Shown here: positions 1 to 64,000 of the stretch, in pieces
Layout of the letters: each line of letters begins with the position of its first letter
How positions within the stretch are numbered: position 1 is the first letter of the stretch
IMG/VR virus record: IMGVR_UViG_3300030202_003189
Coordinates: 1-64,000 of that record
Length of the DNA: 64,000 nucleotides
Strand: one strand, 5' to 3'
Made by a program: the position numbers and the translations under genes
The notes under the pieces: generated by a model
The model's input: the letters and a program-made list of their open reading frames with translations, nothing else
What the model was told of the DNA's origin: nothing
Database searches by the model: none

Positions 1-244
1 TAATCCACTTAAGAAATCTCCTACTTTTGAAAAAATAGCGTTCATAATTAAAATTGTTTTAATATCTGTCATATTATTTTTAACAGATTTTTTCCATACT
101 CTTCCGGTTGAGTATGGTCATTATTCCTCCCAAACACATGGGGGATCTCACTCACGAGTTATTAATAATTACATCTTTTGTGTAACAATTCAACCCTAAA
201 TGTGATAATCCTCTTCTAAAAGGTAAAAAACAACGATCTTTTTA

Positions 245-253
245 TGTGGATAA
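245..253. promoter_or_regulatory. DnaA-box consensus TGTGGATAA
   Basis: Exact reverse complement of TTATCCACA; a second copy lies at 359-367. Confidence 0.35.
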
Positions 254-318
254 TAAAATTACCCCTCTTTTTAACACTAAAATCTTTGTTCCGATGTTTA
301 CAAACATGATTGATTTGT

Positions 319-326
319 TATATTTG
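319..326 (+). promoter_or_regulatory. Bacteroidota-type -7 promoter element (TATATTTG)
   Basis: Matches TAnnTTTG about 50 nt upstream of ORF 378; -33 element imperfect. Confidence 0.5.
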
Positions 327-358
327 TGACTAAAATAACGAACCAGAAGAATATTTTC

Positions 359-367
359 TGTGGATAA
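359..367. promoter_or_regulatory. DnaA-box consensus TGTGGATAA
   Basis: Exact match 10 nt upstream of the ORF 378 start. Confidence 0.35.
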
Positions 368-377
368 AATGTAACCT

Positions 378-1379
378 ATGAATAAGAAACAACTGAAAAA
401 AACAACAGAAGACCTAAATGTTAAAATTTATGACTTACTAAGAATGTTAGACCCAACTAAGACAGGTAAGTACATGCAATTTCTAGTAAAAGAGTTTAGA
501 AGTAAACATAAAGAGAAGGGATATGTTAATTATTCTCCTTTATTACATGGTGATAATTATTTAGATTCTATAAGAAAAAAATGTAGAAATGAATTAGATG
601 ATAGAATCGTTGATTATATATTTGAGATATTCAACAGTGCTAATATTGTTAACTTACAAGTTTTTAATGATCTTTTAGAGAGAGGTAAAATAAAAGAAAA
701 AGACATACAAAAATATAACTCTTTTACTGATATAGAGAGCGCCATTGTTAATTATGAGGAACAAAATCATGAAGATAATATTCATGAATATAAGGAAATA
801 TATAAAGACGATAGATGGTATATTGTTAAACCCTTAAGTTATTACACCGCTAAGATATATGGTGCATCAACTAAGTGGTGTACCTCTAGTCGAGAAACAC
901 CTAAACAATTTTATGAGTATTCTAAAGAAGGTATATTATTATATATTATGGATAGGGCAAACAATAAAAAATGGGCGGTCCATTGGACGATATGGAAAGG
1001 AGAGAAAGAAGAAATGTCTTGGTGGGATGATAAAGACAATAGAATAGATTCAATCCAGGTAGATATTCCATTTGGTATCATGAATGAAGTTAAGAACCAC
1101 CTATTCACAGAAGAAAAACCAAATATTACATATTTTAGTGAAAAAAGTTTGATTAATTTGAAAAAGTTATTAAAATTAGAAAAGAAATCTACTGAAGTAA
1201 GAGAACATGAAGTTTTATTACAAGATACACATGGAGAAAACTTTGATATTAATGTAGGGGGCACATGGGTACCAACTGTTACAAAACCATCAGAGTTCAA
1301 GATAGATGAATGGATAAATAAAAGTCTAGAGTACAGTTACACTTTGGATACAATAAATAAGGGAGGTATCCCAGATTAA
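378..1379 (+). CDS. Conserved jumbo-phage hypothetical protein with YGxxTxWC motif
   Basis: 333-aa ORF; WYIVKPLSYYTAKIYGASTKWC segment resembles a motif seen in large-phage proteins of unknown function. Confidence 0.8.
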   Translation: MNKKQLKKTTEDLNVKIYDLLRMLDPTKTGKYMQFLVKEFRSKHKEKGYVNYSPLLHGDNYLDSIRKKCRNELDDRIVDYIFEIFNSANIVNLQVFNDLLERGKIKEKDIQKYNSFTDIESAIVNYEEQNHEDNIHEYKEIYKDDRWYIVKPLSYYTAKIYGASTKWCTSSRETPKQFYEYSKEGILLYIMDRANNKKWAVHWTIWKGEKEEMSWWDDKDNRIDSIQVDIPFGIMNEVKNHLFTEEKPNITYFSEKSLINLKKLLKLEKKSTEVREHEVLLQDTHGENFDINVGGTWVPTVTKPSEFKIDEWINKSLEYSYTLDTINKGGIPD

Positions 1380-1392
1380 AAAAGTAAAGAAA

Positions 1393-1674
1393 ATGAAAGA
1401 ACAAAGCGATTATCAAGAAAACAAAACAGTTGAAGAAGCAACTGAAGAGTTAAGACAAGAAGTGCCAGAAGTAATTACAAGAAAGATAAATGTATCTGGA
1501 TTAGAAGATGTGAGTCATTTAGTTAAAGAAATGGAAAAGATAGATGAAGACCAACAAAACAATAAAGATAAGATGTATGCTCTAGATGTATCTTACAATG
1601 GGAAACCTTCAAACCCATACTTTACATTATGTAAGTTTATTGAAGAACTTAATAACAAATTAGAAAAACAATAG
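1393..1674 (+). CDS. Hypothetical acidic protein
   Basis: 93-aa ORF in a tightly packed + strand operon. Confidence 0.75.
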   Translation: MKEQSDYQENKTVEEATEELRQEVPEVITRKINVSGLEDVSHLVKEMEKIDEDQQNNKDKMYALDVSYNGKPSNPYFTLCKFIEELNNKLEKQ

Positions 1675-1676
1675 AT

Positions 1677-1856
1677 ATGTCAGTAGAAATTAGAATTATG
1701 GAAAATGGACCAATTTTGGTTAAAGGAGAAACCATCGTAACAAAAGATGGAGAAAAAATAAAAGTAGGAGAAAGTTACGCATTGTGTAGGTGTGGTGAAA
1801 CTAAGAAACAACCAATGTGCGACGGAGCCCATAAATCTTGTGGTTTTAAGGGATAG
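1677..1856 (+). CDS. CDGSH iron-sulfur domain protein (59 aa, not in ORF track)
   Basis: Translated by hand: MSVEIRIMENGPILVKG...YALCRCGETKKQPMCDGAHKSCGFKG; C-x-C-x7-C-D-G-x-H is the CDGSH 2Fe-2S motif. Confidence 0.9.
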   Translation: MSVEIRIMENGPILVKGETIVTKDGEKIKVGESYALCRCGETKKQPMCDGAHKSCGFKG

Positions 1857-1865
1857 AACAGAACT

Positions 1866-2336
1866 ATGATAGAATCAAATAGAAAAGTAGTAGGATTTAC
1901 AGCAGGGAACTTTGATCTTTTACATCCAGGTTACATTTATACATTTGAAAAGGCTAAAGAACATTGTGATTACTTTATTGTTTTTTTACAAAGAGATCCA
2001 TCATCAACTCGTAATACTAAATATAAACCGGTAATACCTTTATATGAAAGATATAAAACTTTAATGGCGATAAAATATGTCGATGAGGTTCAGACTTACC
2101 AAACAGAAGAAGAACTAGAGGGATTAATCAACTTCTACCAACCTGACATTAGAATCTTAGGAGATGATTATATTGGTAAACCTTTTACGGGTGACCATTT
2201 ACCCCCTAAGGTAGTTTATACTACTAGAGCACATAACTGGTCTACAACAAGGATAAAGAACTTAATAACAGTTCAAACTTTGAGACAGAATCCAGAGATA
2301 ATAAAAGAAGTTAAAGAATTAAAAGATGAAGATTAA
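1866..2336 (+). CDS. Cytidylyltransferase (TagD/glycerol-3-phosphate cytidylyltransferase-like)
   Basis: GFTAGNFDLLHPGY HIGH-like motif, ER...AIKYVDEV, ILGDDY and STTRIK motifs. Confidence 0.85.
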   Translation: MIESNRKVVGFTAGNFDLLHPGYIYTFEKAKEHCDYFIVFLQRDPSSTRNTKYKPVIPLYERYKTLMAIKYVDEVQTYQTEEELEGLINFYQPDIRILGDDYIGKPFTGDHLPPKVVYTTRAHNWSTTRIKNLITVQTLRQNPEIIKEVKELKDED

Positions 2337-2565
2337 CACAAAATATAAAATAGGTGACGAGGTTTACGTTTTTAATGAGAATAAATTACAAAAAACAGAG
2401 ATTAGAGGAATTTATGCAAACGTATTTACGATTTATCCTACAACAGAACCACAAATGAAAACAGAAATCAACTATGATCTAAAACTTATAGAGGGGTCAG
2501 TTGAGGAAGATTTAGTTTATAATAGCGTTCAAGAAGCTAAGGATAATGTAGTGGTAGAAGGATAA
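2326..2565 (+). CDS. Hypothetical protein (KYKIGDEVY, SH3-like start)
   Basis: 79-aa ORF overlapping the upstream stop. Confidence 0.75.
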   Translation: MKINTKYKIGDEVYVFNENKLQKTEIRGIYANVFTIYPTTEPQMKTEINYDLKLIEGSVEEDLVYNSVQEAKDNVVVEG

Positions 2566-2810
2566 TGACACCTAAAGAATTTGTTTTATGGTTAAAGGGG
2601 GTTGATGTTGGTTTATCGGGACACCCTTATGAAGGAACATGGAATCTTATCCAAGAAAAATTAAATGAAGTTAAAATGGAGGATAGTCCCTCAAGAATTA
2701 TTCCAAGTAGAGATATTCCAATGCCAGATTCACCTAGTATCTTCCCTTCTCCCTGCGTCCCAACTAAAATACCACCAAGTCCAGGAAGTCCACCCGAAAT
2801 AATTTGTTAG
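2565..2810 (+). CDS. Hypothetical protein with Pro-rich C-terminus
   Basis: 81-aa ORF, translationally coupled to the previous gene. Confidence 0.75.
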   Translation: MTPKEFVLWLKGVDVGLSGHPYEGTWNLIQEKLNEVKMEDSPSRIIPSRDIPMPDSPSIFPSPCVPTKIPPSPGSPPEIIC

Positions 2811-2834
2811 ATTAAAATATTTTTATTATCTTTG
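2803..2834 (+). promoter_or_regulatory. Bacteroidota sigma-70 promoter TTTG-N20-TATCTTTG
   Basis: TTTG 2803-2806, 20-nt spacer, TATCTTTG 2827-2834, then TAGT and ATG 2839. Confidence 0.8.
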
Positions 2835-2838
2835 TAGT

Positions 2839-3441
2839 ATGGAAAATATAATAAAACAAATACAAGAGGCTTTAGATAATAATCTTCCAAAGGAAATTCC
2901 TTTTGAAAGCGGTTTAATGCAACGAGGAATTGCCGATATCATAGAAGTTATAGTTAGTGATATAATCCTAAACCTTAAACACCAATCAATTAAAGAGTCA
3001 TACGAAGCTAAAAGTAAGAGATCAATAGAAGATGTTGGTCTCGTTACAACAGAATACGATGATATTAAAATCGATATAAAAACTCACGACTCTGATTCAG
3101 ACTTGTCAATGCCTAACCTTATTTCAATATCTAGAATAAAAAAATTCTATGAAAACGATAGAAATTTACTACTATATGTTTTTGTGAAGTATGTTACTAA
3201 TGGGAGATCAATACAAATCCTTGATACAAAAGTTAAGGCAATCGAACAACTTAACTGGGAATGTCTAACAATAGGTAACTTAGGTAAGGGACAACTCCAA
3301 GTTAAAAATATGGATGAAATAACATTCCAGACATTTATGACAAGAAATGATTGGATAGAAAGATTATCCTGTGATGTAGTAATCTATTACCAGTCACTTA
3401 TAAAGAAGATACAAACAAAATGGATTAAAGAATGGTTATAG
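2839..3441 (+). CDS. PD-(D/E)XK restriction-endonuclease-like protein
   Basis: IEDVGLVTTEYDDIKIDIKT fits a D-x(n)-D-x-K active site; 200 aa. Confidence 0.6.
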   Translation: MENIIKQIQEALDNNLPKEIPFESGLMQRGIADIIEVIVSDIILNLKHQSIKESYEAKSKRSIEDVGLVTTEYDDIKIDIKTHDSDSDLSMPNLISISRIKKFYENDRNLLLYVFVKYVTNGRSIQILDTKVKAIEQLNWECLTIGNLGKGQLQVKNMDEITFQTFMTRNDWIERLSCDVVIYYQSLIKKIQTKWIKEWL

Positions 3442-3719
3442 GTAAAGTAGATTATTATGCTAGGGTAGGTATTTTAAGAAGAGACCATCTAATTGATGAA
3501 GGATTTCCTAACATTAGTTATCAGGAAAAAAATATGAGAATGGAAAGGATGAACAATATGGACTTCCATCAAAACTTCTCTGATGTATTAATTAGAAGAA
3601 TGTTGCACGAAAAAAAGATACCAAACTTTAATATTGGTGGAAAATTAGTATATATAAGTGATCCAAAGACAATAAAAGAATTAGAAGAAAAAATAAAAGA
3701 AAATGGAAGACATAAATAA
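3432..3719 (+). CDS. Hypothetical protein
   Basis: 95-aa ORF, overlapping neighbours in operon fashion. Confidence 0.7.
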   Translation: MVIGKVDYYARVGILRRDHLIDEGFPNISYQEKNMRMERMNNMDFHQNFSDVLIRRMLHEKKIPNFNIGGKLVYISDPKTIKELEEKIKENGRHK

Positions 3720-4014
3720 AAAAACAAAAGAGGAAATATGGCACGAGAATGAAGCCAGAAAATTTCTAGGAGATGTGGAGGAAGAAGGGAAAATATATCC
3801 TGAACAAACTGACCCAGCAACATTAAAGTCTAAATATTCTGCCAAAAATCCTTATGGAGAAGAGATGTTTAATAAAGAAGATTTCTTAGTGAAAGACCCA
3901 ACAAAAGAGGTACCACAGGAGGAATACATAAAAATAAAGAAATCCTGGTTAGAAGGGTTAAGAGATTTTGATACTTGGACAAAGTGGAAAAACGGTTTAA
4001 TAGAATATAAATAA
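3703..4014 (+). CDS. Hypothetical protein
   Basis: 103-aa ORF, coupled to the downstream gene. Confidence 0.75.
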   Translation: MEDINKKTKEEIWHENEARKFLGDVEEEGKIYPEQTDPATLKSKYSAKNPYGEEMFNKEDFLVKDPTKEVPQEEYIKIKKSWLEGLRDFDTWTKWKNGLIEYK

Positions 4015-4595
4015 TGGAGTTAGTAATAAAAAGTGATTGGTTATATGTAATGGACAATGTTCTCACATCTGAAGAATGTAAAGAATTAATAGAAATTGCA
4101 GAACCAACCTTAGAAGACTCTACTACTGTAGGGACAGTAATAAAGGGTTATAGAACCAGTTCAAATACCTACATTTCTAAAGAAATAGATAACAAAGTAA
4201 TCCAAGCCACGAACTTAATTACCCAAGTACTAACTGAGTTACCGACTGAAAATCAAGAAGATATGTGTATTGTAAAGTATCGAGAAGGAGAAGAATATAA
4301 AAAACATCGTGATTATATGGTTGATAACCAAACAGAGGAAGGCAAGGCAGAAATGGCTAGAGGAGGAGATAGAGCGTTTACTGTAATGTTTTATCTTAAT
4401 GACGATTTTGAAGAAGGTGGTACATTATTTGTAACACCTAATATAGAAGTAAAACCTAAGACAGGTCGATGTGTAATATGGAAAAACTATATTGATGGTA
4501 AACCTAACACCAAATCTATGCACGCGGGGTTACCAATTAAAAAAGGTATAAAATATATAGGAGTAAAATGGGTGAGACAAAATAAATTTATTTAA
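4014..4595 (+). CDS. 2OG-Fe(II) oxygenase, prolyl 4-hydroxylase-like
   Basis: RTSSNT, YKKHRD (HxD), FYLND..EGGT, SMHAG (distal His), GIKY (2OG-binding Lys typical of P4H). Confidence 0.88.
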   Translation: MELVIKSDWLYVMDNVLTSEECKELIEIAEPTLEDSTTVGTVIKGYRTSSNTYISKEIDNKVIQATNLITQVLTELPTENQEDMCIVKYREGEEYKKHRDYMVDNQTEEGKAEMARGGDRAFTVMFYLNDDFEEGGTLFVTPNIEVKPKTGRCVIWKNYIDGKPNTKSMHAGLPIKKGIKYIGVKWVRQNKFI

Positions 4596-4596
4596 G

Positions 4597-4770
4597 ATGA
4601 AAAAAATAATAACGAATATCTGGGCATGGTTTACGGCAATATTTTTAATAATAGATTTTCTTCTTATTGCTTTTTTATTTACTATAATTTTAGTAGTTTT
4701 GTTATCACCATTAGTAATATTAATTGGTGTACCTATGTTAATTAATGTTATCTGGAAAAAAAAGTATTAA
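4597..4770 (+). CDS. Small membrane protein (57 aa, not in ORF track)
   Basis: MKKIITNIWAWFTAIFLIIDFLL...VIWKKKY; long hydrophobic stretch. Confidence 0.6.
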   Translation: MKKIITNIWAWFTAIFLIIDFLLIAFLFTIILVVLLSPLVILIGVPMLINVIWKKKY

Positions 4771-4793
4771 ACTAAATAAAAATAATAGATAAG

Positions 4794-4991
4794 ATGGGAC
4801 ATTGGGAAGATTTGTGGTATGAGATACATGATTCAATAGAACGTGAAGGACTTACAAAAGAGTTCGAAGAACAATTAAAAAAGATGACAAACCAAGATAA
4901 ACATAAACACCTAGACACTAGAGATAAATGGTCCTATGCTTGTACAAAAGTAATTAACAACAAAAGAAAAGAAGTTAATAAAGATGAATAA
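4794..4991 (+). CDS. Hypothetical protein
   Basis: 65-aa ORF in operon. Confidence 0.75.
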   Translation: MGHWEDLWYEIHDSIEREGLTKEFEEQLKKMTNQDKHKHLDTRDKWSYACTKVINNKRKEVNKDE

Positions 4992-5367
4992 AAGTAATCA
5001 TAATAGACGTAGAGCGTTAGAGAGTAAGTTGATTAAGAAATCAGATACCTATCCAGGTTACTATAAATACATGATAACTATTGGGGAAAAAGATGGAACA
5101 ACTCATACACGACCATGTTATGGTAAGGATATGCAGGATGCTTTAAGTAGACTTATAAATAAAGAAAGAACTGTTAGGGTTGAAAAGAAAGTAATGAACA
5201 ATCCCTTTCTATTTTTCTTAGGTTGGTTATTAATGATGGGTTGGCCACTTATGTTGGGGTTTGAAACCTCAGCAACACCATGGTTTATAGTTTATGGTTT
5301 TATAGGTATAATAGGTTTAGTAATGATAGGAACCTGGTGGAACAGCTATATAAATAGAGGAGAGTAA
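4984..5367 (+). CDS. Hypothetical membrane protein (two C-terminal TM helices)
   Basis: 127 aa, hydrophobic C-terminal half. Confidence 0.75.
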   Translation: MNKSNHNRRRALESKLIKKSDTYPGYYKYMITIGEKDGTTHTRPCYGKDMQDALSRLINKERTVRVEKKVMNNPFLFFLGWLLMMGWPLMLGFETSATPWFIVYGFIGIIGLVMIGTWWNSYINRGE

Positions 5368-5423
5368 AATATCAATAATTCTCAGAAGGAGTTATTGTGT
5401 AAACAAACGATAAAATAAAACAA

Positions 5424-6086
5424 ATGAACAACGAATTTAACAAATATGCAATAGGACACGCGGGGATATCCTCATCAGTTCTAAATGATTACCAAAATAG
5501 TGCAACCCCTTACATACTAGAAGAGAGACAATTAAGAGTCACACAGATGGACATATTCTCAAGACTAATGATGGATAGGATTATCTGGATACCTGGACCA
5601 ATTACTGAAGTAACAGGGGTAATCGTACAGGCTCAACTAATGTTTCTAGACACCGCAGATAAGAAAGACATTACTTTACATATAGATTCACCAGGTGGGT
5701 CAGTAAAGGCAGGTTTAGGTATTGTGGATGTTATGGAGTATATTAAATGTGATGTAGCAACTGTAAATACAGGAATGGCTGCCTCGATGGGGTCAGTTTT
5801 ATTGGCTGCAGGTACTAAAGGTAAAAGATCCTCTTTAAGATTCAGTAGAACAATGTTACACCAATCCAGTGGAGGGGCAGTTGGTAATATACAAGACGCA
5901 AGGATTACAATGGACGAATGGGAAAAGACAAATAAGTTATTGTTTGAACTCCTTGGTAGGTATTGTAAGAAAACAGCGAAAAGAGTAGAGAAAGATGCGG
6001 CAAGAGACTTATGGTTAAGTGCTGAAGAATCTTTAGACTACGGAATAATAGATGAAGTAATAAAAAGTAAAAAAACAAAAAAATGA
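5424..6086 (+). CDS. clpP: ATP-dependent Clp protease proteolytic subunit
   Basis: DIFSRLMMDRII, IDSPGGSV, AASMGS (Ser), MLHQ (His), RDLWLS (Asp). Confidence 0.97.
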   Translation: MNNEFNKYAIGHAGISSSVLNDYQNSATPYILEERQLRVTQMDIFSRLMMDRIIWIPGPITEVTGVIVQAQLMFLDTADKKDITLHIDSPGGSVKAGLGIVDVMEYIKCDVATVNTGMAASMGSVLLAAGTKGKRSSLRFSRTMLHQSSGGAVGNIQDARITMDEWEKTNKLLFELLGRYCKKTAKRVEKDAARDLWLSAEESLDYGIIDEVIKSKKTKK

Positions 6087-6568
6087 AAGGAAAAATCGTA
6101 ACCGAACAAGGAACTATGGTGGTAGAGTTCTATGAAAAAGACGCACCGAATACAGTAAATAACTTTGTTAAATTAGCAAAGATGGGATTCTATGAAGGAC
6201 TTAAATTTCATAGAGTTATACCAGGATTCGTGGCACAAGGAGGTTGTCCACAGGGAACTGGAGTGGGTGGACCAGGATATAGTATTCTTTGTGAGATTAG
6301 TGGCGAGAACCAACATCACGACAAAGGAGTACTATCAATGGCACATGCAGGTAGAAATACAGGAGGGTCACAATTCTTTTTAGTGCATAGTAGACACACT
6401 ACTAAACATTTAGACGGTAATCATACATGTTTTGGTAAGGTCGTAGAAGGATTAGATATTATAGATAAGGTTAGACAAGATGACACGTTTAGTATAGTTA
6501 TCGAAGGAGGAGAACAAGACCCAGAAAACATCATTGTAGAGACTCAATTGAAAACAGGGACATTTTAA
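6083..6568 (+). CDS. Cyclophilin-type peptidyl-prolyl cis-trans isomerase
   Basis: APNTVNNF, FHRVIPGFVAQGG, LSMAHAGRNTGGSQFF, HLDGNHTCFGKV. Confidence 0.96.
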   Translation: MKGKIVTEQGTMVVEFYEKDAPNTVNNFVKLAKMGFYEGLKFHRVIPGFVAQGGCPQGTGVGGPGYSILCEISGENQHHDKGVLSMAHAGRNTGGSQFFLVHSRHTTKHLDGNHTCFGKVVEGLDIIDKVRQDDTFSIVIEGGEQDPENIIVETQLKTGTF

Positions 6569-6600
6569 TTTGGTAGTTAAACAATAAAGTATTATATTTG
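6569..6600 (+). promoter_or_regulatory. Bacteroidota sigma-70 promoter TTTG-N20-TATATTTG
   Basis: TTTG 6569-6572, 20-nt spacer, TATATTTG 6593-6600, then TAGT and ATG 6605. Confidence 0.8.
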
Positions 6601-6604
6601 TAGT

Positions 6605-6805
6605 ATGAAAGATTATACATGTGATAAATGTAAAGTGGAGATGTCTATATTTGAAGTAGGATATCTTGGTTCTCCACTCGGTAAGAAAGATAGAAAGGAA
6701 TGTAATCCTTTAATGAGTCTAGATTGTTTATGTCATGAATGTTATACGAAAAGGTTAGACAAACTTGGGAAAAACCCCAACAATATGAATTATGAAAAAA
6801 ACTAA
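6605..6805 (+). CDS. Small zinc-finger protein
   Basis: CDKC...CHEC pairs in 66 aa. Confidence 0.7.
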   Translation: MKDYTCDKCKVEMSIFEVGYLGSPLGKKDRKECNPLMSLDCLCHECYTKRLDKLGKNPNNMNYEKN

Positions 6806-7490
6806 AATTATTAATTTTTTCGGAGGACCTGGAATAGGAAAATCAACCCAAGCCGCAGGACTTTATTCATTAATGAAAAAGAATAGTATGAGCGTGGAAC
6901 TAACCTATGAGTTTCCAAAGATATTGGCTTGGGACGAGAATCATTCTGCAATTAAAGACCAACTTTATATAACCGCTAATCAACATCGTAATATCTCTCG
7001 ACTATATGGGAAAGTAGAATACATTATAGTAGATAGTCCCATTTTGTTTGGGATGGTTTATAAAGACAAATACGGAGCTGAGTACCCACAAGGTTTATAC
7101 GGAGATACCTTTGATACCTTTTTATTAGATTTGTTTCAACAATACGAAAACATCAACATACTATTAAGAAGACGAGAAGAAGATTATGATGAGATTGGAA
7201 GATTCCAAGATCTAAAAGAGTCTAGAGAGATTGATGGTATGTTAAGATCATTATTAGAAGATAATGAACTATCCTATCATGAGTTTGAAGTTAATAAGAA
7301 CAGTGCAACAACAATATATAAAACACTATTTGAGGATATGGAAGAAACAAAATGGGATGGCGGAACAATTGTAAGAATAAACCAATGTAAAGAATGTGGA
7401 AACCACGAAGGAATACAAATACCAAGTCATCCTGGTCTTGCGGAGTGTAGAGTGTGTCAACATCTGTGTGATGTAAAAGAAGAAAAGTAA
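6792..7490 (+). CDS. P-loop NTPase/kinase (AAA_28/NadR-like) with C-terminal Zn ribbon
   Basis: INFFGGPGIGKST Walker A, IIVDSP Walker B, terminal CKEC...CRVC. Confidence 0.8.
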   Translation: MKKTKIINFFGGPGIGKSTQAAGLYSLMKKNSMSVELTYEFPKILAWDENHSAIKDQLYITANQHRNISRLYGKVEYIIVDSPILFGMVYKDKYGAEYPQGLYGDTFDTFLLDLFQQYENINILLRRREEDYDEIGRFQDLKESREIDGMLRSLLEDNELSYHEFEVNKNSATTIYKTLFEDMEETKWDGGTIVRINQCKECGNHEGIQIPSHPGLAECRVCQHLCDVKEEK

Positions 7491-7514
7491 TTAATTAAAT
7501 AAATAATAAATAAA

Positions 7515-7694
7515 ATGGGAGTAAAAAAGAGAAAATTAGGGTCAAAGAATCCAAAGTACTTTGTTCCAACAAAGGACGATTCACCAGTAGTTAAAGAAAA
7601 AAAGTTAATGTGTAATGTTCCTGTTAGAGACACCAACGGTAATATAATTGAAGGTACTACTATACCGGTATATGGAGTTTGGTATGAGGACTAA
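7515..7694 (+). CDS. Hypothetical protein (59 aa, not in ORF track)
   Basis: MGVKKRKLGSKNPKYF...VYGVWYED fills the gap in the operon. Confidence 0.6.
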   Translation: MGVKKRKLGSKNPKYFVPTKDDSPVVKEKKLMCNVPVRDTNGNIIEGTTIPVYGVWYED

Positions 7695-7884
7695 AGAGTT
7701 ATTAAATAATAAGTGGATTAAATTATTATTCAGCGTTTCAATCATGTTGTCAGCGGTTCCATCTATCTATCAGGATTTTACATATGGACATAGTGGTGAA
7801 TGGACCCATTACGGTATGATGTTAGTCGGTGTTTTATATTTTATAGAGTCACTCTTGTGGACATTAGACATATGGAAGAAATAA
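7684..7884 (+). CDS. Small two-TM membrane protein
   Basis: ATG at 7684 preferred over the track start; two hydrophobic helices. Confidence 0.7.
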   Translation: MRTKELLNNKWIKLLFSVSIMLSAVPSIYQDFTYGHSGEWTHYGMMLVGVLYFIESLLWTLDIWKK

Positions 7885-8351
7885 TAAAAAAAGAACTATG
7901 GGATCATTACTCAGAACTCCCAAACCCATCATGGTATGAATATAAAGAAAATATGAAAAGCTTAGAACAACAATTAAAACAATTTGAGGAGGATATCTTT
8001 GCGGGTAAGGATATAGACATAACAGAATTTTATGTATTAAAAAAAGCATTACTAGATATTACACTGAGTGGTCATGTTGTGGAGGATTATAGTGACCTCT
8101 TAGAACTTCATGGGATATTAGAGAATATGTTAGATAGACGTCATAACGAACTTATGAATAAGAGATTAAATCTCTTAACCATTTGGTCTACGATATTTCT
8201 ACCTCTTTCATTCTATACTGGATTATGGGGAATGAATTTTGATGATGTTCCTTTAATCACAGATGATAATGGATTTTGGGTGTTCATGGGATTGACGATA
8301 ATAACTATTGGAGGTATGTGGATGTACTTCAAAAATAATAAATGGATATAA
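7872..8351 (+). CDS. corA: Truncated CorA-family Mg2+ transporter (stalk plus two TM helices)
   Basis: NKRLNLLTIWSTIFLPLSFYTGLWGMNFDDVP is the CorA TM1/GMN signature; only about 160 aa. Confidence 0.85.
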   Translation: MEEIIKKELWDHYSELPNPSWYEYKENMKSLEQQLKQFEEDIFAGKDIDITEFYVLKKALLDITLSGHVVEDYSDLLELHGILENMLDRRHNELMNKRLNLLTIWSTIFLPLSFYTGLWGMNFDDVPLITDDNGFWVFMGLTIITIGGMWMYFKNNKWI

Positions 8352-8352
8352 A

Positions 8353-8469
8353 ATGAAAGAAATAATAATAATGGTCCCACTACTTATAGTGGTAGGTGGT
8401 TTAGGTGTGGCAATAGGTATGTATATCTCTAGTCAAATAGAAAACCACATAGATAGGAACAGTAAATAA
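8353..8469 (+). CDS. Small single-pass membrane peptide (38 aa)
   Basis: MKEIIIMVPLLIVVGGLGVAIGMY...; translated by hand. Confidence 0.55.
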   Translation: MKEIIIMVPLLIVVGGLGVAIGMYISSQIENHIDRNSK

Positions 8470-8573
8470 TGAAGAACAAAAGACAATACAAAGATAGTGC
8501 AACATTTGTCTTTATAGGATATGTGGGTATAATCCTCGTAGTCTTAACAATGATTTTAGGTGTATGGGAATAA
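8469..8573 (+). CDS. Small single-pass membrane peptide (34 aa)
   Basis: MKNKRQYKDSATFVFIGYVGIILVVLTMILGVWE; coupled to the previous stop. Confidence 0.55.
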   Translation: MKNKRQYKDSATFVFIGYVGIILVVLTMILGVWE

Positions 8574-8680
8574 CTCACGTAATAGAAATAATAATGGGAA
8601 TAGGTTGGGCTGTTGGATGTTTAGTCGTCGCAACATACTCAATTACTCAGTATATAATAGAAAAAAATAAAAAATTATAA
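8564..8680 (+). CDS. Small single-pass membrane peptide (38 aa)
   Basis: MGITHVIEIIMGIGWAVGCLVVATYSI...; overlaps the previous gene. Confidence 0.5.
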   Translation: MGITHVIEIIMGIGWAVGCLVVATYSITQYIIEKNKKL

Positions 8681-8684
8681 AAAA

Positions 8685-8966
8685 ATGGAATTAATAGTAG
8701 GAATAGTAATAGGAATAATCATCGGAATAGGGCTCACTTCAGCACCACCATGGAAGTGGCAGAAAAGAAAGTGTAACACAGATTTGAAACCTGTAGATGA
8801 AAGAATGGAGAAGGTTTCTTCTAAGAAGACTCGAGCTACTCACAATAAAATAGCTGATGAGGTAACACACACAGACAAACCAAAGAAGAAAAGAAAACCA
8901 AGAAAGAATACCGGTAAAAGAAAGTATTATAGAAACAAAAAGAAAAAAGTTACCAAGACGGATTAA
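8685..8966 (+). CDS. Membrane-anchored protein with very basic C-terminus
   Basis: N-terminal TM helix, K/R-rich tail. Confidence 0.75.
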   Translation: MELIVGIVIGIIIGIGLTSAPPWKWQKRKCNTDLKPVDERMEKVSSKKTRATHNKIADEVTHTDKPKKKRKPRKNTGKRKYYRNKKKKVTKTD

Positions 8967-8992
8967 AGAAGAATCCAAAATAATTATAGTAT

Positions 8993-9193
8993 ATGGAACA
9001 TACACTTCAGGAAAGAATGAGTATCATGTTAGAAAGAATGGATAGGCACTATGGTCCCCATAGGATAAGAAGAATGTCCAAGGAAGAGATTAATAAGATG
9101 TCTCTTCTTTTTGGTGTTACCAGAGAAGAAAGAGAAGAATCTTATCAGATCCTAGAAACCATTGTGCCGACTATACCAAATAAACAACAATAA
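8993..9193 (+). CDS. Hypothetical protein
   Basis: 66-aa ORF in operon. Confidence 0.7.
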   Translation: MEHTLQERMSIMLERMDRHYGPHRIRRMSKEEINKMSLLFGVTREEREESYQILETIVPTIPNKQQ

Positions 9194-9199
9194 AAGATA

Positions 9200-9292
9200 A
9201 TGTCAGGGGCTAAAAAGAAAAAGAAAATAAAAATCGCTACTCATAAACGTAAAAAACGTTCAAGAAAAGATAGACATAAAACTAAACGATGA
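9200..9292 (+). CDS. Ribosomal protein bS22-like peptide (30 aa, not in ORF track)
   Basis: MSGAKKKKKIKIATHKRKKRSRKDRHKTKR; ungapped match to the Bacteroidota bS22 (AURKAIP1/COX24 family) pattern as recalled, including ATHKRKKR and RHK. Confidence 0.75.
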   Translation: MSGAKKKKKIKIATHKRKKRSRKDRHKTKR

Positions 9293-9465
9293 GACAAAGA
9301 AACTTAACTAAAGAGGAGAGAATCAAGAAATTAAAAGATAGAAGAGAATTTTTAATCACTGAATTATATGCCGCCCATAGACTGGATGGTTGGCACTTAA
9401 AAGGACTTAGCCAAGAATTAAAGAAAATACGAGAGAAGTTAGTTGATCTGGATATTACATCATAG
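9289..9465 (+). CDS. Hypothetical helical protein (58 aa, not in ORF track)
   Basis: MRQRNLTKEERIKKL...VDLDITS; ATGA overlap with the bS22-like ORF. Confidence 0.65.
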   Translation: MRQRNLTKEERIKKLKDRREFLITELYAAHRLDGWHLKGLSQELKKIREKLVDLDITS

Positions 9466-9468
9466 ATA

Positions 9469-11475
9469 CTATTGGAAGTTACAACAGAAACCACTCCAAC
9501 TAGATGAACAACAAGCTTTCCACTTAATTACCCAATTATCTTCACTGTGTGATGCTTTCCAACTACAACAACCCCCATTACCTCCTTTACAACACCAACT
9601 TTGTTTTCCTGATGGTATTAATGGTCTAGATGGAACTGGTTTACTCGACTTAGCTATACCATATATTTCGTCAAATTCTTTATGAGTTTCATCTACAGTG
9701 TACTCTCTCCCATCTCCTTTTGTTACCATAAACACAGGTGAACCTTCGTCTTCTCCTACTAATTCTTCCATGTCCATATCGTAATCCTCTTCTTCCTCTT
9801 TAAGGAAAGATTGATAACTTTCAGCCACTGAATTATTAGGCATTGGTTGATCTGGCGAAGCAGGACAAGGTTTTACTTGCATATCTGGTCCAACACAAAC
9901 TGTTTGTTCATACACCTGTCCATTAAGACATTCAAGTACGGCGTTAAAGTAATAGGTAGTCTTATAATAAGGTGAAGCTGGATTAGACTCAATATATAAT
10001 CCTAATAAACCTACCGATCTAGTGTAATTTGGACAGGTTCCTATACTTGTCATCTTGTGTACCCCATCCTTATAGAACTTTATGGTACCTTGTCCACATA
10101 ATTGAGCCTCCATACTAACTGAGTTTGCATCAAATTGTGTTATACTTAAAGTGAATGAACAAGATTCCTCACCACACATTAGAGAGCTATCACCACCACC
10201 ACACTCTTCATACTTTTCCAGTTTCTCACTAGATTCTGCAGATGGGTCGATATCATTAACTTCTCCATCACTCATTTCTATATCTACTTGATCTGACTTA
10301 ATATCAATTCTTCCTCCAGACTTTAATTGAGATTCCATACTACTACCTTTGTCTAATTCTCGTTCTTTTATTAACTTTCGTACGAGATTGGTAATATCCG
10401 ATTCTTTTATTCTTATTTTCTCTACTTCTTCTTCCCTATCTCTTACATCTGTAAACGGTTCTTTTTCTTTACTTAAAGAAGAGTTATTTGACATACTCAT
10501 ATCCCTATCTTTCATCATTTCTTTATCCAGTGGTAATTTACCAGGACAATCACTGTCTAGACACATCTGCTTTGTAGGATAACAAGTGGTACCATCCCAT
10601 AGTTGATATTCTCTACATCTAACACATCTTGGATTTCCAAACTTATCTGGCATCCCACATGTCCATTTATTTGATTCTGCACATTGGTCCTGACAATCTT
10701 GTGTTGTAGTATAAGGACAATGACCAGCATCTACTACAGTCTGAGAACATGGAGTAGTACAGTCATGACATCTATAAAACTCTTGTGGGTTTCCAACACC
10801 ACAGGTATTATTACAATCAGTATAAGCGTTTGCTCCTGAAAACTGTCCACTACCATCACCAGGATCTATACAACTACCATTAACACAATCATAAGTTGGT
10901 GCCATAACTCCCAGTTGACACATTTGACAATCTCCGTATGGTCCCTGTATGTTTGTTATTGAGTCTGTACCCATCATCATCATGTGCTGTCCTGTCGAAG
11001 GAACACTTACGGGACCAACATACTCTAAACAGTAATCCTGTGGATTTGGTCCTTGAGAACCACTAGTGTATTTTAATGTAGTGCCCGGTGATGGAGAACC
11101 CATCCCTAGCCAAAAGGCCTCACTATTTTGATGAGTTGCATAATTTTGTAGACTTCCATTATTAGGATTTTGTGATGCGCTATTATATGGAGATGGTGCT
11201 CCCATATACCATCCATAACTACTAACTGGACTTGAACCATTCGCCCCTGCGACGCCCTGACCGTATTGAGCAATTGCAGCATCTATACTAAAACGGTCCC
11301 AGTATCTAATACCACTTCCTAAAAATACAGCATTAGAACAATCGAACCATTCATGATACGTGTTATTATTACTTCCTATTTGTTCTGATAATGTATTCTT
11401 GGAGTTTAATGGTTTAAGACCCATTAATGTTCTACCTCTATTTAGTTCTTCTGTGAGTTTTTTCGGTGTTTTCAT
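9469..11475 (-). CDS. Cys-rich modular protein with LxE leader motifs (putative virion cargo polyprotein)
   Basis: N-terminal LTEELNRGRTLMGL and LSEQ, internal KIRIKESDITNLVRKLIKE, several Cys-rich modules, TATTTATA upstream. Confidence 0.85.
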   Translation of the reverse strand: MKTPKKLTEELNRGRTLMGLKPLNSKNTLSEQIGSNNNTYHEWFDCSNAVFLGSGIRYWDRFSIDAAIAQYGQGVAGANGSSPVSSYGWYMGAPSPYNSASQNPNNGSLQNYATHQNSEAFWLGMGSPSPGTTLKYTSGSQGPNPQDYCLEYVGPVSVPSTGQHMMMMGTDSITNIQGPYGDCQMCQLGVMAPTYDCVNGSCIDPGDGSGQFSGANAYTDCNNTCGVGNPQEFYRCHDCTTPCSQTVVDAGHCPYTTTQDCQDQCAESNKWTCGMPDKFGNPRCVRCREYQLWDGTTCYPTKQMCLDSDCPGKLPLDKEMMKDRDMSMSNNSSLSKEKEPFTDVRDREEEVEKIRIKESDITNLVRKLIKERELDKGSSMESQLKSGGRIDIKSDQVDIEMSDGEVNDIDPSAESSEKLEKYEECGGGDSSLMCGEESCSFTLSITQFDANSVSMEAQLCGQGTIKFYKDGVHKMTSIGTCPNYTRSVGLLGLYIESNPASPYYKTTYYFNAVLECLNGQVYEQTVCVGPDMQVKPCPASPDQPMPNNSVAESYQSFLKEEEEDYDMDMEELVGEDEGSPVFMVTKGDGREYTVDETHKEFDEIYGIAKSSKPVPSRPLIPSGKQSWCCKGGNGGCCSWKASHSEDNWVIKWKACCSSSWSGFCCNFQ

Positions 11476-11552
11476 GTTTTTATTTAAGTTTGTTTTTGTA
11501 TAGTTTATTGTACATTACATATAAATACCCACGAAATAGAATAAAGTAATCA

Positions 11553-12575
11553 TTAAAATAATTCTTTAATTCTACTTATTTCATCATCTTCTGGATTTAT
11601 TTTTTTGGCACCAATGTTAGGGTTAGTTGGTTCTGATGGTCCACGATATTCCTTATCAATTTCTAGGGTTCCAGTATTTGAACAAGAGATTTCACTAAAA
11701 CCAGAAGAGTGGTCACCACCTATACATACAGTATGTGAATCTATTCCTTGGGTATACTCACATTCAATTTTAGCAGTATAGTTTCCAGATATTGTGGGAG
11801 GTACGACATATTCAGTCCCATAATTATTAAAATTTGATGCATTAAAACCTCCAGGTCCGCTAATAGTTAAATCCATACTTCCTGAGAAACCTGAATTACA
11901 ACCTTTTAATTTTAATGTTTGAGTTGATGAATCAAAAACAAAGTATTCCATAACACACTCCGCATCTGTTGGAGGAGGATTAAGATTTTGTATACCAGGT
12001 TGACTAAGACCTGATTGATTTAATGGTTTTATAATATTAAGTCCTGGGATGTTTGTAGTACATGTTGTATTAGGAGGTGGCGGAGGTGGATTAATTTGAG
12101 AACAATTATCTTGACAATATTCCATAGAACCAAATTCGTTCCCAGTTGCAAAAAACGAAGTTCCCTCATGTGAAAGTCCTACTTGTGTACAATTAGGATT
12201 TCCTTGTAAGTCGTGTCCACATACAAATTTAGAACTACATAAATTACCTCCAGGATGTGGATTCAATGAAATACCACCACTACCACTAATAGGAGTAACA
12301 TTTTTAACATACCAAGCAAGGTTACGATATTTGATATACATACCCACTTGAGGTGTTTGTCCACCGATATCACTAACAGCAGACCATGTAAGTGTTTTAT
12401 TCTGATAATCAGGCCAAGGGTCTCCATTTGGATCACAAGCCCCATATGTTCCACCAATTGGCCAGGTATTACTACAACTCCAGTCACCATAACCATTACA
12501 CCAGTCAGCACTTATTTTATAAGAAGTGGTCTGTTCATTTAATAGTTTATTGTATTTGTCTAATGATTCCCTCAT
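11553..12575 (-). CDS. Cys-rich modular protein with LLNEQ leader and EISRIKELF tail
   Basis: True start likely MRESLDKYNKLLNEQ at 12575, just downstream of TATTTATA; shares two modules with 9469-11475. Confidence 0.85.
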   Translation of the reverse strand: MRESLDKYNKLLNEQTTSYKISADWCNGYGDWSCSNTWPIGGTYGACDPNGDPWPDYQNKTLTWSAVSDIGGQTPQVGMYIKYRNLAWYVKNVTPISGSGGISLNPHPGGNLCSSKFVCGHDLQGNPNCTQVGLSHEGTSFFATGNEFGSMEYCQDNCSQINPPPPPPNTTCTTNIPGLNIIKPLNQSGLSQPGIQNLNPPPTDAECVMEYFVFDSSTQTLKLKGCNSGFSGSMDLTISGPGGFNASNFNNYGTEYVVPPTISGNYTAKIECEYTQGIDSHTVCIGGDHSSGFSEISCSNTGTLEIDKEYRGPSEPTNPNIGAKKINPEDDEISRIKELF

Positions 12576-12580
12576 ATTAA

Positions 12581-12588
12581 TATAAATA
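12581..12588 (-). promoter_or_regulatory. Putative phage late promoter TATTTATA
   Basis: Sense-strand motif 5 nt upstream of the 12575 start. Confidence 0.6.
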
Positions 12589-12635
12589 CTCACTACAGAG
12601 ATTAAAGTGTAGGGGGCTGGGGGAAAGATACCGAA

Positions 12636-12715
12636 GGTTCGAGGTACACAAGAGATAAGTAAAAAACAAGAAAGGAGGGATGGGAGGATAGTACCTTCTG
12701 GTTCGAGGTGCACAA
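12636..12715 (+). repeat. Two 16-bp direct repeats GGTTCGAGGTRCACAA
   Basis: Copies at 12636-12651 and 12700-12715, one mismatch, in a divergent intergenic region. Confidence 0.6.
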
Positions 12716-12937
12716 TAGATAACTTTAAGTTCTAAGTCTTATAACTCCTCTCCCATTATTCCCCCTCACTTCGTTCAGGTAATGGTCGTGTACTTATAAG
12801 ACTTAGTCCTCCTTAGTGAATGTTAGAGTGAAACAACAGAGGATTGTGTTAATGCATTCAAAGGTCTTAAAGAAACTAGATTAGTTTAGACCTTTACATA
12901 AGGAATAACGTGCATATTTATAATAAAAACAGTTATT

Positions 12938-13168
12938 ATGAATGAAAAAGAAAAAGCAATGAGATATAACACTCTAATGAGTGAGTATATACGTTTAGAG
13001 AACATGATGAAACAAGTTCCTCAGTTATCACTAGACGAACAAATGAAAAACATAGATGCAACCCATAAGGTATTATATACACCAGAAAATGAAGCTCTAG
13101 TTAATCAGTATAAATCAAGAATGTATGCGATACAACATGAGGCGCAAACAAAACAACTAATCAGATGA
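12938..13168 (+). CDS. Hypothetical protein
   Basis: 76 aa, preceded by TATTTATA at 12915. Confidence 0.8.
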   Translation: MNEKEKAMRYNTLMSEYIRLENMMKQVPQLSLDEQMKNIDATHKVLYTPENEALVNQYKSRMYAIQHEAQTKQLIR

Positions 13169-14115
13169 AAACAAGACGTGTAAAGATTTCCCAATCCCAA
13201 CTAGCAAGACTAGTAGAAAATAAAGTAAATGAAAATACTGGTGGTGTAGGAAATCTATCCACTGACGACTCTCCTAATATAGGTATGGGTTCGTCTAAGT
13301 TAGTAACAAAGACTCATATGAACAAACCAGCAGGTAGGTTAAACATTATGGGTGGTACAAATCCACAACAGTTTAAGGAAGGAGGAAGAAAAGAACCTCA
13401 AGGTATGTCTTATAAAAAAGAAATGATGGGAGAAAATAAGTCTAGTGAAAGATTAGATGGTAACAATATAGTAGTAATATGGCCAAGTAGACAATCACAA
13501 CAAGAGATGTCAGGTAAGTTAGACCAAATGGGACTAGAGTTACCAGATGAATGGGAAGTAGGAATGGCTTGTCATTTATGTTGTTGTCCTCTTCATATGT
13601 CAATACAACCTTGTGACTATGGTAAACCTAATAGAAGAAGAGGAGACGGTATGTATGAAAACTCTCACACTATTCCACATAGTGACCAACAAGATTTCTT
13701 TAACGAAGAAGAGGAAGATGAGTATGTAGATACTAGAACACACTTACCTGATGATGGTGGACTCGGTGGTGGAGGAGGTGGAACTCCTTCAGTAGGAGGA
13801 ATACCAGGTTTACCAGTAGGACCTAAAGGTAAAGTAAGAAATAATCCATATAAACCAGGAAAATTAAAAGAAGAGATTACAGCAGGTGGACCTTGTATTT
13901 GTAGAAAGTGGGTGATGGGTTCTGATGGTATAAACAAATGTGTCAGTTATAGTCCTCCTGGATGTGCTGATGCCCCATTTAAGAAAGCCAATGATGATGA
14001 AGATACTGTAAATAAAAAGAAGATTAATCCTAGAGTAATAAGAAGACAAGATAGGGATAAAGCTAGAAGAAGACCTTACTCTTCTAAAGCAAGAGACATG
14101 AGAGGAAGTAGATAA
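13165..14115 (+). CDS. LxE-motif protein with two small Cys-rich modules
   Basis: RRVKISQSQLARLVE leader; CHLCCCP..C and CICRKW..KC..Y...C modules between LxE sites. Confidence 0.85.
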   Translation: MKTRRVKISQSQLARLVENKVNENTGGVGNLSTDDSPNIGMGSSKLVTKTHMNKPAGRLNIMGGTNPQQFKEGGRKEPQGMSYKKEMMGENKSSERLDGNNIVVIWPSRQSQQEMSGKLDQMGLELPDEWEVGMACHLCCCPLHMSIQPCDYGKPNRRRGDGMYENSHTIPHSDQQDFFNEEEEDEYVDTRTHLPDDGGLGGGGGGTPSVGGIPGLPVGPKGKVRNNPYKPGKLKEEITAGGPCICRKWVMGSDGINKCVSYSPPGCADAPFKKANDDEDTVNKKKINPRVIRRQDRDKARRRPYSSKARDMRGSR

Positions 14116-14127
14116 AAGAATACAACA

Positions 14128-14445
14128 ATGAAAAACTTAATAAGAATAATCAAAGAAGAACTCTCATTACTCCAAGAGAAAGAGAAGTGTTGTAGAAGAT
14201 ATGAATGGATGGGTGGTGAATGGAAATGTACTAAATATAGAAAATGTGCAGATGGTGAAAAACCTGTAGGACAATCACCTCAAGGTATACAAGAAGATAA
14301 AGAAAAAGAATGTTGTGTATGTTATGAAAAGAAACCTGTACTAGGTCATGTTCAAACAGGACCACACGATGGTGATGGATGGAAATGGAAGTGTTGTGGA
14401 TATAAACCATGTAGTGAACTAACTCAAGGTTTCACTCTAGGATAA
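14128..14445 (+). CDS. Small precursor with two Cys-rich peptide modules
   Basis: IIKEE/LLQE leader; CCRRYEW..WKC..Y.KC and CCVCY..WKWKCC.Y.PC separated by IQE. Confidence 0.85.
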   Translation: MKNLIRIIKEELSLLQEKEKCCRRYEWMGGEWKCTKYRKCADGEKPVGQSPQGIQEDKEKECCVCYEKKPVLGHVQTGPHDGDGWKWKCCGYKPCSELTQGFTLG

Positions 14446-14516
14446 ATGTAATGGGATTCCATTGAAGACTATACACTAAAACACCATTGAGGTTGTATAC
14501 ATTTAGACACGCAAAC

Positions 14517-14542
14517 AAAGAGACCCTTAGGGGTCTTTTTTT
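14517..14542 (+). terminator. Intrinsic terminator
   Basis: AAAGAGACCC-TTAG-GGGTCTTTTTTT hairpin plus T-tract. Confidence 0.8.
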
Positions 14543-14953
14543 ATGGGATGCGATCCCCTATATGTTCCCCACTAAGAACGTTTAATACATGTCACCATAT
14601 ACAGTGTATGAGGGTTTATTTATCCTTTACACAGTACTTTTCCCCATTTGTACCATAATTATTGTTAAAGGATTCCTTTACTAATCATTACTACGGAGCA
14701 CTCTTTACCACCATTTCCCACTTACTACCACTATCTACCACCACTATAATGTGGGTTTTCATCGGCAAAAACCGTGATTTATAAAATGACACTATGAGTG
14801 GATCTAGTAACTAAACCTCGAAAAACGTCTCTACCTGCGTTGCCCCTTTCGGAAATTGTTTCATTTAAGTCCCGGATTTTTTGACAAGTTGCTAACAAAT
14901 CGTGGATTCTCTCGTGGAAAACCCCGATAATTGTTGATAACTAATGGTTCCAT

Positions 14954-15092
14954 AATTAGGCCACGTTAATTATTAGTTGTACCTTTAGGGTGCAGGTGGG
15001 TGGGTAGTGCGATGCCCGGAACTATTTCACGTGCAAGCATACCTTCCCGCCCGCCCTACAAAGGTACGGAAAATTCCTGACATGGCCAAATT
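14954..15092. ncRNA. Candidate structured small RNA between convergent promoter-like arms
   Basis: Imperfect inverted repeat; GGTGGGTGGGTAG can pair with CTTCCCGCCCGCC using G-U pairs; no ORF. Confidence 0.4.
15059..15090 (-). promoter_or_regulatory. Bacteroidota sigma-70 promoter TTTG-N20-TACCTTTG (minus strand)
   Basis: Exact consensus and spacing; points into non-coding GC-rich sequence. Confidence 0.7.
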
Positions 15093-15229
15093 ATTTACCT
15101 GACAATATTACCACTGTTAATAACTCCTGGGAAAGTTATGAACATCTAAATTATTTTGTCACATTGTCATAGATTAAATTAGGCCACGTGGAAAACATTT
15201 CGTACCTTAGGGGTGGTAGGGCGGGCACC

Positions 15230-15550
15230 TAGGCCCGTGTCCTAACCACGCTAGCTAGTCACTCCCTGTCCCTTACCCCCCTGACCATCCACTACACACC
15301 CCCCTGGGGGTAGGTGGCATGACCCCCCTATGAATGAATGAGTACCCCCTAGGGGCCCCCTCCCCCCTGGGTACCCCCCGTGTATCCCCTCTTACAGTAG
15401 GTATGACACCACTCATAAGGGGCGGCGACGCTGCAAATAAATTTTCTGAGAAATTTTTGCTTAGAGGTTTGAGTTATTAATTACCCTATAATAAAAGAGG
15501 GGGTGGGTATAATTTGGTTTTAGTGAAAAATTTTTTGCCAGAATTTTTTA
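15230..15550. other. GC-rich C/G-tract island followed by phased A/T tracts (possible pac/terminus/origin)
   Basis: Many C5-C6 runs and short palindromes at 15275-15425, then AAATTTT-type tracts about one helical turn apart. Confidence 0.4.
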
Positions 15551-15574
15551 ATGGATGTTTTGGTATTTATAGTT

Positions 15575-15682
15575 ATGATTAAAATAAAACACATATTGTT
15601 TATACTACTATTATTTTCCGCAGGGTGTTCAGTAACTAGTGACGTTCCTAAGGATCATAAGGAGTGTTGTACAAAGAAATGA
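15575..15682 (+). CDS. Small lipoprotein (35 aa, not in ORF track)
   Basis: MIKIKHILFILLLFSAG-CSVTSDVPKDHKECCTKK has a lipobox; TATTTATA at 15564. Confidence 0.65.
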   Translation: MIKIKHILFILLLFSAGCSVTSDVPKDHKECCTKK

Positions 15683-15765
15683 TATTAGGGACTATAATAA
15701 TAGTGAGTATCTATTTAACCTTTAGATTTATATTCTGGGTAATAGAAAAATTAGGGGATGATTAA
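15679..15765 (+). CDS. Small membrane peptide (28 aa)
   Basis: ATGA-coupled hydrophobic ORF. Confidence 0.45.
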   Translation: MILGTIIIVSIYLTFRFIFWVIEKLGDD

Positions 15766-15994
15766 AATATTAAAATTTATAAAGAGTATAGTAGACCCTA
15801 ATTGGTGGGCTGAGAAGATTGGTATGAAGTCTGGTTTTTATGAATGGGCTATGAAATCTCCATTACGTAAATGGGCTCTTAGTTTAGAAGGGTGGAAATG
15901 GTGGTTCTATCAAATAGTTTTTTGTGGTGGTTTATTTATAGGATTAGAATATCTTCTCAATCAAATCGGAATGACTTTATTACCATGGAGGTAA
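15758..15994 (+). CDS. Trp-rich small membrane protein
   Basis: 78 aa with C-terminal TM helix. Confidence 0.75.
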   Translation: MIKILKFIKSIVDPNWWAEKIGMKSGFYEWAMKSPLRKWALSLEGWKWWFYQIVFCGGLFIGLEYLLNQIGMTLLPWR

Positions 15995-15995
15995 G

Positions 15996-16070
15996 TCGGG
16001 GTGGCAGGATTCGAACCTGCGGCCTCCACGTCCCAAACGTGGCGCGATAACCGGGCTACGCTACACCCCG
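15996..16070 (-). tRNA. trnP: tRNA-Pro (UGG), CCA not encoded
   Basis: Minus strand CGGGGTG acceptor stem, CCACG-TTTGGGA-CGTGG anticodon arm, GCAGGTTCGAATCCTGC T-arm. Confidence 0.97.
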
Positions 16071-16316
16071 TAACTTAGTGTAAGAACTTGGACTAATAAT
16101 GTAGTTCCATAACTCTCCACCACATTCATCATCTTCATCAACGAGATTTTCTTCTACTGTAATATCTTTAGGGAGAATTCGTTTCAATTTTTCAATATCT
16201 ACTTTTCTCCAATAACCAAATCTTAAACTTAAGGAACCAAGTCTATAAGAAGTACCTACCTCAAAGGAAGTAAACTCGTTTGCTATTTGTTCTAAGGATT
16301 CAATTGATATTCTCAT
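16056..16316 (-). CDS. Hypothetical protein; stop codon lies inside tRNA-Pro
   Basis: MRISIESLEQ start preferred; last codons CGG GGT GTA GCG TAG are the tRNA 5-prime end. Confidence 0.7.
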   Translation of the reverse strand: MRISIESLEQIANEFTSFEVGTSYRLGSLSLRFGYWRKVDIEKLKRILPKDITVEENLVDEDDECGGELWNYIISPSSYTKLRGVA

Positions 16317-16436
16317 TGTTTTTATTTTGTTATTCTTAGACCGAACCACCAAAGGTCCAATCTTATGAACGGTTTGTTTTTATGTTTACCAAATCCAAAA
16401 CGTAACATTCTGTTTTCTTTGTTAAGTTTTATCTTT

Positions 16437-16727
16437 TTAATCTTCACCTCTTATTGCGTCATGGTCATACTCTCCTTCACATACTCCATCATCGTACATT
16501 ATGGTGTTATCATAATCTCCAAGTTTACGAGATCTTATTTTATCCGTATCAGGATTTCTTTCGTATATAATTTCTTTTTTTTTATCTGGGGTTTTATGAT
16601 TATCCCATTTTTTTAGGTTTTCCATAAATTCCTTATGGTCTTCTATTCTTCTACCTTCTTTGATTGCATATTTTCCTAAATGATAAATTGCTATTATTAC
16701 TACTATTAGTATTATTGTTCCTGTCAT
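16437..16727 (-). CDS. Membrane-anchored hypothetical protein
   Basis: 96 aa, N-terminal TM helix. Confidence 0.75.
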   Translation of the reverse strand: MTGTIILIVVIIAIYHLGKYAIKEGRRIEDHKEFMENLKKWDNHKTPDKKKEIIYERNPDTDKIRSRKLGDYDNTIMYDDGVCEGEYDHDAIRGED

Positions 16728-16731
16728 ATTT

Positions 16732-16926
16732 TTATTTTATTTGAGCTTCGTACCATTCTTCATAAGTCATTGGTCTTTCCATTAACTGTTGTCTAACATC
16801 TAGTGAGTATGCCGCGTATTCACTTGCCATTTCTTTTGTTTCCTTAAGAATAGCTTTTCTAATTTGTTCTCTTACGACGGTATTCACTGGAATCCATTGT
16901 TTTAATAGTTGGTCTACTTCTTTCAT
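16732..16926 (-). CDS. Hypothetical protein
   Basis: 64 aa directly behind a host-type promoter. Confidence 0.75.
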   Translation of the reverse strand: MKEVDQLLKQWIPVNTVVREQIRKAILKETKEMASEYAAYSLDVRQQLMERPMTYEEWYEAQIK

Positions 16927-16930
16927 AGGA

Positions 16931-16962
16931 CAAAGATAAGCAATTATAATGATGTGGCCAAG
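16931..16962 (-). promoter_or_regulatory. Bacteroidota promoter CTTG-N20-TATCTTTG
   Basis: 4 nt upstream of ATG 16926, same geometry as at 2839 and 6605. Confidence 0.75.
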
Positions 16963-17088
16963 AAAGTCTACTATAAAATTGACCGCCGGAACTCGGAACC
17001 GGACTGTCGTCCGGACCTTCGGTCTCGTCTCCCCCGACCCCAGCCCCTTTTCTTTAATTTATGGTATTTATAATAAAACAATTATAAG

Positions 17089-17454
17089 ATGAGAGATTTA
17101 TTGAATAGATACAAACAATTACTAAACGAAGCAAAAGAATTATCTGGTGAAACTGAAATGGAAGAGTTTGCTGAGAAAAGAGGTTCTGGTGCTGAAAAGA
17201 TTAGTGATAGTGCTAAGGAAAAGGGAGGACTTTCTCTTTTAACTTATAATCACTTTAGAGTTAAATTACCTTATTACAAAAAAGCGGCAGAAGGTAAATT
17301 AAATATGGATACGGCTAAGAAAGAATATAACAAACATCTTGAAAAACTTTATTCTTCTACTAACGAAGATATGAATCTTAGTCAGACAGCCTTTCAGGAA
17401 TTAATGGGTAAAATTGAAGTGTTAGGAGAATTATTGTTGGAAAGTAACGAATAA
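17089..17454 (+). CDS. LxE-leader hypothetical protein
   Basis: MRDLLNRYKQLLNEA leader; TATTTATA at 17065. Confidence 0.85.
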   Translation: MRDLLNRYKQLLNEAKELSGETEMEEFAEKRGSGAEKISDSAKEKGGLSLLTYNHFRVKLPYYKKAAEGKLNMDTAKKEYNKHLEKLYSSTNEDMNLSQTAFQELMGKIEVLGELLLESNE

Positions 17455-17490
17455 CCTAAAAAAACCCCTTTTCTTTTATGGGTTGTAACG

Positions 17491-17498
17491 TATTTATA
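17491..17498 (+). promoter_or_regulatory. Putative phage late promoter TATTTATA
   Basis: TATTTATA-ATAT-ATG geometry. Confidence 0.6.
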
Positions 17499-17502
17499 AT
17501 AT

Positions 17503-20500
17503 ATGAAAAATAGGAAATTACTTAACGAATACTATTCTAACTGGAACGATGCATTACTCCTTAACGAACAACAAGTTCCGGGTGGTCCTGGTAACTATGG
17601 AAATGTTTGGGAATTTTGTGGTGTTACACCAGGTCCTCAGGGACAACTGGGGGCTACAGCATTTTCAATAGGACTTAATGCAGGTACTGTTCAATATGGT
17701 GATATTGCTGATGTAGATTATGGTGTTAATGGTTATTACCTGGGTATACCAAACTATTGGGTACCGGAAAAATGTAACGATCAATTATGTACTCAAGCTG
17801 ATGTGGGTAACGAATTTGAAGTTATTATCAAACCAAACCACTATCAAGCTGCAACATATCATCTTAGACTTGTATCCGTTGGACAATCTACACCAACTGT
17901 AACTAACGTCTGTAATTATGGTTCGAACCCACCAGCAACAAACATATATAATTGTCCTCATTATTATAATAACTTTGTAGATGGTAATTGCCTTCCTAGT
18001 CCAGAATATGGATGTACGGACCCGACAGCTACCAACTACCTTCCAACGGCAACAATGGATGATGGGTCTTGTGTCTATCCAATTCCTGGATGTACTGACC
18101 CGGCAGCTAATAACTATAACCCAAATGCCACGGTAGATGACGGAAGTTGTACTTTTACCGATATTTGTCATGGTGAGTTAAGTTGGATGATATGTGACCA
18201 AGGTAATTCCGGATACCCTCCGGGAAGTGGTCCTGTTTGGTCGTCAATGGGTCCTGGAACAGTAGCACCGACCCCAGATGGGTGTTTTCAATGTGATGGT
18301 CAAATGTGTACTGCCGCAGATATAGGACAACCTTTCCAACTTCCAAACTACACTGGAGGTGTGCCAACCACAGCTGTTGGTTTATTAGATTCTATTGCTT
18401 TACCTAAGTATATGCAACCTCAAGATATATATAACGCACAGGCTGCTGTTTGTCCTCCACCACAAGGATGTACTAATCCTCTTGCAACCAATTACGACCC
18501 ACTTGCTGTGGTAGACGATGGAAGTTGTATTATTCCTGGTTGTACAGATGTAAATGCAAACAATTATTTACCAAGTGCAACAATTGATGATGGAAGTTGT
18601 ACTTATGATGTTCTTGGATGTACTGACTCTACCGCCACAAATTACGACCCACTTGCTACCGTAGATGATGGAAGTTGTTATTGGGAAGGATGTACGGACC
18701 CAACTGCAACTAATTACGACCCTAACGCTACCGTAGATGATGGAAGTTGTATTATTCCTGGGTGTACAGACCCAGCAGCGACAAATTATAACCCTAATGC
18801 TACCATAGATGATGGAAGTTGTGTATTCCCAACTGTTGGATGTACCGATCCTACCGCAAGTAATTATAATCCTGTAGCAACAGTAGACGATGGTTCTTGT
18901 TACTGGTTAGGTTGTACCGACCCAGCGGCGACTAATTACGACCCTAACGCCACTCAAGATGACGGTTCTTGTATTTATCCAGTTTATGGTTGTACAGACC
19001 CAGCAGCAACAAACTATAACTCCTTAGCAACAGTAGACGATGGTTCATGTGTTTATCCAATTCCTGGATGTACTGATCCGTTGGCTTTTAATTATGACCC
19101 AAACGCAACAGTGGATGATGGTTCATGTTTATATGATGGTTGTACAGATATAAACGCCACTAATTTTAATCCTAATGCTAACGCAGATTGTTCAGGTGTT
19201 CCAGGTGGTCCTGATACGAGTTGTTGTATATATCCAGTTCCAGGTTGTCCAGACCCTACTGTGGTAGGACCAATTGTTAATACAGGTACACAATTTTGTG
19301 TTAATGGTTGTGAAGTATACGACCCTCTTGCTATTGGATGTCCAGATAATAATGGATTGGTAGTACCGGGTGATACTAGTTGTTGTTGTTTTTTAGGTTG
19401 TACCGACGTAAATGCAACCAATTATGACCCACTTGCTTGTATCGACGATAACTCTTGTCAATTACCTCCTCCAATAAACTGTTCATGTTGTGAAGTAGGT
19501 CAACCTGGTACCATAAGTCAACCAGTAGGGATAATGATTAATGGTTGGACACCGGGTGGTTGTGCTTCCTTGAACTCCGCAACTCTTACAAATTGTGATA
19601 CGGCACAAGCGTTTGACCCAACTGATTGTGAACCAGACTGTACTACTTTTGATTTTTCAAGTGCTACCAATCTACCCAATTCTTTAGGGTCTACCTATAC
19701 CATGTTAAACGATGCTTATAATATGGGTTTACAAAATAGTCAAGCTTATGGGATAATGGATGGAAATAGTACTTTTTGTTACGAATTTTGTGTAGCTGGA
19801 GGTGGAACCCATTGGGCTTGTGATTGTTGTGGGGATATACATGATTGTGACCAAGATACGTATTGGCCAAAACCTTATGGATGTTGGACTTGTCGTGACG
19901 ATAATACTTGTGGTCAACCATCCCCAAGTTGGATGTCAAGTAATATGACTCTTAACTACTATAATAATCAAGCTGATTGTTTAGCCGATGCCCCAGTTAA
20001 TTGTCCTCCAAAACCTAGTTGTGATAATACCCCAGAATTTTGTTCACAAACTCCATCTTTAACTCCAGGAGGTTCATGTTGGATTTGTCATCACCAGACT
20101 GTTTGTTTACCAGTTTATGATTATTTAGAATACGGATCAGGACCTCCAGGGTCAACTGGAACTTATTCCTTTATGATGAATTGGTTAATACCACAAGGAA
20201 CAAACCCACAAACTTATAAAACTCCTCAAGGGAGTGATTTATTCTGTAACGCTCAAGATTGTGTTGCAAACTCTCCATGTACTGAATGGGATACTTGGAA
20301 AGCAGAAGATTGTGGACCACCACCAGGTGGGTGTCCTCCTAATGAAATTTGGTATCCTTACCCTAAATGTGAATGTGGTTTACCTAAGGTGATAGACCCA
20401 GTAGATAAAAAAAGACCTAAAGATAAGGAAAAGGAAAAAGAACTAGACGTTGAAAAAACTGATTCGGATCGTGAAAATAAAGAAACAATAAAGGAAGAAT

Positions 20501-20538
20501 TTAGTCGAATGAAAACTATCTGGAATTATAAGTTATAA
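17503..20538 (+). CDS. 1011-aa Cys-rich GCTD-repeat protein with LLNEQ leader and IKEEFSRMK tail
   Basis: About 13-14 GCTDPxAxNYxPxAxxDDGSC repeats plus Cys modules; no signal peptide. Confidence 0.9.
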   Translation: MKNRKLLNEYYSNWNDALLLNEQQVPGGPGNYGNVWEFCGVTPGPQGQLGATAFSIGLNAGTVQYGDIADVDYGVNGYYLGIPNYWVPEKCNDQLCTQADVGNEFEVIIKPNHYQAATYHLRLVSVGQSTPTVTNVCNYGSNPPATNIYNCPHYYNNFVDGNCLPSPEYGCTDPTATNYLPTATMDDGSCVYPIPGCTDPAANNYNPNATVDDGSCTFTDICHGELSWMICDQGNSGYPPGSGPVWSSMGPGTVAPTPDGCFQCDGQMCTAADIGQPFQLPNYTGGVPTTAVGLLDSIALPKYMQPQDIYNAQAAVCPPPQGCTNPLATNYDPLAVVDDGSCIIPGCTDVNANNYLPSATIDDGSCTYDVLGCTDSTATNYDPLATVDDGSCYWEGCTDPTATNYDPNATVDDGSCIIPGCTDPAATNYNPNATIDDGSCVFPTVGCTDPTASNYNPVATVDDGSCYWLGCTDPAATNYDPNATQDDGSCIYPVYGCTDPAATNYNSLATVDDGSCVYPIPGCTDPLAFNYDPNATVDDGSCLYDGCTDINATNFNPNANADCSGVPGGPDTSCCIYPVPGCPDPTVVGPIVNTGTQFCVNGCEVYDPLAIGCPDNNGLVVPGDTSCCCFLGCTDVNATNYDPLACIDDNSCQLPPPINCSCCEVGQPGTISQPVGIMINGWTPGGCASLNSATLTNCDTAQAFDPTDCEPDCTTFDFSSATNLPNSLGSTYTMLNDAYNMGLQNSQAYGIMDGNSTFCYEFCVAGGGTHWACDCCGDIHDCDQDTYWPKPYGCWTCRDDNTCGQPSPSWMSSNMTLNYYNNQADCLADAPVNCPPKPSCDNTPEFCSQTPSLTPGGSCWICHHQTVCLPVYDYLEYGSGPPGSTGTYSFMMNWLIPQGTNPQTYKTPQGSDLFCNAQDCVANSPCTEWDTWKAEDCGPPPGGCPPNEIWYPYPKCECGLPKVIDPVDKKRPKDKEKEKELDVEKTDSDRENKETIKEEFSRMKTIWNYKL
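18010..19458 (+). repeat. GCTD coding repeat array (about 26-27 aa unit)
   Basis: Counted directly in the translation. Confidence 0.9.
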
Positions 20539-20591
20539 TTAATGGATAGATTACATATTTATAATAAAGACCAAAATAAAAATTAAAAGAT

Positions 20592-21272
20592 ATGCCAGCA
20601 CCAGGGTTTGATAAATGGAGATTGTGTTCAGGAGGGAATAATGTTCCTGGTTCATCTATTGGAGATGGTTCGCAACCATCAGGACCGGAATTGGGATTAT
20701 ATATTGAGTATTTCGATGCTGTTAATGGTGTTGAGGGACAACATTGGTCAAATTCGGGTAGTGGAGTTGGTTCAGGTCAATGGGGGTCAGGTATAACATA
20801 CGACTCAATGATGAACTCTTCTGGTGTGAATTATCAACTAGGTTCACAAAAACCTAGTGCAGGGGAAGTTGTTGGTCTTTCAATTGGAGGACAATGGTTG
20901 GGATGTATGATGTATACAGGGAGATCTAGTGGTTCACCTTTTCCATCTTTTTATCCAGCGGCAACACCTGACCCAATTGGTCAAATTCCTCCAGGACAAG
21001 ATCATTATTGGGAACCGCAACAAGCAACTGCAAGTCAAGTATTCTCTGATTGTTATGGTTGTGTCTGGGGAGCAACGGACCCTGGTGGACCAATAGAAAC
21101 TGATTGGGAACTCGAAAATCCAGATTTAGAGTTTGTAAAACGACCTCCTAAACCAGGAAGTGAGACAATAAAAGATAGAGAACATAAAGAAGAAAAACCT
21201 TCAGGGGAAGGTAACGAAAGAAAAGAACTAAGAGAAGAAGTTAACAAAATTAAAAGATTGATTGGGTATTAA
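20592..21272 (+). CDS. Gly/Ser-rich protein with a Cys module and LREEVNKIKRLIGY tail
   Basis: Shares the W..C / P.xG / C..Y.G / DC..C module with the 9469 protein. Confidence 0.85.
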   Translation: MPAPGFDKWRLCSGGNNVPGSSIGDGSQPSGPELGLYIEYFDAVNGVEGQHWSNSGSGVGSGQWGSGITYDSMMNSSGVNYQLGSQKPSAGEVVGLSIGGQWLGCMMYTGRSSGSPFPSFYPAATPDPIGQIPPGQDHYWEPQQATASQVFSDCYGCVWGATDPGGPIETDWELENPDLEFVKRPPKPGSETIKDREHKEEKPSGEGNERKELREEVNKIKRLIGY

Positions 21273-21327
21273 CCTTTAATCTACGATTTTATTAACTTTT
21301 GATGTATTTATTATAAAAACATTTATT

Positions 21328-21933
21328 ATGGGAAAAAAAATTAGATTAACCGAAACAGAATTAACTAGAATAATCGCAGACCTAGTTAGAGAAGAAACAG
21401 AAAAAAGAAAAGGAAAGAAGGAGGGTCCAACTTCAAGAAAAGACTTAAAAAAACTTAGTAAAAAAGACTGTAAAAAACTAATGAAGTGTATGAATATGGA
21501 CTCTATGGATTCTATAATGAAAGGTTATTCTAAAATGTATAATGAATCCCCTAAATGGGCGAAAGGAAAATCTTTAACACCTTCTGAGTTCAAAATGAGA
21601 ATGGGTGATTTACCACCAGATGAAGATCCTAAACCAGCGGCTTGTATAATTTTAGCAATATTTAGTTGGACTATTGCGGCTTGGGCGTTCGCCACTTGGT
21701 GTGGTTGGGAACACTCTGACTCTAGATTAAAAGAAAATATAAATAGAACTGGAATTTCTAAATCTGGAATTCCAATTTATACATTTAACTATAAAAATGA
21801 CGATACTCTTTGGTCAGGTGCGATGGCACAAGATTTATTAAATATGGGTATGGAAAATGTAGTAAAGACTATGGATAATGGTTATTACTCAGTTAATTAT
21901 AATATGATTGATGTCGACATGACCAGTCTTTAA
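21328..21933 (+). CDS. LxE-leader protein with TM segment and C-terminal peptidase S74 intramolecular chaperone
   Basis: HSDSRLKENI..GIPIYTFNYK..GAMAQDL..GYYSVNY is the S74 signature. Confidence 0.85.
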   Translation: MGKKIRLTETELTRIIADLVREETEKRKGKKEGPTSRKDLKKLSKKDCKKLMKCMNMDSMDSIMKGYSKMYNESPKWAKGKSLTPSEFKMRMGDLPPDEDPKPAACIILAIFSWTIAAWAFATWCGWEHSDSRLKENINRTGISKSGIPIYTFNYKNDDTLWSGAMAQDLLNMGMENVVKTMDNGYYSVNYNMIDVDMTSL

Positions 21934-21961
21934 TAAAAATAAAAATTAAACAAAAACAAAA

Positions 21962-22354
21962 ATGAAAAAAATTAGACTTAGTGAATCAGACTTAACAAAC
22001 TTAATTGAAAGAGTCGTTAAAGAACAAGCTGCTCAAGTTGGTGGTTTTGGTTATGGGTTTGCTCCTGTAACAGAAGACACTGAAGGTGAAGAAACTTATA
22101 ACTATGGTGAATTAGAAGGAGCTGACCATAGAGAAGAAATGGGTTTAGAACATGAAATGGGTATGGCACCTGCTGATAGAATCGGTGAGATAGAAAAACA
22201 TTTAGACGCACTTAAAAAAGATATGTCTTATGATGAAAGTCATGAAGATAGAGGTGAAGCAAATACATCATTCGCAGAAAGTATGAGAAGAAAAGCTGCT
22301 AACTTAAGAGAGTCTAGAAGAAATCAAAACAGAAGAATCAGAAGAAGAAGATAA
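21962..22354 (+). CDS. LxE-leader acidic protein with Arg-rich tail
   Basis: MKKIRLSESDLTNLIERVVKEQ leader. Confidence 0.85.
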   Translation: MKKIRLSESDLTNLIERVVKEQAAQVGGFGYGFAPVTEDTEGEETYNYGELEGADHREEMGLEHEMGMAPADRIGEIEKHLDALKKDMSYDESHEDRGEANTSFAESMRRKAANLRESRRNQNRRIRRRR

Positions 22355-22355
22355 T

Positions 22356-23219
22356 ATGGCTAGACCAATTAAAATAAAAGAGAGTGATTTAACCAATATG
22401 GTTAAAAGAATACTCGCTGAAAAGGGAGTAAATGAAGCCATAGGAGGAGGTATGAGTATGAGTGGAGGAAGAAGACTTAATGAAGCACCATATTGTCCAG
22501 GAGGATGTGGTGAATGTGAATGTGTACATCATGGGAAGTTCGGTAGATGTGACTGTGATGGTATGATGGATAACTGGTGGGGTAATGACTGGGGTAAAGT
22601 TGCTGATGATGGAGGAGGAGATGATATTAAAATGGCAAAACAAAAAGAACTAAGAGAGTTCCATGAGTATTCAAAGAATAGAACAAACATAGAAAGATTC
22701 CTTAATGAAATGGAAGATAGAAAGATGGNNNNNNNNNNGATGGATAACTGGTGGGGTAATGACTGGGGTAAAGTTGCTGATGATGGAGGAGGAAATAAAG
22801 GACATAAAGGAAAAGACTATAAAAAAATTGACCATGCTAGAGGTAAGTTTGATGGGAGAGCATCTAAAGTTATAGGTGTTGACTCTGATATCGAAGACCA
22901 ACGTTTTGAAAAAAACATGAAAGAAGGTTATAGGAAATACGGTTGTAAGTTCTTACAAAGTCGTAAATCACTTAATGAGGACAAACTTACTCATTTGTAC
23001 GAAACAAATAGAGATATTAAAAAACAAAATATCCTGTCAAAGAAACTTAGATTTATAGAGTCTGCAATAAGACATAGTAAATGTGGAACAATCATAAGAG
23101 AACAAAAAGAAACAACTCCTAACACTAGAAACGATTATAGAAGAATAAGAAAGTTAATATATGAAAATATGGATTGGGACGCTGTAAGAAGAAATAACAA
23201 TAGAAGGATAAGAAAATAA
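22356..23219 (+). CDS. LxE-leader protein with Cys module and GCxFL domain (spans an assembly gap)
   Basis: PIKIKESDLTNMVKRILAE leader; YGCKFL; reading frame across the Ns uncertain. Confidence 0.65.
   Translation: MARPIKIKESDLTNMVKRILAEKGVNEAIGGGMSMSGGRRLNEAPYCPGGCGECECVHHGKFGRCDCDGMMDNWWGNDWGKVADDGGGDDIKMAKQKELREFHEYSKNRTNIERFLNEMEDRKMXXXXMDNWWGNDWGKVADDGGGNKGHKGKDYKKIDHARGKFDGRASKVIGVDSDIEDQRFEKNMKEGYRKYGCKFLQSRKSLNEDKLTHLYETNRDIKKQNILSKKLRFIESAIRHSKCGTIIREQKETTPNTRNDYRRIRKLIYENMDWDAVRRNNNRRIRK
22729..22738. other. Scaffold gap (10 N) flanked by an about 55-bp duplication
   Basis: Sequence at 22739-22792 repeats 22564-22618. Confidence 0.95.
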
Positions 23220-23224
23220 AAAAA

Positions 23225-24145
23225 ATGGGAAAAATTTATAACAATCCGATGAGTCGATTAAATGAGGCTAGAAATCATTATAAAGGACTATTAAATGAAG
23301 CACCTGGTTTTCCTGGTATGTGTTGTGATGGTGGACCTGATTGTATACCAGTTACTTTTTCTAGTGCTAATGACGATTGTAGTACTTTAATGATGGATGA
23401 CTGTGGTCATGCAGATTGTATGGGTGATGTAGGACCAAGTGGTCCACTTGGATTAGATGATTTAGATTTAGAAATAGATGATAATGATAATGAACTAGGT
23501 ACTTCTGCGGTTTCTTGTGATTTTTGCGATAATGGATTTCCTGTTAGTCAAATGTTTCCAGGACCTAATTGTCCTCCAAACATGATTCCTAGTGGTACTG
23601 GTGACCCTTGTGATGGAATAACACCAACTAGTGACCCATGTGCTTTCCCAGATATTTCTGGTCCTTGCGCAACACAAGCAAATTTAGCAAGTCAGTTTGT
23701 TAGTGGGGATCCTACTCAATTTTTAAGTAATATGCTTAGTTGGTATACAAACCCACCAAACCCGATGAATTACCCATATCATAGAGGTTGTAATTTCCTT
23801 GAAGTTGTAAGACAAAAACATTTAGGACATCTATCAACTGGAATAGTAATTAATACTAATAACCCTGCACCTGGGGTACCGATGGGTCCTGCTTGGATAG
23901 CACAAAAAACAGCTAAGGTAGCTTATTTAGATTGTGTTTTATCGGCGTTAAATGCTGATAACTGTTGTGGTAGTCCTAGTAACCCTAATGGAGGTTCAAC
24001 TGGAACGGGAACTCCAGACCAACCAATGGTATCCGCGATGATGGTGGGCAGTGGTAGAGATAAAAAATCAGCTACAGGTTCACCTTCAATGTCTTCAGTT
24101 GGAGGTACAAAAAGAGGAACAGAAAGAAAAGGAATGAGAAAATAG
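23225..24145 (+). CDS. LxE-leader Cys-rich protein with GCxFL domain
   Basis: RLNEA..LLNEA leader; RGCNFL...KVAYL. Confidence 0.85.
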   Translation: MGKIYNNPMSRLNEARNHYKGLLNEAPGFPGMCCDGGPDCIPVTFSSANDDCSTLMMDDCGHADCMGDVGPSGPLGLDDLDLEIDDNDNELGTSAVSCDFCDNGFPVSQMFPGPNCPPNMIPSGTGDPCDGITPTSDPCAFPDISGPCATQANLASQFVSGDPTQFLSNMLSWYTNPPNPMNYPYHRGCNFLEVVRQKHLGHLSTGIVINTNNPAPGVPMGPAWIAQKTAKVAYLDCVLSALNADNCCGSPSNPNGGSTGTGTPDQPMVSAMMVGSGRDKKSATGSPSMSSVGGTKRGTERKGMRK

Positions 24146-24167
24146 TCTCTATTCAAATATTATAATT

Positions 24168-24192
24168 AAAGACCTCTATCGAGGTCTTTTTT
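24168..24192. terminator. Intrinsic (probably bidirectional) terminator
   Basis: AAAGACCTC-TATC-GAGGTCTTTTTT. Confidence 0.85.
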
Positions 24193-24197
24193 ATTAA

Positions 24198-24344
24198 CTA
24201 AGAGTTAGTTTTACTAATACGGTCGTCAAATCGTTTTTTCCAAACGGATTGTTCAACCGGACTTAATCCTTCATACCAATTTGGAAAGTCACCACCTTTT
24301 ATCGTCATATATTTCTCCCACACTCTATTTTTAATTTTTTCCAT
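24198..24344 (-). CDS. Small hypothetical protein (48 aa, not in ORF track)
   Basis: MEKIKNRVWEKYMTIKGGDFPNWYEGLSP...; ends at the terminator. Confidence 0.5.
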   Translation of the reverse strand: MEKIKNRVWEKYMTIKGGDFPNWYEGLSPVEQSVWKKRFDDRISKTNS

Positions 24345-24394
24345 AATTTTTTTTTATTAAATTTAAGTATATTATCTTATTAAGACAATGTTTA

Positions 24395-24402
24395 TATTTA
24401 TA
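24395..24402 (+). promoter_or_regulatory. Putative phage late promoter TATTTATA
   Basis: TATTTATA-GTAT-ATG. Confidence 0.6.
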
Positions 24403-24406
24403 GTAT

Positions 24407-25333
24407 ATGAAAAAATTTGTTACATTGAACGAAGAGGTGAGTAGAGTGAAAGTCCTAATGGGTCTTTTTGAAGAAGAGGTTATTTCAGTTTCTAGAGAAA
24501 CGGAAGAACGTTTAGTAGAGTTGTTTAGAAGAATAGCACCTAAATACGCCAGATATCTTACAATTCTTAATTTCTTTGACCCTTATAGTTTAGGTACAAT
24601 CTCTGAAGTAATCTTAACCAAATTATTACGGGATGAAGGGGTAGACGCGGAAAATGTTGGGGGTAGTCAAGGAGTTACCGATATAAAATTAGGTGATTCT
24701 AATATTAGTCTTAAAACAACTAAAGCTGGTACAACGATAGGACTAGGTTCTGACAGTGCTAATGTTAGTGGACAAGATATTAGAGATGTTGCAGAATTTA
24801 TGAATTCTTCTGATTTTGAACAATTATTTATCGAGAGTGGTTTAACCTTAGGAGAAATATTAAGTACTCAGTTACAAACACAAGGTTCTACACCAGAGAT
24901 AATGAGTAAAACTATGGATGGGTTAGAAAAAAGAATCGAGTCTATTATAAACAAAATTTCCGGAGAAAATAACGATGAAGAGTTTGTTTGGATTGAAAAG
25001 GTTTATGACGATGATTATTTAGCACAAATTATAATTCATGTTTCTAGTTACGATAGAGATAAAGTAAGAAATGAATTTTATAGTATGATTCCTTATACCA
25101 CAGGTAAGTCATGGGGATTACAAGATGAAAATGGTGTTAAAATGATACAAGCAGATTCTACAGCAAAAAAATTAAACATAAAACCAGCCTTTATTTACAA
25201 GACCACAACAGAGGATAAAAATATCCCTATCGATATCCCAGTTAAAGATATGAAAATTAACGACCCAAAGGATTATATAAGTGAAAAGATGTTTGATGCT
25301 TTAGATGCAATGTATCGAGAGTTATTTAACTAA
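24407..25333 (+). CDS. PD-(D/E)XK nuclease-like protein with LNEEVSRVKVLMG leader
   Basis: VTDIKLGDSNISLKTT active-site-like motif after E-VI helix. Confidence 0.6.
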   Translation: MKKFVTLNEEVSRVKVLMGLFEEEVISVSRETEERLVELFRRIAPKYARYLTILNFFDPYSLGTISEVILTKLLRDEGVDAENVGGSQGVTDIKLGDSNISLKTTKAGTTIGLGSDSANVSGQDIRDVAEFMNSSDFEQLFIESGLTLGEILSTQLQTQGSTPEIMSKTMDGLEKRIESIINKISGENNDEEFVWIEKVYDDDYLAQIIIHVSSYDRDKVRNEFYSMIPYTTGKSWGLQDENGVKMIQADSTAKKLNIKPAFIYKTTTEDKNIPIDIPVKDMKINDPKDYISEKMFDALDAMYRELFN

Positions 25334-25526
25334 ACAAAGATCTAAAAAAGGCAATAATAAACCATACTATACCTAAAGGCCAAAGTATAACACATAATAT
25401 TCTTTGTGAGTTATCCCACATAATATCACGTTCAAAGTTAGGGAAATTAATACGTCCAAGAAAACTAATTAAAAGGTCAACCAAAAAAGTGAAAACTACA
25501 CCAATAAAAAAATAAGTTAATATCAT
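25326..25526 (-). CDS. Small two-TM membrane protein
   Basis: 66 aa, hydrophobic. Confidence 0.7.
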   Translation of the reverse strand: MILTYFFIGVVFTFLVDLLISFLGRINFPNFERDIMWDNSQRILCVILWPLGIVWFIIAFFRSLFS

Positions 25527-25538
25527 ATATTAAGTATA

Positions 25539-26633
25539 CTAATAAATTTCCCCTTCACCAAACAAATCCTCTAGATATTCATTGTAACTATCTACAATTT
25601 CTTCATTCCCTTCATCTGGCCAATCCGGTTCTCCCGGAGTTAAATAACCTTTATGTGCTCTGATCAGGTCAAACGCTGTTGATTGTCCAGGGTCTTCCCC
25701 ATCTTTGGTTGCTTGCCACAATATGGTTGACATTAAATCGGTAACATCGTAAAAGGTTATTTTTGTGGAGTTCTCATTCTTAGGATCAACCTTACTTTCA
25801 CCGACAGGTTTACCAATCAAACCTTCTAAAGCATCACGATACATTTTTCGGTACTCATTCTCATAAACCCAATTATAACTATCACTGTATACCCACTCAA
25901 CTTCGTTTAGGATATCTGATAATTTATCCGAACTATCTAATAAAACAGTAAAATTATATTTCCTACTTTCCAAATCCTGAGAAGGGTCTAAAAACCTATT
26001 AAGTCTATCTGGAGTTAAGAAAAAACTTCTATCCCCTATTTTATCCGAGTCTACCCATGGATCAAACTCTTCTCTAAAAGTATCTATTTCTTCATTCATA
26101 TGATGTTTACCAACATACCTTACCAAACCAATAAAATTTTCTTCAGTCATCATGTCAACCAAATCCTCAGCATTTAGCTTTATAAAATTTAGTTCCATAG
26201 GCATTGCATCTGGGTCAAATACTATTTCCGCTATATCTTCAGAGTCACCAACAAAAAGCTCAGTTTGTTCATTTCCAACAATTCCTAAGATTATCCTATC
26301 ACCTTTCCTTGATAGTTCTATATTTTCCCACATAGGAAAAATCCAAGTCATAAATAAATCCATGTCTTCTTTTGAATATGTTGGTTTCCCTATTTGTAAA
26401 GCCTTGATTAAAAACATACCTCCGTGATAAACACGTTCTTGTAAATGTTCAAGAAATTCTAAACCTCTTCCTCTGTCATCAATGAAATGATAAAGTGATG
26501 CTATATCATAACCAAATAATTTAATTATTTCTTGGGCTTCACCATCTCTATACTCATCTTCGTAGAATAAGACATCAGTAATTTTATCAATAGACTTCCC
26601 CTCGTTTAATATTTTCTTAATTAGATACTTCAT
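25539..26633 (-). CDS. Acidic LxE-leader protein, probable paralog of a domain in the 42564 polyprotein
   Basis: MKYLIKKILNEG leader; TATTTATA upstream at 26638. Confidence 0.85.
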   Translation of the reverse strand: MKYLIKKILNEGKSIDKITDVLFYEDEYRDGEAQEIIKLFGYDIASLYHFIDDRGRGLEFLEHLQERVYHGGMFLIKALQIGKPTYSKEDMDLFMTWIFPMWENIELSRKGDRIILGIVGNEQTELFVGDSEDIAEIVFDPDAMPMELNFIKLNAEDLVDMMTEENFIGLVRYVGKHHMNEEIDTFREEFDPWVDSDKIGDRSFFLTPDRLNRFLDPSQDLESRKYNFTVLLDSSDKLSDILNEVEWVYSDSYNWVYENEYRKMYRDALEGLIGKPVGESKVDPKNENSTKITFYDVTDLMSTILWQATKDGEDPGQSTAFDLIRAHKGYLTPGEPDWPDEGNEEIVDSYNEYLEDLFGEGEIY

Positions 26634-26637
26634 TTAA

Positions 26638-26645
26638 TATAAATA
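26638..26645 (-). promoter_or_regulatory. Putative phage late promoter TATTTATA
   Basis: 4 nt upstream of ATG 26633 on the minus strand. Confidence 0.6.
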
Positions 26646-26830
26646 TCACATAAAACACAAGTTTTTTATTAACATTTTGGCCTTTTCCAAATCTCCGGCG
26701 TATATATATAATGCACAGGGGGAAAGGGGGTTAGAATAAAGAAAAAAAAGAGCGTTAATTATACACCTGTTGAGGGTGTTTTTTATTTTGTACCCATACA
26801 CTTTTCTCATAAAATCCCTATATTCTTATT

Positions 26831-27208
26831 ATGTTCAAAACAGAGTCTAAAATATTAAAATGGATGGGTAACAAGTACATCAACGAGATTGTTACCAAAG
26901 ACCTTAACAAATTTCTTCAAGAGCTTGAGGAAGCACAGAATTCAATTTCAGTAAAACAAACTAAATCATTCGCAACTATCGACAAAGTAAAACTTGAGTC
27001 CAATGAGGAAGAACATTATTTAATTTTACGAGGTAATAAAGATCACAAAAGTAAACTTAAAGAAGTTGTGGAGATAATTGTTGCTCACTTAGAAAATGAG
27101 TTCAAGATACACACAAAATTTAATCTAAATGAAGTAAGATATGGTGGAAGAGGAGCTGCGGGTTGGGAACTTCATCGAGAATTTTCACTTTTACTTAAAG
27201 TAATCTAA
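26831..27208 (+). CDS. Hypothetical protein
   Basis: 125-aa ORF. Confidence 0.75.
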   Translation: MFKTESKILKWMGNKYINEIVTKDLNKFLQELEEAQNSISVKQTKSFATIDKVKLESNEEEHYLILRGNKDHKSKLKEVVEIIVAHLENEFKIHTKFNLNEVRYGGRGAAGWELHREFSLLLKVI

Positions 27209-27224
27209 TCATATTTATTATAGT

Positions 27225-27965
27225 ATGGATGATTTAATTAACAAAATAGTGGAGGAAACGATAGATAGTATGGTTTATAGGGAAAAACCTAAAAAGAAAC
27301 ATATTAAACGAATGGATAAGGATTTAGGTCCTCTAAAAGGTTTCCCAATAGAAAAATTTAAGAATGTATTCCCACCAAGTAACGAATCTAATGAGACTGA
27401 GGAAGAACTTAAAAAATTAGATGGTATTTTAATCGATGATAAATTTGTCGATAGTGCTGATGACATAGACAATCACTTCAAAAATTATTTGGAGTCAAAA
27501 GACTTAGAATTTCCTTTGGAAAAAATTAAGAAGTATATGCCAGGGGTTAGGTCAATAATTTTACAATTAAAATATCACTATAACCGTCCACGTCCAGGAC
27601 AAATTGCACAAGCAAAAGGAATGGATAAGTTTGACCCTGAATCATTAAAATCTGCGTCAACACCATCATACCCATCAGGACATGCAACGCAAGGTAGATT
27701 TATTGGTAAACTTTTAGGTGATATATATCCAGAACATAAAGAACAATTAATAAAAATAGGTGATGATATAGCCTATAGTAGAAATATGGCAAAGGTACAT
27801 TATCCAAGCGATACTAAATTTGGTAAAAAATTAGGTGATGAATTGTATGATTATATTTCTCCAGATAAAGGTAGGGTTAAAGAGGTTAAAAATAGATACG
27901 GTGTTGAATTAGACGAAATGTTTAATACAATATGTAAAATAATAGATGAAAGACAAAAAATATAA
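27225..27965 (+). CDS. PAP2/haloperoxidase-superfamily acid phosphatase with LxE leader
   Basis: KYHYNRPRP, SYPSGHA and SR..AKVHYPSD are the three PAP2 motifs. Confidence 0.9.
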   Translation: MDDLINKIVEETIDSMVYREKPKKKHIKRMDKDLGPLKGFPIEKFKNVFPPSNESNETEEELKKLDGILIDDKFVDSADDIDNHFKNYLESKDLEFPLEKIKKYMPGVRSIILQLKYHYNRPRPGQIAQAKGMDKFDPESLKSASTPSYPSGHATQGRFIGKLLGDIYPEHKEQLIKIGDDIAYSRNMAKVHYPSDTKFGKKLGDELYDYISPDKGRVKEVKNRYGVELDEMFNTICKIIDERQKI

Positions 27966-27967
27966 TT

Positions 27968-28126
27968 ATGGGGTGTGGATGTAAAAAGAAAGCTCAACAA
28001 AGAAAAGATAAAATAAGAGAGGAGAATCAAAATCCTGAACTAAGGAGACGTAGAGAAGAGCAGTTGGTAAAACTTAGGGAAAGTGTTAAATCTAAACTCA
28101 ACAACTTTAAGAGATTAAGTAGATAA
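27968..28126 (+). CDS. Small MGCGC-start coiled-coil protein (52 aa, not in ORF track)
   Basis: MGCGCKKKAQQRKDKIREE... Confidence 0.65.
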   Translation: MGCGCKKKAQQRKDKIREENQNPELRRRREEQLVKLRESVKSKLNNFKRLSR

Positions 28127-28164
28127 AATTTTTTTAATTACTTTATTTTTATTATCTTTGTAGT

Positions 28165-28320
28165 ATGAAAAATAAAACTACAAAAATTGTTTCTATAGGG
28201 TGGAAAGAACACGACAGATTCGTCGCAATGGGTAAACTAATTCAACAAAAGAAAGCTAAAAAATTATATTATTCTTGTGATAAGTTTTATTACGAAGTAG
28301 AAAGAGGTAATAAAGTTTAA
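28165..28320 (+). CDS. Small hypothetical protein (51 aa, not in ORF track)
   Basis: TATCTTTG-TAGT-ATG host-type promoter at 28153-28160. Confidence 0.65.
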   Translation: MKNKTTKIVSIGWKEHDRFVAMGKLIQQKKAKKLYYSCDKFYYEVERGNKV

Positions 28321-29264
28321 TGTACTTTAACCTCAACTTCACAGAATTGATTGAAGTAATCACCAAATATCCTATCATTATCCCCCCATATCTCTTCTAT
28401 AATATCAAATTCAGACGAATCATAAGACCTATAACTCTGTAATGGATAATCTTTCCTCCAAAATAAGTCACTACCTATTTCTAATCCCTCCCACAACATA
28501 GGGGACCGTTTACTAGAAGGACGAAACTCCACAAAAATATTCCAACAAGAGTACCCATGTTCTCCGTAAGACTCGGATTCATCCATTAAGAAATCATACC
28601 CAACTGGCATTATTCGATATTCAAAGTCAGTAATACGGTCTGAACCAGAACCATCATGAAACATATGTCCCCATTGTTGACCATCATCATAAGCTTGAGT
28701 TCCTTTAATGCCTCCTTCCCATTCTATTCTTAAAATAGGATAAATAATATCTAGAACATTATTAAAAGGAGTATCCATATTTTCCATTTCAATACCAACA
28801 AACTTTAATATCGTCCAATCAGCATCGCCAACCTTATCCCATTGTTTGAAAAGGACTTTTTTCATTTCAGGAGTAATCCACTTTTCAGAGTTGGGAATAT
28901 CCCCTAAACGAAGTTCTTGATGGGTACCAGCTTCGCTAATCAAATTTTCATTACCAATATCTTTAATAAATTCTATTATCTCTGTGTATGAATCTGAATT
29001 TCTTAGTTCTTCGAACCCACCGACATTTACCATAAGTTCATGTTGTTGAGAGGGAAATTTTGAAACTAGTTTATCTAAATATTCTATTTGTTCCGGGGTT
29101 GCTTTCCTCGCAAAATTTCGTACATCGTCTAACTCTATTTCTCCTAAGAAATGAACCAGAGTATAGAGAGAATTATCCAATTTTGTGGGTAAATCACGTG
29201 TTATGACATTACCGAAGTAACCTTCATGTTCCATAAGTAATTCTAGTATCCGTTTTTTCATCAC
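28317..29264 (-). CDS. LxE-punctuated hypothetical protein
   Basis: LLMEH and LISEA sites; LFKQWDKVG..LKFVGI shared with the 42564 polyprotein. Confidence 0.85.
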   Translation of the reverse strand: MMKKRILELLMEHEGYFGNVITRDLPTKLDNSLYTLVHFLGEIELDDVRNFARKATPEQIEYLDKLVSKFPSQQHELMVNVGGFEELRNSDSYTEIIEFIKDIGNENLISEAGTHQELRLGDIPNSEKWITPEMKKVLFKQWDKVGDADWTILKFVGIEMENMDTPFNNVLDIIYPILRIEWEGGIKGTQAYDDGQQWGHMFHDGSGSDRITDFEYRIMPVGYDFLMDESESYGEHGYSCWNIFVEFRPSSKRSPMLWEGLEIGSDLFWRKDYPLQSYRSYDSSEFDIIEEIWGDNDRIFGDYFNQFCEVEVKVH

Positions 29265-29290
29265 TAATAAATATCTCTAGGTATTTATAT

Positions 29291-30253
29291 GTGATGAAAC
29301 TAATGAACATTTATAAGGAACTAATTAAGGAGGAAACTGAAAAGGTAAAAGAAAAACCCGTATCCGATACCATAGATAAAGATATAGAAGTAAAAGAACC
29401 TAAAGAAAAAAAATTAGGAGAACCTATAACTAATGAATGGAGAAAAATGATAGACAAAGGTTTAAGTAGTTATGGTTGTAAATTTTTATTTAGTATTGCG
29501 AATAAACTAAAAGATAAATCAAGAAAAGGTAGTAGAGAAGAGGTAAGATACCAAGAAACAAGATTAAAATATTTAACTTCCCTTCCTAGTTTTGAAAAAT
29601 GTGGAGAGGAGAGAACTCAGGTAGTAAAACCTAAAGAGAAAAAACCTTCAGTTCAACAAAAACCAGAACCAACCCAACAAAAACCAACTTTAACAACTAC
29701 TCAAACTCAAGAACCAGAGTTAACAACTACACAAACTCAAGAACCTACAGAAGTTAGTGTTGAAACCACCTATGATAACCCTAAGGTGGTACCGTTTCCT
29801 CTTTATGGGTCAGAAAGTGAGATAACTGACATAGAAAATTTACAAACTGATGAATTTATAGATGACCTTGTTATTAACTTAGATTCGCAGATAATAAATC
29901 AAAAACCGGAAGTTCAAGAAAAATTAAAAGAATATAATTTAGACGCAGAGAAAATGTCTAAGTTAATACCTTTAACTAAAGAAACTAGAGATTTTATGAT
30001 GAAGTTGGATATGGAAGGGTTAAAATTACCTCATTTGATGGTATTATATGATAACATTCCTGAATTTTATGAAGCAATAAGAAATAACCTTGAAGTTGAT
30101 GTAAGTAAGTTATCTCCAGTAACGAAAGTTATGAATTATAATGAGTTTTGGGAATGGACAAGAAAACTCTGGGATAAGACCTCAGATTATTTAATAACTA
30201 AAGTATCTGGGACAATTCCAGAACTTGGAGAAGAGTTTACGGTTTTACCTTAA
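29291..30253 (+). CDS. LxE-leader protein with GCxFL domain and T/Q/E/P-rich linker
   Basis: LIKEE leader; YGCKFL...RLKYL. Confidence 0.85.
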   Translation: MMKLMNIYKELIKEETEKVKEKPVSDTIDKDIEVKEPKEKKLGEPITNEWRKMIDKGLSSYGCKFLFSIANKLKDKSRKGSREEVRYQETRLKYLTSLPSFEKCGEERTQVVKPKEKKPSVQQKPEPTQQKPTLTTTQTQEPELTTTQTQEPTEVSVETTYDNPKVVPFPLYGSESEITDIENLQTDEFIDDLVINLDSQIINQKPEVQEKLKEYNLDAEKMSKLIPLTKETRDFMMKLDMEGLKLPHLMVLYDNIPEFYEAIRNNLEVDVSKLSPVTKVMNYNEFWEWTRKLWDKTSDYLITKVSGTIPELGEEFTVLP

Positions 30254-30271
30254 ACTTTACGAAAACAATGA

Positions 30272-30279
30272 TATTTATA
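30272..30279 (+). promoter_or_regulatory. Putative phage late promoter TATTTATA
   Basis: TATTTATA-ATAT-ATG. Confidence 0.6.
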
Positions 30280-30283
30280 ATAT

Positions 30284-30643
30284 ATGAAAGCAAGAATTAT
30301 ACTAACCGAACAACAATTAAAAACTATTATTGCAGAACAAGCGGCCAATCCTGATTGTGTGGTTAACACCCAAGCAGAATCTTCAGTGGTCGCTAATCCT
30401 CAAATGGGAGACCCAGGAATAAATCAAAACTTTGTAAATAATATGCACGCTAAGCCAACTCAATTTTATAATGCAAGGATGAGTGCGATAACTCAGAAAC
30501 TATCTTCATTAAGAACTGATTATCCTTTAGGTCCTAATGGGTTTCAAGGATTTTGTCAAGGAGAGAATCCACTTTGGCAAGCAAAATTAAATAATAAATT
30601 GAATTACGTACAACAGTGTATGAATAACCCTGGTAGTTGCTAG
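30284..30643 (+). CDS. LxE-leader protein, divergent GCxFL-family member
   Basis: ARIILTEQQLKTIIAEQ leader; KLNYVQQC. Confidence 0.85.
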   Translation: MKARIILTEQQLKTIIAEQAANPDCVVNTQAESSVVANPQMGDPGINQNFVNNMHAKPTQFYNARMSAITQKLSSLRTDYPLGPNGFQGFCQGENPLWQAKLNNKLNYVQQCMNNPGSC

Positions 30644-30664
30644 GAAAATAATAAATTAAAAATT

Positions 30665-31363
30665 ATGAGAACAAGATCTGAAATAAAAAGAAATAACATT
30701 AGAAAAGCAAACCTAATGGTAGAGGCTAAACAAAGAACCAATAGAGGTAATATGAGTAGTAGTTTTGGTTTATTTAATGAACAATGTGTTACACCAAGAG
30801 ATACCGAGGGTGTTTATATGGGAGCACCAGAAGGTACAGAACCAATGATGGATATGCCGATGGGTAACGATATGATGGGAGGAGGAAGTCCTTGTCCTGA
30901 ATGTGGAGGATTACCATGTGGTTGTGGGGCTAATAATAGTCAAATGAACTCTTTATCAGCTGGGATGATGGGTGGTATGGAAGGAATAGACGATGATGAT
31001 ATGTTAATGGATGACCAAATGTTAATGATGTTTATGAATGAAGATGAAGGAATGAAACCAGACTTTATAGACTTAGATAAAGATGGTAATACTACAGAAC
31101 CAATGAAAACTGCCGCTAAAGATAAGATGGATGAAAAATGTGGAGGTGGTTATGGTAAAGATTTAGAAGAAGGTTGTGGTGGTTACGCATCGGACGATGA
31201 TGACTATGATGGTAGATATGATATGACAGAAAACTATAAAGCTGTTACTGCACAACCACTTACTGATTCATGGGGTAACAAATACAATCACATATTAAAT
31301 GAATCCACAAAGGTTAATGGAGCAAAATCTTTAATGCACAGAATGAAAAAGGTGATTAGATAA
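30665..31363 (+). CDS. Met/Asp/Gly-rich LxE protein with EF-hand-like loop
   Basis: DLDKDGNTTE; LFNEQ, FMNED and ILNES sites. Confidence 0.85.
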   Translation: MRTRSEIKRNNIRKANLMVEAKQRTNRGNMSSSFGLFNEQCVTPRDTEGVYMGAPEGTEPMMDMPMGNDMMGGGSPCPECGGLPCGCGANNSQMNSLSAGMMGGMEGIDDDDMLMDDQMLMMFMNEDEGMKPDFIDLDKDGNTTEPMKTAAKDKMDEKCGGGYGKDLEEGCGGYASDDDDYDGRYDMTENYKAVTAQPLTDSWGNKYNHILNESTKVNGAKSLMHRMKKVIR

Positions 31364-31365
31364 GG

Positions 31366-31983
31366 ATGAATAAAAAAATAATACTAAGAGAAGACCAATT
31401 AGAAGATTTAATCTCTAGTTTAGATGATTTCGAAAATGAGGAGGTTGATTCGGGAACACCTTGTAGGTGTAACGACTTTTCTTTAATTTATAATACCCCT
31501 AATTGTGAAGTGGGTTGTGAAGATCATGGAGGTCCAAAAATGGATGGTCTTGCTCCAATAACAGGTATGGGAGATGTTCAATATAGTTATGAACCAGGAG
31601 AGATTGCCTCATCCAACTCTAGTTCTTCATTCGGATATACTCCACTACAAGAAAGACAGAATAGAAGAAACATTAACAGATTCCTTAATGAACAAAGTAG
31701 TGGAACAACTGGAGGGTACGGATATGCAGTTTGTGCAAGTCCTTGTCTAAAGCATTGTGATGATTTACCTATACCACAATCATGGTACGATATGGTAGAC
31801 ACAAAAGGTTGTAACTTTGTTACTAATAGAATGAACAATATGCAACAAAGGATGGCGACTATGGAAACAGACCCTACGAATCCTCAGGGTGAACATTGTA
31901 ACTGTCAATACAAAAGACTAATGTGTAAAAAGCATTACCTTAAAGATAGAAAGATATCACTAGGTTGTCAAGGAACAACATAA
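31366..31983 (+). CDS. LxE-leader Cys-rich protein with GCxFL domain
   Basis: KIILREDQL leader; KGCNFV...KKHYL. Confidence 0.85.
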   Translation: MNKKIILREDQLEDLISSLDDFENEEVDSGTPCRCNDFSLIYNTPNCEVGCEDHGGPKMDGLAPITGMGDVQYSYEPGEIASSNSSSSFGYTPLQERQNRRNINRFLNEQSSGTTGGYGYAVCASPCLKHCDDLPIPQSWYDMVDTKGCNFVTNRMNNMQQRMATMETDPTNPQGEHCNCQYKRLMCKKHYLKDRKISLGCQGTT

Positions 31984-31984
31984 C

Positions 31985-32170
31985 CTACTCCTCTTCGTTA
32001 AAAAAATCTATATCAACCTCCCTTTGATAACATTCATCCTCGAGCGACTCCATTTGTTCCTGAAGAAAATCCATTAAATCTTTTACACAAGCAATATCTT
32101 CACACTCATCTCTAGTTTGTAAAATCATATTTTGCAATTCACTAAAGTCTACATTATTAACTCCAAACAT
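31985..32170 (-). CDS. Small acidic hypothetical protein
   Basis: 61 aa, fills the gap between convergent genes. Confidence 0.65.
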   Translation of the reverse strand: MFGVNNVDFSELQNMILQTRDECEDIACVKDLMDFLQEQMESLEDECYQREVDIDFFNEEE

Positions 32171-32297
32171 TCTTAAAATTTTTATTATTATTATTTTATA
32201 TGTATTAAATATGCTTTAGATTGTAAAAATTAATTTAACCATTAAAAAAGACTCATTAGTAATCATTTTATTTTTGTTTGATATTTATTTATAAGAT

Positions 32298-32558
32298 ATG
32301 AAAAAACGACGAGTAAATACCAAACTTAAATTGATGTCCATCATTACTGAGAGGATAAGTGACTTTGTGTGTTCAGAAGACGAAGACGCCTTTTTTGGTG
32401 ATGGGGGTGAGAGAGTTAATCAGAAGTTAACAAAGGAAGAATTACAAGAAAGAGTAGAAGAAATAAACATAAATGAGGAAGTTGGATTTGTTAAGGTAAG
32501 GGAAATGAGAAAAATAATTAAACAGTTAATTAAAAAGGGTATAGATGAAGAATATTAA
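32298..32558 (+). CDS. Hypothetical protein (IITE motif)
   Basis: TATTTATA at 32286. Confidence 0.75.
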   Translation: MKKRRVNTKLKLMSIITERISDFVCSEDEDAFFGDGGERVNQKLTKEELQERVEEININEEVGFVKVREMRKIIKQLIKKGIDEEY

Positions 32559-33009
32559 TGAAGAAGTAAAAAGAATGAGGGAATTAATGGGTTTGAATGA
32601 AAATATCCAACATAATAATTTTGCTCAAATGGGGTTAACAAGAAAAACGATTAGTCGTGGTGGAGTGATGTACCAAGAACAAGATATGGTTGACGGTGTT
32701 GATACTTCAGAGGAACCGGAATCTGAATTCGATAAAGAGGTTGAAGCAAGAAAAGATGCTTTTGAAAAAGATGTAATGGACTATAGACAGGAAGTTTCTG
32801 ATAAAATAGAAGATGTGGAAAGTGAAGAAGAAAAGAGACAGGAAGATATAGTAGCCCAAAAAGAGAAAACAGAGGAGGAAAAGAAGAAAAAGGAGGAAGA
32901 GGAACTAGAAAAAAAGGAAGAAGAGAAAAGAAAAAAAGAAGAAGAAGAGTTACGAAAAAAGGAGGAATTAGAAGCTAGGTTAGCTGCTCAGAGAGAAAGA
33001 ACCAAATAA
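32545..33009 (+). CDS. INEEVKRMRELMG-leader protein with E/K coiled coil
   Basis: Leader motif plus EEEKKK-type charged tail. Confidence 0.85.
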   Translation: MKNINEEVKRMRELMGLNENIQHNNFAQMGLTRKTISRGGVMYQEQDMVDGVDTSEEPESEFDKEVEARKDAFEKDVMDYRQEVSDKIEDVESEEEKRQEDIVAQKEKTEEEKKKKEEEELEKKEEEKRKKEEEELRKKEELEARLAAQRERTK

Positions 33010-33020
33010 AAAACAAATCT

Positions 33021-36000
33021 ATGAAAAAATTATTTACATCACTTTTAATATTTTTAACCCTATCCACCAGCGCTCAAAACAGCTGGATTAACATCCAATT
33101 ATTAACAGATAATTACCCAACAGAAACGTCTTGGAACATCACCCCTCCAGGAGGTTATCCTATTATTATTCAAAATGATTCAGCAATGTTACCTAATACC
33201 TTGTATGATACTACTATTGCCATTCAAGGTACAATTGTCGCATCTATTTTTGACCAATATGGTGATGGGTTAAGTGCTTCACAGTGGGGAGGTACTGATG
33301 GTTGGTTTCTTATACAAAATGATTGTCAAGATACAATTATGTATGTAGCGGGTAATTTTGGTGATACTTTAGTTAATACACTACAAATTGCTCCATGCGC
33401 ACCTCCTTCTGGTGGTTGTTTAGATTCATTAGCGACCAATTATGATCCAACAGCTGCTTTTGATGATGGTTCATGTATCTACCCTCCCTGTGCTGGTTTA
33501 GATACATTTTATGTTATAAATTATTGTCAAGGGGCACAAAATAAAGTTCATTATAAATGGTCAAATATGGCTAACCCTAATTGTAGGATGGCCGCGTATA
33601 CGAGGTCCACAGACCCTTATTCTTTAGGGTCACAATGGTACCCTTACCCAGGAAATTTTTCAAATACAGGAATATTATTTAGTAATAGTCAAAACAACAC
33701 AACATATTATTTCTTAGGTATGTTAGCAGATTCTTCTTATACCGATACATTAGTAGTTACAACACAAGAATGTATTCCAGGTTGTACCGACCCAACGGCA
33801 CTAAATTACAATCCTTGGGCAAATTCAGATGATGGTACATGTCAAGCACCACCTGCAAATTGTATAACTGGAGAATCTAATATAGTAGTAACAGTAATGC
33901 CAGACACATACCCAGGGGAGACATCTTGGGAAATAGCAGATACAACCGGAACTGTATTAGCCACATCACCAGCTTACTCTACACCAGGTGTTCCTGTAAT
34001 TACAGAAGTATGTATACCAAACGGTACGGTTATTGAATTTACCTTGTTTGACTCATTCGGTGATGGTTTATGTGGTTCATGTTATGGAGGAGCTGATGGA
34101 GGAGCAGTAGTACAGACCCTTTGTGGTGATACTATATTAGCTATATTACCTGGGAATGCTAATTTTGGAAATGATACTTCTGTAGTATACACAGTGGCTC
34201 CTTGTACACCAAATGCTATATTAGGATGTACAACACCAGGATTTACAGAATATAATCCACAAGCAACAGTAGATGACTCATCTTGTGTAACACCAGTCAT
34301 ATTAGGATGTACTGATATAACTTCACCAGATTACGATTCATTAGCTAACACAATGTCAGTAATACCACAATGTCAATATACATTAGTAATTACGGATGAA
34401 GCCGAAGATGGATGGTTTGGGGCGTGGGTAGGTATATTACAAGACACAACAATATTAGGTCCATTTATGATGGGTCCTCAAGATGGTTATTCAGAAACAT
34501 TTACAATTAGTTTAAGTGCTTTAAGTCCAGTAGAGTTAATGTTCTTTGCACCAGGTAATTCAGCTACCACAGCAAATCAATGTGGTTTCTTTTTAATAGG
34601 TCCTGAAGGGGACACTACCCTATCAGGAGGGACTAATCCTTGGACTGACCCAATGTTACAATTTCCTTATAGATATAATGGGGTACCTTACTGTGGTGAC
34701 TTTTGTACAGATGGTGTTCTTGGTTGTATGGACCCAACAGCCTTAAATTATAATCCATTGGCAAATATGCCTGACAATTGTACACCAGTTGTATTAGGTT
34801 GTACAAATAATTTAGCTTTTAATTATAACCCTTTAGCAAATACAGATGATAGTTCCTGTGTATCAATTATAATTGGATGTATGGACACCACAGCATTCAA
34901 CTTTAACCCAACAGCTAATACAAACGACCCATCTTCATGTATATCAGTAATATTAGGTTGTATGGATGATACAATGTTTAACTACAACGCTGCGGCTAAC
35001 ACCGACGATGGTAGTTGTATACCAGTAGTGTTTGGTTGTACAGATCCATTAGCATTTAACTATGATAGTTTATCTAACACAAATAATGGTACATGTACAC
35101 CAGTCATATTAGGGTGTACGGATGCAACTGCTTTTAATTACAACCCTAACGCAAATACTAATGATTTATCTTGTGTGGCTGTTGTTATTGGTTGTACCGA
35201 TGCGTCGGCTCTTAATTATGATTCATTGGCGAACACAAATAACGGATGTATATACCCAATTTTAGGTTGTACCGACCCTACCGCATTTAATTATAACCCC
35301 AACGCAAATACTAGTGATAGTACGTGTATACCAGTTATTATCGGTTGTACTGACGCAACCGCGTTAAATTATGACTCAACAGCAAATACAAACAACGGTT
35401 GTGTTTATCCTATCTTAGGATGTACCGATGCCACTGCGTTTAATTATAATCCTAACGCAAATGTTAATGATTCTACCTGTGTCCCATTTATATATGGGTG
35501 TACAGATAACACGATGTTTAACTATGACCCAACCGCGAACACAGACAATGGTTCTTGTATAGCGTTTGTTTACGGATGTACGGATAGTACAATGTTTAAC
35601 TATGACCCATTAGCAAATACTAACAATAACACATGTGTACCATTCATCTATGGTTGTACCGACTCCATAGCTTTTAACTATAACCCAGCGGCTAATACGG
35701 ATAATAATACGTGTATTCCAGTATTATCAGGTTGTACCGACTCAATAGCGTTAAATTACAATCCATTGGCTAATACAGACAATGGTAGTTGTATTATACC
35801 ATTATACGGGTGTACAGACTCGACAGCCTTAAATTATAATTCACTCGCAAATACTGATGATGGATCATGTATTTTACCAATTTACGGATGTACGGATAGT
35901 ACAATGTTTAACTATAATCCATTGGCAAATACAAATGATGGTAGTTGTATATCCTTTATTTACGGTTGTACCGACCCAACAATGTTTAACTACGACCCTA

Positions 36001-36809
36001 GTGCAAACTCTGACGATGGGACCTGTATCCAATTTATATATGGATGTACTGATAACACAATGTTTAACTATGACCCAACAGCAAATACCGATAATGGTTC
36101 ATGTGAGCCTTTTATTTATGGATGTACTGATAGTACAATGTTTAATTATGACCCAACAGCAAATACAGATAACGGATCTTGTATATCATTTATTTATGGA
36201 TGTACCGATAATGCGGCACTTAACTTTAATCCTTTAGCGAACACATTAGATAATACGTGTTGTTACATAGGAGGATGTACTGATTCATTGGCAGTAAACT
36301 ATAACCCTAATGCTTGTAATGATGACGGTTCATGTATAACACCAATAGTTGGTTGTACGGATGTTGCGGCTTACAATTATAATCCATTAGCAAATGTATC
36401 AGATTCTGCATCTTGTTTGTATAATGCAGGATGTTATGGAGGACCTGGAATTCCTTATTGGTTAAATGATGGGTGTTACGCTTGGGTAATAAGTGTAGAT
36501 GACTATTGTTGTACTACCGATTGGGATGCGTCATGTATATCAATGTATGATTATTGTCAACAAGGGTGGCCTACTTCAATTGAGGACATATCGGCTCTAG
36601 GGATTGTAGTATACCCTAATCCAACAACAGATATAATAACAATAGAAACAAGGTTAGATATAGAAGTTGAGGTTTACGACATTATGGGTAAACTACTAGT
36701 AAATAAAGATTCTAAACGAGTTGATTTATCAGATTATCCAAATGGGGTCTATAATCTAATAATTAAACATAACGATAAACGATATACAACAAGAGTGATT
36801 AAACAATGA
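33021..36809 (+). CDS. T9SS (type A CTD) substrate with about 26 GCTD repeats
   Basis: Signal peptide ending TSA-Q; three D.YP.ETSW-type domains; C-terminal VYPNP..YDIMGKLL..DLSDYPNGVY..RVIKQ sorting domain. Confidence 0.92.
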   Translation: MKKLFTSLLIFLTLSTSAQNSWINIQLLTDNYPTETSWNITPPGGYPIIIQNDSAMLPNTLYDTTIAIQGTIVASIFDQYGDGLSASQWGGTDGWFLIQNDCQDTIMYVAGNFGDTLVNTLQIAPCAPPSGGCLDSLATNYDPTAAFDDGSCIYPPCAGLDTFYVINYCQGAQNKVHYKWSNMANPNCRMAAYTRSTDPYSLGSQWYPYPGNFSNTGILFSNSQNNTTYYFLGMLADSSYTDTLVVTTQECIPGCTDPTALNYNPWANSDDGTCQAPPANCITGESNIVVTVMPDTYPGETSWEIADTTGTVLATSPAYSTPGVPVITEVCIPNGTVIEFTLFDSFGDGLCGSCYGGADGGAVVQTLCGDTILAILPGNANFGNDTSVVYTVAPCTPNAILGCTTPGFTEYNPQATVDDSSCVTPVILGCTDITSPDYDSLANTMSVIPQCQYTLVITDEAEDGWFGAWVGILQDTTILGPFMMGPQDGYSETFTISLSALSPVELMFFAPGNSATTANQCGFFLIGPEGDTTLSGGTNPWTDPMLQFPYRYNGVPYCGDFCTDGVLGCMDPTALNYNPLANMPDNCTPVVLGCTNNLAFNYNPLANTDDSSCVSIIIGCMDTTAFNFNPTANTNDPSSCISVILGCMDDTMFNYNAAANTDDGSCIPVVFGCTDPLAFNYDSLSNTNNGTCTPVILGCTDATAFNYNPNANTNDLSCVAVVIGCTDASALNYDSLANTNNGCIYPILGCTDPTAFNYNPNANTSDSTCIPVIIGCTDATALNYDSTANTNNGCVYPILGCTDATAFNYNPNANVNDSTCVPFIYGCTDNTMFNYDPTANTDNGSCIAFVYGCTDSTMFNYDPLANTNNNTCVPFIYGCTDSIAFNYNPAANTDNNTCIPVLSGCTDSIALNYNPLANTDNGSCIIPLYGCTDSTALNYNSLANTDDGSCILPIYGCTDSTMFNYNPLANTNDGSCISFIYGCTDPTMFNYDPSANSDDGTCIQFIYGCTDNTMFNYDPTANTDNGSCEPFIYGCTDSTMFNYDPTANTDNGSCISFIYGCTDNAALNFNPLANTLDNTCCYIGGCTDSLAVNYNPNACNDDGSCITPIVGCTDVAAYNYNPLANVSDSASCLYNAGCYGGPGIPYWLNDGCYAWVISVDDYCCTTDWDASCISMYDYCQQGWPTSIEDISALGIVVYPNPTTDIITIETRLDIEVEVYDIMGKLLVNKDSKRVDLSDYPNGVYNLIIKHNDKRYTTRVIKQ
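33415..36416 (+). repeat. GCTD coding repeat array
   Basis: About 26 units counted; dense tandem array from about 34720 to 36416. Confidence 0.9.
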
Positions 36810-37897
36810 GAAAACTGATATTAATAATACTTGCAGTCGTTAGCTTACAAGTTAATGCACAAGATAAGAAGATAGATTTTAAGAATATATTTAAGTTTGG
36901 AACAGTGTATGGTGCAATTAATGGAGGAACATCATTATCCGATCAAGACGAATATTCTGTTATAGACGGATTACAAACATCTGTTAATAAAACCCCTTAT
37001 GATTACTCAGTACTATTTGGAATAAGAAAGATTAAGAAATTTGGTCACGAAGACAAAGAAAGATTCAAGAATGGAACTGAAAATTCTTTCTCAGATGCCG
37101 CAACTCTTGGTAGATGGAATAATAAAATTGAGTTTTTATTTGAGGGTGAATATAAAAGACAGGAAGGAGAGACTTATCTAGACCAACATCACTTTATTAG
37201 ATACGTTGGCACAGATGGGTGTACTGAAAAGTTATGTTGGAAACATTATATTATAAAGATAGAGTATCTTGAAGATGGGTTCGCTGATATAAAATATTTC
37301 GAGGCTTCCGAAAGACTCACCTATAAACCTACACAGGTAGAAAATTTAACATTTAATTTTGGTGCCGCTCAAAGACTAGCAGAACCTTATGGTTATGACC
37401 CATTAGCAGAATGGTTATTATCTAATGGAAATATACATTATACTCATTTAGCCATACAAGAAGGTTATACAATGGAATTCGATGGTAATGGAGGGGTTGA
37501 GTATTTCGACCCATCTGGTAATTCAGTGGCTACAAGTCCAGAAGTTTGGGAAGCTGTTGTTATACCAACAGTATTAGCAGATTATACTGAAAAGAAACGT
37601 AATGAATTAGATAACACAATACAACACTCATTTGTAGTAGGATTTGATTACTACAAATACGAAAAGAAAAGTTGGTTACACGCTTGGGGTAATGTTATGC
37701 CCTACCATTATGATGCAGGTGGGGAGTTTAGTTATCACAAATTTAATGGTGGTCAGTGGTTAGATTATTCGGCAGGATTGGTATATGGTCATTGGTTTAA
37801 TAAAAATTTGGGTGTATTTATAGAAGGAACTTATAACAAGTATTGGAATAGAGAATGGCACGGATTTAGTGCTGGGATAAATTATAGAGTATTTTAG
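36806..37897 (+). CDS. Putative outer-membrane beta-barrel protein
   Basis: Signal peptide ending VNA-Q, alternating aromatic strands, C-terminal NYRVF. Confidence 0.75.
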   Translation: MRKLILIILAVVSLQVNAQDKKIDFKNIFKFGTVYGAINGGTSLSDQDEYSVIDGLQTSVNKTPYDYSVLFGIRKIKKFGHEDKERFKNGTENSFSDAATLGRWNNKIEFLFEGEYKRQEGETYLDQHHFIRYVGTDGCTEKLCWKHYIIKIEYLEDGFADIKYFEASERLTYKPTQVENLTFNFGAAQRLAEPYGYDPLAEWLLSNGNIHYTHLAIQEGYTMEFDGNGGVEYFDPSGNSVATSPEVWEAVVIPTVLADYTEKKRNELDNTIQHSFVVGFDYYKYEKKSWLHAWGNVMPYHYDAGGEFSYHKFNGGQWLDYSAGLVYGHWFNKNLGVFIEGTYNKYWNREWHGFSAGINYRVF

Positions 37898-37899
37898 AG

Positions 37900-38181
37900 A
37901 TGGCAAAAGAATTAAACGAAGACACAGGATTTCAGGTAAGTATAAAAACCTTATTGGGTATTGGGGCTGGAATGGCCACAGTTATTAGCATGTGGTTTAT
38001 GTTACAAGCGGATATTGATGAAGCAAAACTATTACCAGAACCAACACCACCAGAAATTAGTCGTATGGAATTTGATATGAAAGACCAATTGGTTCGTCAA
38101 ACTATTATGGACACTCAAAAAGATGTGGAAGAAATAAAGAAAACTCTAGAAAAGATAGAAGATAAGTTGTACGGTAGATAA
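37900..38181 (+). CDS. Single-TM protein with C-terminal coiled coil
   Basis: TM at residues about 13-33; QKDVEEIKKTLEKIE heptads. Confidence 0.8.
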   Translation: MAKELNEDTGFQVSIKTLLGIGAGMATVISMWFMLQADIDEAKLLPEPTPPEISRMEFDMKDQLVRQTIMDTQKDVEEIKKTLEKIEDKLYGR

Positions 38182-38188
38182 TATTAAA

Positions 38189-38530
38189 ATGTGGAATAAA
38201 AACATATGTTTAACATCTCGTAAAACACTACTGTTAATTGTTGTGATATTATTCAGTACTTTGGTATTGGCAAGCGTTTGGTCTGGTTCTGAAAATATAA
38301 TAGAAGAAGGTATCGAAGTTCCCGAAGAAATAGAAGGAATGTGGATACCTACAGAAGAAGATATTGCATATCAAGACAGTATGTATCAAATAATACAAAA
38401 TACTCAAAAAGATATAACAGAAATTAAAGACGATATAGTCTATATTTTAGAGAGATTAGATTATCCAGACGGTACTTGGGATAGTATTAGATATGTTAAA
38501 GGTGGTAAAATAGATCAGAGAATAAATTAG
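38189..38530 (+). CDS. Single-TM/secreted protein with coiled coil
   Basis: TM then QKDITEIKDDIVYILE, similar to the previous ORF. Confidence 0.8.
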   Translation: MWNKNICLTSRKTLLLIVVILFSTLVLASVWSGSENIIEEGIEVPEEIEGMWIPTEEDIAYQDSMYQIIQNTQKDITEIKDDIVYILERLDYPDGTWDSIRYVKGGKIDQRIN

Positions 38531-38532
38531 TT

Positions 38533-38910
38533 ATGAAAAAAGATTATGCAGTTTGGAAAATATTTGGAGGATACCTATTAGTGTTATTATTAATGATATT
38601 ATCTAGTACCGTGAACGCTCAAACATATACATGTGATGAAGATATATGTGTAGTTGAATTTAATGCGAGTTGGAACGCAAAAAATAATGTAGAGTGGTTG
38701 GATAAGTTAACAGACGTGGGGACAAAAAGAATCTTAATTGACAAGGGTTCTTGGCAAAAAGATTTTAGTATAGTAGTTACACCGACCATTATAATATTTG
38801 TGGAGGGTAAAGAAACAAAAAGATACCAAGCAAATATTATGATGGAGATGGAAGCTAAACAAACTGATGTACAAGATAAGATAGACGAAATTATAATGGA
38901 ATTATTCTAA
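38533..38910 (+). CDS. Exported thioredoxin-fold-like protein lacking canonical CxxC
   Basis: Signal ending VNA-Q; CVVEFNASWN, IVVTPTIIIFVEGKE..RY. Confidence 0.65.
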   Translation: MKKDYAVWKIFGGYLLVLLLMILSSTVNAQTYTCDEDICVVEFNASWNAKNNVEWLDKLTDVGTKRILIDKGSWQKDFSIVVTPTIIIFVEGKETKRYQANIMMEMEAKQTDVQDKIDEIIMELF

Positions 38911-39681
38911 ATGAAAAAATTATTAACAGAACAAGGAGCAACACAAGCATGGACGTGTTGTTGTAATGGTCAATCACATGAGATAGGTGGAATACAAACA
39001 CACTTCTATGCAAATGGGAATACTTGTAATAGTCAGCCTGGAGGGTGTGCGAACCAAACACTACAACCAAACGGATCATCAAATCAGATACCATGGAATT
39101 TACTAAATCCCAATTCAAATAGTGGTTATGGTCAAGGGGCAGGAACTTCTTTTCCGGGTACTGGACAACTTAATGGACAAACCCCTATTGGTATATGGAG
39201 TGTTAATAATACTTTTAGTAGTACAAATGGGGGTAATGATTTTGGAGAACCTTACATTTGGTTTACTCAAAATTTAATGGATCCTAACGATCCTTCAAAA
39301 TGTCTTCCAAACCCAGCTAATTGTAGAACAGAGACACCTCCACCACCTCCACCTCCGCCACAACACAAAGGTTGTATAGATCCAAACGCATTAAATGACG
39401 GAGAATGTTGTAATGGAAACCCAAATTGTACTCCTGTTGCTCATAGTCAGCAATGTTGTAAATATGAACGGATTGACGATCCTATAGTGAACGAATGTTG
39501 TAAGTGGTGTCAAACAGGTCCCTTCATAGGAAACCCTCCACAGGGATGTAAAGATTGGATGTGTACTGACCCGCAATGGTTAGCCCATAATTGTCCTGGT
39601 ATAGAACCAATAGAACCAAAAGATAAAGACAAATTTTTAGAACTTAGGGAAGAAATAAAGAGAATTAAGGAGTTATTGTAG
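38911..39681 (+). CDS. Cys-rich protein with LLTEQ leader and LREEIKRIKELL tail
   Basis: Leader/tail motifs, P7 linker, one degenerate GCIDPNALN repeat. Confidence 0.85.
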   Translation: MKKLLTEQGATQAWTCCCNGQSHEIGGIQTHFYANGNTCNSQPGGCANQTLQPNGSSNQIPWNLLNPNSNSGYGQGAGTSFPGTGQLNGQTPIGIWSVNNTFSSTNGGNDFGEPYIWFTQNLMDPNDPSKCLPNPANCRTETPPPPPPPPQHKGCIDPNALNDGECCNGNPNCTPVAHSQQCCKYERIDDPIVNECCKWCQTGPFIGNPPQGCKDWMCTDPQWLAHNCPGIEPIEPKDKDKFLELREEIKRIKELL

Positions 39682-39682
39682 T

Positions 39683-40291
39683 ATGTTAAAATTTTTATTA
39701 GCAACAATAATAAGTCTATCAGCAAGTGTCAGAGAACCTAGACAAGTTCCTACAGCTCCATTTGATTATGAACTTTCATATAAGATAGAGAATACCTACA
39801 AAGGATTCGAAGGATCATTCCAACATGATTATGAAAGAGAAGATGGAGAGATGTTTAACGACATTAAAAGTAGTATAAATTATACTCAAAATCTTAAACT
39901 CGGAAATGTACACCTCCCAAACCATGCAATAATCTTCAAAGAAGACTACAACCAAATAACGTCAAAAGAAATATATCAATTTAATAGTGATATGAGATTT
40001 CAATTTCACGGATTATCTATAGGGTATGGTATGACATGGGATTTAGAGGATAAATATCTTTATCACCCATCAGTAGGGTTTACTAAACAGATGACATTAG
40101 GTAATTGGGAGTTAGAGACGGAAAACGATGTGTACTTTACTAAGGACATAACATACCAAACAGAGGGAAGTGTTTCTTATAACATAACAAAAAATGTTGG
40201 TTTGGGAATGTCAGGAAATTATATAAAAACATTAGATAATTATGATTACTCGGCGAAAGTAATATTAACAATAAAATTAACACAAAATTAA
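39683..40291 (+). CDS. Putative small outer-membrane beta-barrel protein
   Basis: Hydrophobic N-terminus; alternating strands (LSIGYGM, WELETE, VGLGMSG, AKVILTIKL). Confidence 0.6.
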   Translation: MLKFLLATIISLSASVREPRQVPTAPFDYELSYKIENTYKGFEGSFQHDYEREDGEMFNDIKSSINYTQNLKLGNVHLPNHAIIFKEDYNQITSKEIYQFNSDMRFQFHGLSIGYGMTWDLEDKYLYHPSVGFTKQMTLGNWELETENDVYFTKDITYQTEGSVSYNITKNVGLGMSGNYIKTLDNYDYSAKVILTIKLTQN

Positions 40292-40302
40292 AAAAAACAA
40301 AA

Positions 40303-40494
40303 ATGGATTCAATTACATGTTATATTAAATGCTATGGAGGTTATCTATTAGCAGTAGGAGCAGGATGTACATTTGGTACGAGCTTATTATGGGGTACAGC
40401 GTTATTAGCCGCGGCTGGATATTGGGGATGGCAAGTTATTTGTCCTTGTAAACCATGTAAAAGTGGTGAAGGGGCTTGTTGTAAAACAAAGTAA
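40303..40494 (+). CDS. Small two-TM protein with Cys-rich tail
   Basis: CPCKPC..CCK C-terminus. Confidence 0.75.
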   Translation: MDSITCYIKCYGGYLLAVGAGCTFGTSLLWGTALLAAAGYWGWQVICPCKPCKSGEGACCKTK

Positions 40495-40495
40495 G

Positions 40496-40699
40496 ATGAC
40501 GTTAGCGAGAATGTTAATAACCTTTGGTGTGCTATTAATGTTTACTTGGTTGATATATCTTATATTCTTTGAAGAGGTTGCGGGAACTACCCGTGACCTT
40601 CTCTTTATTTTAGTTGGGGGATTTTTAAGTTCCTTCCAAAACATTATAGATTATTGGTTTAAGAAAGAGAAGAAAGAACAAAGGGAATGTAAAGAATGA
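40496..40699 (+). CDS. Two-TM holin-like membrane protein
   Basis: Start at MTLARMLITF; two TM helices, IIDYWF, charged tail. Confidence 0.55.
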   Translation: MTLARMLITFGVLLMFTWLIYLIFFEEVAGTTRDLLFILVGGFLSSFQNIIDYWFKKEKKEQRECKE

Positions 40700-40701
40700 T
40701 A

Positions 40702-40709
40702 TATTTATA
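40702..40709 (+). promoter_or_regulatory. Putative phage late promoter TATTTATA
   Basis: TATTTATA-GTAT-ATG. Confidence 0.6.
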
Positions 40710-40713
40710 GTAT

Positions 40714-41156
40714 ATGAAGAAGAAACAATTATTACAAATAATAACAGAAAAAACCAAACGTAAACCTCAACCGGTCAAAGTTAAGTTAGATTTTGATAAA
40801 AATCAGGATGGATCACCAGATCACTATACTAGTGATAGTGAACATTCGAATAAAGAACAAAGTAATGAAACTCCAGATTTTTATTCTCAAAATTTTAATG
40901 ATGAAGGTACAAATGTAAGACCTTTACATAAAAATACAAAAGGGGAAAAATTTAAGAAAAATAAACATACAGGAGATAATCATTTAACTAAAGGTAATGA
41001 TTTTAAGATTAAAGATAGCGCAAAACCTAAAGTAGGTAATGGAAATTGGAGTGGAGATGATCATATTTTTGAAGTAGTTGATGAAATATCCTCACAAATA
41101 TTATATGAGGAGGCTTTTAGAAAAAATAAGAAGTATTTATTAAAAAAGACATTATA

Positions 41157-41157
<1 letters not shown>
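40714..41157 (+). CDS. LxE-leader hydrophilic protein
   Basis: QLLQIITEK leader; DFDKNQDG loop. Confidence 0.8.
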
Positions 41158-41717
<560 letters not shown>

Positions 41718-41723
41718 TAACAT

Positions 41724-41751
41724 AAAAAAGGGACTTAGGTCCCTTTTTTTT
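41724..41751. terminator. Bidirectional intrinsic terminator
   Basis: AAAAAAGGGAC-TTAG-GTCCCTTTTTTTT between convergent genes. Confidence 0.9.
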
Positions 41752-41965
41752 ATACCCCTTGTGATGGGGAAAAACCATATGTCTCTCCTTCAGGGGTTGA
41801 TTCTTCTTTTTTAGTATTGGCCTCCTGTTGTATCTTAGCGTCTTCTAACAATTTTAACTGTTCATCCATCTGTTGTTTCTGGTATTTTTTAAGTTGAGCT
41901 TTTAGTTGGGTAGTCCTATTCTTAGATTTACTTTTCTGGTTTTTTCTATGTCTACTTTTTGGCAT
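41750..41965 (-). CDS. Small basic hypothetical protein
   Basis: MPKSRHRKNQK..., ends at the terminator. Confidence 0.75.
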   Translation of the reverse strand: MPKSRHRKNQKSKSKNRTTQLKAQLKKYQKQQMDEQLKLLEDAKIQQEANTKKEESTPEGETYGFSPSQGV

Positions 41966-42031
41966 TTTAATATATTTATAATTATAACATGTTTATTTAC
42001 TCAAATATACATAAAAAAAATTAAAAATAAA

Positions 42032-42487
42032 ATGGCACGTATTAAAAAATTAAACGAAAGACAGTTAACCAATCTTGTTAGAAAAATGGTTATTGAAGAA
42101 CAATTGACAGACCAAGGTGGCACTGAAGTTTTATCGGCACAAGACAAAGAATTAAGTTGGGGTAAACTAAGGGCTTATCTAAAGGACTTGTACACTGACT
42201 ATAAAAATAAGTTTGCCGATGTACAACCAAATGAATTTAATGAAGTTATGATGGTTTTAGATGGGGCAATTGATTTGGCGAAAGTTAAAAACATTAATAA
42301 TAAAGGGGCCTCAGTTATCTCCCAATATCTAAAACAACACGTTAAACCTTTAGAGAGACAATACGATGCGGCACAATCAGATAGTACACCGGAAGCACCG
42401 CCAGCACCAAAATATGGTGAAGTAAATGAATCAAGAGGAAATAGAAGTAACTATAATCGACTTTATAAAAGACTAAAGAGAAAATAG
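42032..42487 (+). CDS. LxE-leader hypothetical protein
   Basis: True start likely MARIKKLNERQLTNLVRKMVIEEQ at 42032. Confidence 0.85.
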   Translation: MARIKKLNERQLTNLVRKMVIEEQLTDQGGTEVLSAQDKELSWGKLRAYLKDLYTDYKNKFADVQPNEFNEVMMVLDGAIDLAKVKNINNKGASVISQYLKQHVKPLERQYDAAQSDSTPEAPPAPKYGEVNESRGNRSNYNRLYKRLKRK

Positions 42488-42511
42488 TTTCTTAAAAATA
42501 TTAAATTAATT

Positions 42512-42536
42512 AAACCCCATTACTTGGGGTTTTTTT
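42512..42536 (+). terminator. Intrinsic terminator
   Basis: AAACCCCA-TTACT-TGGGGTTTTTTT. Confidence 0.85.
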
Positions 42537-42551
42537 ATTACTTTTTTTGAG

Positions 42552-42559
42552 TATTTATA
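42552..42559 (+). promoter_or_regulatory. Putative phage late promoter TATTTATA
   Basis: TATTTATA-GTAT-ATG. Confidence 0.6.
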
Positions 42560-42563
42560 GTAT

Positions 42564-45500
42564 ATGAGAAATCACAATAAAGAAAATGTCAGTGTTGGGT
42601 CGTACACGTTCCCTATAGAAGACCTCGATAAAAGGATATTAATCGAAGCTTTTAAGTTATATGATAGTAGTGTGGATGATCCAGAACGCATAGCGTCAGT
42701 AATACATGAATCATGGTGGAAAGAACTTGACAATATGTTAAGACTCTATGGTAAAAAAGGAATGGGTTTTTACTATGGTTATATGATGTATCTAAACCAA
42801 AACAAAAGTGGTGAGGAATTAAAAAATGGAGATATTAATCCAGTTGTTGCCCCAGGATATAAAGTACAAGAACAAGAAGGTGCTGGAACACACAGAGTTG
42901 GAGAACTTGATGGTGTGCAAATGATAGAGATTGAGGGTGTGTTTGGGTTGGCGTCCTATGGAGGTGACAGATGGAAGGGATCAGCAGATGGTAAAACTAA
43001 AATGGAATGGTCAATAATCTTTGACGATATGGGAGAAATGAAAGTCGGTCCTACATTTATTTATGATTATAAACAATATGAGTTGGAACCGGATGAGATT
43101 GATTACTGGAGTATAGGTGGAAGTAATACAGAAAATCTTTTAGCGGTTTTATTAAGTTTTTATAGAACATATGGCGATACTAATCTTATTACAGAAGAAA
43201 TTGATACGGAAATAAAATATGCTATTGATCAACAATACCGTAATGACCCAGAAGAAAGAAAAAACGTATTAGATTCTTTAGAGTTTGACCCTTATAAGGA
43301 TAGAGATTTTTATGTGGGTGGTTATAAAGAATTACAATTTGATGTTGAGCCTAGAACGTTAGTTAATAAATTAGCACAAGAAAAAGGTTACGGAAAAGTA
43401 GTAGATGAAATGCTAGGTGGGAACGGCACAGCTTATTTCACGTCAAAAGGAAATGTTATTAAAATAACTGGAGATAAAAGCGAATATGAAACCGCTAATG
43501 TAATTAAAGGAAAACAAAACAAATATATTGCCGATGTTTTCGAAAGTGGAAAATTAGATTCTTCTCATATTATTAGTGGTGACGCTTATATTATTATTAT
43601 GGAAGAATTAGGATTACCTAAAAGAATATCAGAAATATTTGAAGATTGTTGTTGTGGGGTTAATAAACCAATCTATATTGAATACAACGAAACTCCGGCA
43701 GTTATTCACCCTCCAGTTAATGGAAAAGAAGAATGTGAAAAATTACACAAAAATCTATTAATGATTAGACAAGAATTAACACAACATGGTATTAGTTGGA
43801 GTGATATTGGTATAGATAATTTAGGGATGAAAAATGGAAAGTTGGCTCTTCTTGATTTGGGAGAAACAACGGGTGGTATAGATACTGGGCAAACAATTGA
43901 ATTAAATGAACAAGAACAACTAGAATTAGAATTACCAACACCAATTGGAGAATTTGAATTTCCTGCAGGGTATGAAGATGTACACACCGAGACAGGTGAA
44001 GAGTATGCTGGCGCGGAACAAGAAACCGTAGATGCAATTAGAGATGAAGTAAGAGATGAATCTGTAACATATCTTTTTAAGAAGTGGGATAAAACAGGTG
44101 TAAATTTTGATGACCTAAAATTAATAGGTATTCCAACAAACAATTCTTTAATTAAAATCATGTTAGCGAAGAGATACCTTAAAAATACAATGAGACCTAT
44201 TCCAGTGTCCTATACTTTCGATTGTGAAGACCTTTCAAAAATGTTTATAAAAGACGCTAGAGATTATAGTGTAGATTATATTGAGCAATTTTTATGTGGA
44301 GAACACGAATGGGACGACTACGATAATTGGTATGATCATGATTGGTATGATGGAATGTCTGACGATTTAGATGATAGAAATTGGAAAACTATAATGAATA
44401 TTCTGGGTGTAACAACTCAAGAAGAAGCAGAAAATCTAGTCAATAATAGACCTCAAACGGAGGAAGAAGAAAGAATTGCCGAGGAAAAAGAAGAGGTAAT
44501 TAGTGAAATTAGAAGCAGTATATTGTGGACACATAATGACGAGGCAGAATGGAGAACCAAACGTGACATGGGTGATGACGTTATTGATAAATTGGGAGAA
44601 CATTTTAATAACGATGGAAAATTAAGCCGAGATGACAATGGAAAGTGGTCTTGGACAATTGAGGATAACTTATTAAATTGGTTGGGGGACGATATGTGGG
44701 ATAATATCGACCTATATGAATATCATCCAGATTATGCAGGTTATACTTTAGAAGATTGGTTAACGGATTGGTCTGTAGGACCTATACAAGATGCGATATT
44801 TGAATCACTTATGTTAGAAGAATTTACCTTTGAAGACTATGATTATGGTAAAAGAGGAGACCTACTAGAACCAAACACAAGATTCTTTGATAATTATTAT
44901 CATCCTAATTACGATATCAATGACGGACTCTATGATAGATTGGGTGAAATTGAACATTATTCATCGGCGAGCGCAACACCATTACTTAAAGAAGGATTAT
45001 TCGAACAATCCGACGCATTTGATAAGGGAGAACTTATAATATTAAAACACGTCCATAAAAATTTTAGCAAGAAAGAACTTGAAGATTTAGTATCGGAAAC
45101 ACCAATATATGGTGGTGCATCAAAAAAATGGACTACTCTCATGAAAATGTTTGGTATACCAACATCCTCAATGGAACAAGCCGCCATCTCAACTCAATAT
45201 GCCAAATACGCTTTAGATAATTGGAATGAGGAGGGTAATTATACCATGGAAAACCCAATAAGAGATATGATAAGTTGGTGGGATATTAGTCGTGACGAAA
45301 CAGGGTCACAGGTTGAATATAAATCAGGTGGTACAGATGTACTTGCCTTTGACGACGACGACGCTGAGGAGAGGGGAGATAATGAATTTCATGACTGGGA
45401 TGGGGATATGGAGACCGTTGATTGGGGAGATTATGAGGCTTATGATTCTGAAGTAAGAGAAACAGAACCAACAGGGAAATATCCAGAGATCCCTAAAATA

Positions 45501-46421
45501 TCGGAAGGGGTTGCTGGTGACCAAGAAAAACACACAGGTGAACAAGGAGGGTTTTTTACTCTAGATGGAAGTGATAACATAGGTAATACCGATTTATATA
45601 AAGGTGATGGTTTTGACATTATTCACCAACATAGAGGTAATGTGCACCTGTCCGACATCTCACCGGAAGAGAGTGAAACATCAATACCAAAAGGAAGTAA
45701 AAAAATTAAAAAGACCGTACTTAAACCAAGACTTGATAAAGGACCATTTAACATACCAGTACCTATGAAAGAACATTATGAGGATGTAGAAAGTAATCCG
45801 GATCTTAATCCAGAGGTAGAGGAAGGAGATGTTATTGAGCTTTTATATATGGATGATCCATATTCCATCCCTATAAAAACAAAAGGAGTCGTTATGGGAT
45901 TTGAAGGTAAACCTGGGGATTTTGCTTATAAAATTCTAGTGAATTGGATTTTGGGACCAGAAAAGTTAACTCCTATGGCTCTTCTACCGGATGCCGATAT
46001 ATACAGATTCCCAAAAAAGAAAAAGGAGGGGATAAATGAGCAGTGGAAAAAACCCTACAAAGACCCAAAGGCCGTTGTAAATGGAAAAGAGATTGACTTA
46101 GACGTAGCAGATACAGAGTTTCTAAAACAAAAAGGAATGATGTATAAAACTTCTTATCCAAGAAATAGAGGTATGTTATTTATTTGGGATGACATAGTTC
46201 CAATATCTATGTGGATGAAAAATACTTACCTTCCTTTGGATATTGTTTATATGGTAGATGGTGAAGTGGTTGATTATGATAAAGACGTACAACCTTGTGA
46301 TAAACAACAATGTGAGACATACGGAGACGTTAATGCCAATCAGGTAATAGAACTTCTCAGTGGAGGAGTAGATAATTATAATATATCAATTGGAGACCAA
46401 ATTGAGTTAATGGATGTATAA
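42564..46421 (+). CDS. 1285-aa polyprotein: protein-kinase-like domain, acidic domains, DUF4314-like and DUF192 domains
   Basis: GGNGTAY/VIK/SDIGIDN/LLDLG kinase motifs; GDVIELLYMDDP..KGVV (DUF4314-like); DVADT..KGMM..GMLF..MWMKNTYLPLDIV..VIEL (DUF192); LxE linkers. Confidence 0.85.
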   Translation: MRNHNKENVSVGSYTFPIEDLDKRILIEAFKLYDSSVDDPERIASVIHESWWKELDNMLRLYGKKGMGFYYGYMMYLNQNKSGEELKNGDINPVVAPGYKVQEQEGAGTHRVGELDGVQMIEIEGVFGLASYGGDRWKGSADGKTKMEWSIIFDDMGEMKVGPTFIYDYKQYELEPDEIDYWSIGGSNTENLLAVLLSFYRTYGDTNLITEEIDTEIKYAIDQQYRNDPEERKNVLDSLEFDPYKDRDFYVGGYKELQFDVEPRTLVNKLAQEKGYGKVVDEMLGGNGTAYFTSKGNVIKITGDKSEYETANVIKGKQNKYIADVFESGKLDSSHIISGDAYIIIMEELGLPKRISEIFEDCCCGVNKPIYIEYNETPAVIHPPVNGKEECEKLHKNLLMIRQELTQHGISWSDIGIDNLGMKNGKLALLDLGETTGGIDTGQTIELNEQEQLELELPTPIGEFEFPAGYEDVHTETGEEYAGAEQETVDAIRDEVRDESVTYLFKKWDKTGVNFDDLKLIGIPTNNSLIKIMLAKRYLKNTMRPIPVSYTFDCEDLSKMFIKDARDYSVDYIEQFLCGEHEWDDYDNWYDHDWYDGMSDDLDDRNWKTIMNILGVTTQEEAENLVNNRPQTEEEERIAEEKEEVISEIRSSILWTHNDEAEWRTKRDMGDDVIDKLGEHFNNDGKLSRDDNGKWSWTIEDNLLNWLGDDMWDNIDLYEYHPDYAGYTLEDWLTDWSVGPIQDAIFESLMLEEFTFEDYDYGKRGDLLEPNTRFFDNYYHPNYDINDGLYDRLGEIEHYSSASATPLLKEGLFEQSDAFDKGELIILKHVHKNFSKKELEDLVSETPIYGGASKKWTTLMKMFGIPTSSMEQAAISTQYAKYALDNWNEEGNYTMENPIRDMISWWDISRDETGSQVEYKSGGTDVLAFDDDDAEERGDNEFHDWDGDMETVDWGDYEAYDSEVRETEPTGKYPEIPKISEGVAGDQEKHTGEQGGFFTLDGSDNIGNTDLYKGDGFDIIHQHRGNVHLSDISPEESETSIPKGSKKIKKTVLKPRLDKGPFNIPVPMKEHYEDVESNPDLNPEVEEGDVIELLYMDDPYSIPIKTKGVVMGFEGKPGDFAYKILVNWILGPEKLTPMALLPDADIYRFPKKKKEGINEQWKKPYKDPKAVVNGKEIDLDVADTEFLKQKGMMYKTSYPRNRGMLFIWDDIVPISMWMKNTYLPLDIVYMVDGEVVDYDKDVQPCDKQQCETYGDVNANQVIELLSGGVDNYNISIGDQIELMDV

Positions 46422-47395
46422 TGAATAAGATAAGGATAACAGAAAACCAGTTTAGAATATTAAATGGGGAGAATGATGAAAAGTTAATTTCTCTTCATGA
46501 GGAATACTTACATGAATTCATGAAGGGTGATCCATATAGTGATAAAAGTCTAATAAAAAAAGTAGGGGATCAGTTTGGAATGGATTTGACCTTTATGTTT
46601 ACTTATGGGGCAGGAATAACTGCCTTAGTCGGACCAACTACTGAGTTACTTCAAGGAGAATTTCCGAATATGAACGAAATTCAAATGGTGGCATTAATAA
46701 TTGCCGCTGTTGGGGTCATAGTTTTTGGTAACAAACCAGAAATAACAAAGTTAGTAAAGAGTTTCAAAGACGAAGGATTAGGTAAGGCGTTTAATAAGGT
46801 ACTTTCCTTTATTAGTAGTTTTGAAAGTCTAATGGAGAATGTTCTCCGAACCGCAGGTATGACAGTTAGAGGACTATCAAAAATTATGGGATTTGCTTTT
46901 ATTGTTCCAGTAATCTCTACTCTTTCTGAAATTATGTTAAATATGGGTGGGTCAATTGACCAAGTAGAGGATATAGTAACTAGAATGTTGGCTTATTTAG
47001 GGACAATAACTATAGGTGAAACATTTGCTAATGTTCTAGAAAAACTAAAATCTAAATTTACAAAGAATAGCCCACTAGAAGAAAAATTCTTAAGAGAACA
47101 TTATGTAGGTGGAAGCTCAAAACGAGATAGGAGATTTCCAGACGAAATGTTTGAGAAATTCAAAAAAATGTTTAATAAAATCCTATTACGTAAAGAAGGA
47201 GGGTGGGGAAGACCATCCAAAACATATCTAATCTATATTAGTCCCTTGGGTAAGGTGGCTCGTGTTGAAATGAATTCCTCAGCTTCTCTAAAAGACCTTC
47301 CATTTGAAGAGTTTGGGACTTACAAAATCAGTGAGTTTCGCAATTGGGCGGAAGAAAACGACTTCGAGATTGAAACGGAAGGAAGATTTCAATAA
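46421..47395 (+). CDS. LxE-leader multi-pass membrane protein with extra C-terminal domain
   Basis: KIRITENQF leader; about four hydrophobic helices; FLREH site before the last domain. Confidence 0.8.
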   Translation: MNKIRITENQFRILNGENDEKLISLHEEYLHEFMKGDPYSDKSLIKKVGDQFGMDLTFMFTYGAGITALVGPTTELLQGEFPNMNEIQMVALIIAAVGVIVFGNKPEITKLVKSFKDEGLGKAFNKVLSFISSFESLMENVLRTAGMTVRGLSKIMGFAFIVPVISTLSEIMLNMGGSIDQVEDIVTRMLAYLGTITIGETFANVLEKLKSKFTKNSPLEEKFLREHYVGGSSKRDRRFPDEMFEKFKKMFNKILLRKEGGWGRPSKTYLIYISPLGKVARVEMNSSASLKDLPFEEFGTYKISEFRNWAEENDFEIETEGRFQ

Positions 47396-47473
47396 CCCTT
47401 TATTGACAACTAAATGTTTATATATTATTATTATTAAGTAATTAATAATTTATTAAATTAAAAATCAAGAAAT

Positions 47474-48547
47474 ATGAGTAAAATTAAACTAGAGTATATT
47501 TGGTTGGATGGTTATAACCCAGAACAAAACATAAGAAGTAAGACTAAAATACTTGACGTAAAAGAATTAGATGGTGGAATTCTAGCACAAAATCTACCGG
47601 TGTGGTCTTTTGATGGTAGTTCTACAAAACAAGCGGCAGGAGATAATTCAGATTGTCTACTCCAACCGGTACACCTTATTAAAGACCCAACCAGAAACGA
47701 AGGTTATATCGTTTTATGTGAGGTATTAAATGCCGATTGGACTCCACATAAGAGTAATACACGACATAAATTAAGAGAATTAGAGAGGGTGGCTAAAAAA
47801 CACAAGTTTTGGTTTGCTTTTGAACAGGAGTATGTATTAACTAATATACAGGGGAGGCCGTTAGGGTTTCCAACTATAGGATACCCAAAACCACAGGGAG
47901 AATTTTATTGTGGTCTTGGTTCAGAAAATGTAGAAGGAAGAGATGTGGTAGAAGAACACTTAGACTTATGTTTAGAGGCTGGTCTAGATATTACCGGAAT
48001 AAACGCAGAAGTAATGATTGGACAATGGGAATACCAACTCATGGGCAAAGATTCTCCTCTTAAGTCAGCTGACGACCTAATACTATCAAGATATCTTCTA
48101 ATAAAATGTATGGAAAGATTCCAAGTAACGGTAGATTGGAAACCTAAACCAATTGAGGGCGATTGGAATGGTTCCGGGATGCATGTTAATTTTTCAACCA
48201 AGGAAACTAGAGAAAAGGGTGGAAAAGAGATGTTTGATGATATTTGTGAGAGTCTAGGTTTATACCATAAAGAACACATAGAGGTTTATGGAAACGATAA
48301 TGATAAGAGATTAACTGGACTACATGAGACTCAATCCATAGAAAAGTTTAGTCACGGAGTAAGTGATAGAGGTGCAAGTATTAGAATACCAATATCGACA
48401 GTTAAAAATAACTGGAAGGGTTATCTAGAAGATAGAAGACCAGCAAGTAATGGAGACCCGTACCTAATCATTGAAAAGTTAGTTTCGACTGTTTCAACAT
48501 CCTTAACTAGTAAAGAAAAACAGAAATCTTTAGTCTTGAAAAAATAA
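47474..48547 (+). CDS. glnA: Glutamine synthetase type II
   Basis: LEYIWLDG, WSFDGSST, INAEVMIGQWEYQ, DWNGSGMHVNFS, RLTGLHET, DRGASIRIP, YLEDRRPASNGDPY. Confidence 0.97.
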   Translation: MSKIKLEYIWLDGYNPEQNIRSKTKILDVKELDGGILAQNLPVWSFDGSSTKQAAGDNSDCLLQPVHLIKDPTRNEGYIVLCEVLNADWTPHKSNTRHKLRELERVAKKHKFWFAFEQEYVLTNIQGRPLGFPTIGYPKPQGEFYCGLGSENVEGRDVVEEHLDLCLEAGLDITGINAEVMIGQWEYQLMGKDSPLKSADDLILSRYLLIKCMERFQVTVDWKPKPIEGDWNGSGMHVNFSTKETREKGGKEMFDDICESLGLYHKEHIEVYGNDNDKRLTGLHETQSIEKFSHGVSDRGASIRIPISTVKNNWKGYLEDRRPASNGDPYLIIEKLVSTVSTSLTSKEKQKSLVLKK

Positions 48548-48575
48548 AGATAAATTATCTGATATTTATCTTTAT

Positions 48576-49979
48576 ATGAAACGAGTAAAACTAACCGAGT
48601 TTGAGATACATAGTTTAATAGATAGAGTTCTATTAAAAGAAACTGGTATTCGAGATATTAAGAAATTGGCTCAAAGATATCCTAAAGCTGAAATATATTT
48701 TCACCAAGATACTGATGGGGTTGCGACCGCAATCGCAATGAGAGAATACTTAAAAAATAACGGTATAGAAACCGTGGATTCTCATGTTATACAATATGGG
48801 GAAAAGGAATTTCAAGTAAAGAAACCAGACGCAACGGGTGATGTTATGCCAGTTCTTGTAGATTTTGCACACGGTAAGCCACAATTCACAATCCATACTG
48901 ATCACCATGACTCTCAGTCTGGGGTAGAAAAAGATACCTCAACGCAGTTTCGAGGTGCGAGATCAAATGTAGAGACTATTTCTCAAGTGGTTAGTCCTAG
49001 TGATATTTTTTCTAATGAGGATATCGCAATGATATCAGCGGTTGATTCTGCGGATTTTGTTAAACACGGTATAAAACCTGAAGACGTTATGAACTTTATG
49101 TTAAATATAGATAAACAGAAACCATCTTCAGAAAATAAAAAAATGATAGGACTTCTAACCAATAAGTTGTTATTGGCTTATAAAAATAAACCTGACTTTT
49201 TAGAAAGTTTAGTGATGAATTCCTCACCTTCACTCCTAAACATATTAATTAATATTAAAAAAATAGCGGCAGAAAAAGGATACGCAACACCAGAAGAGAT
49301 GTTACAAAATCAAACAGATTACATTGAGCGACAAAAAAGTAGTGACAAGGTTAAGTATGAAGACGGTATTATTTCACAATACGGAGGTGGGTATTTAATG
49401 AAACCAGGATCGTACGATCGTTACGTACCATTTAAGAATCATCCAGACGCTAATTTCTTTGTAATTGCGTGGCCAATGGGGTTAGTTCAAGCCTCATGTA
49501 ATCCGTTTAAGGAAGAGAGAAGTCTAAAAGGTATTAATTTAGGTGATATCGCTCAAGAAGTGTTAAATGAATATAGAACCGTTTTAGAAAATGAAAAGAT
49601 AACAATAGATAGAATAAAATGGACTAGTGAACGTAAAACAGAAGAATTTAGTTCTGGGTTTGGTTTAGCTGACCTTAAGGCTTTTTATGGGGACAATATA
49701 AAAGGAATAGACTTAAATAAAGATTCTAGTTATGTTAATCTTTTTAAGAATATTATGGATAAACCACAAAATAAACTTTCTAATAAACAACAAAAAATCT
49801 TAAAAACTGGTTGGGTTTCTGCTTGGGACATTATCCAAGCAAATTCTGGAGGACATAAATGTATAACTAATATCAGCGGAATAATGTATTTACCTAAAGA
49901 AATGAAGAAAGACATGTTGGTAGGGTTTCAACAAGGTATAATCTCAGTCCTCAAGGAAAGAATCAAAAACCAAAAATAA
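48576..49979 (+). CDS. DHH-family phosphoesterase with LxE leader
   Basis: FHQDTDG, VLVDFAHG, HTDHH and GGH motifs; MKRVKLTEFEIHSLIDRVLLKE leader. Confidence 0.85.
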   Translation: MKRVKLTEFEIHSLIDRVLLKETGIRDIKKLAQRYPKAEIYFHQDTDGVATAIAMREYLKNNGIETVDSHVIQYGEKEFQVKKPDATGDVMPVLVDFAHGKPQFTIHTDHHDSQSGVEKDTSTQFRGARSNVETISQVVSPSDIFSNEDIAMISAVDSADFVKHGIKPEDVMNFMLNIDKQKPSSENKKMIGLLTNKLLLAYKNKPDFLESLVMNSSPSLLNILINIKKIAAEKGYATPEEMLQNQTDYIERQKSSDKVKYEDGIISQYGGGYLMKPGSYDRYVPFKNHPDANFFVIAWPMGLVQASCNPFKEERSLKGINLGDIAQEVLNEYRTVLENEKITIDRIKWTSERKTEEFSSGFGLADLKAFYGDNIKGIDLNKDSSYVNLFKNIMDKPQNKLSNKQQKILKTGWVSAWDIIQANSGGHKCITNISGIMYLPKEMKKDMLVGFQQGIISVLKERIKNQK

Positions 49980-50543
49980 ATAAGGGTCTACTTTTTGTCC
50001 TTTAACACTAATTTCATAATGTAGGTGTTGTCCTGTTGACGAACCAGTACTTCCACATTTTCCTAGTGGCGTTCCTTTATTAACAAATTGTCCTCTTTTT
50101 ACAAAAATTCTAGAAAGATGTGCGTACTTACTGGAGTACCCTAGTGTATGGTCAATTATCACACACTTACCGTATCCAGAGTTCCATCCAGACATTGTTA
50201 CGACTCCCATTCCTGTGGCAAATACGGTGTCCCACCGTGTTCCTTTTAAGTCAATACCAGAATGCATTCTCCAACCACCTCCAAAAGGAGTTCTTCTAAA
50301 TCCAAAATCTGAAGATATATGTATGGTGTCAAGAGGGGATCCTAGGGGTAATGAATCTAAAGCGGTTTGATATACTTTATTTATACTATCTACTTGGTGT
50401 TTGAATAGGGTTTTTTCCACCTCTAAATCTAAAGTTAAATTTTCTACATTTGTTTGAAACTTTTGGGTTTGATTCGTCGTATAATACAACAGACACCCCA
50501 ATAAAGAAATTGTTATCACTGTTCTGAATGTCTTTTTACTCAT
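49944..50543 (-). CDS. M23 family peptidase (cell-wall hydrolase) with N-terminal TM/signal
   Basis: SSDFGFR, MHSGID (HxxxD), GYGKCV, YAHL, GSSTGQHLHYE (HxH). Confidence 0.93.
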   Translation of the reverse strand: MSKKTFRTVITISLLGCLLYYTTNQTQKFQTNVENLTLDLEVEKTLFKHQVDSINKVYQTALDSLPLGSPLDTIHISSDFGFRRTPFGGGWRMHSGIDLKGTRWDTVFATGMGVVTMSGWNSGYGKCVIIDHTLGYSSKYAHLSRIFVKRGQFVNKGTPLGKCGSTGSSTGQHLHYEISVKGQKVDPYLFLVFDSFLED

Positions 50544-50547
50544 TTAA

Positions 50548-50579
50548 TTTGGTATTATCAACTATTTATTGTATCTTTG
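50548..50579 (+). promoter_or_regulatory. Bacteroidota promoter TTTG-N20-TATCTTTG
   Basis: Exact consensus and spacing upstream of ORF 50610. Confidence 0.75.
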
Positions 50580-50609
50580 TACTAATATTAATCACTTAAA
50601 ATAAATACT

Positions 50610-50867
50610 ATGTTTGAATACATCCTTTACTACCTTCTAGTTTCAGCTTTAATTATGACTTACTTCGTTCAAGTTAATGAAAAAATGATATACGACGCTT
50701 ATGTGAGATTCGAAGAGAAGAGAGGAGAAACTCCAAGTAAAGGATGGTTCAATTTTTATATATTCATTCAATATGTTAAATCTCCAGTTTACAGCCCTTT
50801 AATCCTTGTTAATATTTTATTAGGTGGAGGAGGAAAGATACTAGAAGAAGACAGAAATGAAGCATAA
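50610..50867 (+). CDS. Small membrane protein
   Basis: 85 aa, two hydrophobic segments. Confidence 0.75.
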   Translation: MFEYILYYLLVSALIMTYFVQVNEKMIYDAYVRFEEKRGETPSKGWFNFYIFIQYVKSPVYSPLILVNILLGGGGKILEEDRNEA

Positions 50868-50891
50868 AAAAAACCCCGAAAGGGGTTTTTT
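50866..50891. terminator. Bidirectional intrinsic terminator
   Basis: AAAAAAACCCC-GAAA-GGGGTTTTTT. Confidence 0.9.
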
Positions 50892-50913
50892 ATTTTAATA
50901 TTATTTCTATTGT

Positions 50914-51462
50914 CTAAAAATCGTCAAAATAAGTTTTTGAAGGACCAAACTCACAACTATCGGCATTACCTTCTTCACAACCTTCCGCTTTTTTATTCGT
51001 AATAGGTTTTAAGTCAGCTAATTGTGAATATAACCATTCCGGATCCACTTTTCTTTGTGATTGTCCAGAACCTACGTAAGTCCCAATAACTGTCATAGTG
51101 TTATATAATCTAATAATACTATTCTTAATCATATCACCAACTTGAGTCTCCTTCCACATTTCGTGAGCTTTTTCAAGACTCTTAATTATCTCCTCAATAC
51201 CACTAGCAGCAGATGATCCTGGATTTCTACCTCCAGCCCACTCTGATTGATCTTCAGTAAGTAGCGGAGTGTAGTTTCTAAGGTTTAGTGGATATCCCTC
51301 TTTTATAATCCCAATTCTAATTTTATTGTATATATTATTAACATCTTCCGTTAACGCTCTCCAATTTAATTGTGGTGTTCCAGAGGTAATTCTTTTTCCT
51401 CTATTAAGTGATTCGGAGATTAATTTTTGTAAGTCTTTCTTCTTTACGATAGTTTTTACCAT
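50914..51462 (-). CDS. LxE-punctuated hypothetical protein
   Basis: LISES, LTED, IIKEG and LLTED sites; TATTTATT upstream. Confidence 0.8.
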   Translation of the reverse strand: MVKTIVKKKDLQKLISESLNRGKRITSGTPQLNWRALTEDVNNIYNKIRIGIIKEGYPLNLRNYTPLLTEDQSEWAGGRNPGSSAASGIEEIIKSLEKAHEMWKETQVGDMIKNSIIRLYNTMTVIGTYVGSGQSQRKVDPEWLYSQLADLKPITNKKAEGCEEGNADSCEFGPSKTYFDDF

Positions 51463-51506
51463 GGTTTTGTTTTATTAATAAATATTGCAAATGTTAAGAA
51501 TGTGCC

Positions 51507-53960
51507 TTAACTCACCTTAACTTTTATTTTATTTGTTTTTTTATCGTAACTTAATGATAGTGTTGATCCCTTTTTAACAGAAGATCTTAACATTTCTTCG
51601 GCTATGGCATCTTCTAGATAATTAGAAATTGCTCTATTCATTGGTCTAGCACCATACTTATCACTATATCCCTTTTTCATTACAAGATCTTTTGCGCTTT
51701 TATTGACCTTAATAGTGTAACCCATTTCTAACATTCTCTCTTTAAGGAACCCTAAATGTACTTCTAGTATCTTAGAAATATTATCTTTTGAGAGTTTATT
51801 GAAAACTACAATATCGTCTAACCTATTAATAAATTCAGGATTGAATCTCTTCTTCAAATTCTTGTCAATTATTGATTGTACTCTTTCTTCATAGTAGTCA
51901 TCACTATTTGAAGTTCTAAATCCTACACCTTCTCCAAAATCGTCTACTTCTCTCATACCGATATTTGAGGTTAAAACAACTAAACAATTTCTAAAATTAA
52001 CTTTTCTTCCCATCCCATCTGTCATAAACCCATCATCTAAAAGTTGTAATAAAGAGTGAAATATATCCGGATGTGCTTTTTCCACCTCATCAAAAAGTAC
52101 CAAAGAATACGGTTTACGTCTAACTTTTTCGGTTAATTGTCCCCCTTCATTGTATCCAACATAACCCGGAGGTGAACCTATCATTTTTGTTGCTGCAAAC
52201 TTCTCAGCGTATTCCGACATATCTACCCTAATTAAAGAATCCTCACTACCAAAAACTTCAAGAGCTAGTTGATTTGCTAATTCTGTTTTTCCAACACCTG
52301 TTGGACCCAAAAACATAAAACTACCTATTGGTTTATTAGGATTTTTAATACCGACTCTATTTCTTCTTAAAGATTTACAAACCTTATCAATTGCCAAATC
52401 TTGTCCGATAATCGAAGATTTTAGTACTTTATCTATATCTAATAGTTTTTGGGACTCATCCTCACTAAGTTTAGTGACTGGGATATTAGTACTTGTAGAT
52501 ATAACCTTTAATATTTGTTCTTCGTCGACAATTGATCGGTCGTTCTGTAATTGGGTTTCCCAATGATCCACAAAGTTTTTTAAGTCAGTTTTTAGAGTTT
52601 TTTCTTTATCCCTAAGACTGGCAGCTTTTTCATATTGTTGTGAAATAACCACTTTATTTTTCTCTTCTTTTATCTGATCAATCTGCTTCTCAACCTCCTC
52701 GATTCTTTTAGGTGGTTGAGCATGAACAGCAACACTCGCCCCAGCTTCATCCAAAACATCTATCGCTTTATCTGGAAAATTTCTATCAGTAATGTATCTT
52801 TCAGATAACTCAACACACTTAATTATTGCTTCTTTAGTGTAAGATACTTTATGGTAATCTTCGTAGGTTTCTTTTATATTATTTAATATGGTAAGAGTTT
52901 CTTTTTTTGTTGGAGGATCAATCATAACTTTCTGAAATCTTCTTTCTAAAGCACCATCCTTCTCAATGTGTTCTCTATATTCATCAAGAGTTGTTGCTCC
53001 AATACACTGTATTTGACCTCTAGAAAGGGCCGGTTTTAAGATATTGGCGGCGTCCATTGATCCGGAAGAATTCCCTGCCCCTACCATAGTGTGTAACTCG
53101 TCAATGAACATAATTATATCTTTATCGCCTCTTACTTCATCTAATAATCCTTTTATTCGTTCCTCAAACTGACCTCGATATTTAGTACCCGCCACTAAAG
53201 AAGTTAAATCTAAAGAAACTACTCTTTTACCCATTAAGGGGCGAGGACACTTTTTCGTTATAATCTTAGTGGCCAATCCGTCAACAATTGAAGATTTCCC
53301 AACTCCTGGGTCCCCAATAAGAACAGGATTATTTTTCTTTCTTCTACTTAATATTTGTGCAATTCTATCTACTTCTTTTTCTCGCCCAATGACAGTGTCT
53401 AGTTTTCCATTTCTTGCTTCTTCTGTAACATCTAGACTAAAAGCATCTAAAATTGGTGTTCCACTCTTTTCTGTTGGGGTTTTTCCTGAGGGAGCTCCCT
53501 CCTCTTGACCAAACGGTTCTTCATTATACATCATACTCATACTTATTAATTCTTTTTTATAGGTTTTATATTCGACTCCAAATTTAAGCAAAAAACGCGA
53601 GACTCCCGAGCTTTTTTGTGCTAAAATTGATAACATTAAATGATGGGAGTTTATTTTGTTATCTTTTAACAGTTTTCTTTCATCATTAACATGATCTAGA
53701 ATTGATTGGGCGTCAGTGGTAAAAGGAATGACCATACGCAATTCCCGGTTCTCTGTGTCAATTGTTAATAACTCCTCTAATAAGGTAGTTATAGAGTCTA
53801 AATCTAACCCCAAATTCAATAATAGCTCACATGAGCTATTCCTCTCATGTTTTAGTATTCCCATGAATAAATGAATAGGTCTAATATATTCTGACTTATA
53901 AACGGTTGCAACGTCTAGACCAGTTCTTATGATTTCTTTCAATGGATATAATTCTTTCAT
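51507..53960 (-). CDS. clpC: ATP-dependent Clp protease ATP-binding subunit (ClpC-type)
   Basis: Clp_N repeats, [11 protein letters not shown] coiled coil, [20 protein letters not shown] (ClpP-docking-like) loop. Confidence 0.95.
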
Positions 53961-54045
53961 ATAATCAAATATAGTAATAAAGTATCTTTAATAAAGAATT
54001 TATTTATTAAAGAAAATTAGTATTATTAAATAAATACTTATTATT

Positions 54046-54279
54046 ATGATAGACCCTATAACCAAAGACAAGAGTAAAATATATAAAAAGATTGAGTTAC
54101 TCGTTAAAACGAAAGGTACACAAAGTCAATATAAATTAACTTATGAAAATTCCGCGATGTTAATATCTGGTAATTTTATAATAATAATATCACTTAAAGA
54201 AGGACACCAAGAAGGAGAAATATATAATTTAGATGACATTAAGTCTTATCGAACTAACCTAGAAAAAATAGTATTATAA
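54046..54279 (+). CDS. Hypothetical protein
   Basis: 77-aa ORF. Confidence 0.7.
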   Translation: MIDPITKDKSKIYKKIELLVKTKGTQSQYKLTYENSAMLISGNFIIIISLKEGHQEGEIYNLDDIKSYRTNLEKIVL

Positions 54280-54280
54280 T

Positions 54281-54628
54281 ATGTTAATAAAAAAAGTTAC
54301 AGAAAAAAAAGACGTAATAGAATCGTATTATAATTCTTCTAATATACTTAAGTCAGTTTACCATGTAGACACTAAAGATTTAGACGTAGTGTTCAAAAGA
54401 GGGGCGGTATATCGTTATGTGGATGTTCCCCTCAAGTTATTTGAACAGTTTGAAAGAGATCAAAGTCAAGGAAAATTCCTTAATAAAAGAATTAAGGATA
54501 CCTACACAACTAATAAAGTGGCCGATGTTAATACACAACAATTAGTAGAGTCTATAAATAAGATGATACAAAGAGATGGTAAGATAAACTCAATTATAGG
54601 AAATTCTACAGACACTGAAGTAAACTAA
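54281..54628 (+). CDS. KTSC-domain protein
   Basis: SSNI..Y...LDVVFKRGAVYRYVDVP...SQGKFLNKRIK. Confidence 0.88.
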   Translation: MLIKKVTEKKDVIESYYNSSNILKSVYHVDTKDLDVVFKRGAVYRYVDVPLKLFEQFERDQSQGKFLNKRIKDTYTTNKVADVNTQQLVESINKMIQRDGKINSIIGNSTDTEVN

Positions 54629-54641
54629 TTAATTTATTTAA

Positions 54642-54649
54642 TATTTATA
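54642..54649 (+). promoter_or_regulatory. Putative phage late promoter TATTTATA
   Basis: TATTTATA-GTAT-ATG. Confidence 0.6.
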
Positions 54650-54653
54650 GTAT

Positions 54654-55409
54654 ATGGAAGACTATAATTTAGACAAAGCATCCTCAAGTACATTACAGGA
54701 TAATAATACCCTTTCCCCAGAAGTGTGGAATGAAGAAGGGGATTCATATATCATGAAACCAGAAATTCGTGAGAGATTAATAGAAATTGCGGATGACTTT
54801 TATGAATTTCTTAAAGTGGATGTTGGATTGATGGATATTACACTTACCGGTAGTTTATCAAACTACAACTACTCAAAATATTCAGATTTCGACCTTCATT
54901 TAATTATTGATTATAATAAAGTAGATGCTGACCATGAATTAGTTGATGATTTTTTTAATATGAAAAAGACTATTTGGAATACAAGACATGATATAACAAT
55001 TAAAGACTTCGATGTTGAGGTTTATGCTCAAGACGTAAATGAGCCTCACCACTCAACTGGAGTTTATTCCGTTAAAGATGACGAATGGATAGTCGAACCT
55101 AAGAAAGAAGAAGTAAAAGTAGATAAGAATGAGGTTTATAAGAAATCAAAATCTTGGTCTAAACAAATAGACAATATAGAAAAGTTCTATAAAAAGGGAA
55201 AATATGATAAGGTCATTGGATTAGTAGATAAACTGAAAGAAAAATTAAAGAATTATCGATCAATCGGATTAGATAAAAAGGGAGAGTATGCGATTGAAAA
55301 TTTAGTGTTCAAAGTACTAAGGAGAAGTGGGTATATTGGTCGGTTAAATGATATGAAAGAGGATTCATATGATGAAAAGATGACAATAAAAGAATATAAC
55401 AGAAAATAA
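54654..55409 (+). CDS. DNA polymerase beta superfamily nucleotidyltransferase
   Basis: LTGSLSNYNYSKYSDFDLH (GS..DxD) plus a third acidic residue in DVEVY. Confidence 0.85.
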   Translation: MEDYNLDKASSSTLQDNNTLSPEVWNEEGDSYIMKPEIRERLIEIADDFYEFLKVDVGLMDITLTGSLSNYNYSKYSDFDLHLIIDYNKVDADHELVDDFFNMKKTIWNTRHDITIKDFDVEVYAQDVNEPHHSTGVYSVKDDEWIVEPKKEEVKVDKNEVYKKSKSWSKQIDNIEKFYKKGKYDKVIGLVDKLKEKLKNYRSIGLDKKGEYAIENLVFKVLRRSGYIGRLNDMKEDSYDEKMTIKEYNRK

Positions 55410-55437
55410 ACATATTTATATAAAAAGAATTAAATAG

Positions 55438-55935
55438 ATGGCAAGTAACGCATGGAATAATTATTACGGAAGTTTACCTCAATATCTTATTGATTTGGGG
55501 GCTTTAACTATAGGAACTACTGGAGGCACTGCTTCATACGGGGCTCTAGATATCGACCTAACACACAAACCTTATAGTGGTTTTGTTTGTACTGACCTAT
55601 ATTTACAAATACCAGCAGTTGTTGGTCAAATAACTACTTCTCAAACAGTGGCTGGCGGATTGGGTACTGCAGGGATAACATTAACTGTACCAGCAGAAGG
55701 GTTAAGATGGACTTTTAATGGAGGGTCTATTAGATCTTACACTGCCGGCGAATTAGCCGCTGGGTGTTTCTGTCCTAATCCATGTAGTATAGAAGGTACT
55801 ACATTCGAAATGCAACCATTGGGAGCTGGGGCGGCTAAGAGAGTAAGACAAGTCAACCAAGCGGGTCAATCTGAAACACTTATTGGTGGTGGTTCATTTA
55901 ATAACACAACTTGGCCAGGACAAGGAACAATATAA
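55438..55935 (+). CDS. Hypothetical Gly/Thr-rich protein, possibly virion structural
   Basis: TATTTATA at 55413; beta-rich composition. Confidence 0.75.
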   Translation: MASNAWNNYYGSLPQYLIDLGALTIGTTGGTASYGALDIDLTHKPYSGFVCTDLYLQIPAVVGQITTSQTVAGGLGTAGITLTVPAEGLRWTFNGGSIRSYTAGELAAGCFCPNPCSIEGTTFEMQPLGAGAAKRVRQVNQAGQSETLIGGGSFNNTTWPGQGTI

Positions 55936-55945
55936 AAATAGATAG

Positions 55946-57208
55946 ATGAGTTTACAAGGAAGAAAACAAATAGATAGAATGCATGAGTTAATGAATTCTA
56001 TGAGTAGTAGTAAGGTAATCAAAAATCCAGTAGTACCTAAAGAAAAGAACGCTGTAGACGGAAAGACATATGGTATAGTAAAAGAAAATTCATACTATGT
56101 GATAAAAGAACACAATGGTAGAGGATATACTTACATAAACGGATTAAAAAATAAAACCGACTTCAAGTACAATTCTTATTCGGAGGCGATGAAACAAATG
56201 AATTTAATGTTTGGTTCTCTTAATGAAGCTTACGGATATAGAGAAGGGGTGGATCTATTTTCAGAAGATAAGAGATATGTTATAAGAAGACCAAAAACAC
56301 AAAAAGAGCAAGAAGAGATTGATGTTGCAGTTACTGACGACGAATTTGTGGATCCAAATCCATCTGTTGGTGCTGGACAAGTACCACAAGGACCTCCTCC
56401 ACCTACTACACCAAGAGATAACAGTAGAGCGAAGGCTACAGAGCCTGCACAACCAGATACACCACCAAAGGCACCAGGAGGTGGACCAGGGGCACCAACA
56501 CCAGCGGGAAAACCAGGGGCACCAACACCAGCGGGAAAACCAGGGATGCCGACACCAGCAGGAAAACCAAATATACCAACACCAGCAGGAAAACCAAATA
56601 TACCAACACCAGCAGGAAGACCTACATCTACGGGAAGTGTGGATTTTGATTCAGAAGTTGCTTCAATAGAAAGAGAACTAGGAGGAGGTGAAGAAACACC
56701 AGAGAAAGAGATACAATCGTTAACTGGTAAGTTAGGACAAGCTTTAAGACAGGGTGAGGATCAGGATTTAGTAGATACCGAATTAACTAAATATGTTGTT
56801 AATTCAGTATTTTCGGCACTTAACTTAGGTGAGTTAACTGATGAAGATAAGTTAGATATTATTAAGAAAGTTAAAAATGCTGGTACAGGTGAAGAAGAGT
56901 TTGGTACTCCAGACACACCAGATATGGGTGGAACACCTAATAATTCACCACAAATTGGAATGCCGGGGGGTCATCCTGAAGAAGAAGATGACACTGAAAT
57001 GGAAATCGATGGGTTAGACACTGGAATGGATGACGAGTTAAATATAGATATCGATGATTTTGAGGACGAAGAAATGGCAGGAATGGAAGAAGATATGTTA
57101 TATGGTGATGGAGAAGAAAGTGATGGTGGGATTACAGATTTAACTCAGAGTTTAAGAGATTTTGTTGTAAAAACAGTTGATTCGTATATCGATACTAAAC
57201 AAGTCTAA
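55946..57208 (+). CDS. Putative head internal/scaffold-like protein with PTPAGK repeats
   Basis: QIDRMHELM leader, SLNEA site, Pro-rich and acidic regions, close to terminase. Confidence 0.8.
   Translation: MSLQGRKQIDRMHELMNSMSSSKVIKNPVVPKEKNAVDGKTYGIVKENSYYVIKEHNGRGYTYINGLKNKTDFKYNSYSEAMKQMNLMFGSLNEAYGYREGVDLFSEDKRYVIRRPKTQKEQEEIDVAVTDDEFVDPNPSVGAGQVPQGPPPPTTPRDNSRAKATEPAQPDTPPKAPGGGPGAPTPAGKPGAPTPAGKPGMPTPAGKPNIPTPAGKPNIPTPAGRPTSTGSVDFDSEVASIERELGGGEETPEKEIQSLTGKLGQALRQGEDQDLVDTELTKYVVNSVFSALNLGELTDEDKLDIIKKVKNAGTGEEEFGTPDTPDMGGTPNNSPQIGMPGGHPEEEDDTEMEIDGLDTGMDDELNIDIDDFEDEEMAGMEEDMLYGDGEESDGGITDLTQSLRDFVVKTVDSYIDTKQV
56486..56620 (+). repeat. Five tandem 27-bp repeats (PxxPTPAGK)
   Basis: Seen at DNA and protein level. 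Confidence 0.95.
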
Positions 57209-57219
57209 AACGTTTATAT

Positions 57220-57645
57220 ATGGAAACCTATCTTTGTTATATAAATAAAATGGGGGTTAACTATAAAGGGGAAAATCTCTATGAATTTATTTTCACTAGT
57301 AAAAATAATTTACCTTTGGTTGATGGTGAATCATGGGATAAGACTCCAGCAGATGGATTCCCATCCCCACCAAGTCCTAATTTCATAAAAGAAGTGTCAT
57401 CTTTAACTACGAGTGAAATAACTCTAAACGTTATTCAGGACTCCAATTTTTTTGGAGTTTATGATGCCGTAGATAATATAATTGCGTTGGGGTGGGAGAA
57501 TCTAGAGGAGGATTTTGAAGGTATGGAGAATGTAAAGAGATTAGTTTTTCACTATGGTGAAAATTCTCAGTCGGTGGCGGATAAACTCTATAGTAGAGAT
57601 ATAATCTTAGAAAGAACAAAAAGTAATAACTTAGTAACTAAATAA
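57220..57645 (+). CDS. Hypothetical protein
   Basis: 141-aa ORF in the head-gene cluster. Confidence 0.8.
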   Translation: METYLCYINKMGVNYKGENLYEFIFTSKNNLPLVDGESWDKTPADGFPSPPSPNFIKEVSSLTTSEITLNVIQDSNFFGVYDAVDNIIALGWENLEEDFEGMENVKRLVFHYGENSQSVADKLYSRDIILERTKSNNLVTK

Positions 57646-57646
57646 T

Positions 57647-60388
57647 ATGGGTTTACGAACTTTACATTCTTTATTAAATGAACAGAATTCTGTGACTGCG
57701 TTAAGAGCCCAATTAAAAACTCTTAATAAACAAATAAAGGATGCTCAGACGCAACTAAAGGCGGCATCATCAAAAGGTGCAGAGGTTAGCGATATTAGTG
57801 ACCAACTAAGTTCCATATATAAACAAATAGCCGATAAGAATAGAGCCAATACTGAAACAGTAGAGTTAAACTACTATATTAAATTAGTTAATGATCTTAC
57901 TGATAAAGTAACATCAATAAGACATCATAAAGAAACTCCAGAAGCGGAACCCAATGCTTTTTTGTCTGAGGCGAAAGAACTACACTCTTCAGTTACTAAC
58001 TGTTTATCACAAATACCTCCATTAAAGTCACAACTAAGTCAACTAAAAAAACAATACTACGAAGCTAAGAAAGGTGCGGTAATACAAAAGAAAATTAATA
58101 CCAAAACTAAAAAGTTGGCAGATATACAAAAAGACATGGAAGTTATAGAAAAAGTAAAGTCGGACCAGAGTACTAAAATAAGTGATGCCGAATCTAAAAA
58201 GGTTGCAAATGCACAGAAAGCTTTAGATAGAATATCCTTAATTGAACCTATTAGTGAACAGCAACAACCTTTAACACCAGAGGACGAAAGGGCGAAAAAA
58301 GAATGTGAGTTAAATCTTAAGGGATTACAAAATGAAATGGCTAATTGGAATGCTCTTTTGGCTAAAGTACAAGCGTCGGCTACTGCAGAACCAGTTAAAG
58401 AGGATACAATGTCAGGGTGGCAATCAGGTTACCCAGATGCAACCGGAGGAGACAGTTATACATTTCAAAGTAAAGGTCCTCTAGGGTCACAACCAGATTT
58501 AGAGGATGAAGGATTTACCACTTTTTATGGAGATTCTGATGAGCATGAACAGGGTTATAATTTTGATGGTGATGGACCTGAACTCGGTGAAGATCCAGAA
58601 ACAATAGAAGAAAGATATCAGGTAAACTATAACACAAAATTACAAGAGAAATTTGCAAGTAAGGACCAAATGAAGTATTTATATAGTAACGAACCTGAGG
58701 CGGCTAAGAAATTAGCATCAAAAATGACAAAGAAGGACTATAAGAAGTTACCAAAAAAGGTAAAGAAAAATAAAAAGGATGGTAGGATTAAAGAATTACA
58801 GGTATGGGGAGTTAACTCCAACCCAGGGTTCGGTCTCGGAGACGTACCACGAGATAGTATGATAGACTACCAAACAAAAAATCAAAGCGCTTATAATATG
58901 ATAGGTTTAGGAGAAAACAACAGACCAAAAATGAAAAAAGGGAAGTTATTAGAATATGTTTCAGAGTTAACCACAAGAGGTGGGGCTAATGGAAAAGTTT
59001 ACAAGAAAAAAGATATAATAAAATCTTCGGCTCCATTTATAACTGAGGCTCCTATTGACTATGGGGATAGACCTGAAAGAATTAATCCTGATATTGCGGC
59101 AAAATTATCCTCACAAGATACACCATTTGGACAAGACCACCCGGCTTTCCCAAAAGTAGGAGAAGATGAAGTTTATAGTAACTATGAAGAGTTGATAGCG
59201 TCAAAAAGATTCAAAGATGTTGTAGACACTTTTAAGAGGTACACAGGAGTTGAGGGAAATGCTACCGATATGCAAAATCTAATGGGTCTACAAGGTATGA
59301 TGATGCAGTCTTTACAAAATACATTAAGGATAGAGAGTTCTAATAAACAAAGATTAGAAGATTTAGCCGTAGAGATTGTTACTAAAGACTTAAACGTACC
59401 TGAGGGATCTTTACAGTTTGATGTTGAGATAACAGGCATGCAGAAATTGAGTAAAGACGACATGAAACAAAAACCTAAAAACCAAGAACAGTCTCTTGAA
59501 ATGGAAGAAGACACTCTAGAGCATATGGAGGAGTTGGATCTTGAGGTTTCTAAACGAAGGTTTATTAATTCTATGATGCAAGGTTCTGCTAAGAAAGCTC
59601 TTTATTTATACCATATGGTTAGTGATGAACTTAATGGAATTGACCCTAATCTTATGAATCTATATGGAGTGGTTATTTCAGCTAATGACCTTATGTACTG
59701 GATTATGCCGGATATGATGGGTGGAGGTGGTGGAGAAGGTGCACAAGTTTTTGGTAAAGAAAAAATTGACTTATCTACAAACCCACCTACAGTAGTTGCT
59801 AAAGGAATGACGTTTCCAGTATTAGTACATGAATTACACAAAGGAGTTATGGAATATCTTTCTTTACATGGACTTCCTGGAGATAAAGAGTTAAGACAAA
59901 AGGTTATGGATAAAACAGACTTTTTAGAAGATGAAATGTGGGACTTAAGATTAGGACCAGGTTTATGGGAAAGATTTATAGATGCAATAGGGGCCGACGA
60001 CTTTGATGTTAAAAATCATCTATATACGGAAATCATTCAAATGCCAGCTAAAGAATTCTTGGAGTTTATGAAAGAAATACAATCTGGTAGTCCAGAGGGA
60101 AAATACAAAATGGTAAATTTGGCTAAGAAAATTAAAAGTGAGATTCAACAAGACGAATATGAGGAAGCAACAGGTGAATATAAGGAAGATGACGAACCAA
60201 TTAGAGATATACCTGGTTCTGAAGGAACTGATGTGTTAGACGATATAAATGTTAAAGATTTATTTCCACCTGGTAGTGAATTAGGCGACGAAGAAGAAAT
60301 GGATATCGACTCTCTTCTAGACAAAATATCTGATACCGGAATGGAGTCTCTAACACCTGAGGAACTACAATTCTTAAAAGACCAATAG
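57647..60388 (+). CDS. 913-aa LxE-punctuated protein (coiled coil, acidic linker, core domain, DUF6576-like tail)
   Basis: LLNEQ, ISEQ, VKED, LQEK, IKEL and ITEA sites; terminal IDSLLDKISDTGMESLTPEELQFL. Confidence 0.85.
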   Translation: MGLRTLHSLLNEQNSVTALRAQLKTLNKQIKDAQTQLKAASSKGAEVSDISDQLSSIYKQIADKNRANTETVELNYYIKLVNDLTDKVTSIRHHKETPEAEPNAFLSEAKELHSSVTNCLSQIPPLKSQLSQLKKQYYEAKKGAVIQKKINTKTKKLADIQKDMEVIEKVKSDQSTKISDAESKKVANAQKALDRISLIEPISEQQQPLTPEDERAKKECELNLKGLQNEMANWNALLAKVQASATAEPVKEDTMSGWQSGYPDATGGDSYTFQSKGPLGSQPDLEDEGFTTFYGDSDEHEQGYNFDGDGPELGEDPETIEERYQVNYNTKLQEKFASKDQMKYLYSNEPEAAKKLASKMTKKDYKKLPKKVKKNKKDGRIKELQVWGVNSNPGFGLGDVPRDSMIDYQTKNQSAYNMIGLGENNRPKMKKGKLLEYVSELTTRGGANGKVYKKKDIIKSSAPFITEAPIDYGDRPERINPDIAAKLSSQDTPFGQDHPAFPKVGEDEVYSNYEELIASKRFKDVVDTFKRYTGVEGNATDMQNLMGLQGMMMQSLQNTLRIESSNKQRLEDLAVEIVTKDLNVPEGSLQFDVEITGMQKLSKDDMKQKPKNQEQSLEMEEDTLEHMEELDLEVSKRRFINSMMQGSAKKALYLYHMVSDELNGIDPNLMNLYGVVISANDLMYWIMPDMMGGGGGEGAQVFGKEKIDLSTNPPTVVAKGMTFPVLVHELHKGVMEYLSLHGLPGDKELRQKVMDKTDFLEDEMWDLRLGPGLWERFIDAIGADDFDVKNHLYTEIIQMPAKEFLEFMKEIQSGSPEGKYKMVNLAKKIKSEIQQDEYEEATGEYKEDDEPIRDIPGSEGTDVLDDINVKDLFPPGSELGDEEEMDIDSLLDKISDTGMESLTPEELQFLKDQ

Positions 60389-60417
60389 ACTATTTATAAG
60401 TGTTCCTAAGTCCTTTA

Positions 60418-60425
60418 TATTTATA
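60418..60425 (+). promoter_or_regulatory. Putative phage late promoter TATTTATA
   Basis: TATTTATA-GTAT-ATG ahead of terminase. Confidence 0.65.
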
Positions 60426-60429
60426 GTAT

Positions 60430-62199
60430 ATGGGAGAGACTAAAAGAAACGCAAGATTAGAAACAGTAATGTTATGGGGTAAATGTAAGTATGACCCAGC
60501 ATATTTTATTGAAAACTTTTTACAGACTTTTGATAAAACAAAAGGAACCTTTGTTAAGTTTAGTCCATTTCCCAAACAACTTGAAGCTATAAAATCTTAT
60601 AAAGATAATCGTTATAATATTGTTCTAAAATATCGACAGGCGGGTATATCCACACTAACAGCTGCTTATATTACATGGTTAGTATCTTTTGCATCCAAAG
60701 ATAATCCAGAAAAAGTCTTAATCTTAGCGAATAAACGAGAGACCGCAATGGAATTTCTTAATAAAGCAAAAGTGTTTCATTCGCAATTACCTAAGTGGAT
60801 ATCCGTAGATATTGGAGATACAAACTCAAAACAACATGTTAGATTTAGTAATGGATGTGAAATAAAAGCGGTGGCAACTTCTGCAGATGCTCTTAGAGGG
60901 TACACACCATCTTTGTTAATTTTAGACGAGGCGGCCTTTATTGAGGGTGGTCAGGATGTGTGGGCGGCTTGCCAAGCTTCACTTTCAACAGGAGGGGACG
61001 CAATTTTAGTATCAACACCTAATGGATATGACCCTATATACCACACTACCTACGATGGTGCGAAAAAAGGAGTAAATGATTTTAAGATTGTTGAAATGAG
61101 GTGGTATGAAGACCCAAGATTCAATAAGGATTTGGAGTGGGAAAAGGATGGAGAAGAAAATATTATATGTGGAACAGAAGATCTTAAATCATATGAGCAA
61201 TATGTTATCGATGGTTACAAACCAACATCACCATGGTATTCGGAGATGATACGACAAATGAATGGTAACATGAGATTAGTTAATCAGGAAATTAATTGTG
61301 ATTTTTTAGGTTCTGGAGAAACTGTAATTGATAAAGAGTGGATAGAGTTACAGGAAAAGGAAAATAAAAGAGACCCAATTAGAAAAGAAGGGATAGAAAA
61401 AGAACTGTGGATATGGAAGGATCCAGAACCAGGGAAAAAATATGTTATGGGTGTAGATGTTTCTACTGGACAGTCTGATGATTTTAGTGCTTTTAGTATA
61501 ATATGTTTGGACTGTCAGGATGGGGAAGAACAAGTTGCGGAATATTACGGAAAGATGCCTCCAGATGAGTTAGCTAATTATGTGTGGCATGCAGGTACAA
61601 GATACAATGCTTATGTTATAATTGATATAACAGGAGGGGTTGGGTTGCCAACTTCTCTAAAATTAAAAGAAATGGGGTATACCCAATTACATTACCCAAA
61701 TGGGGATAGGAATAAAAATCCAGGTTTTAATATCGACTCTAATAGAAGAATAGTTGTTAGTGAGTTAGAGGAATCAGTTAGAACAAATAGAGTTAAAATA
61801 CGTTCTGAAAGAACTATTGCAGAAATGACTACTTTTATTTTTAGGAATGGAAGACCTGACCATATGGTAGGTTATCATGATGATCTTTTATGGGGATTAG
61901 CCATGGGATTATATGTTGCGAATACCACTTTTAAGGAAATACAAAAGAATAAAAATCACTCAGCGGCAATAATGGATAGTTGGATGACAACTACACAAGC
62001 AAATGAACATATAGAATCTATAAAACCTATGGGTGAAAAAATGTCTTTATCAACCCCACCAAGTAACACACCAGAAAAAATGAATGAAAGATTTCCTGAC
62101 CCTATGCACCCTTTTGGTGCTCCGAATCAGGATGCGAGACACATGTATAAAGAACATGGTTGGTTATTCGGAAATATGATGAGAGGAAAACGTTCTTAA
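60430..62199 (+). CDS. terL: Terminase large subunit (T4 gp17-like)
   Basis: KYRQAGIST, LLILDEAAF (Walker B), VSTPNG, YVMGVDVSTG..DFSA and HDDL nuclease motifs. Confidence 0.95.
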   Translation: MGETKRNARLETVMLWGKCKYDPAYFIENFLQTFDKTKGTFVKFSPFPKQLEAIKSYKDNRYNIVLKYRQAGISTLTAAYITWLVSFASKDNPEKVLILANKRETAMEFLNKAKVFHSQLPKWISVDIGDTNSKQHVRFSNGCEIKAVATSADALRGYTPSLLILDEAAFIEGGQDVWAACQASLSTGGDAILVSTPNGYDPIYHTTYDGAKKGVNDFKIVEMRWYEDPRFNKDLEWEKDGEENIICGTEDLKSYEQYVIDGYKPTSPWYSEMIRQMNGNMRLVNQEINCDFLGSGETVIDKEWIELQEKENKRDPIRKEGIEKELWIWKDPEPGKKYVMGVDVSTGQSDDFSAFSIICLDCQDGEEQVAEYYGKMPPDELANYVWHAGTRYNAYVIIDITGGVGLPTSLKLKEMGYTQLHYPNGDRNKNPGFNIDSNRRIVVSELEESVRTNRVKIRSERTIAEMTTFIFRNGRPDHMVGYHDDLLWGLAMGLYVANTTFKEIQKNKNHSAAIMDSWMTTTQANEHIESIKPMGEKMSLSTPPSNTPEKMNERFPDPMHPFGAPNQDARHMYKEHGWLFGNMMRGKRS

Positions 62200-62240
62200 G
62201 GTTTATATTATGAATTTTTTAGTTTATTATTAGTAATAAG

Positions 62241-62248
62241 TATTTATA
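62241..62248 (+). promoter_or_regulatory. Putative phage late promoter TATTTATA
   Basis: 18 nt upstream of the portal start. Confidence 0.6.
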
Positions 62249-62266
62249 TTAAACAATACGAATTAA

Positions 62267-64000
62267 ATGGCCAAGAGAAATTTAACAATATATCAGAAAT
62301 TACAACAAGTATTTGGTGCGGGGGCAATGAGAAGGACCCCACCAAGTTATAATGTTGACCCAAGTAAAATACTACTTAAAACACCATCAAAGTCTGAGTT
62401 CGATCAAGAAAAACTACAGGCTCAACAACAAGCTTTTCTAAAAGGACAATGGAATAAAGTAGATAGTGAGTTATATAACCAAGCCATTTATTATGAAACA
62501 ACTAGACTAGCATCATTTTATGATTTTGAGTCGATGGAATTTACACCAGAAATTGCCGCAGCTTTAGATATATACGCAGAAGAAAGTTGTACTCCAGATG
62601 AAACAGGAACTTTACTTACTGTAGAATCAGACTCTAGTAGAATAAAAGATATACTAGATAATCTCTTCCATAAGGTTCTTGACCTACACGCGGTATTACC
62701 AGCTTGGACAAGAAATACCTGTAAGTATGGGGATAATTTTGTTTACCTAAAAATTGACCCAAAACAAGGTATTATTGGGGCATCACAATTACCAAACATT
62801 GAGATAGAGAGAAAGGATGAAAGTAGTTATCTTACCTCACGAAAATCCGGGACCTATGGAGTTGAGGGGGAGGAAGAAAAAGATAAGAACATTAAGTTTG
62901 AATGGAGAAATAAATCAATCTCTTTTAACGCTTGGGAAATTGCTCATTTTAGGTTACTAGGAGATGATAGAAGACTACCATATGGAACTTCTTTATTAGA
63001 AAAAGTAAGACGAATCTGGAAACAATTATTATTATCGGAAGATGCTATGATGATATACAGGGTAACTAGAGCGCCGGAAAGAAGAGTCTTTAAGATAAAT
63101 GTTGGTAATATTGATGATCAAGATGTACAAGCATATGTGAATAAGATTGCTAATAATTTCAAAAGAAGTCATGCTATAGATCAAAATACAGGTCAGGCAG
63201 ATTTAAGATATAACGCATTAGCGGTTGACCAAGACTTTTTTGTTCCAGTTCGTAATGACGGAGCTGCTAATCCAATTGAGACACTACCAGGGGCTGGTAA
63301 TTTAGATCAGATTGCTGATATCGAGTACATCCAAAAGAAAATGTTATCAGCTTTAAGAATCCCAAAACCTTTTTTAGGGTTTGAAGAACCAGCGGGAGAA
63401 GGAAAGAATTTAGCACTTCAGGATATTCGTTTTGCTCGAACAATCAACAGAGTTCAACAATCAATGATTCAAGAACTTAATAAGATTGCTATAATACATC
63501 TTTATATTTTAGGTTTTGAGGATGAGTTGGAGAACTTTACCCTAAGATTGCAGAATCCATCAACACAAGCCGAAATGTTAAAAATAGAACAGTTCCAATC
63601 AAAAGTGGCGTTGTATAGAGATTCGGTGTCTGATGCAGGTAATGGTTTTGGTGCAACTTCTATGACTTGGGCAAAGAAAAATATATTAGGTTTTAGTGAT
63701 GATGATATTCTTCTAGATTTAGAAAGACAAAGAATGGAAAAAGCCGCAGCGGCAGAGATGGAGAACACTGCGGAAGTGATAAAAAGTACTGGTATTTTTG
63801 ATGAGGTAGATAAACTATATGGACAGGCGGCGGAAGGTGAAGATGTACCAGCAGAAGATAGCGGTGACGAACCACCAACTCCAGGAGAAGCAACTGGTGA
63901 TGTACCCCCACCGGCAGACGTAGATATGGATGATGATATGATGATGGAAAAGAAGAGTAGTTATGAAAATCTAGTTGATATTGTAAATCTTGATACAAAA
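62267..64000 (+). CDS. Portal protein (T4 gp20-like), 3-prime incomplete (not in ORF track)
   Basis: Translated by hand: PEIAAALDIYAEE, TCKYGDNF, HFRL..PYGTSLLE, EDAMMIYRVTRAPERRVFKINVGN, DFFVPVR, IETLPGAGNL..DIEY; no stop within the window. Confidence 0.93.
   Translation, partial: MAKRNLTIYQKLQQVFGAGAMRRTPPSYNVDPSKILLKTPSKSEFDQEKLQAQQQAFLKGQWNKVDSELYNQAIYYETTRLASFYDFESMEFTPEIAAALDIYAEESCTPDETGTLLTVESDSSRIKDILDNLFHKVLDLHAVLPAWTRNTCKYGDNFVYLKIDPKQGIIGASQLPNIEIERKDESSYLTSRKSGTYGVEGEEEKDKNIKFEWRNKSISFNAWEIAHFRLLGDDRRLPYGTSLLEKVRRIWKQLLLSEDAMMIYRVTRAPERRVFKINVGNIDDQDVQAYVNKIANNFKRSHAIDQNTGQADLRYNALAVDQDFFVPVRNDGAANPIETLPGAGNLDQIADIEYIQKKMLSALRIPKPFLGFEEPAGEGKNLALQDIRFARTINRVQQSMIQELNKIAIIHLYILGFEDELENFTLRLQNPSTQAEMLKIEQFQSKVALYRDSVSDAGNGFGATSMTWAKKNILGFSDDDILLDLERQRMEKAAAAEMENTAEVIKSTGIFDEVDKLYGQAAEGEDVPAEDSGDEPPTPGEATGDVPPPADVDMDDDMMMEKKSSYENLVDIVNLDTK

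What the first reader, a model, noticed from the sequence alone, without database searches (positions are those of the whole stretch)
9200..9292. Phage-encoded ribosomal protein bS22-like peptide missed by ORF calling
The 30-codon ORF MSGAKKKKKIKIATHKRKKRSRKDRHKTKR aligns without gaps to the Bacteroidota small-subunit protein bS22. That sequence is recalled from memory as about MPSGKKRKRHKVATHKRKKRARANRHKKKK, giving 18/30 identical positions including ATHKRKKR and RHK, and the same length. The ORF sits in the early operon with an ATGA-coupled downstream gene. Phage-encoded ribosomal proteins are known mainly for bS21, bL12 and a few others; I do not recall bS22 being reported. It could replace the host copy and retune ribosomes during infection.
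Basis: partly seen in the sequence, partly recalled or inferred. Interest (0 to 1): 0.85.

Follow-up and report, generated by a model that had tools for sequence, protein, structure and literature searches.

The report
Phage copy of tiny ribosomal protein bS22
A 231-kb marine phage that probably infects Flavobacteriales carries a conserved 30-codon gene copied from its hosts' smallest ribosomal protein, bS22, which adds a ribosomal protein not previously reported in viruses but belongs to a known class of phage genes.

Summary
Window 9200-9292(+) is a 30-codon ORF, 18/30 identical and ungapped to Flavobacterium johnsoniae bS22 (PDB 7jil_5). None of 200,000 composition-preserving shuffles reached that identity.

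- **Specificity.** A bacteria-only bS22 profile hits this ORF alone among 1,630 six-frame segments of the window (51.7 bits; next best 8.5). A phage-only profile hits only three PDB sequences, all bS22.
- **Source.** The window is part of IMG/VR contig 3300030202_003189 (231 kb), a distant T4-like jumbo phage.
- **Conservation.** The ORF is intact in 41 phage-type loci, in at least 10 different gene neighbourhoods. pN/pS is 0.09-0.14 with near-saturated synonymous change.
- **Origin.** It is 26/29 identical to the native bS22 of uncultured marine Flavobacteriales. That native gene always lies between HU and RNase G. Phage variants occur in none of 39 bacterial genomes hit.
- **Gene calling.** The exact peptide is absent from a 15-billion-protein collection, which fits a missed gene call.
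- **Literature.** I found no report of a viral bS22.

Most likely it is a host-derived ribosomal protein that occupies the exchangeable bS22 slot (h44/h45-H70) of host ribosomes during infection. Ribosome binding, any retuning and "early" expression are untested. It is a new member of a known kind. Interest is moderate to high.

The parts
9200..9292 (+). Phage-encoded bS22 homologue: 30 codons plus TGA; 12 K, 5 R, 2 H; calculated pI about 12.
   Evidence: ORF read. It gives 18/30 identity to 7jil_5. A bacterial-only bS22 HMM scores 51.7 bits, E 7e-15, as the only hit in the window. A phage-only profile hits only bS22 chains in the PDB. pN/pS is 0.09-0.14. AlphaFold2 predicts a single helix over residues 3-28, pLDDT 87.5.
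9170..9199 (+). A-rich leader with no Shine-Dalgarno sequence (...aaataaacaacaataaaagata ATG, A at -3). It overlaps the end of the upstream ORF.
   Evidence: Read directly. A-rich leaders precede most phage copies. Bacteroidia rely on upstream adenines rather than SD for start selection, and A/G at -3 stacks on G693 (PMC13000457). That this is the initiation signal is inference.
8993..9193 (+). Upstream 66-aa ORF of unknown function. It is on the same strand and in the same frame, and its TAA stop lies 6 nt before the bS22 ATG.
   Evidence: No Pfam family. Homologues lie upstream of bS22 in the closest relatives, L085 and L053.
9289..9465 (+). Downstream 58-aa ORF whose ATG overlaps the bS22 TGA (ATGA), suggesting translational coupling.
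   Evidence: The same -4 overlap and a homologous ORF occur in L053, L085 and L093. No Pfam family.

Best explanation
Window 9200-9292(+) is a real, expressed-type gene of a marine jumbo phage. It encodes a homologue of bS22, the about 30-residue ribosomal protein of the small subunit.

**Origin (shown).** The gene came from marine Flavobacteriales, the probable hosts. It has since been maintained under purifying selection while the phage lineage diversified and reshuffled the surrounding genes.

**Mechanism (inferred).** The peptide is made during infection from an A-rich, SD-less leader inside a tightly packed same-strand gene array. It then binds host ribosomes in the bS22 slot. In Bacteroidia that slot lies between 16S helices h44 and h45, and the basic C-terminus reaches 23S helix H70. 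Host bS22 is weakly held, because it is lost from isolated 30S subunits. A phage copy could therefore supplement or displace it by mass action. That would keep the intersubunit contact filled when host supply stops.

**Possible tuning (inferred).** The phage-specific changes are at positions 9-10, R20Q in most copies, and an extra C-terminal K/R. They may alter subunit joining or initiation near the IF3 C-terminal domain.

**Shown:** homology, phage origin, conservation, selection, host-lineage affinity. **Inferred:** expression, ribosome binding, functional effect.
For: **Homology**
- phmmer against the PDB gives only bS22 chains: 7jil_5 (E 2.3e-4), 9i5v_10 and 8fmw_V.
- A phage-only profile improves these to 4e-7 and 7e-7, still with no other PDB protein at E<=10.
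- Shuffle control: 0 of 200,000.
- Bacterial-only HMM: one hit in the window, 51.7 bits.
- Invariant in 17 distinct phage peptides: T14 H15 K16 R17 K18 K19, R22, R25 H26 K27. The same core is seen in the three solved bS22 chains.

**Phage origin**
- The window equals IMG/VR contig 3300030202_003189, 231,285 bp.
- It carries a T4-type TerL and PHROG families for prohead protease, endolysin and tape measure.
- 32 bS22-bearing loci share other genes with the window. These include contigs of 298 kb (L013) and 40 kb (L044, 17 shared ORFs).

**Selection**
- pN/pS is 0.14 overall. It is 0.094 on codons 15-27, which lay outside the search pattern, with pS 0.78.
- Ser codons switch between AGY and TCN, and Arg codons between AGR and CGN.
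- The ORF persists across at least 10 upstream and at least 8 downstream neighbour families. Gaps to neighbouring genes are mostly -4 to +8 nt.

**Host link**
- 26/29 identical to the commonest bS22 of marine Flavobacteriales/Cryomorphaceae MAGs.
- In hosts the gene sits in HU-bS22-RNase G synteny in 119 of 120 loci. In phage loci this is 0 of 41.
- No phage variant appears in any of the 39 species genomes hit.
- A T9SS sorting domain on a phage protein also points to Bacteroidota.

**Exchangeability and site**
- bS22 lies between h44 and h45 and touches H70 (PMC7797042; PMC12123416).
- It is absent from purified 30S but present in 70S initiation complexes, and is predicted to lie near the IF3 C-terminal domain (PMC13000457).
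- Viruses preferentially carry easily exchanged ribosomal proteins (PMC6375957).
Against: - There is no expression, proteomic or structural evidence, so ribosome binding is inferred from homology alone.
- The cellular role of bS22 in Bacteroidia is itself unresolved, so no phenotype can be predicted with confidence.
- The relatives were collected with a DNA pattern that fixes codons 1-8, 11-12 and 14. This inflates apparent N-terminal conservation, hides variants with other N-termini, and makes the locus count cap-limited.
- Thirty codons give little phylogenetic signal. A single acquisition is not rejected, but it is not shown either.
- The helix prediction would be expected of almost any K/R-rich peptide.
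- Pfam and NCBIfam give no hit, although the positive controls fail as well.
- Timing of expression ('early') is unknown. The sigma-70 promoter scan is uninformative.
Confidence: 0.7

Rival explanations
1. Co-opted basic peptide. The gene descends from bS22 but no longer acts on ribosomes. It would serve as a generic nucleic-acid binder, for example in DNA condensation or packaging, as an RNA chaperone, or as an internal virion peptide.
For: The peptide is extremely basic (17 K/R in 30 residues). Phage copies carry changes never seen in host copies: R20Q in 31 of 41 loci, variable positions 9-10, and a longer tail. Their neighbours are unrelated to translation. No other ribosomal-protein family appeared among the families shown for the window.
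Against: The positions kept invariant in phages are the bS22-specific non-compositional core, THKRKK...RHK, shared with Flavobacterium, Porphyromonas and Borrelia bS22. A generic polycation would not need H15, T14 or H26 in register. Length is held at 29-31 residues. pN/pS of 0.09 is as expected for a specific binding site.
Confidence: 0.1
2. Antagonist mimic. The phage peptide occupies the bS22 site so as to impair host ribosome function. It might block IF3 or 50S contacts for host mRNAs or promote hibernation. It would not be supplying a working subunit.
For: When built into E. coli ribosomes, viral bS21 cut in vitro translation to about 5% (PMC6375957). The divergent positions include the C-terminal tail, which in bS22 faces H70 and IF3.
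Against: The phage needs the same ribosomes for its own 231-kb genome. The changes are conservative and add basic charge rather than removing contacts. The window copy differs from the host consensus at only 3 positions plus one added Arg.
Confidence: 0.12
3. Host DNA rather than a phage gene: a chimeric assembly, a mis-binned contig, or the host flank of a prophage.
For: IMG/VR does contain host-flank copies. L003 and L019-L023 carry host-type bS22 in MutY-HU-bS22-RNase G synteny next to an integrase or HicB.
Against: The window copy is embedded in phage genes on both sides. Its flanks lack HU and RNase G. The same arrangement recurs in independent assemblies from many samples. Phage variants are absent from all 39 bacterial genomes hit. 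Synonymous divergence from host copies is high, pS 0.73.
Confidence: 0.02
4. Chance open frame in A-rich DNA with no coding function.
For: The region is A-rich and the ORF is only 93 nt long. Gene callers did not report it.
Against: argue against it: the shuffle control, pN/pS of 0.09 with AGY/TCN serine switches, profile specificity, and 41 intact copies with no frameshift or stop.
Confidence: 0.01

Closest known systems
Bacteroidota ribosomal protein bS22 (Fjoh_1533 of Flavobacterium johnsoniae, PDB 7JIL chain 5; the Porphyromonas gingivalis homologue; 9i5v chain 10)
   Same: Both are 30 residues long and align without gaps, with 18/30 identity and the core [AS]THKRKK...[ND]RHK. Both have extreme basicity and a predicted single helix followed by a basic tail. 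Against the native bS22 of marine Flavobacteriales MAGs the identity is 26/29.
   Different: The gene is encoded by a phage, outside the conserved bacterial HU-bS22-RNase G neighbourhood. It carries phage-lineage substitutions: K9/I10 and D24 here, and R20Q in most relatives. It usually has one more C-terminal K/R than the 29-residue host form. Presence in a ribosome has not been shown.
Virus-encoded ribosomal proteins, above all phage bS21 (Pelagibacter phage HTVC008M; Bacteroidota-associated huge phages), bL12 and bL9 (Mizuno et al. 2019, PMC6375957; Chen et al. 2022, PMC9723584)
   Same: Each is a small, peripheral, easily exchanged ribosomal protein acquired from the host lineage. They occur mainly in large aquatic phages and are kept under purifying selection.
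   Different: This is a different ribosomal protein. 'S22' does not occur in the text of the 14-protein survey, and no paper in the library pairs bS22 with phages. bS22 is restricted to certain lineages (Bacteroidia, Mycobacteria, Borrelia and others). It sits at the subunit interface rather than on the platform. At 30 codons it falls at or below gene-caller thresholds.
Mycobacterial bS22, mitochondrial mS38 (AURKAIP1/COX24) and eukaryotic eL41
   Same: These occupy the same structural slot at h44/h45 with a helical, highly basic peptide, according to PMC7797042, PMC12123416 and PMC10081302.
   Different: Their sequences were not detected by either the single-sequence or the profile search of the PDB at E<=10. 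The relationship to the phage peptide runs only through Bacteroidota bS22.

Membership tests
bS22 (bacterial small-subunit ribosomal protein, Bacteroidota type) | Significant sequence similarity to structurally verified bS22 chains, beyond what composition gives | tested here: met
   The PDB searches return only bS22. None of 200,000 shuffles reached the observed identity. A bacterial-only HMM scores 51.7 bits, with the next segment at 8.5 bits.
bS22 (bacterial small-subunit ribosomal protein, Bacteroidota type) | About 30 residues, very basic (pI about 12 or more) | tested here: met
   The peptide has 30 residues, with 12 K, 5 R, 2 H and 1 D, and a calculated pI of about 12.0. F. johnsoniae bS22 has 30 aa and pI 12.7 (PMC7797042).
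bS22 (bacterial small-subunit ribosomal protein, Bacteroidota type) | Single alpha-helix followed by a short basic C-terminal tail | tested here: inconclusive
   AlphaFold2 predicts a helix over residues 3-28, pLDDT 87.5. This agrees with the feature, but such a prediction is expected for most K/R-rich peptides.
bS22 (bacterial small-subunit ribosomal protein, Bacteroidota type) | Physically bound in the ribosome between 16S h44 and h45, contacting 23S H70 | not testable with these tools
   This needs MS or cryo-EM of ribosomes from expressing or infected cells.
bS22 (bacterial small-subunit ribosomal protein, Bacteroidota type) | Bacterial genomic context mutY-HU-bS22-RNase G (a regularity found here, not a formal criterion) | tested here: not met
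   119 of 120 host loci lie next to HU and 112 next to RNase G. None of the 41 phage loci does. This is expected for a gene moved into a phage genome.
Pfam AURKAIP1/COX24 domain and NCBIfam ribosomal-protein models | Score above the curated cut-off of a family model | tested here: inconclusive
   The phage peptide matches 0 families. So do F. johnsoniae bS22 and two native Bacteroidota bS22 sequences. The libraries therefore cannot decide.
Virus-encoded ribosomal proteins (host-derived translation genes of phages) | Encoded inside a bona fide viral genome rather than host flank or contamination | tested here: met
   The source is a 231-kb IMG/VR contig with TerL and other phage families. 32 loci share further phage genes with the window. 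No phage variant occurs in the bacterial genomes hit.
Virus-encoded ribosomal proteins (host-derived translation genes of phages) | Purifying selection on the viral copies | tested here: met
   pN/pS is 0.14 over the whole ORF. It is 0.094 on codons outside the search pattern, from 24 distinct sequences of 32 context-confirmed loci.
Virus-encoded ribosomal proteins (host-derived translation genes of phages) | Incorporation of the viral protein into host ribosomes | not testable with these tools
   This has been shown for viral bS21 in E. coli (PMC6375957). It is untested for this peptide.

The most novel reading that the evidence does not exclude
The phage bS22 variant is a specialised ribosome-tuning factor rather than a spare part. 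It would displace the loosely bound host bS22 at the h44/h45-H70 bridge next to the IF3 C-terminal domain. Its lineage-specific changes (positions 9-10, R20Q, extended basic C-terminus) would then alter subunit joining or start-site selection. The outcome would be that SD-less, A-rich or leaderless phage mRNAs out-compete host mRNAs. That would make it the first viral factor acting on an intersubunit bridge, and a natural probe of the unknown function of bS22.
Probability: 0.25. Interest if true: 0.8.

Novelty: new member of a known kind. Interest (0 to 1): 0.62.

Why it matters
Phage-encoded ribosomal proteins are an established class, dominated by bS21. bS22 was recognised only through cryo-EM, is restricted to a few bacterial lineages, and still has no assigned role in Bacteroidia.

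Several consequences follow:
1. The finding adds a ribosomal protein to the viral repertoire.
2. It shows that surveys relying on gene calls and Pfam or NCBIfam models systematically miss 30-codon genes. The native host gene is itself labelled 'hypothetical'.
3. It gives a sequence-based host assignment to uncultured marine Flavobacteriales for a cosmopolitan group of 230-300-kb phages.
4. It provides natural variants, with the R20Q change and the extended tail, for testing what bS22 does at the h44/h45-H70 interface.

Tried and rejected
- The search for homologous proteins and the search for related loci refuse a 30-aa query. The look-up of encoding contigs refuses 29 aa. I replaced them with degenerate DNA patterns.
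- **Family libraries.** Pfam and NCBIfam gave no hit. They are equally blind to proven bS22, so I dropped them as evidence.
- **INPHARED phages.** Megablast of 8 kb around the ORF found nothing. tblastn of the peptide found nothing, but the low-complexity filter probably masks it, so this is not a meaningful negative.
- **First pattern (ATHKRKKR).** It mostly returned chance frames and host-type copies. The host-type IMG/VR copies turned out to be host flanks, so I do not count them as phage genes.
- **First shuffle script.** It timed out and was rewritten.
- **Promoter/terminator scan and Rfam.** Neither found anything bearing on the ORF.
- **Chimera or host contamination, and a chance ORF.** Both were considered and rejected (see the rival explanations).
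- **Foldseek.** I did not run it on the 30-residue helix because it would be meaningless.
- **Other ribosomal proteins in the phage.** I could not look for bS21 or others in the remaining 167 kb of the contig, because only the window is held.

Full report
**1. The observation**

Window 9200-9292(+) reads ATG, 29 further codons, then TGA. Identity is 18/30.

Five of the identities are not K or R: M1, A13, T14, H15 and H26. None of 200,000 shuffles that keep the peptide's composition reached 18 identities (maximum 16). The BLOSUM62 score has z = 7.3 in fixed register and z = 10 when the best of 21 offsets is allowed.

phmmer against 177,635 distinct PDB sequences returns three hits at E<=10, all of them bS22:
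- F. johnsoniae, 2.3e-4.
- 9i5v_10, "AURKAIP1/COX24 domain-containing protein", 1.5e-3.
- 8fmw_V, bS22, 5e-3.

A profile built from 14 bacterial bS22 sequences only was run with all filters off against every stop-to-stop segment of 20 aa or more in the six frames of the window (1,630 segments). This ORF scores 51.7 bits (E 7e-15) and nothing else exceeds 8.5 bits. The K/R-rich C-terminus of the neighbouring ORF 8685-8966 does not score.

**2. What the sequence comes from**

Window 5859-10975 is identical to a stretch of IMG/VR contig UViG_3300030202_003189, which is 231,285 bp long. The window has about 34% G+C and one tRNA-Pro.

Phage features:
- A T4-type large terminase (60430-62199). Its best relatives, at only 31-33% identity, are Microcystis phage Mel-JY01 and Flavobacterium phage vB_FspM_immuto.
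- PHROG families for prohead protease, endolysin/M23 and tape measure.
- Many ORFs with no family assignment.

No near relative exists in the GenBank phage collection. A 1,262-aa protein (33021-36809) ends in a type IX secretion sorting domain, a Bacteroidota trait.

**3. Relatives of the ORF**

HMMER against 1.84 billion cluster representatives found two close relatives at 83-86% identity. Degenerate DNA patterns then recovered the family:
- In IMG/VR, two more phage contigs carry it: L010 (18 kb) and L013 (297,623 bp). Both share other genes with the window.
- In metagenomes, the capped scan returned 120 marine loci, every one with an intact 27-36-codon ORF.
- In one genome per species (185,579 species), 39 loci were hit. 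Nearly all are marine Flavobacteriales or Cryomorphaceae MAGs.

The loci fall into two classes with no overlap.

*Host class (120 loci).*
- Peptides are ...RLKIATHKRKKRSRKNRHK[TN]K or ...AKKI[AS]THKRKKRLRKNRHKNK, mostly 29 aa.
- 119 lie next to an HU gene and 112 next to RNase G.
- In a 2.1-Mb Flavobacteriales chromosome the order is MutY-HU-bS22-RNase G.
- None shares a gene with the window.

*Phage class (41 loci, 28 distinct nucleotide sequences).*
- Positions 9-10 are variable. Position 20 is Q in 31 of 41. The peptide is usually 30 aa, ending KK or KR.
- None is next to HU or RNase G.
- 32 share further genes with the window, up to 17 ORFs in L044.
- None of these variants occurs in any bacterial genome hit.

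Host-type copies found inside IMG/VR contigs L003 and L019-L023 sit in the HU-RNase G synteny next to an integrase or HicB. They are host flanks, not phage genes.

The window peptide is 26/29 identical to the commonest host variant but only about 81% identical at the DNA level.

**4. Selection**

Among phage copies, pN/pS is 0.14 with pS 0.69. I then restricted the analysis to the 32 loci with confirmed phage context and to codons 15-27, which were not fixed by the search pattern. There pN/pS is 0.094 with pS 0.78.

Ser2 and Ser21 use both AGY and TCN codons, and Arg uses AGR and CGN. This requires selection on the amino acid.

Residues T14, H15, K16, R17, K18, K19, R22, R25, H26 and K27 are invariant in 17 distinct phage peptides. 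A profile of those phage peptides alone finds the same three bS22 chains in the PDB with better E-values (4e-7, 7e-7, 6e-5) and nothing else.

The ORF persists in at least 10 different upstream and 8 different downstream gene contexts. It is nearly always packed -4 to +8 nt from same-strand neighbours.

On an 81-nt tree the phage label needs 3 changes, against 25 for shuffled labels. A single phage clade is not rejected (p-AU 0.90). The alignment is too short to prove one acquisition.

**5. Annotation status**

The exact window peptide and two other phage variants are not in the 15-billion-protein collection. The host variant is there as "hypothetical" or "Uncharacterised protein [Cryomorphaceae bacterium]" on 501 contigs. 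One phage variant appears on 78 contigs, the longest 277 kb.

Pfam and NCBIfam report nothing for the peptide. They also report nothing for F. johnsoniae bS22 or for native Bacteroidota bS22. Their silence therefore carries no weight.

**6. How it most likely works**

From the literature:
- bS22 of F. johnsoniae and P. gingivalis is a single helix lying between 16S h44 and h45. Its basic C-terminus contacts 23S H70, forming an extra bridge next to the decoding centre (PMC7797042; PMC12123416).
- It is missing from purified 30S subunits but present in 70S initiation complexes. Its C-terminus is predicted to lie within reach of the IF3 C-terminal domain (PMC13000457).
- In M. smegmatis, loss of bS22 raises kanamycin sensitivity (PMC10081302).
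- Viruses tend to carry exchangeable ribosomal proteins, and viral bS21 enters E. coli ribosomes (PMC6375957).

I therefore propose that the phage peptide is translated from its A-rich, SD-less leader, which has A at -3 as Bacteroidia prefer. I propose that it then fills or takes over the bS22 slot in host ribosomes.

The minimal version of this idea is maintenance. A tiny, weakly bound subunit would be kept in supply during a long jumbo-phage infection. The stronger version is tuning of subunit joining or initiation by the phage-specific residues.

My estimates:
- About 0.93 that this is a genuine, selected, phage-borne bS22 homologue.
- About 0.7 that it binds the ribosome at that site.
- About 0.25 that it changes translation in favour of the phage.

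AlphaFold2 predicts a helix over residues 3-28 (pLDDT 87.5). This is compatible with the proposal but weak evidence.

**7. Comparison with what is known, and novelty**

The closest known entity is Bacteroidota bS22. The nearest functional analogy is phage bS21. Searches of the paper library for bS22 with phage, for AURKAIP1/COX24 with phage, and for phage- or virus-encoded ribosomal proteins found no report of a viral bS22. The 2019 survey of 14 viral ribosomal proteins does not contain "S22".

This is a new member of a known kind: host-derived ribosomal proteins in large aquatic phages. Its value lies in four things: the blind spot it exposes, the host link it provides, its abundance in marine metagenomes, and the natural variants it offers for studying bS22.

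**8. Limits**

- All functional statements are inferences.
Prevalence and diversity are therefore lower bounds, and N-terminal conservation is partly imposed by the search.
- "Early operon" could not be tested.
- The rest of the 231-kb genome was not available to scan for other translation genes.

Noticed in passing
window 33021-36809 (+): A 1,262-aa phage protein ends in a type IX secretion system C-terminal sorting domain (Por_Secre_tail, 45.7 bits against a cut-off of 27). This signal is specific to Bacteroidota. It supports the host assignment and suggests the phage protein is exported through the host T9SS.
   Followed up: partly
window 7800-8351 (+): A 183-aa protein matches only the C-terminal pore part of the CorA Mg2+ channel (profile positions 204-291 of 292) and contains a GMN motif. 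Homologues recur in related phage loci. This may be relevant because bS22 binding is sensitive to Mg2+ in vitro, but no link was tested.
   Followed up: no
window 6083-6568, 6792-7490, 47474-48547, 49944-50543(-), 51507-53960(-), 27225-27965: The window carries a set of auxiliary genes: a cyclophilin-type prolyl isomerase, a dNMP/thymidylate-kinase-like protein, a glutamine-synthetase-like protein, an M23 peptidase, an 817-aa ClpB/ClpC-like AAA+ ATPase and a PAP2 phosphatase. There is also a ClpP-family hit whose ORF I did not localise.
   Followed up: partly
window 9469-11475 (-) and 11553-12713 (-): Two large cysteine-rich ORFs (668 and 386 aa) lie on the opposite strand immediately downstream of the bS22 gene array. 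Neither has a Pfam or PHROG family. A distant homologue of the first occurs in L044 and L053.
   Followed up: no
window 8353-8469 (+); L029, L038, L047, L052, L074, L088 and others: In 17 other phage loci, a small single-pass membrane protein (45-61 aa with a basic tail) directly follows the phage bS22 gene. Its homologue in the window lies about 730 nt upstream (50% identity over 26 aa). This is a recurrent partner of unknown function.
   Followed up: partly
L171 5490-7541; L019 1344-4702; L003 401-2476: The native bS22 gene of Bacteroidota sits in a conserved mutY-HU-bS22-RNase G neighbourhood, both in marine Flavobacteriales and in the MPSGKKRKRHK-type lineages. In MAGs it is annotated only as 'hypothetical protein'.
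   Followed up: yes
L003, L019-L023 (IMG/VR contigs): Several IMG/VR 'viral' contigs include host chromosome carrying the native bS22 locus, next to an integrase or a HicB-like gene. These look like integrated elements with host flank. They could be mistaken for phage-encoded bS22.
   Followed up: partly
window 8993-9292 (+): The upstream 66-aa ORF is in the same reading frame as the bS22 ORF and is separated from it only by TAA plus two codons. Read-through of that stop would fuse the two. In other phage loci the upstream gene is in other frames, so this is probably incidental.
   Followed up: no
window 15995-16070 (-): A single tRNA-Pro (anticodon TGG) is the only RNA gene found in the window by ARAGORN and Rfam.
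   Followed up: no

Follow-up and report, generated by a model that had tools for sequence, protein, structure and literature searches.

Cysteine-rich modules swapped beside conserved tags in a marine T4-like phage, possibly as cargo of the prohead

Positions 9,469 to 14,445 of the window, a 64,000-nucleotide stretch that forms the start of a 231-kb viral contig from a marine T4-like phage (IMG/VR record IMGVR_UViG_3300030202_003189), encode proteins in which small Cys-rich modules lie next to candidate protease sites, and they raise the question of what such proteins do in a phage. The first-pass annotation took them for toxin- or defensin-like precursors, from which the head protease would release disulfide-stapled mini-proteins. 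The peptide strings that it quoted are all present in the sequence, including the Cys clusters that follow LNE in two genes outside the island, 22356 (RRLNE-APYCPGGCGECEC) and 23225 (GLLNE-APGFPGMCCDGGPDC). The explanation preferred here, which has about an even chance of being correct, is that the island consists of late genes whose products would be prohead cargo, trimmed in the head like the internal proteins of T4.

Genes and modules of the island

The four ORFs of the island (9469, 11553, 13165 and 14128) are real, conserved, late-promoter-driven genes, and the Cys content of the flagged ORFs is 2.8-9.5%, compared with a proteome mean of 1.5%. The motif GTATTTATA is found upstream of all three island transcription units and also precedes the terminase (TerL), portal, protease, sheath and tube genes; across the phage, a late-promoter-like motif lies at most 120 nt upstream of 57 of 235 genes, where ~8 matches are expected. 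On the minus strand, it stands upstream of the 9469 gene (GTGGGTATTTATA, 11520..11527) and of the 11553 gene (12581..12588), and on the plus strand (12915..12922) ahead of the gene string 12938-13165-14128, the first gene of which (12938..13168) encodes a conserved, Cys-free protein of 76 residues with orthologues in the relatives L012 and L002. The relatives found are all uncultured.

The second minus-strand gene (11553..12575) encodes a 340-residue protein with 14 Cys, which carries tag D at its N-terminus (MRESLDKYNKLLNE|QTT) and tag B at its C-terminus (DDEISRIKELF). Its start is most likely the ATG at 12575, which sits 13 nt after the late-promoter-like motif, and not the GTG at 12713. 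The DNA from 11548 to 12573 is unmatched in L012 and L002, though the flanks match both, and judged from these comparisons the whole gene is a cassette that the two relatives lack.

The 9469 gene (9469..11475, minus strand) encodes a mosaic protein of 668 residues with 36 Cys, in which tag B at the N-terminus is followed by a Cys-rich N-half, an internal tag A links this to a C-half, and a CC-rich tail closes the chain. It has four close homologues (an identical copy excluded) and a further 62, more distant, among cluster representatives. P0005 and P0006, both of which end in tag A, are homologues of the N-half, and P0007 of the C-half. Tag B (MKTPKKLTEELNRGRTLMGLKPLN, 11401..11475, minus strand; HMM i-E 1.7e-6, alignment A4) contains LTE, and LSE comes next at aa 29-31. 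The internal tag A (EKIRIKESDITNLVRKLIKERE, 10351..10428, minus strand; HMM match) lies at the junction of the halves, and a 66-bp block in it (10354-10419) matches, at 88% identity, the stretch that encodes the C-terminal tag A of the L012 orthologue, the flanks being unmatched; on this DNA comparison, the tag is a conserved recombination joint. The conserved Cys-rich domains (aa 172-345; 10441..10962, minus strand) consist of a WDCxxGxC...GQYxSxxxCxxxC-type module and a YRCHDCxTPC...KWxCGxPDKFGNPRC...CLDSxC domain. Their alignment (A7) has 16 invariant columns, eight of which are Cys, and their AF2 (AlphaFold2) model reaches a pLDDT of 80-90 across model aa 20-140. The Cys module is shared with the 62 other cluster representatives, which include proteins with a signal peptide and a T9SS-CTD. 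The CC-rich tail (WCCKGGNGGCCSWK...KWKACCSSSWSGFCCNFQ, 8 Cys in 42 aa; 9472..9597, minus strand), with which the protein ends as ...WCCKGGNGGCCSWKASHSEDNWVIKWKACCSSSWSGFCCNFQ, is missing from the four homologues aligned, and a ~92% identical copy of the tail region (9400-9723) occurs in contigs from other marine runs.

The 13165 gene (13165..14115, plus strand) encodes a 316-residue protein with 9 Cys, which was compared with its nine homologues in a 10-sequence alignment (A8), pairwise and as a DNA mosaic. Tag A is followed by a conserved region of ~135 aa and a semi-conserved Cys/His cluster; next come a cassette region, which is hypervariable, and a basic tail, which is conserved. The cassette region holds the hairpin-type module CICRKWVMGSDGINKCVSYSPPGC (aa 244-267; 13894..13965, plus strand), preceded by LKE at aa 234-236 in the string ...GKLKEE-ITAGGP-CICRKWVMGSDGINKCVSYSPPGC, and at this position the relatives have other CxC-(12-14)-C cassettes. 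The DNA of the basic tail (IRRQDRDKARRRPYSSKARDMRGSR), which with its coding joint spans 14038..14112 (plus strand), is 93% identical to L012 within an otherwise unmatched stretch. The tail is clearly recognisable in 7/10 family members, and P0078 has a similar basic segment in an internal position.

The adjacent gene (14128..14445, plus strand) encodes a 105-residue protein with 10 Cys, consisting of tag C (aa 1-17, ending in LQE), module 1 (aa 21-40), a linker with IQE at aa 54-56 and module 2 (aa 62-95), and it reads MKNLIRIIKEELSLLQE / KEK-CCRRYEWMGGEWKCTKYRKC / ...GIQE / DKEKE-CCVCYEKK...WKWKCCGYKPC. The L/I-x-E before each Cys module, that in the linker included, is kept in 3/3 homologues, and the two full-length ones keep all Cys positions of the window copy. 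Module 1 (CCRRYEWMGGEWKCTKYRKC, 14188..14247, plus strand), for which AF2 predicts strands at 22-28 and 31-37 with a pLDDT of ~70, has four Cys in the window copy and six, one pair more, in the two full-length homologues. The six Cys of module 2 (14311..14412, plus strand) are invariant in these three sequences, the third homologue, P0001, diverging before the second Cys cluster, and AF2 predicts two short hairpins there at low confidence. The gene is missing from L012 and from a variant in the runs X7 and X8.

A shared Cys pattern, taken earlier for a stapled beta-hairpin, had been ascribed to 14128, 13165 and the 9469 tail. A regular expression for it has exactly three matches in the 231 kb, two in 14128 and one in 13165, and composition-preserving shuffles gave ~0.006, a figure that is indicative only, the pattern having been defined post hoc. 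The 9469 tail falls outside the expression and shows a resemblance only (KWKACC). The three-module pattern is real and restricted to two adjacent genes; the fold models are weak, and the hairpin itself is predicted for module 1 of 14128 at the modest pLDDT given above.

The resemblance to knottins or defensins was not borne out: no match to either fold was found, the 14128 model being too weak for a fold search, and the well-modelled Cys domains of 9469 gave weak Kunitz/BPTI-like matches. The best-modelled of these, aa 266-311, is a predicted beta-hairpin with a C-terminal helix and six Cys spaced C-x10-C-x2-C-x11-C-x7-C-x4-C. Kunitz domains account for 15 of the 17 chains with a VIA-align Z of at least 2, Z being only 2.0-3.3, and many of the weak matches in an AFDB search are Kunitz proteins; all Foldseek matches to the PDB have E above 1, and Pfam gave no Kunitz match. 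As modelled, the 9469 domains look faintly Kunitz-like, and not like a knottin or defensin.

The suspected hypervariability of the modules is evident in the alignments. Tags, flanks and the basic tail are 85-93% identical between relatives, and Cys modules are substituted, acquired or lost; by sequence comparison, the island (9469-14445) is a recombination-prone hot spot of cassette swapping. The internal proteins of T4 are likewise diverse, with the targeting sequence alone conserved (PMC3012670).

Tags, protease and candidate cut sites

The phage encodes a T4-type TerL, portal and Gp23 capsid protein, and a prohead protease of the Peptidase_S77 (gp21) family (67683-68372; Pfam 3.8e-25, phrog_207 4.6e-45). 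In T4, gp21 cuts after L/I-x-E, and the targeting propeptides are 10-20 aa long (PMC9026906, PMC5694885). The capsid protein contains YLINE|QTTS at aa 60, likely its maturation site, the counterpart in T4 gp23 being SFLTE|AEIG at aa 65. Directly upstream of the capsid gene is encoded a putative scaffold protein, so named from its position, architecture and weak similarity to T4 gp22; Pfam and PHROG gave no match for it.

HMM and regex scans found 30 tagged proteins in the phage, among them all four island proteins. The tags are short helices of four types (A-D) and stand at either end of a protein or at both. L/I/V-x-E closes tags A, C and D and opens tag B, a motif that would be of the gp21 site type and agrees with the likely capsid maturation site. 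The scaffold-position protein, too, ends in tag B, and its homologues end alike (Flavobacterium phage immuto, ...RWQKLAGIIK; Microcystis phage Mel-JY01, ...RMKKLAGIVK), and tag C of 14128 is otherwise found only in two genes between protease and scaffold. LLNE occurs seven times in the proteome, six of them within the first 30 residues, and [LI]xEQ 55 times against 24 expected; L/I-x-E, a short and common motif, shows no depletion inside protein bodies after composition correction. Among the tagged proteins, 12/30 are Cys-rich, compared with 10/156 in the comparison set (odds ratio 9.7, p = 8e-6).

Since codon identity in the tags is lower at position 3 (0.46-0.49) than at position 2 (0.72-0.74), the tags are conserved as peptides and not as DNA. 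GCTDPxAxNY repeats are found in phage protein 33021, which has a signal peptide and a T9SS sorting domain, and also in 17503, 203415 and 65442, which lack a signal peptide and bear tags D and B. Because of this exchange, and because they are conserved as peptides, the tags appear to behave as address labels.

The precursor idea is thus supported in part: the gp21-family protease, the tags ending in L/I/V-x-E, the linker sites kept in the 14128 homologues and the hypervariable modules speak for it from context, and no match to a knottin/defensin fold does so. The bulk of the Cys-rich material is in proteins of 300-1000 aa with few or no L/I-x-E in their bodies, and therefore mini-proteins could be released, if at all, only from 14128 and the C-terminal part of 13165.

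Prohead cargo and its alternatives

We propose that each protein bears one or two amphipathic-helix address tags (types A-D), placed at either terminus or where two modules join, which would bring it to the scaffolding core or inner shell during head assembly. The gp21-type protease would cut after the L/I/V-x-E that bounds the tag, and likewise in exposed linkers that contain this motif, and tag removal would leave the Cys-rich bodies inside the head; the 105-residue protein of 14128 would yield two peptides, basic or neutral, of 39 and 49 residues, with one Cys module each. The bodies would be drawn from a shared pool of small Cys-rich modules, traded between loci and phages by recombination at conserved tag-coding and flanking sequences, much as the internal proteins of T4 are diversified behind a constant capsid-targeting sequence. 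After ejection, the cargo might act on or in the host envelope or cytoplasm under diversifying pressure, which is a guess. The sequences, tags, candidate sites, protease gene, late-promoter motif, mosaicism and module homologies are observed; we infer from them that the proteins are packaged and cut, and likewise what state, redox or metal-bound, the Cys are in and what role the cargo has. Against cargo, the modules are common to T9SS-secreted and tail-region proteins, which suggests that they lie outside the cell or exposed. A large protein with many disulfide bonds would also be awkward to eject via the tail tube. The commonness of L/I-x-E, the scaffold assignment from position, architecture and a weak gp22 similarity, and the lack of detectable homology between the tags and the T4 core proteins compared also count against it.

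A possible but unlikely alternative is that the tagged Cys-rich proteins are exposed parts of the virion (head decoration, head fibres or tail appendages, like T4 Hoc), anchored outside by their terminal helices, with disulfide-bonded adhesion modules that face seawater. The 9469 modules and GCTDPxAxNY repeats recur in extracellular Bacteroidota proteins with signal peptides and T9SS-CTDs, the repeats are also found among the proteins encoded in the tail/baseplate region (167525-174217), the island genes have late-promoter motifs, and the oxidising sea would suit disulfide-rich domains. However, the scaffold-position protein, which is an internal component, also has tag B, and tag C is shared with genes between protease and scaffold; protease-type sites flank the tags, where cutting would detach an anchor, and ~30 different decoration proteins would be unusual.

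Somewhat less probable still, the small modules could be zinc knuckles or ribbons of unpackaged intracellular proteins (regulators, host-defence or protease inhibitors), the tags serving other partners such as a phage Clp/DnaK machinery. The proteins lack a signal peptide and arise in a reducing cytoplasm, and no DsbA or Erv1-type oxidase was found across the 231 kb, but the 9469 modules are homologous to domains of secreted proteins. Although 13165 contains a Cys/His cluster, and the CxxC and Cx4C of 14128 module 2 lie at predicted hairpin turns, an arrangement that in the model also fits a zinc ribbon, module 1 differs by one Cys pair (4 vs 6), as disulfides would predict. ClpB/C-like and ClpP-like proteins are indeed phage-encoded, yet the tags are common to head-assembly genes and the island genes have the late promoter motif of structural genes. 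RiPP- or bacteriocin-type precursors, in which a modifying or export enzyme would be steered by the leader and toxin-like peptides be freed outside the cell, represent the toxin/defensin precursor idea in its strongest form and are very improbable. In their favour, 14128 is arranged as leader, core, site and second core, with a repeated unit, (L/I)QE-(D)KEK(E)-CC-xx-YE...WKC-xx-Y-(x)K-(x)C. Against them, no modifying-enzyme or transporter domain was found in the neighbouring ORFs searched, the same leaders are attached to proteins as long as ~1000 aa, also occur at C-termini and are common to head-module genes, and no knottin/defensin fold match was found.

Comparison with known systems

Read as prohead cargo, the island proteins would resemble T4 IPI, IPII, IPIII and Alt, which carry a CTS and are processed by gp21, in the T4-family head module with its gp21-type protease, the short terminal propeptide-like tags ending in L/I-x-E, the diverse, fast-changing bodies behind conserved tags, and the location of the genes in variable loci away from the head module; Alt is a precedent for C-terminal processing (PMC5694885, PMC9026906, PMC3012670). 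They differ from them in having four tag families where T4 has one, in tags that are also C-terminal, at both ends or at internal module junctions, one of them common to the scaffold C-terminus, in the number of tagged proteins (~30, several of 500-1000 aa), and in Cys-rich modular bodies in place of small basic globular inhibitors. No homology of the tags was detectable in a comparison with gp67, gp68 and gp22 of the T4 head core, and packaging is here a proposal from sequence.

The inner-head (ejection) proteins of phiKZ, 201phi2-1 and SPN3US also belong to giant phages, in which many head proteins are cut after Glu at a minimal motif, as would be the case here, and their paralogues, like the island proteins, have conserved N-termini and divergent bodies (PMC5694885). 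Those phages are of another lineage, with propeptides of >100 aa and an S/A/G-x-E site, whereas the tags here are 15-25 aa long with the L/I-x-E of T4. The coat-binding helices at the C-terminus of scaffold proteins and the cargo-loading peptides of encapsulins offer an analogy, in that a short terminal helix, transferable to unrelated cargo, is proposed to dock a protein inside an HK97-fold shell. With Kunitz/BPTI domains, aa 266-311 of 9469 shares a hairpin, a C-terminal helix and six Cys, but not the Cys spacing, and the likeness is confined to 9469, the flagged modules of 14128 and 13165 being different. Finally, the WDCxxGxC...GQYxSxxxCxxxC module and the GCTDPxAxNY repeats are held in common with T9SS-secreted Cys-rich repeat proteins of Bacteroidota, from which the island proteins differ in carrying phage tags instead of a signal peptide or T9SS C-terminal domain.

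Cysteine-rich genes in an exchangeable island

The island at 9469-14445 holds four genes, named by ORF start, two on the minus strand (9469 and 11553) and two on the plus strand (13165 and 14128). Their products of 668, 340, 316 and 105 aa carry 36, 14, 9 and 10 Cys, respectively, in a proteome in which Cys averages 1.5%. Pfam and PHROGs returned no meaningful family for the four island proteins and their neighbours, and feature and structure look-ups in the ESM Atlas gave no usable lead for 14128 and 9469. Among 5.8 billion proteins, 14128 has three homologues, in which the Cys positions of the window copy are all conserved; 13165 has nine, and 9469 has four close ones (an identical copy excluded) as well as 62 remoter cluster representatives. 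These homologues, together with promoter motifs and conservation at the peptide level, rule out that the ORFs are spurious or the sequence non-coding.

In 9000-15500, the motif (G/A)TATTTATA is found exactly three times, once just 5' of each of the three transcription units. Genome-wide, the same promoter-like motif lies at most 120 nt upstream of 57 of the 235 genes, against ~8 expected, and these include the genes for TerL, portal, protease, scaffold, sheath, tube and baseplate. This placement before structural genes indicates that the motif behaves as a late promoter, and its position favours ATG 12575 as the probable start of the second minus-strand gene. Across the genome, the late-promoter-like motif, GTATTTATA(G/A)TAT, often ends 11-13 nt before the ATG (for example, at window 60418, 42552 and 24395), so that many late genes would have very short or absent leaders. 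Rfam, sigma-70 and terminator scans of 8-17.5 kb found a tRNA-Pro(TGG) alone, just downstream of the island (15995-16070, minus strand), and sigma-70-like sites are fewer in this stretch than in shuffles. The backbone genes adjoining the island (1677-1856, 4014-4595, 6083-6568 and 6792-7490) encode, by Pfam on their orthologues in the relative L012 (see below), a CDGSH zinc-finger, a 2OG-Fe(II) oxygenase, a cyclophilin-type prolyl isomerase and an AAA_28 protein; the oxygenase and the isomerase lie near genes for Gly/Pro-rich proteins.

Hypervariability of the Cys modules, which the first-pass annotation had put forward as a check, was found between relatives, in the form of replaced or unalignable Cys cassettes set among conserved joints and conserved terminal sequences, here called tags A to D. 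A 261-kb relative, L012, is 88-92% identical over the backbone at 1-9464 and inside the island matches at short joints only, namely 10354-10419 (coding for tag A, 88%), 11469-11547 (intergenic), 12574-13567, 14038-14112 (coding for a basic tail, 93%) and 14470 onward. The stretches 9465-10353, 11548-12573, 13568-14037 and 14113-14469 are without a counterpart in L012. At the same position, one relative has genes for proteins of 227, 476, 563 and 404 aa and another for proteins of 588, 56, 245, 437 and 461 aa, nearly all of which begin with tag C or D and end with tag B. In four other marine runs, the contigs are broken up across the island and show replaced segments. A low-depth contig in two marine runs (X7 and X8) joins 14112 to 14458 through 12 other letters, ATGAAAAGATAA, and this variant has a three-codon mini-ORF instead of the whole 14128 gene (14113-14457).

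The 9469 protein is a fusion, of which the N-half matches two homologues that both end in tag A (P0005 and P0006) and the C-half matches a third from another locus, the 202.9-kb island (P0007); its CC-rich tail has no counterpart in the four aligned homologues. In the ten-member family of 13165, there is almost no variation in tag A and over the first ~135 aa, and seven members have a clearly recognisable basic tail, RRxDRDKARRRPYSSKARDMRGSR. The middle region holds at least five unrelated Cys cassettes, and three of these keep a CxC-(12-14)-C frame around unalignable loops. A diversity-generating retroelement was rejected, since the 231 kb contain no RVT_1 match and the differences seen are cassette replacements and indels; cassette exchange is therefore the mode of change. 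A conserved tag, a diverse body and a variable locus occur together here, as in T4-type head cargo.

Terminal tags and the T4-type head module

The source contig is a linear IMG/VR sequence of 231,285 bp, ~70% complete (CheckV), with the window as its first 64 kb, and it comes from a distant T4-type myovirus. It encodes a Portal_T4 portal, a Gp23-type capsid protein of 645 aa (contig coordinates G000 72360-74297; L003:12360-14297), a gp19-like tube and baseplate proteins, and its TerL (60430-62199) has its nearest phage matches in Microcystis phage Mel-JY01 and Flavobacterium phage immuto, at ~31-33% identity. Related capsid proteins cover only 54-59% of the Gp23-type protein, in two pieces, so that it carries a large insertion. 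A prohead protease of the T4 gp21 family (67683-68372; Peptidase_S77, 3.8e-25; phrog_207, 4.6e-45) sits within this head module. The runs bearing the sequence are marine metagenomes, and the T9SS sorting domain of a 1262-aa protein suggests a Bacteroidota host, probably a marine one. Every relative located is uncultured. The island has no match in 50,697 phage records (blastn, tblastn), and IMG/VR scans with the 13165 protein and the 9469 family alignment gave no confirmed relatives. Elsewhere on the contig, a long minus-strand block (G000 81000-99300) reads, as judged by sequence, like sugar or glycan biosynthesis, with glycosyltransferase-like, HisH/HisF-like and epimerase/dehydratase-like N-termini, and a 1285-aa protein (42564-46421) ends in DUF192 (3.2e-24) and has a paralogous stretch in a 1375-aa protein (G000 216631-220758).

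Many of the 235 ORFs have short terminal sequences in common. After all of them had been read, four tag families were defined by HMMs from seed copies and one regex: tag A (IKLxESDLTNLVxKIVxE), mostly N-terminal; tag B (L-x-E-E-(L/V/F)-x-R-M-K-x-L-M-G-L), N- or C-terminal; and tags C (NLIxxIKKELxLLxE) and D (xxYxxLLNE(Q/A)), both N-terminal. At least one tag is present on 30 proteins, all four island proteins among them; 9469 starts with tag B and contains tag A internally, and 11553 starts with tag D and finishes with tag B. AlphaFold2 models tag C of 14128 as a helix at aa 9-18. Identity within the tags is 0.46-0.49 at codon position 3 and 0.72-0.74 at position 2, and the low value at position 3 indicates that they are kept as peptides, not as DNA repeats. 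Tagged proteins are also more often Cys-rich (at least 2.5% Cys, length at least 100 aa), with 12 of 30 in this class, against 10 of 156 among proteins without a tag (odds ratio 9.7, p = 8e-6). Tag A was not found in immuto or Mel-JY01 and tag B has just two weak matches in immuto, so the expansion of these families is lineage-specific. Against T4 gp67, gp68, gp22, gp21, gp23 and gp24, the tag HMMs gave no significant match (best i-E 0.09).

Strongly basic tails, among them RRNQNRRIRRRR, RRNNNRRIRK and RRRPYSSKARDMRGSR, close several tagged proteins (21962-22354, 22356-23219, 23225-24145, 41157-41717 and 13165-14115) and recall DNA-associated internal proteins. A 10-N run at 22729-22738 in the second of these ORFs, between two MDNWWGNDWGKVADDGGG copies, looks like a gap in the assembly within a tandemly repeated part of this tagged, Cys-containing protein.

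The tags are linked to head assembly by their distribution. Tag B forms the C-terminus of the 469-aa product encoded directly upstream of the capsid gene, in which an extremely acidic middle separates a conserved N-terminal helix from a conserved C-terminal part, and whose homologues at the same position in immuto and Mel-JY01 end in VSRWQKLAGIIK and VERMKKLAGIVK. This protein has weak similarity to T4 gp22 and no family match, so that "scaffold" is a putative assignment made from position and architecture. Tag C is restricted to three proteins, namely 14128 and the products of two genes between protease and scaffold, of which 70370, with tag C followed by an acidic tail, resembles T4 gp67. 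Between portal and protease lies the gene of a 545-aa Cys-rich protein with a C-terminal tag B. When the C-terminal 70 aa of the scaffold-position protein were modelled in complex with the capsid protein, the verdict was "no answer", which is evidence neither way.

In T4, gp21 cuts after L/I-x-E, and the capsid-targeting propeptides are 10-20 residues long (PMC9026906, PMC5694885). Here, L/I/V-x-E closes tags A, C and D and opens tag B. The first 30 residues of proteins are 4.4-fold enriched in LNE and include six of the seven occurrences of LLNE, and [LI]xEQ occurs 55 times against 24 expected. The capsid protein has a predicted maturation site, YLINE|QTTS, at aa 60, and the segments downstream of it and of SFLTE|AEIG at aa 65 of T4 gp23, the known maturation site of that protein, align. 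LLNE|QTT or LLTE|QS also closes the tags of 11553, 17503 and 69590 and of their orthologues in relatives. Ahead of each Cys module of 14128 there is an L/I-x-E that all three homologues keep, and predicted cuts at all sites would give a 39-aa fragment with four Cys and a 49-aa fragment with six. Large protein bodies hold few or no L/I-x-E sites, which is due to their composition, as composition-preserving shuffles of the Cys-rich bodies revealed no depletion (12 observed versus 13.5 expected).

The best-supported reading, to which we give even chances, is that the island products would be late, tag-addressed prohead cargo trimmed by the gp21-type protease. That they are precursors cut by the head protease had already been proposed in the first-pass annotation, and this part of the idea is plausible from the genomic context, which provides both a gp21-type protease and tags with sites. 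The main rival holds that the tags anchor external decoration or fibres, a view favoured by the extracellular character of the modules; however, the links of the tags to scaffold and core genes, and the protease sites, make this rather unlikely.

Nature of the cysteine modules

All peptide strings quoted in the first-pass annotation are present in the sequence, and its Cys pattern, defined post hoc, matches at just three sites, a pair in 14128 and a single one in 13165 (~0.006 in shuffles). The unit (L/I)QE-(D)KEK(E)-CC-xx-YE...WKC-xx-Y-xK-(x)C is duplicated within 14128. The AlphaFold2 model of this protein (four sequences, mean pLDDT 56) has module 1, the first of the two Cys modules, as a predicted hairpin with strands at 22-28 and 31-37 (pLDDT ~70), followed by a disordered linker and by module 2 as two short hairpins of low confidence. 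Module 1 contains four Cys in the window copy and six in two full-length homologues, and a difference of one pair fits disulfides. CxxC pairs are absent from module 1 and from 13165. Module 2 has CxxC (aa 62-65) and Cx4C (aa 90-95) next to turns predicted at low model confidence, and it may also be compatible with a zinc ribbon. Zinc proteins acting in the cytoplasm are, for the island products as a whole, an improbable alternative.

The knottin or defensin fold and the released toxin that had also been proposed were not borne out. As the 14128 model is weak, its four Foldseek hits are meaningless. For 9469, an alignment of 14 sequences has 16 invariant columns, eight of them Cys, and the domain was modelled at pLDDT 80-90 over ~120 residues. 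Foldseek found nothing in the PDB for this model (every match E > 1), and the AFDB clusters ranking highest were those of a T9SS sorting-domain protein (7.9e-5) and of a Kazal-like protein, with many weak Kunitz matches after these. An exhaustive VIA-align search gave 17 chains with Z of at least 2, 15 of them Kunitz/BPTI, at Z of only 2.0-3.3 over ~40 aa, and neither this search nor Foldseek on the PDB matched the model to a knottin or defensin; the protein has no Pfam family at E ≤ 0.1, and so no Kunitz_BPTI match, and the canonical six-Cys spacing of Kunitz/BPTI differs from its own.

In an exhaustive HMMER search, the WDCxxGxC...GQYxSxxxCxxxC module was found both in proteins with a signal peptide and a T9SS-type C-terminus and in other tag-bearing phage proteins. 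Likewise, GCTDPxAxNY repeats occur in the T9SS-addressed 33021 and in 17503, 203415 and 65442, which are tagged and lack a signal peptide, so the same modules stand under two alternative address labels. The island proteins have no Pfam hit to T9SS cargo features (signal peptide, Por_Secre_tail), unlike 33021-36809, a protein of 1262 aa with 75 Cys, a signal peptide and a Por_Secre_tail domain. Its GCTDPxAxNY..DDGSC repeats share 38-55% identity with the ones in 17503, 203415 and the tail-region protein 172625 (G000 coordinates), and several ORFs that follow it (36806-40291) have signal-peptide-like N-termini.

Regarding oxidative folding, the available 231 kb encode no DsbA or Erv1/ALR oxidase and one thioredoxin. 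A chaperone and protease set comprises a ClpB/ClpC-like double AAA+ protein, two ClpP-like proteins distinct from the gp21-type protease, and DnaK-like and DnaJ-like genes, the last two identified by sequence reading and Pfam on an orthologous contig (51507-53960, minus strand, and 5424-6086, plus strand; G000 227944-228543, 222889-224754 and 210797-211726). A RiPP or bacteriocin role is very improbable, as no cognate modifying enzyme or transporter family was found in the neighbouring ORFs searched.

Proposed capsid cargo in T4-like giant phages

A bolder reading, which we consider doubtful, is a venom-like combinatorial system, in which disulfide-rich mini-domains, some of them protease-inhibitor-like, would be shuffled at interchangeable tags, loaded into the capsid, trimmed and delivered to the host envelope or cell, with a swap of label sending them to the T9SS instead. 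The pool of such domains may combine conserved Cys frameworks with hypervariable loops.

For the reading as tag-addressed prohead cargo, the consequences depend on the tags being loading signals. The T4 principle of capsid targeting would then extend to several tag types instead of one, placed at either protein end, with one type common to the scaffold, and would serve dozens of cargo proteins; the tags would also be short, portable peptides with which foreign proteins could be loaded into the capsids of large marine phages. Phages would also be seen to take up disulfide-rich modular domains of an extracellular type as cargo of the virion and to vary them through cassette exchange, and this would point to an undescribed arms race at the envelope of marine Bacteroidota cells. 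Independently of any function, head proteins in uncultured T4-like giant phages can be predicted in practice from the L-x-E|Q site together with the tag families. The proposed cargo would represent a lineage-specific elaboration of the T4 internal-protein/Alt system, in which the internal proteins, too, vary in their bodies while their targeting sequence stays conserved (PMC3012670).

What the first reader, a model, noticed from the sequence alone, without database searches (positions are those of the whole stretch)
14954..15228. Convergent host-type promoters bracketing a GC-rich hairpin: candidate sense/antisense small-RNA locus
Three degenerate copies of AATT(A/T)GGCCA(C/T)GT-N10-12-GTACCTT-(A/T)G...GGG(T/C)GGG occur at about 14954 (+), 15092 (-) and 15177 (+). 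The minus copy is a perfect TTTG-N20-TACCTTTG Bacteroidota promoter. The first two face each other across about 70 nt with no ORF. The ends of that stretch (GGTGGGTGGGTAG and CTTCCCGCCCGCC) pair only with G-U wobbles, which favours a structure at RNA level. The third copy fires into the GC-rich island. This could be a regulatory RNA pair, a primer RNA for replication, or an RNA polymerase decoy.
Basis: partly seen in the sequence, partly recalled or inferred. Interest (0 to 1): 0.62.

Follow-up and report, generated by a model that had tools for sequence, protein, structure and literature searches.

The report
Three host stable-RNA-type promoters in phage
The three repeats are real copies of a strong promoter type that Bacteroidota bacteria use for tRNA and rRNA genes, sitting in the only long gene-free stretch of an uncultured marine T4-like jumbo phage, where they most likely launch non-coding early transcripts whose function is still unknown.

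Summary
GGCCAYGT-N12-GTACCTT occurs three times in the 231-kb phage record, all at this locus; none is expected by chance. Each copy is a Bacteroidota -33/-7 promoter (TTWG, 20-nt spacer, TAYCTTWR).

In bacterial genomes the extended motif has 57 exact matches, 55 in Bacteroidota. Nineteen lie 13-90 nt upstream of tRNA genes and two upstream of 16S rRNA. It is therefore a host stable-RNA promoter class.

At least 60 marine metagenome contigs carry a homologous non-coding region. Its parts are four phased TACCAC repeats, TGACA palindromes, one such promoter, a G-tract start, and a C-rich island with an invariant ~21-nt core. Copy 3 is that conserved promoter. Copies 1 and 2 are specific to the window's lineage. 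They converge with predicted starts 63 nt apart across a 73-nt hairpin.

Best reading: an early non-coding transcription locus, with tandem P1/P3 and antisense P2. An early-promoter-plus-iteron replication origin of the T4 oriE type is the main rival.

No transcript data could be obtained. The G-U argument for an RNA-level structure is weak, and no compensatory changes were seen. Nothing matches Rfam.

The parts
14521..14545 (+). Intrinsic terminator (6-bp GC stem plus T7 run) that ends the upstream operon. It marks the left edge of the gene-free region.
14706..14741 (+). Four phased hexamers (TACCAC/TCCCAC) starting at 14706, 14716, 14726 and 14736, an exact 10-nt period. This is an iteron-like array, followed by TATAAT.
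   Evidence: The array is unique in the 231-kb record. It is conserved 250-309 nt upstream of the first promoter in 23 of 31 relatives with enough sequence; the hexamers are kept while the spacers vary.
14954..14991 (+). Promoter copy 1 (P1): -33 TTAG 14956-14959, GGCCACGT 14959-14966, -7 TACCTTTA 14980-14987, predicted start about 14992.
   Evidence: The start is placed by the rule of 4-5 nt after the -7 element (PMC6847099).
14986..15058 (+). GC-rich imperfect palindrome or hairpin between P1 and P2. The G-tract arm GGTGGGTGGG pairs with CCCGCCCGCC through two U-G wobbles. The interior is homologous to the 5' domain that follows the single promoter in relatives.
15055..15092 (-). Promoter copy 2 (P2), a perfect consensus: -33 TTTG 15090-15087, -7 TACCTTTG 15066-15059, predicted start about 15054 reading leftwards. 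It keeps the canonical upstream context TGTCAGGTAAATAA seen at the single promoter of relatives.
14904..14924 (-). Weak terminator-like hairpin on the minus strand, about 130-150 nt downstream of P2. It is a possible 3' end of a leftward P2 transcript.
   Evidence: consensus scan only
15093..15176 (.). Spacer between the divergent P2 and P3, with TGACA/TGTCA elements and an imperfect palindrome (GTTAATAAC ... GTTATGAAC). This is consistent with an inverted duplication of the promoter unit.
15177..15214 (+). Promoter copy 3 (P3): -33 TTAG 15179-15182, GGCCACGT 15182-15189, -7 TACCTTAG 15203-15210, predicted start about 15215. It is the positional ortholog of the single promoter in all relatives.
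15215..15445 (+). Predicted non-coding P3 transcript: a G-tract start, the C-rich island (15230-15400), an invariant core GTATCCCCTCTTACA..GGT at 15382-15402, then a small hairpin and a T-run near 15424-15450.
   Evidence: The core and its flanks are conserved in 64 loci. Reading frames are not conserved. There is no consensus RNA structure and no excess fold stability.
15995..16070 (-). tRNA-Pro (UGG), a neighbour on the opposite strand. It does not use this promoter motif.

Best explanation
The three repeats are three copies of a strong promoter for the host's main sigma factor, each followed by a G-tract at the start of its transcript. The promoter belongs to the class that certain Bacteroidota use for tRNA and rRNA genes. 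The copies sit in the only long gene-free region (about 1.3 kb) of a T4-like marine jumbo phage. Unmodified host RNA polymerase would most likely use them right after infection to make non-coding RNA.

P3 is the ancestral promoter. It launches a transcript that begins with clustered G-tracts, folds into a 5' hairpin against a downstream C-tract, and runs into a sequence-conserved C-rich island. P1 is a tandem upstream duplicate of the promoter plus its 5' hairpin domain. P2 is an inverted duplicate. As a result, P1 and P2 fire towards each other from starts about 63 nt apart across a GC-rich palindrome. This should give complementary 5' RNA segments and mutual transcriptional interference.

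Shown here: the sequence anatomy, the uniqueness of the motif, the promoter class, and conservation across relatives. Inferred: that all three copies fire, the start sites, the RNA ends, and any regulatory outcome.
For: - The motif is unique to this locus, with 0 matches expected by chance.
- All three copies fit TTTG/TAHHTTTG with a 20-nt spacer (consensus from PMC6847099).
- The exact extended motif has 57 matches in the genome collection, which I estimate is far more than chance would give. 55 are in Bacteroidota. 19 lie 13-90 nt upstream of same-strand tRNA genes. Two lie about 205-250 nt upstream of 16S rRNA. One Bacteroidales genome has 13 sites at up to 1 mismatch, against 0 for the control pattern.
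- In related phages the same motif sits 6-45 nt before the ATG of protein genes. It also precedes 75-110-nt RNAs that end at intrinsic terminators of three unrelated sequences.
- In L198, all three copies keep -33, -7 and spacing although GGCCAYGT has decayed in copies 1 and 2.
- The promoter lies upstream of the island in the same orientation in 38 distinct relatives, at 184-1025 nt.
- Shine-Dalgarno-like 4-mers are depleted upstream of genes: 10 of 213 against 27 of 213 in a control window. This fits a Bacteroidota host.
- The hairpin is stable on the + strand (z -4.0).
Against:
- Copies 1 and 3 deviate from the consensus (TTAG at -33; A at -5 in copy 1; A at -6 in copy 3).
- The RNA body after the first ~18 nt is not homologous among relative subtypes.
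- The island shows no covariation or excess stability. A classical structured RNA is therefore not demonstrated.
- There is no Rfam match.
- The extended motif was found in only 4 of 201 sampled genomes of the class, and the host of this marine phage is unidentified.
- The phased TACCAC array is not explained by a simple RNA-gene model.
Confidence: 0.55

Rival explanations
1. The whole 1.3-kb region is a replication origin of the T4 oriE kind. The phased TACCAC repeats would bind an initiator. The early promoters would supply a primer or activating transcript. Its G-clustered 5' end would form a stable RNA-DNA hybrid (R-loop) on the C-rich template. The convergent P1/P2 pair would open the palindrome from both sides.
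For: - The large terminase is of the T4 gp17 type.
- T4 oriE combines evenly spaced direct repeats with dependence on an early-mode promoter. T4 oriF and oriG prime from promoter-derived R-loops (PMC3016281).
- This is the only long gene-free region in the record: 1312 nt against 457 nt for the next longest.
- The four-hexamer array with a 10-nt period is unique in the record and conserved at a fixed distance from the promoter.
- Clusters of three G3 runs are very rare in these genomes. The transcript start holds the only one in G001 and in G003.
- Only the promoter and the first ~18 transcribed nt are conserved, while the RNA body varies. That fits a role for the act of transcription rather than for its product.
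Against: - There is no A+T-rich unwinding element downstream of the promoters; the downstream DNA is the most GC-rich in the region.
- In many relatives the transcript meets an intrinsic terminator after 75-110 nt.
- No initiator or replication gene was recognised nearby.
- GC skew follows gene orientation and shows no switch at the locus.
- The role of the iterons is unproven even in T4.
Confidence: 0.25
2. Only P3 is functional. P1 and P2 are neutral by-products of a recent tandem plus inverted duplication, and the hairpin is simply the inverted repeat that the duplication created.
For: Relatives outside the window's sublineage have a single promoter. The arms of the hairpin are paralogous copies of the G-tract. 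Their T/C differences match a common polymorphism of that tract. No compensatory changes are seen.
Against: The triple layout is kept in L227 and in the clearly diverged L198, and P2 is also present at the cut end of L194. In L198 the -33 and -7 boxes and the 20-nt spacing of P1 and P2 survive while neighbouring bases changed. This points to selection on promoter function.
Confidence: 0.1
3. The element acts at the DNA level. The 150-bp imperfect palindrome at 14946-15099 would be a cruciform or protein-binding site (for recombination, resolution or packaging), or the cluster would serve as a sink that titrates host RNA polymerase.
For: With DNA parameters, the whole of 14946-15099 folds as one long hairpin that includes the promoter boxes (-29.8 kcal/mol). 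Three strong stable-RNA-type promoters lie within 260 bp.
Against: The spacers of P1 and P2 are unrelated, so the palindrome is interrupted. The terminase type argues for headful packaging without fixed ends. Contig ends are not clearly enriched at the locus. Most relatives have one promoter and no palindrome. Three sites could titrate little polymerase.
Confidence: 0.07

Closest known systems
Bacteroidota primary-sigma promoters (-33 TTTG / -7 TAnnTTTG), specifically the tRNA/rRNA promoter subclass TTTGGCCAYGTC-N11-GTAYCTTTG found here in Bacteroidales genomes
   Same: Same two boxes, same 20-nt spacing and same extended GGCCAYGT after the -33 element. In bacteria the motif drives stable RNAs (consensus from PMC6847099).
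   Different: The phage copies are followed by a G-tract rather than the CACCCG-type start seen in bacteria. Copies 1 and 3 have TTAG at -33. The bacterial matches are gut and rumen Bacteroidales, whereas the phage lineage is marine with an unknown host. I found no published description of the extended motif, but I did not search for one specifically.
Face-to-face promoter pairs with transcriptional interference, such as coliphage 186 pR/pL (about 62 bp apart; from my own knowledge, not checked here)
   Same: Two convergent promoters with predicted starts about 63 nt apart, so the transcripts overlap and the polymerases must collide.
   Different: Those pairs control a lysis-lysogeny switch between coding operons. 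Here both transcripts appear to be non-coding, the phage looks lytic and T4-like, and no repressor is known.
Bacteriophage T4 origins: oriE (iterons plus an early promoter) and oriF/oriG (a promoter plus a downstream unwinding element, primed from an R-loop)
   Same: A T4-type phage, evenly spaced short direct repeats, host-polymerase (early) promoters, and a non-coding setting (PMC3016281).
   Different: There is no sequence similarity, and the repeats are 6-mers at a 10-nt period rather than 12-mers. The DNA downstream is GC-rich instead of A+T-rich. Replication activity is untested.
G-rich primer RNAs that form persistent hybrids (ColE1 RNA II; the mitochondrial light-strand promoter transcript at CSBII; from my own knowledge)
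   Same: Clustered G runs in the non-template strand just downstream of a promoter.
   Different: The G-rich part here is only about 18 nt, is followed by a C-rich non-template strand, and in many relatives by a terminator.
Small stable RNAs encoded next to tRNA genes in T4 (species 1 and 2 RNAs; from my own knowledge)
   Same: Non-coding RNAs of unknown function in a T4-type phage, close to a tRNA gene and made from stable-RNA-type promoters.
   Different: There is no homology and no Rfam match. The tRNA here is on the opposite strand and is not co-transcribed.

Membership tests
Bacteroidota sigma-A (-33/-7) promoter | -7 element TAHHTTTG | tested here: met
   P2 is TACCTTTG, an exact match. 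P1 is TACCTTTA and P3 is TACCTTAG, one deviation each (consensus).
Bacteroidota sigma-A (-33/-7) promoter | -33 TTTG at 19-21 nt from the -7 element | tested here: met
   TTTG in P2 and TTAG in P1 and P3. The spacer is exactly 20 nt in all three, and also in L198.
Bacteroidota sigma-A (-33/-7) promoter | The same motif lies upstream of genes or RNAs at promoter distance elsewhere | tested here: met
   tRNA genes 13-90 nt downstream in 19 bacterial loci, and 16S rRNA in 2. Protein genes and terminated short RNAs in related phages.
Bacteroidota sigma-A (-33/-7) promoter | Transcription starts 4-5 nt after the -7 element | not testable with these tools
Cis-antisense small-RNA pair | Two convergent promoters with overlapping transcripts | tested here: inconclusive
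   The promoter sequences converge with predicted starts 63 nt apart. No transcripts were observed.
Structured non-coding RNA (any Rfam family) | A match to a covariance model | tested here: not met
   No match within the locus at E up to 5 in the window except a chance miRNA hit (26 bits against a gathering score of 140). None in 7 relatives at E up to 1.
Structured non-coding RNA (new family) | Base pairs supported by compensatory changes | tested here: inconclusive
   Island: RNAalifold gives -4.8 kcal/mol and 0 compensatory pairs in 47 sequences. 5' region: the G-tract pairs with a downstream C-tract in most subtypes but in shifting registers. Some small hairpins in the type II RNAs look compensatory by eye.
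Intrinsic terminator | A GC-rich hairpin directly followed by a U-run | tested here: not met
   The hairpin at 14986-15058 has no T-run after it on either strand.
Iteron-type or T4 oriE-like origin | Evenly spaced direct repeats | tested here: met
   Four hexamers at an exact 10-nt period, unique in the record and conserved in relatives.
Iteron-type or T4 oriE-like origin | An adjacent A+T-rich unwinding element and an initiator gene | tested here: inconclusive
   No initiator was recognised among the neighbours. A+T-rich stretches exist, but they are the norm in a 34% GC genome.
Iteron-type or T4 oriE-like origin | Replication starts here | not testable with these tools
   Needs read-depth profiles or experiments.
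cos or fixed genome end | A cos- or DTR-type terminase and contig ends clustering at the site | tested here: not met
   The TerL is of the T4 gp17 type. About 14 of 60 contigs end within 200 nt of the core, close to expectation for contigs of about 3 kb.

The most novel reading that the evidence does not exclude
The 1.3-kb gene-free region is the early replication origin of a widespread, uncultured marine T4-like Bacteroidota phage lineage. It would be built from a borrowed host tRNA/rRNA-type promoter whose G-clustered transcript start forms the priming RNA-DNA hybrid, a phased iteron array, and a sequence-invariant C-rich element. Alternatively, the promoter launches a new class of abundant phage stable RNAs: a G-tract leader plus a C-rich RNA that could, for example, occupy the host Rho factor.
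Probability: 0.25. Interest if true: 0.7.

Novelty: new member of a known kind. Interest (0 to 1): 0.45.

Why it matters
The work gives a concrete, testable map of early host-polymerase promoters in an uncultured marine jumbo-phage lineage. It shows that these promoters copy the extended promoter that some Bacteroidota use for tRNA and rRNA genes. That extended motif could itself be useful for promoter prediction and expression tools in this phylum. The work also defines a conserved non-coding module found in at least 60 marine contigs: iterons, palindromes, promoter, G-tract and a C-rich island with an invariant core. No database explains this module. If it is an origin or a new stable RNA, it opens a route into the replication or host take-over of a phage group that has no cultured member.

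Tried and rejected
1. **cos or fixed genome end.** The window has GGGGCGGCGAC, which resembles the lambda cos overhang, and two contigs (L202, L226) end at the same homologous base. I rejected this reading for three reasons. The TerL is of the T4 gp17 type. Relatives do not conserve that string. Contig ends are not clearly enriched at the locus.
2. **Protein-coding island.** Spurious ORFs across the island use different frames in G002 and G003, and indels are not multiples of three.
4. **G-tract leader pairing in trans with the island.** Complementarity is at most 7 nt and is not kept in the window's copies.
5. **G-tract as a Shine-Dalgarno-like decoy.** GGAGG is present in relatives but absent from all three window copies.
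6. **General phage promoter class.** The motif is unique to this locus in the record. The dominant motif upstream of genes is TATTTATA(G).
7. **Known RNA families.** None matched.
8. **Isolated phage relatives.** There are no DNA matches in the phage collection. No relative of the neighbouring 316-aa protein was found in viral contigs.
9. **Neighbouring and inserted genes.** No informative Pfam or PHROG hit.
11. **Naming the host order from the class-level genome sample.** The motif turned up in only 4 of 201 genomes, and no taxon names were given.

These were not passed by reference.

Full report
**Setting**

The window is the first 64 kb of a 231,285-bp IMG/VR virus record with 34% GC. Its large terminase is of the T4 gp17 type, and no isolate is more than 33% identical to it. 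Only 10 of 213 called genes have a Shine-Dalgarno-like 4-mer upstream, against 27 of 213 in a control window inside genes. Several genes carry a Bacteroidota TTTG...TAnnTTTG promoter: 17 strict matches against 6.3 expected. The commonest motif upstream of genes is a phage-specific TATTTATA(G). Together these point to a T4-like jumbo phage of a Bacteroidota host.

The finding lies in the gap 14446-15757. At 1312 nt this is by far the longest gene-free gap in the record; the next longest is 457 nt. A clean terminator at 14521-14545 bounds it on the left. Small ORFs and a tRNA-Pro on the other strand bound it on the right.

**The observation**

GGCCAYGT-N12-GTACCTT occurs at 14959 (+), 15087 (-) and 15182 (+). 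It occurs nowhere else in the window or in the whole record, and shuffles give 0 matches. In all three copies, TTWG is followed after exactly 20 nt by TACCTT. The minus copy is a perfect TTTG-N20-TACCTTTG.

Each copy is followed by clustered G runs. Such clusters are rare in these genomes. In relatives G001 and G003, the only run of three closely spaced G3 tracts in the whole contig is the one just after this promoter.

The 73 nt between copies 1 and 2 (14986-15058) fold into one long hairpin. The RNA + strand gives -38.9 kcal/mol (z -4.0). The RNA - strand gives -32.4 kcal/mol (z -2.5). With DNA parameters the palindrome extends over 14946-15099.

**What the motif is**

Three lines of comparison show that it is a promoter.

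1. *Bacterial genomes.* A scan of one genome per prokaryotic species for TTTGGCCAYGT-N12-GTACCTTTG gave 57 exact matches. By my estimate, about one would be expected by chance for 20 specified bases. Of the 57, 55 are in Bacteroidota, all Bacteroidales MAGs. Nineteen lie 13-90 nt upstream of a same-strand tRNA gene or tRNA cluster. Two are about 205 and 250 nt upstream of 16S rRNA, and one precedes a TPP riboswitch. One Bacteroidales genome has 13 sites at up to one mismatch, against 0 for the control pattern. The extended motif is therefore a host stable-RNA promoter class. It is restricted to certain lineages: only 4 of 201 sampled genomes of the class have it.
2. *Related phages.* The same motif sits 6-45 nt before the ATG of protein genes. 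It also precedes 75-110-nt RNAs that end at intrinsic terminators.
3. *The diverged relative L198.* All three copies keep the -33 box, the -7 box and the 20-nt spacing, although GGCCAYGT has decayed in copies 1 and 2.

Published work on Flavobacterium johnsoniae places the start 4-5 nt after the -7 element (PMC6847099). By that rule, the predicted starts are about 14992 (+), 15054 (-) and 15215 (+).

**Relatives and anatomy**

Pattern scans found three related viral contigs: G001, G002 and G003. A scan for the island core found 80 metagenome loci, 64 of which are true relatives. All are from marine samples. These share a non-coding module, in this order:
- a phased array of four TACCAC hexamers with a 10-nt period, 250-309 nt upstream of the promoter;
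- TGACA repeats and a CTGACA-N3-TGTCAG palindrome;
- one promoter of the type above;
- a conserved G-tract start, GTGGGAGGGYGGGT;
- a C-rich island with an invariant core, GTATCCCCTCTTACA..GGT, and conserved flanks.

The promoter lies upstream of the island, in the same orientation, in 38 distinct relatives. The two are either adjacent (184-314 nt) or separated by a reverse-oriented small gene plus a terminator (566-1025 nt).

Copy 3 of the window is the positional ortholog of this single promoter. Copies 1 and 2 exist only in the window's sublineage: G000, L227 and L198, with L194 cut inside copy 2. The interior of the hairpin is homologous to the 5' domain that follows the promoter in adjacent-type relatives. 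Copy 2 keeps the canonical upstream context TGTCAGGTAAATAA. The window's layout is therefore a tandem duplication (P1) plus an inverted duplication (P2) of the ancestral unit (P3).

**RNA structure**

In most subtypes the G-tract start pairs with a C-tract 60-90 nt downstream, but the register and the partner sequence vary. The RNA body is not homologous across subtypes. The island folds no better than shuffled sequence. RNAalifold on 47 sequences finds no consensus structure and no compensatory pair. Its conservation is at the level of primary sequence.

Nothing matches Rfam, in the window or in relatives.

That argument is weak for three reasons:
- The T/C difference between the arms is a common polymorphism of this tract.
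- Two transitions in the same direction are expected half the time.
- The three sequences that share the hairpin show no compensatory change.

**Interpretation**

The best-supported reading is an early non-coding transcription locus (confidence 0.55). Host RNA polymerase would use three stable-RNA-type promoters. P1 and P3 stand in tandem, reading rightwards into the island. P2 reads leftwards, antisense to the first 63 nt of the P1 transcript. That geometry implies complementary RNAs and polymerase collision. What the RNAs do is unknown.

The main rival is an origin of replication resembling T4 oriE (confidence 0.25). T4 oriE combines evenly spaced repeats with an early promoter, and T4 oriF and oriG prime from promoter-derived R-loops (PMC3016281).
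- In favour: the unique long gap, the conserved iteron-like array, the G clusters next to the promoter, and the fact that only the promoter and the first ~18 transcribed nt are conserved.
- Against: the GC-rich DNA downstream where an unwinding element would be expected, the terminators in many relatives, the lack of a recognisable initiator gene nearby, and the absence of any skew signal.

Smaller rivals are neutral duplicates (0.1) and a DNA-level palindrome or polymerase sink (0.07).

**Limits**

Start sites, RNA ends and expression are therefore all inferred. The host is unidentified: the bacterial matches to the extended motif are gut and rumen Bacteroidales, whereas the phage lineage is marine. 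In one search, four ~80-nt strings copied were typed into a script rather than passed by reference.

**Verdict**

The feature is real and conserved. The small-RNA, primer and decoy roles remain open. I rate it a new member of a known kind (phage early promoters and a non-coding locus), of moderate interest. The surrounding conserved module deserves experimental follow-up.

Noticed in passing
L237-L293 (bacterial genome contigs); for example L255:1557-1588, L253:854-885, L281:540-571: TTTGGCCAYGTC-N11-GTAYCTTTG is an extended promoter consensus in some Bacteroidales genomes. It lies directly upstream of tRNA genes, tRNA clusters and 16S rRNA. One genome carries 13 copies at up to 1 mismatch, yet only 4 of 201 sampled genomes of the class have any.
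   Followed up: partly
window 15230-15445, and L157-L236 around each pattern match: A C-rich island with an invariant ~21-nt core (GTATCCCCTCTTACA..GGT) and conserved flanks (repeated TTTAGCCCCC units, then GGGGGTCAGAGCC) is present in 64 marine loci. It shows no coding frame, no covariation and no Rfam match. Its function is unknown.
   Followed up: partly
window 14706-14741: Four TACCAC/TCCCAC hexamers at an exact 10-nt period, unique in the 231-kb record. They are conserved at a fixed distance upstream of the promoter in relatives. The first unit in many relatives (TTCCACA) resembles a DnaA-box core.
   Followed up: partly
L014, L114, L117, L092 and L105 (other low-GC viral contigs), just downstream of the same promoter motif: A different conserved ~75-nt non-coding sequence follows the same promoter. 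It starts GUC..UGG...CCGAGAC and ends ...AGACUCCAG. It has a conserved 5' hairpin and no Rfam match at gathering score. Nearby sequence again holds TGACA repeats and G/C-rich tracts.
   Followed up: partly
G002 (L151:9646-10092) and G003 (L138:3151-3540): In many relatives a small gene of unknown function (129-148 aa), reverse-oriented and with its own leaderless-type promoter and terminator, is inserted between the promoter and the island. It has no Pfam hit.
   Followed up: partly
whole record G000 and G003, 80 nt upstream of called genes: TATTTATA(G) is the dominant upstream motif: about 25% of genes and 9-10-fold enriched. It is probably this lineage's phage-specific (middle or late) promoter. 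One copy sits just before the small ORF at window 15551.
   Followed up: no
window 51507-53960 (-): An 817-aa ORF with a very strong match to the PHROG family 'ATP-dependent protease' (ClpB/AAA-like; E 2e-245).
   Followed up: no
window 7800-8351 (+): A 183-aa ORF whose C-terminal part matches the CorA-like Mg2+ transporter family (E 7.5e-19). Its N-terminal segment is shared with the gene that follows the island in G001 and G002.
   Followed up: no
G000 (231,285 bp) and G003 (232,028 bp): Two related but heavily rearranged contigs have almost the same length, although CheckV calls both about 70% complete. They may be near-complete genomes.
   Followed up: no
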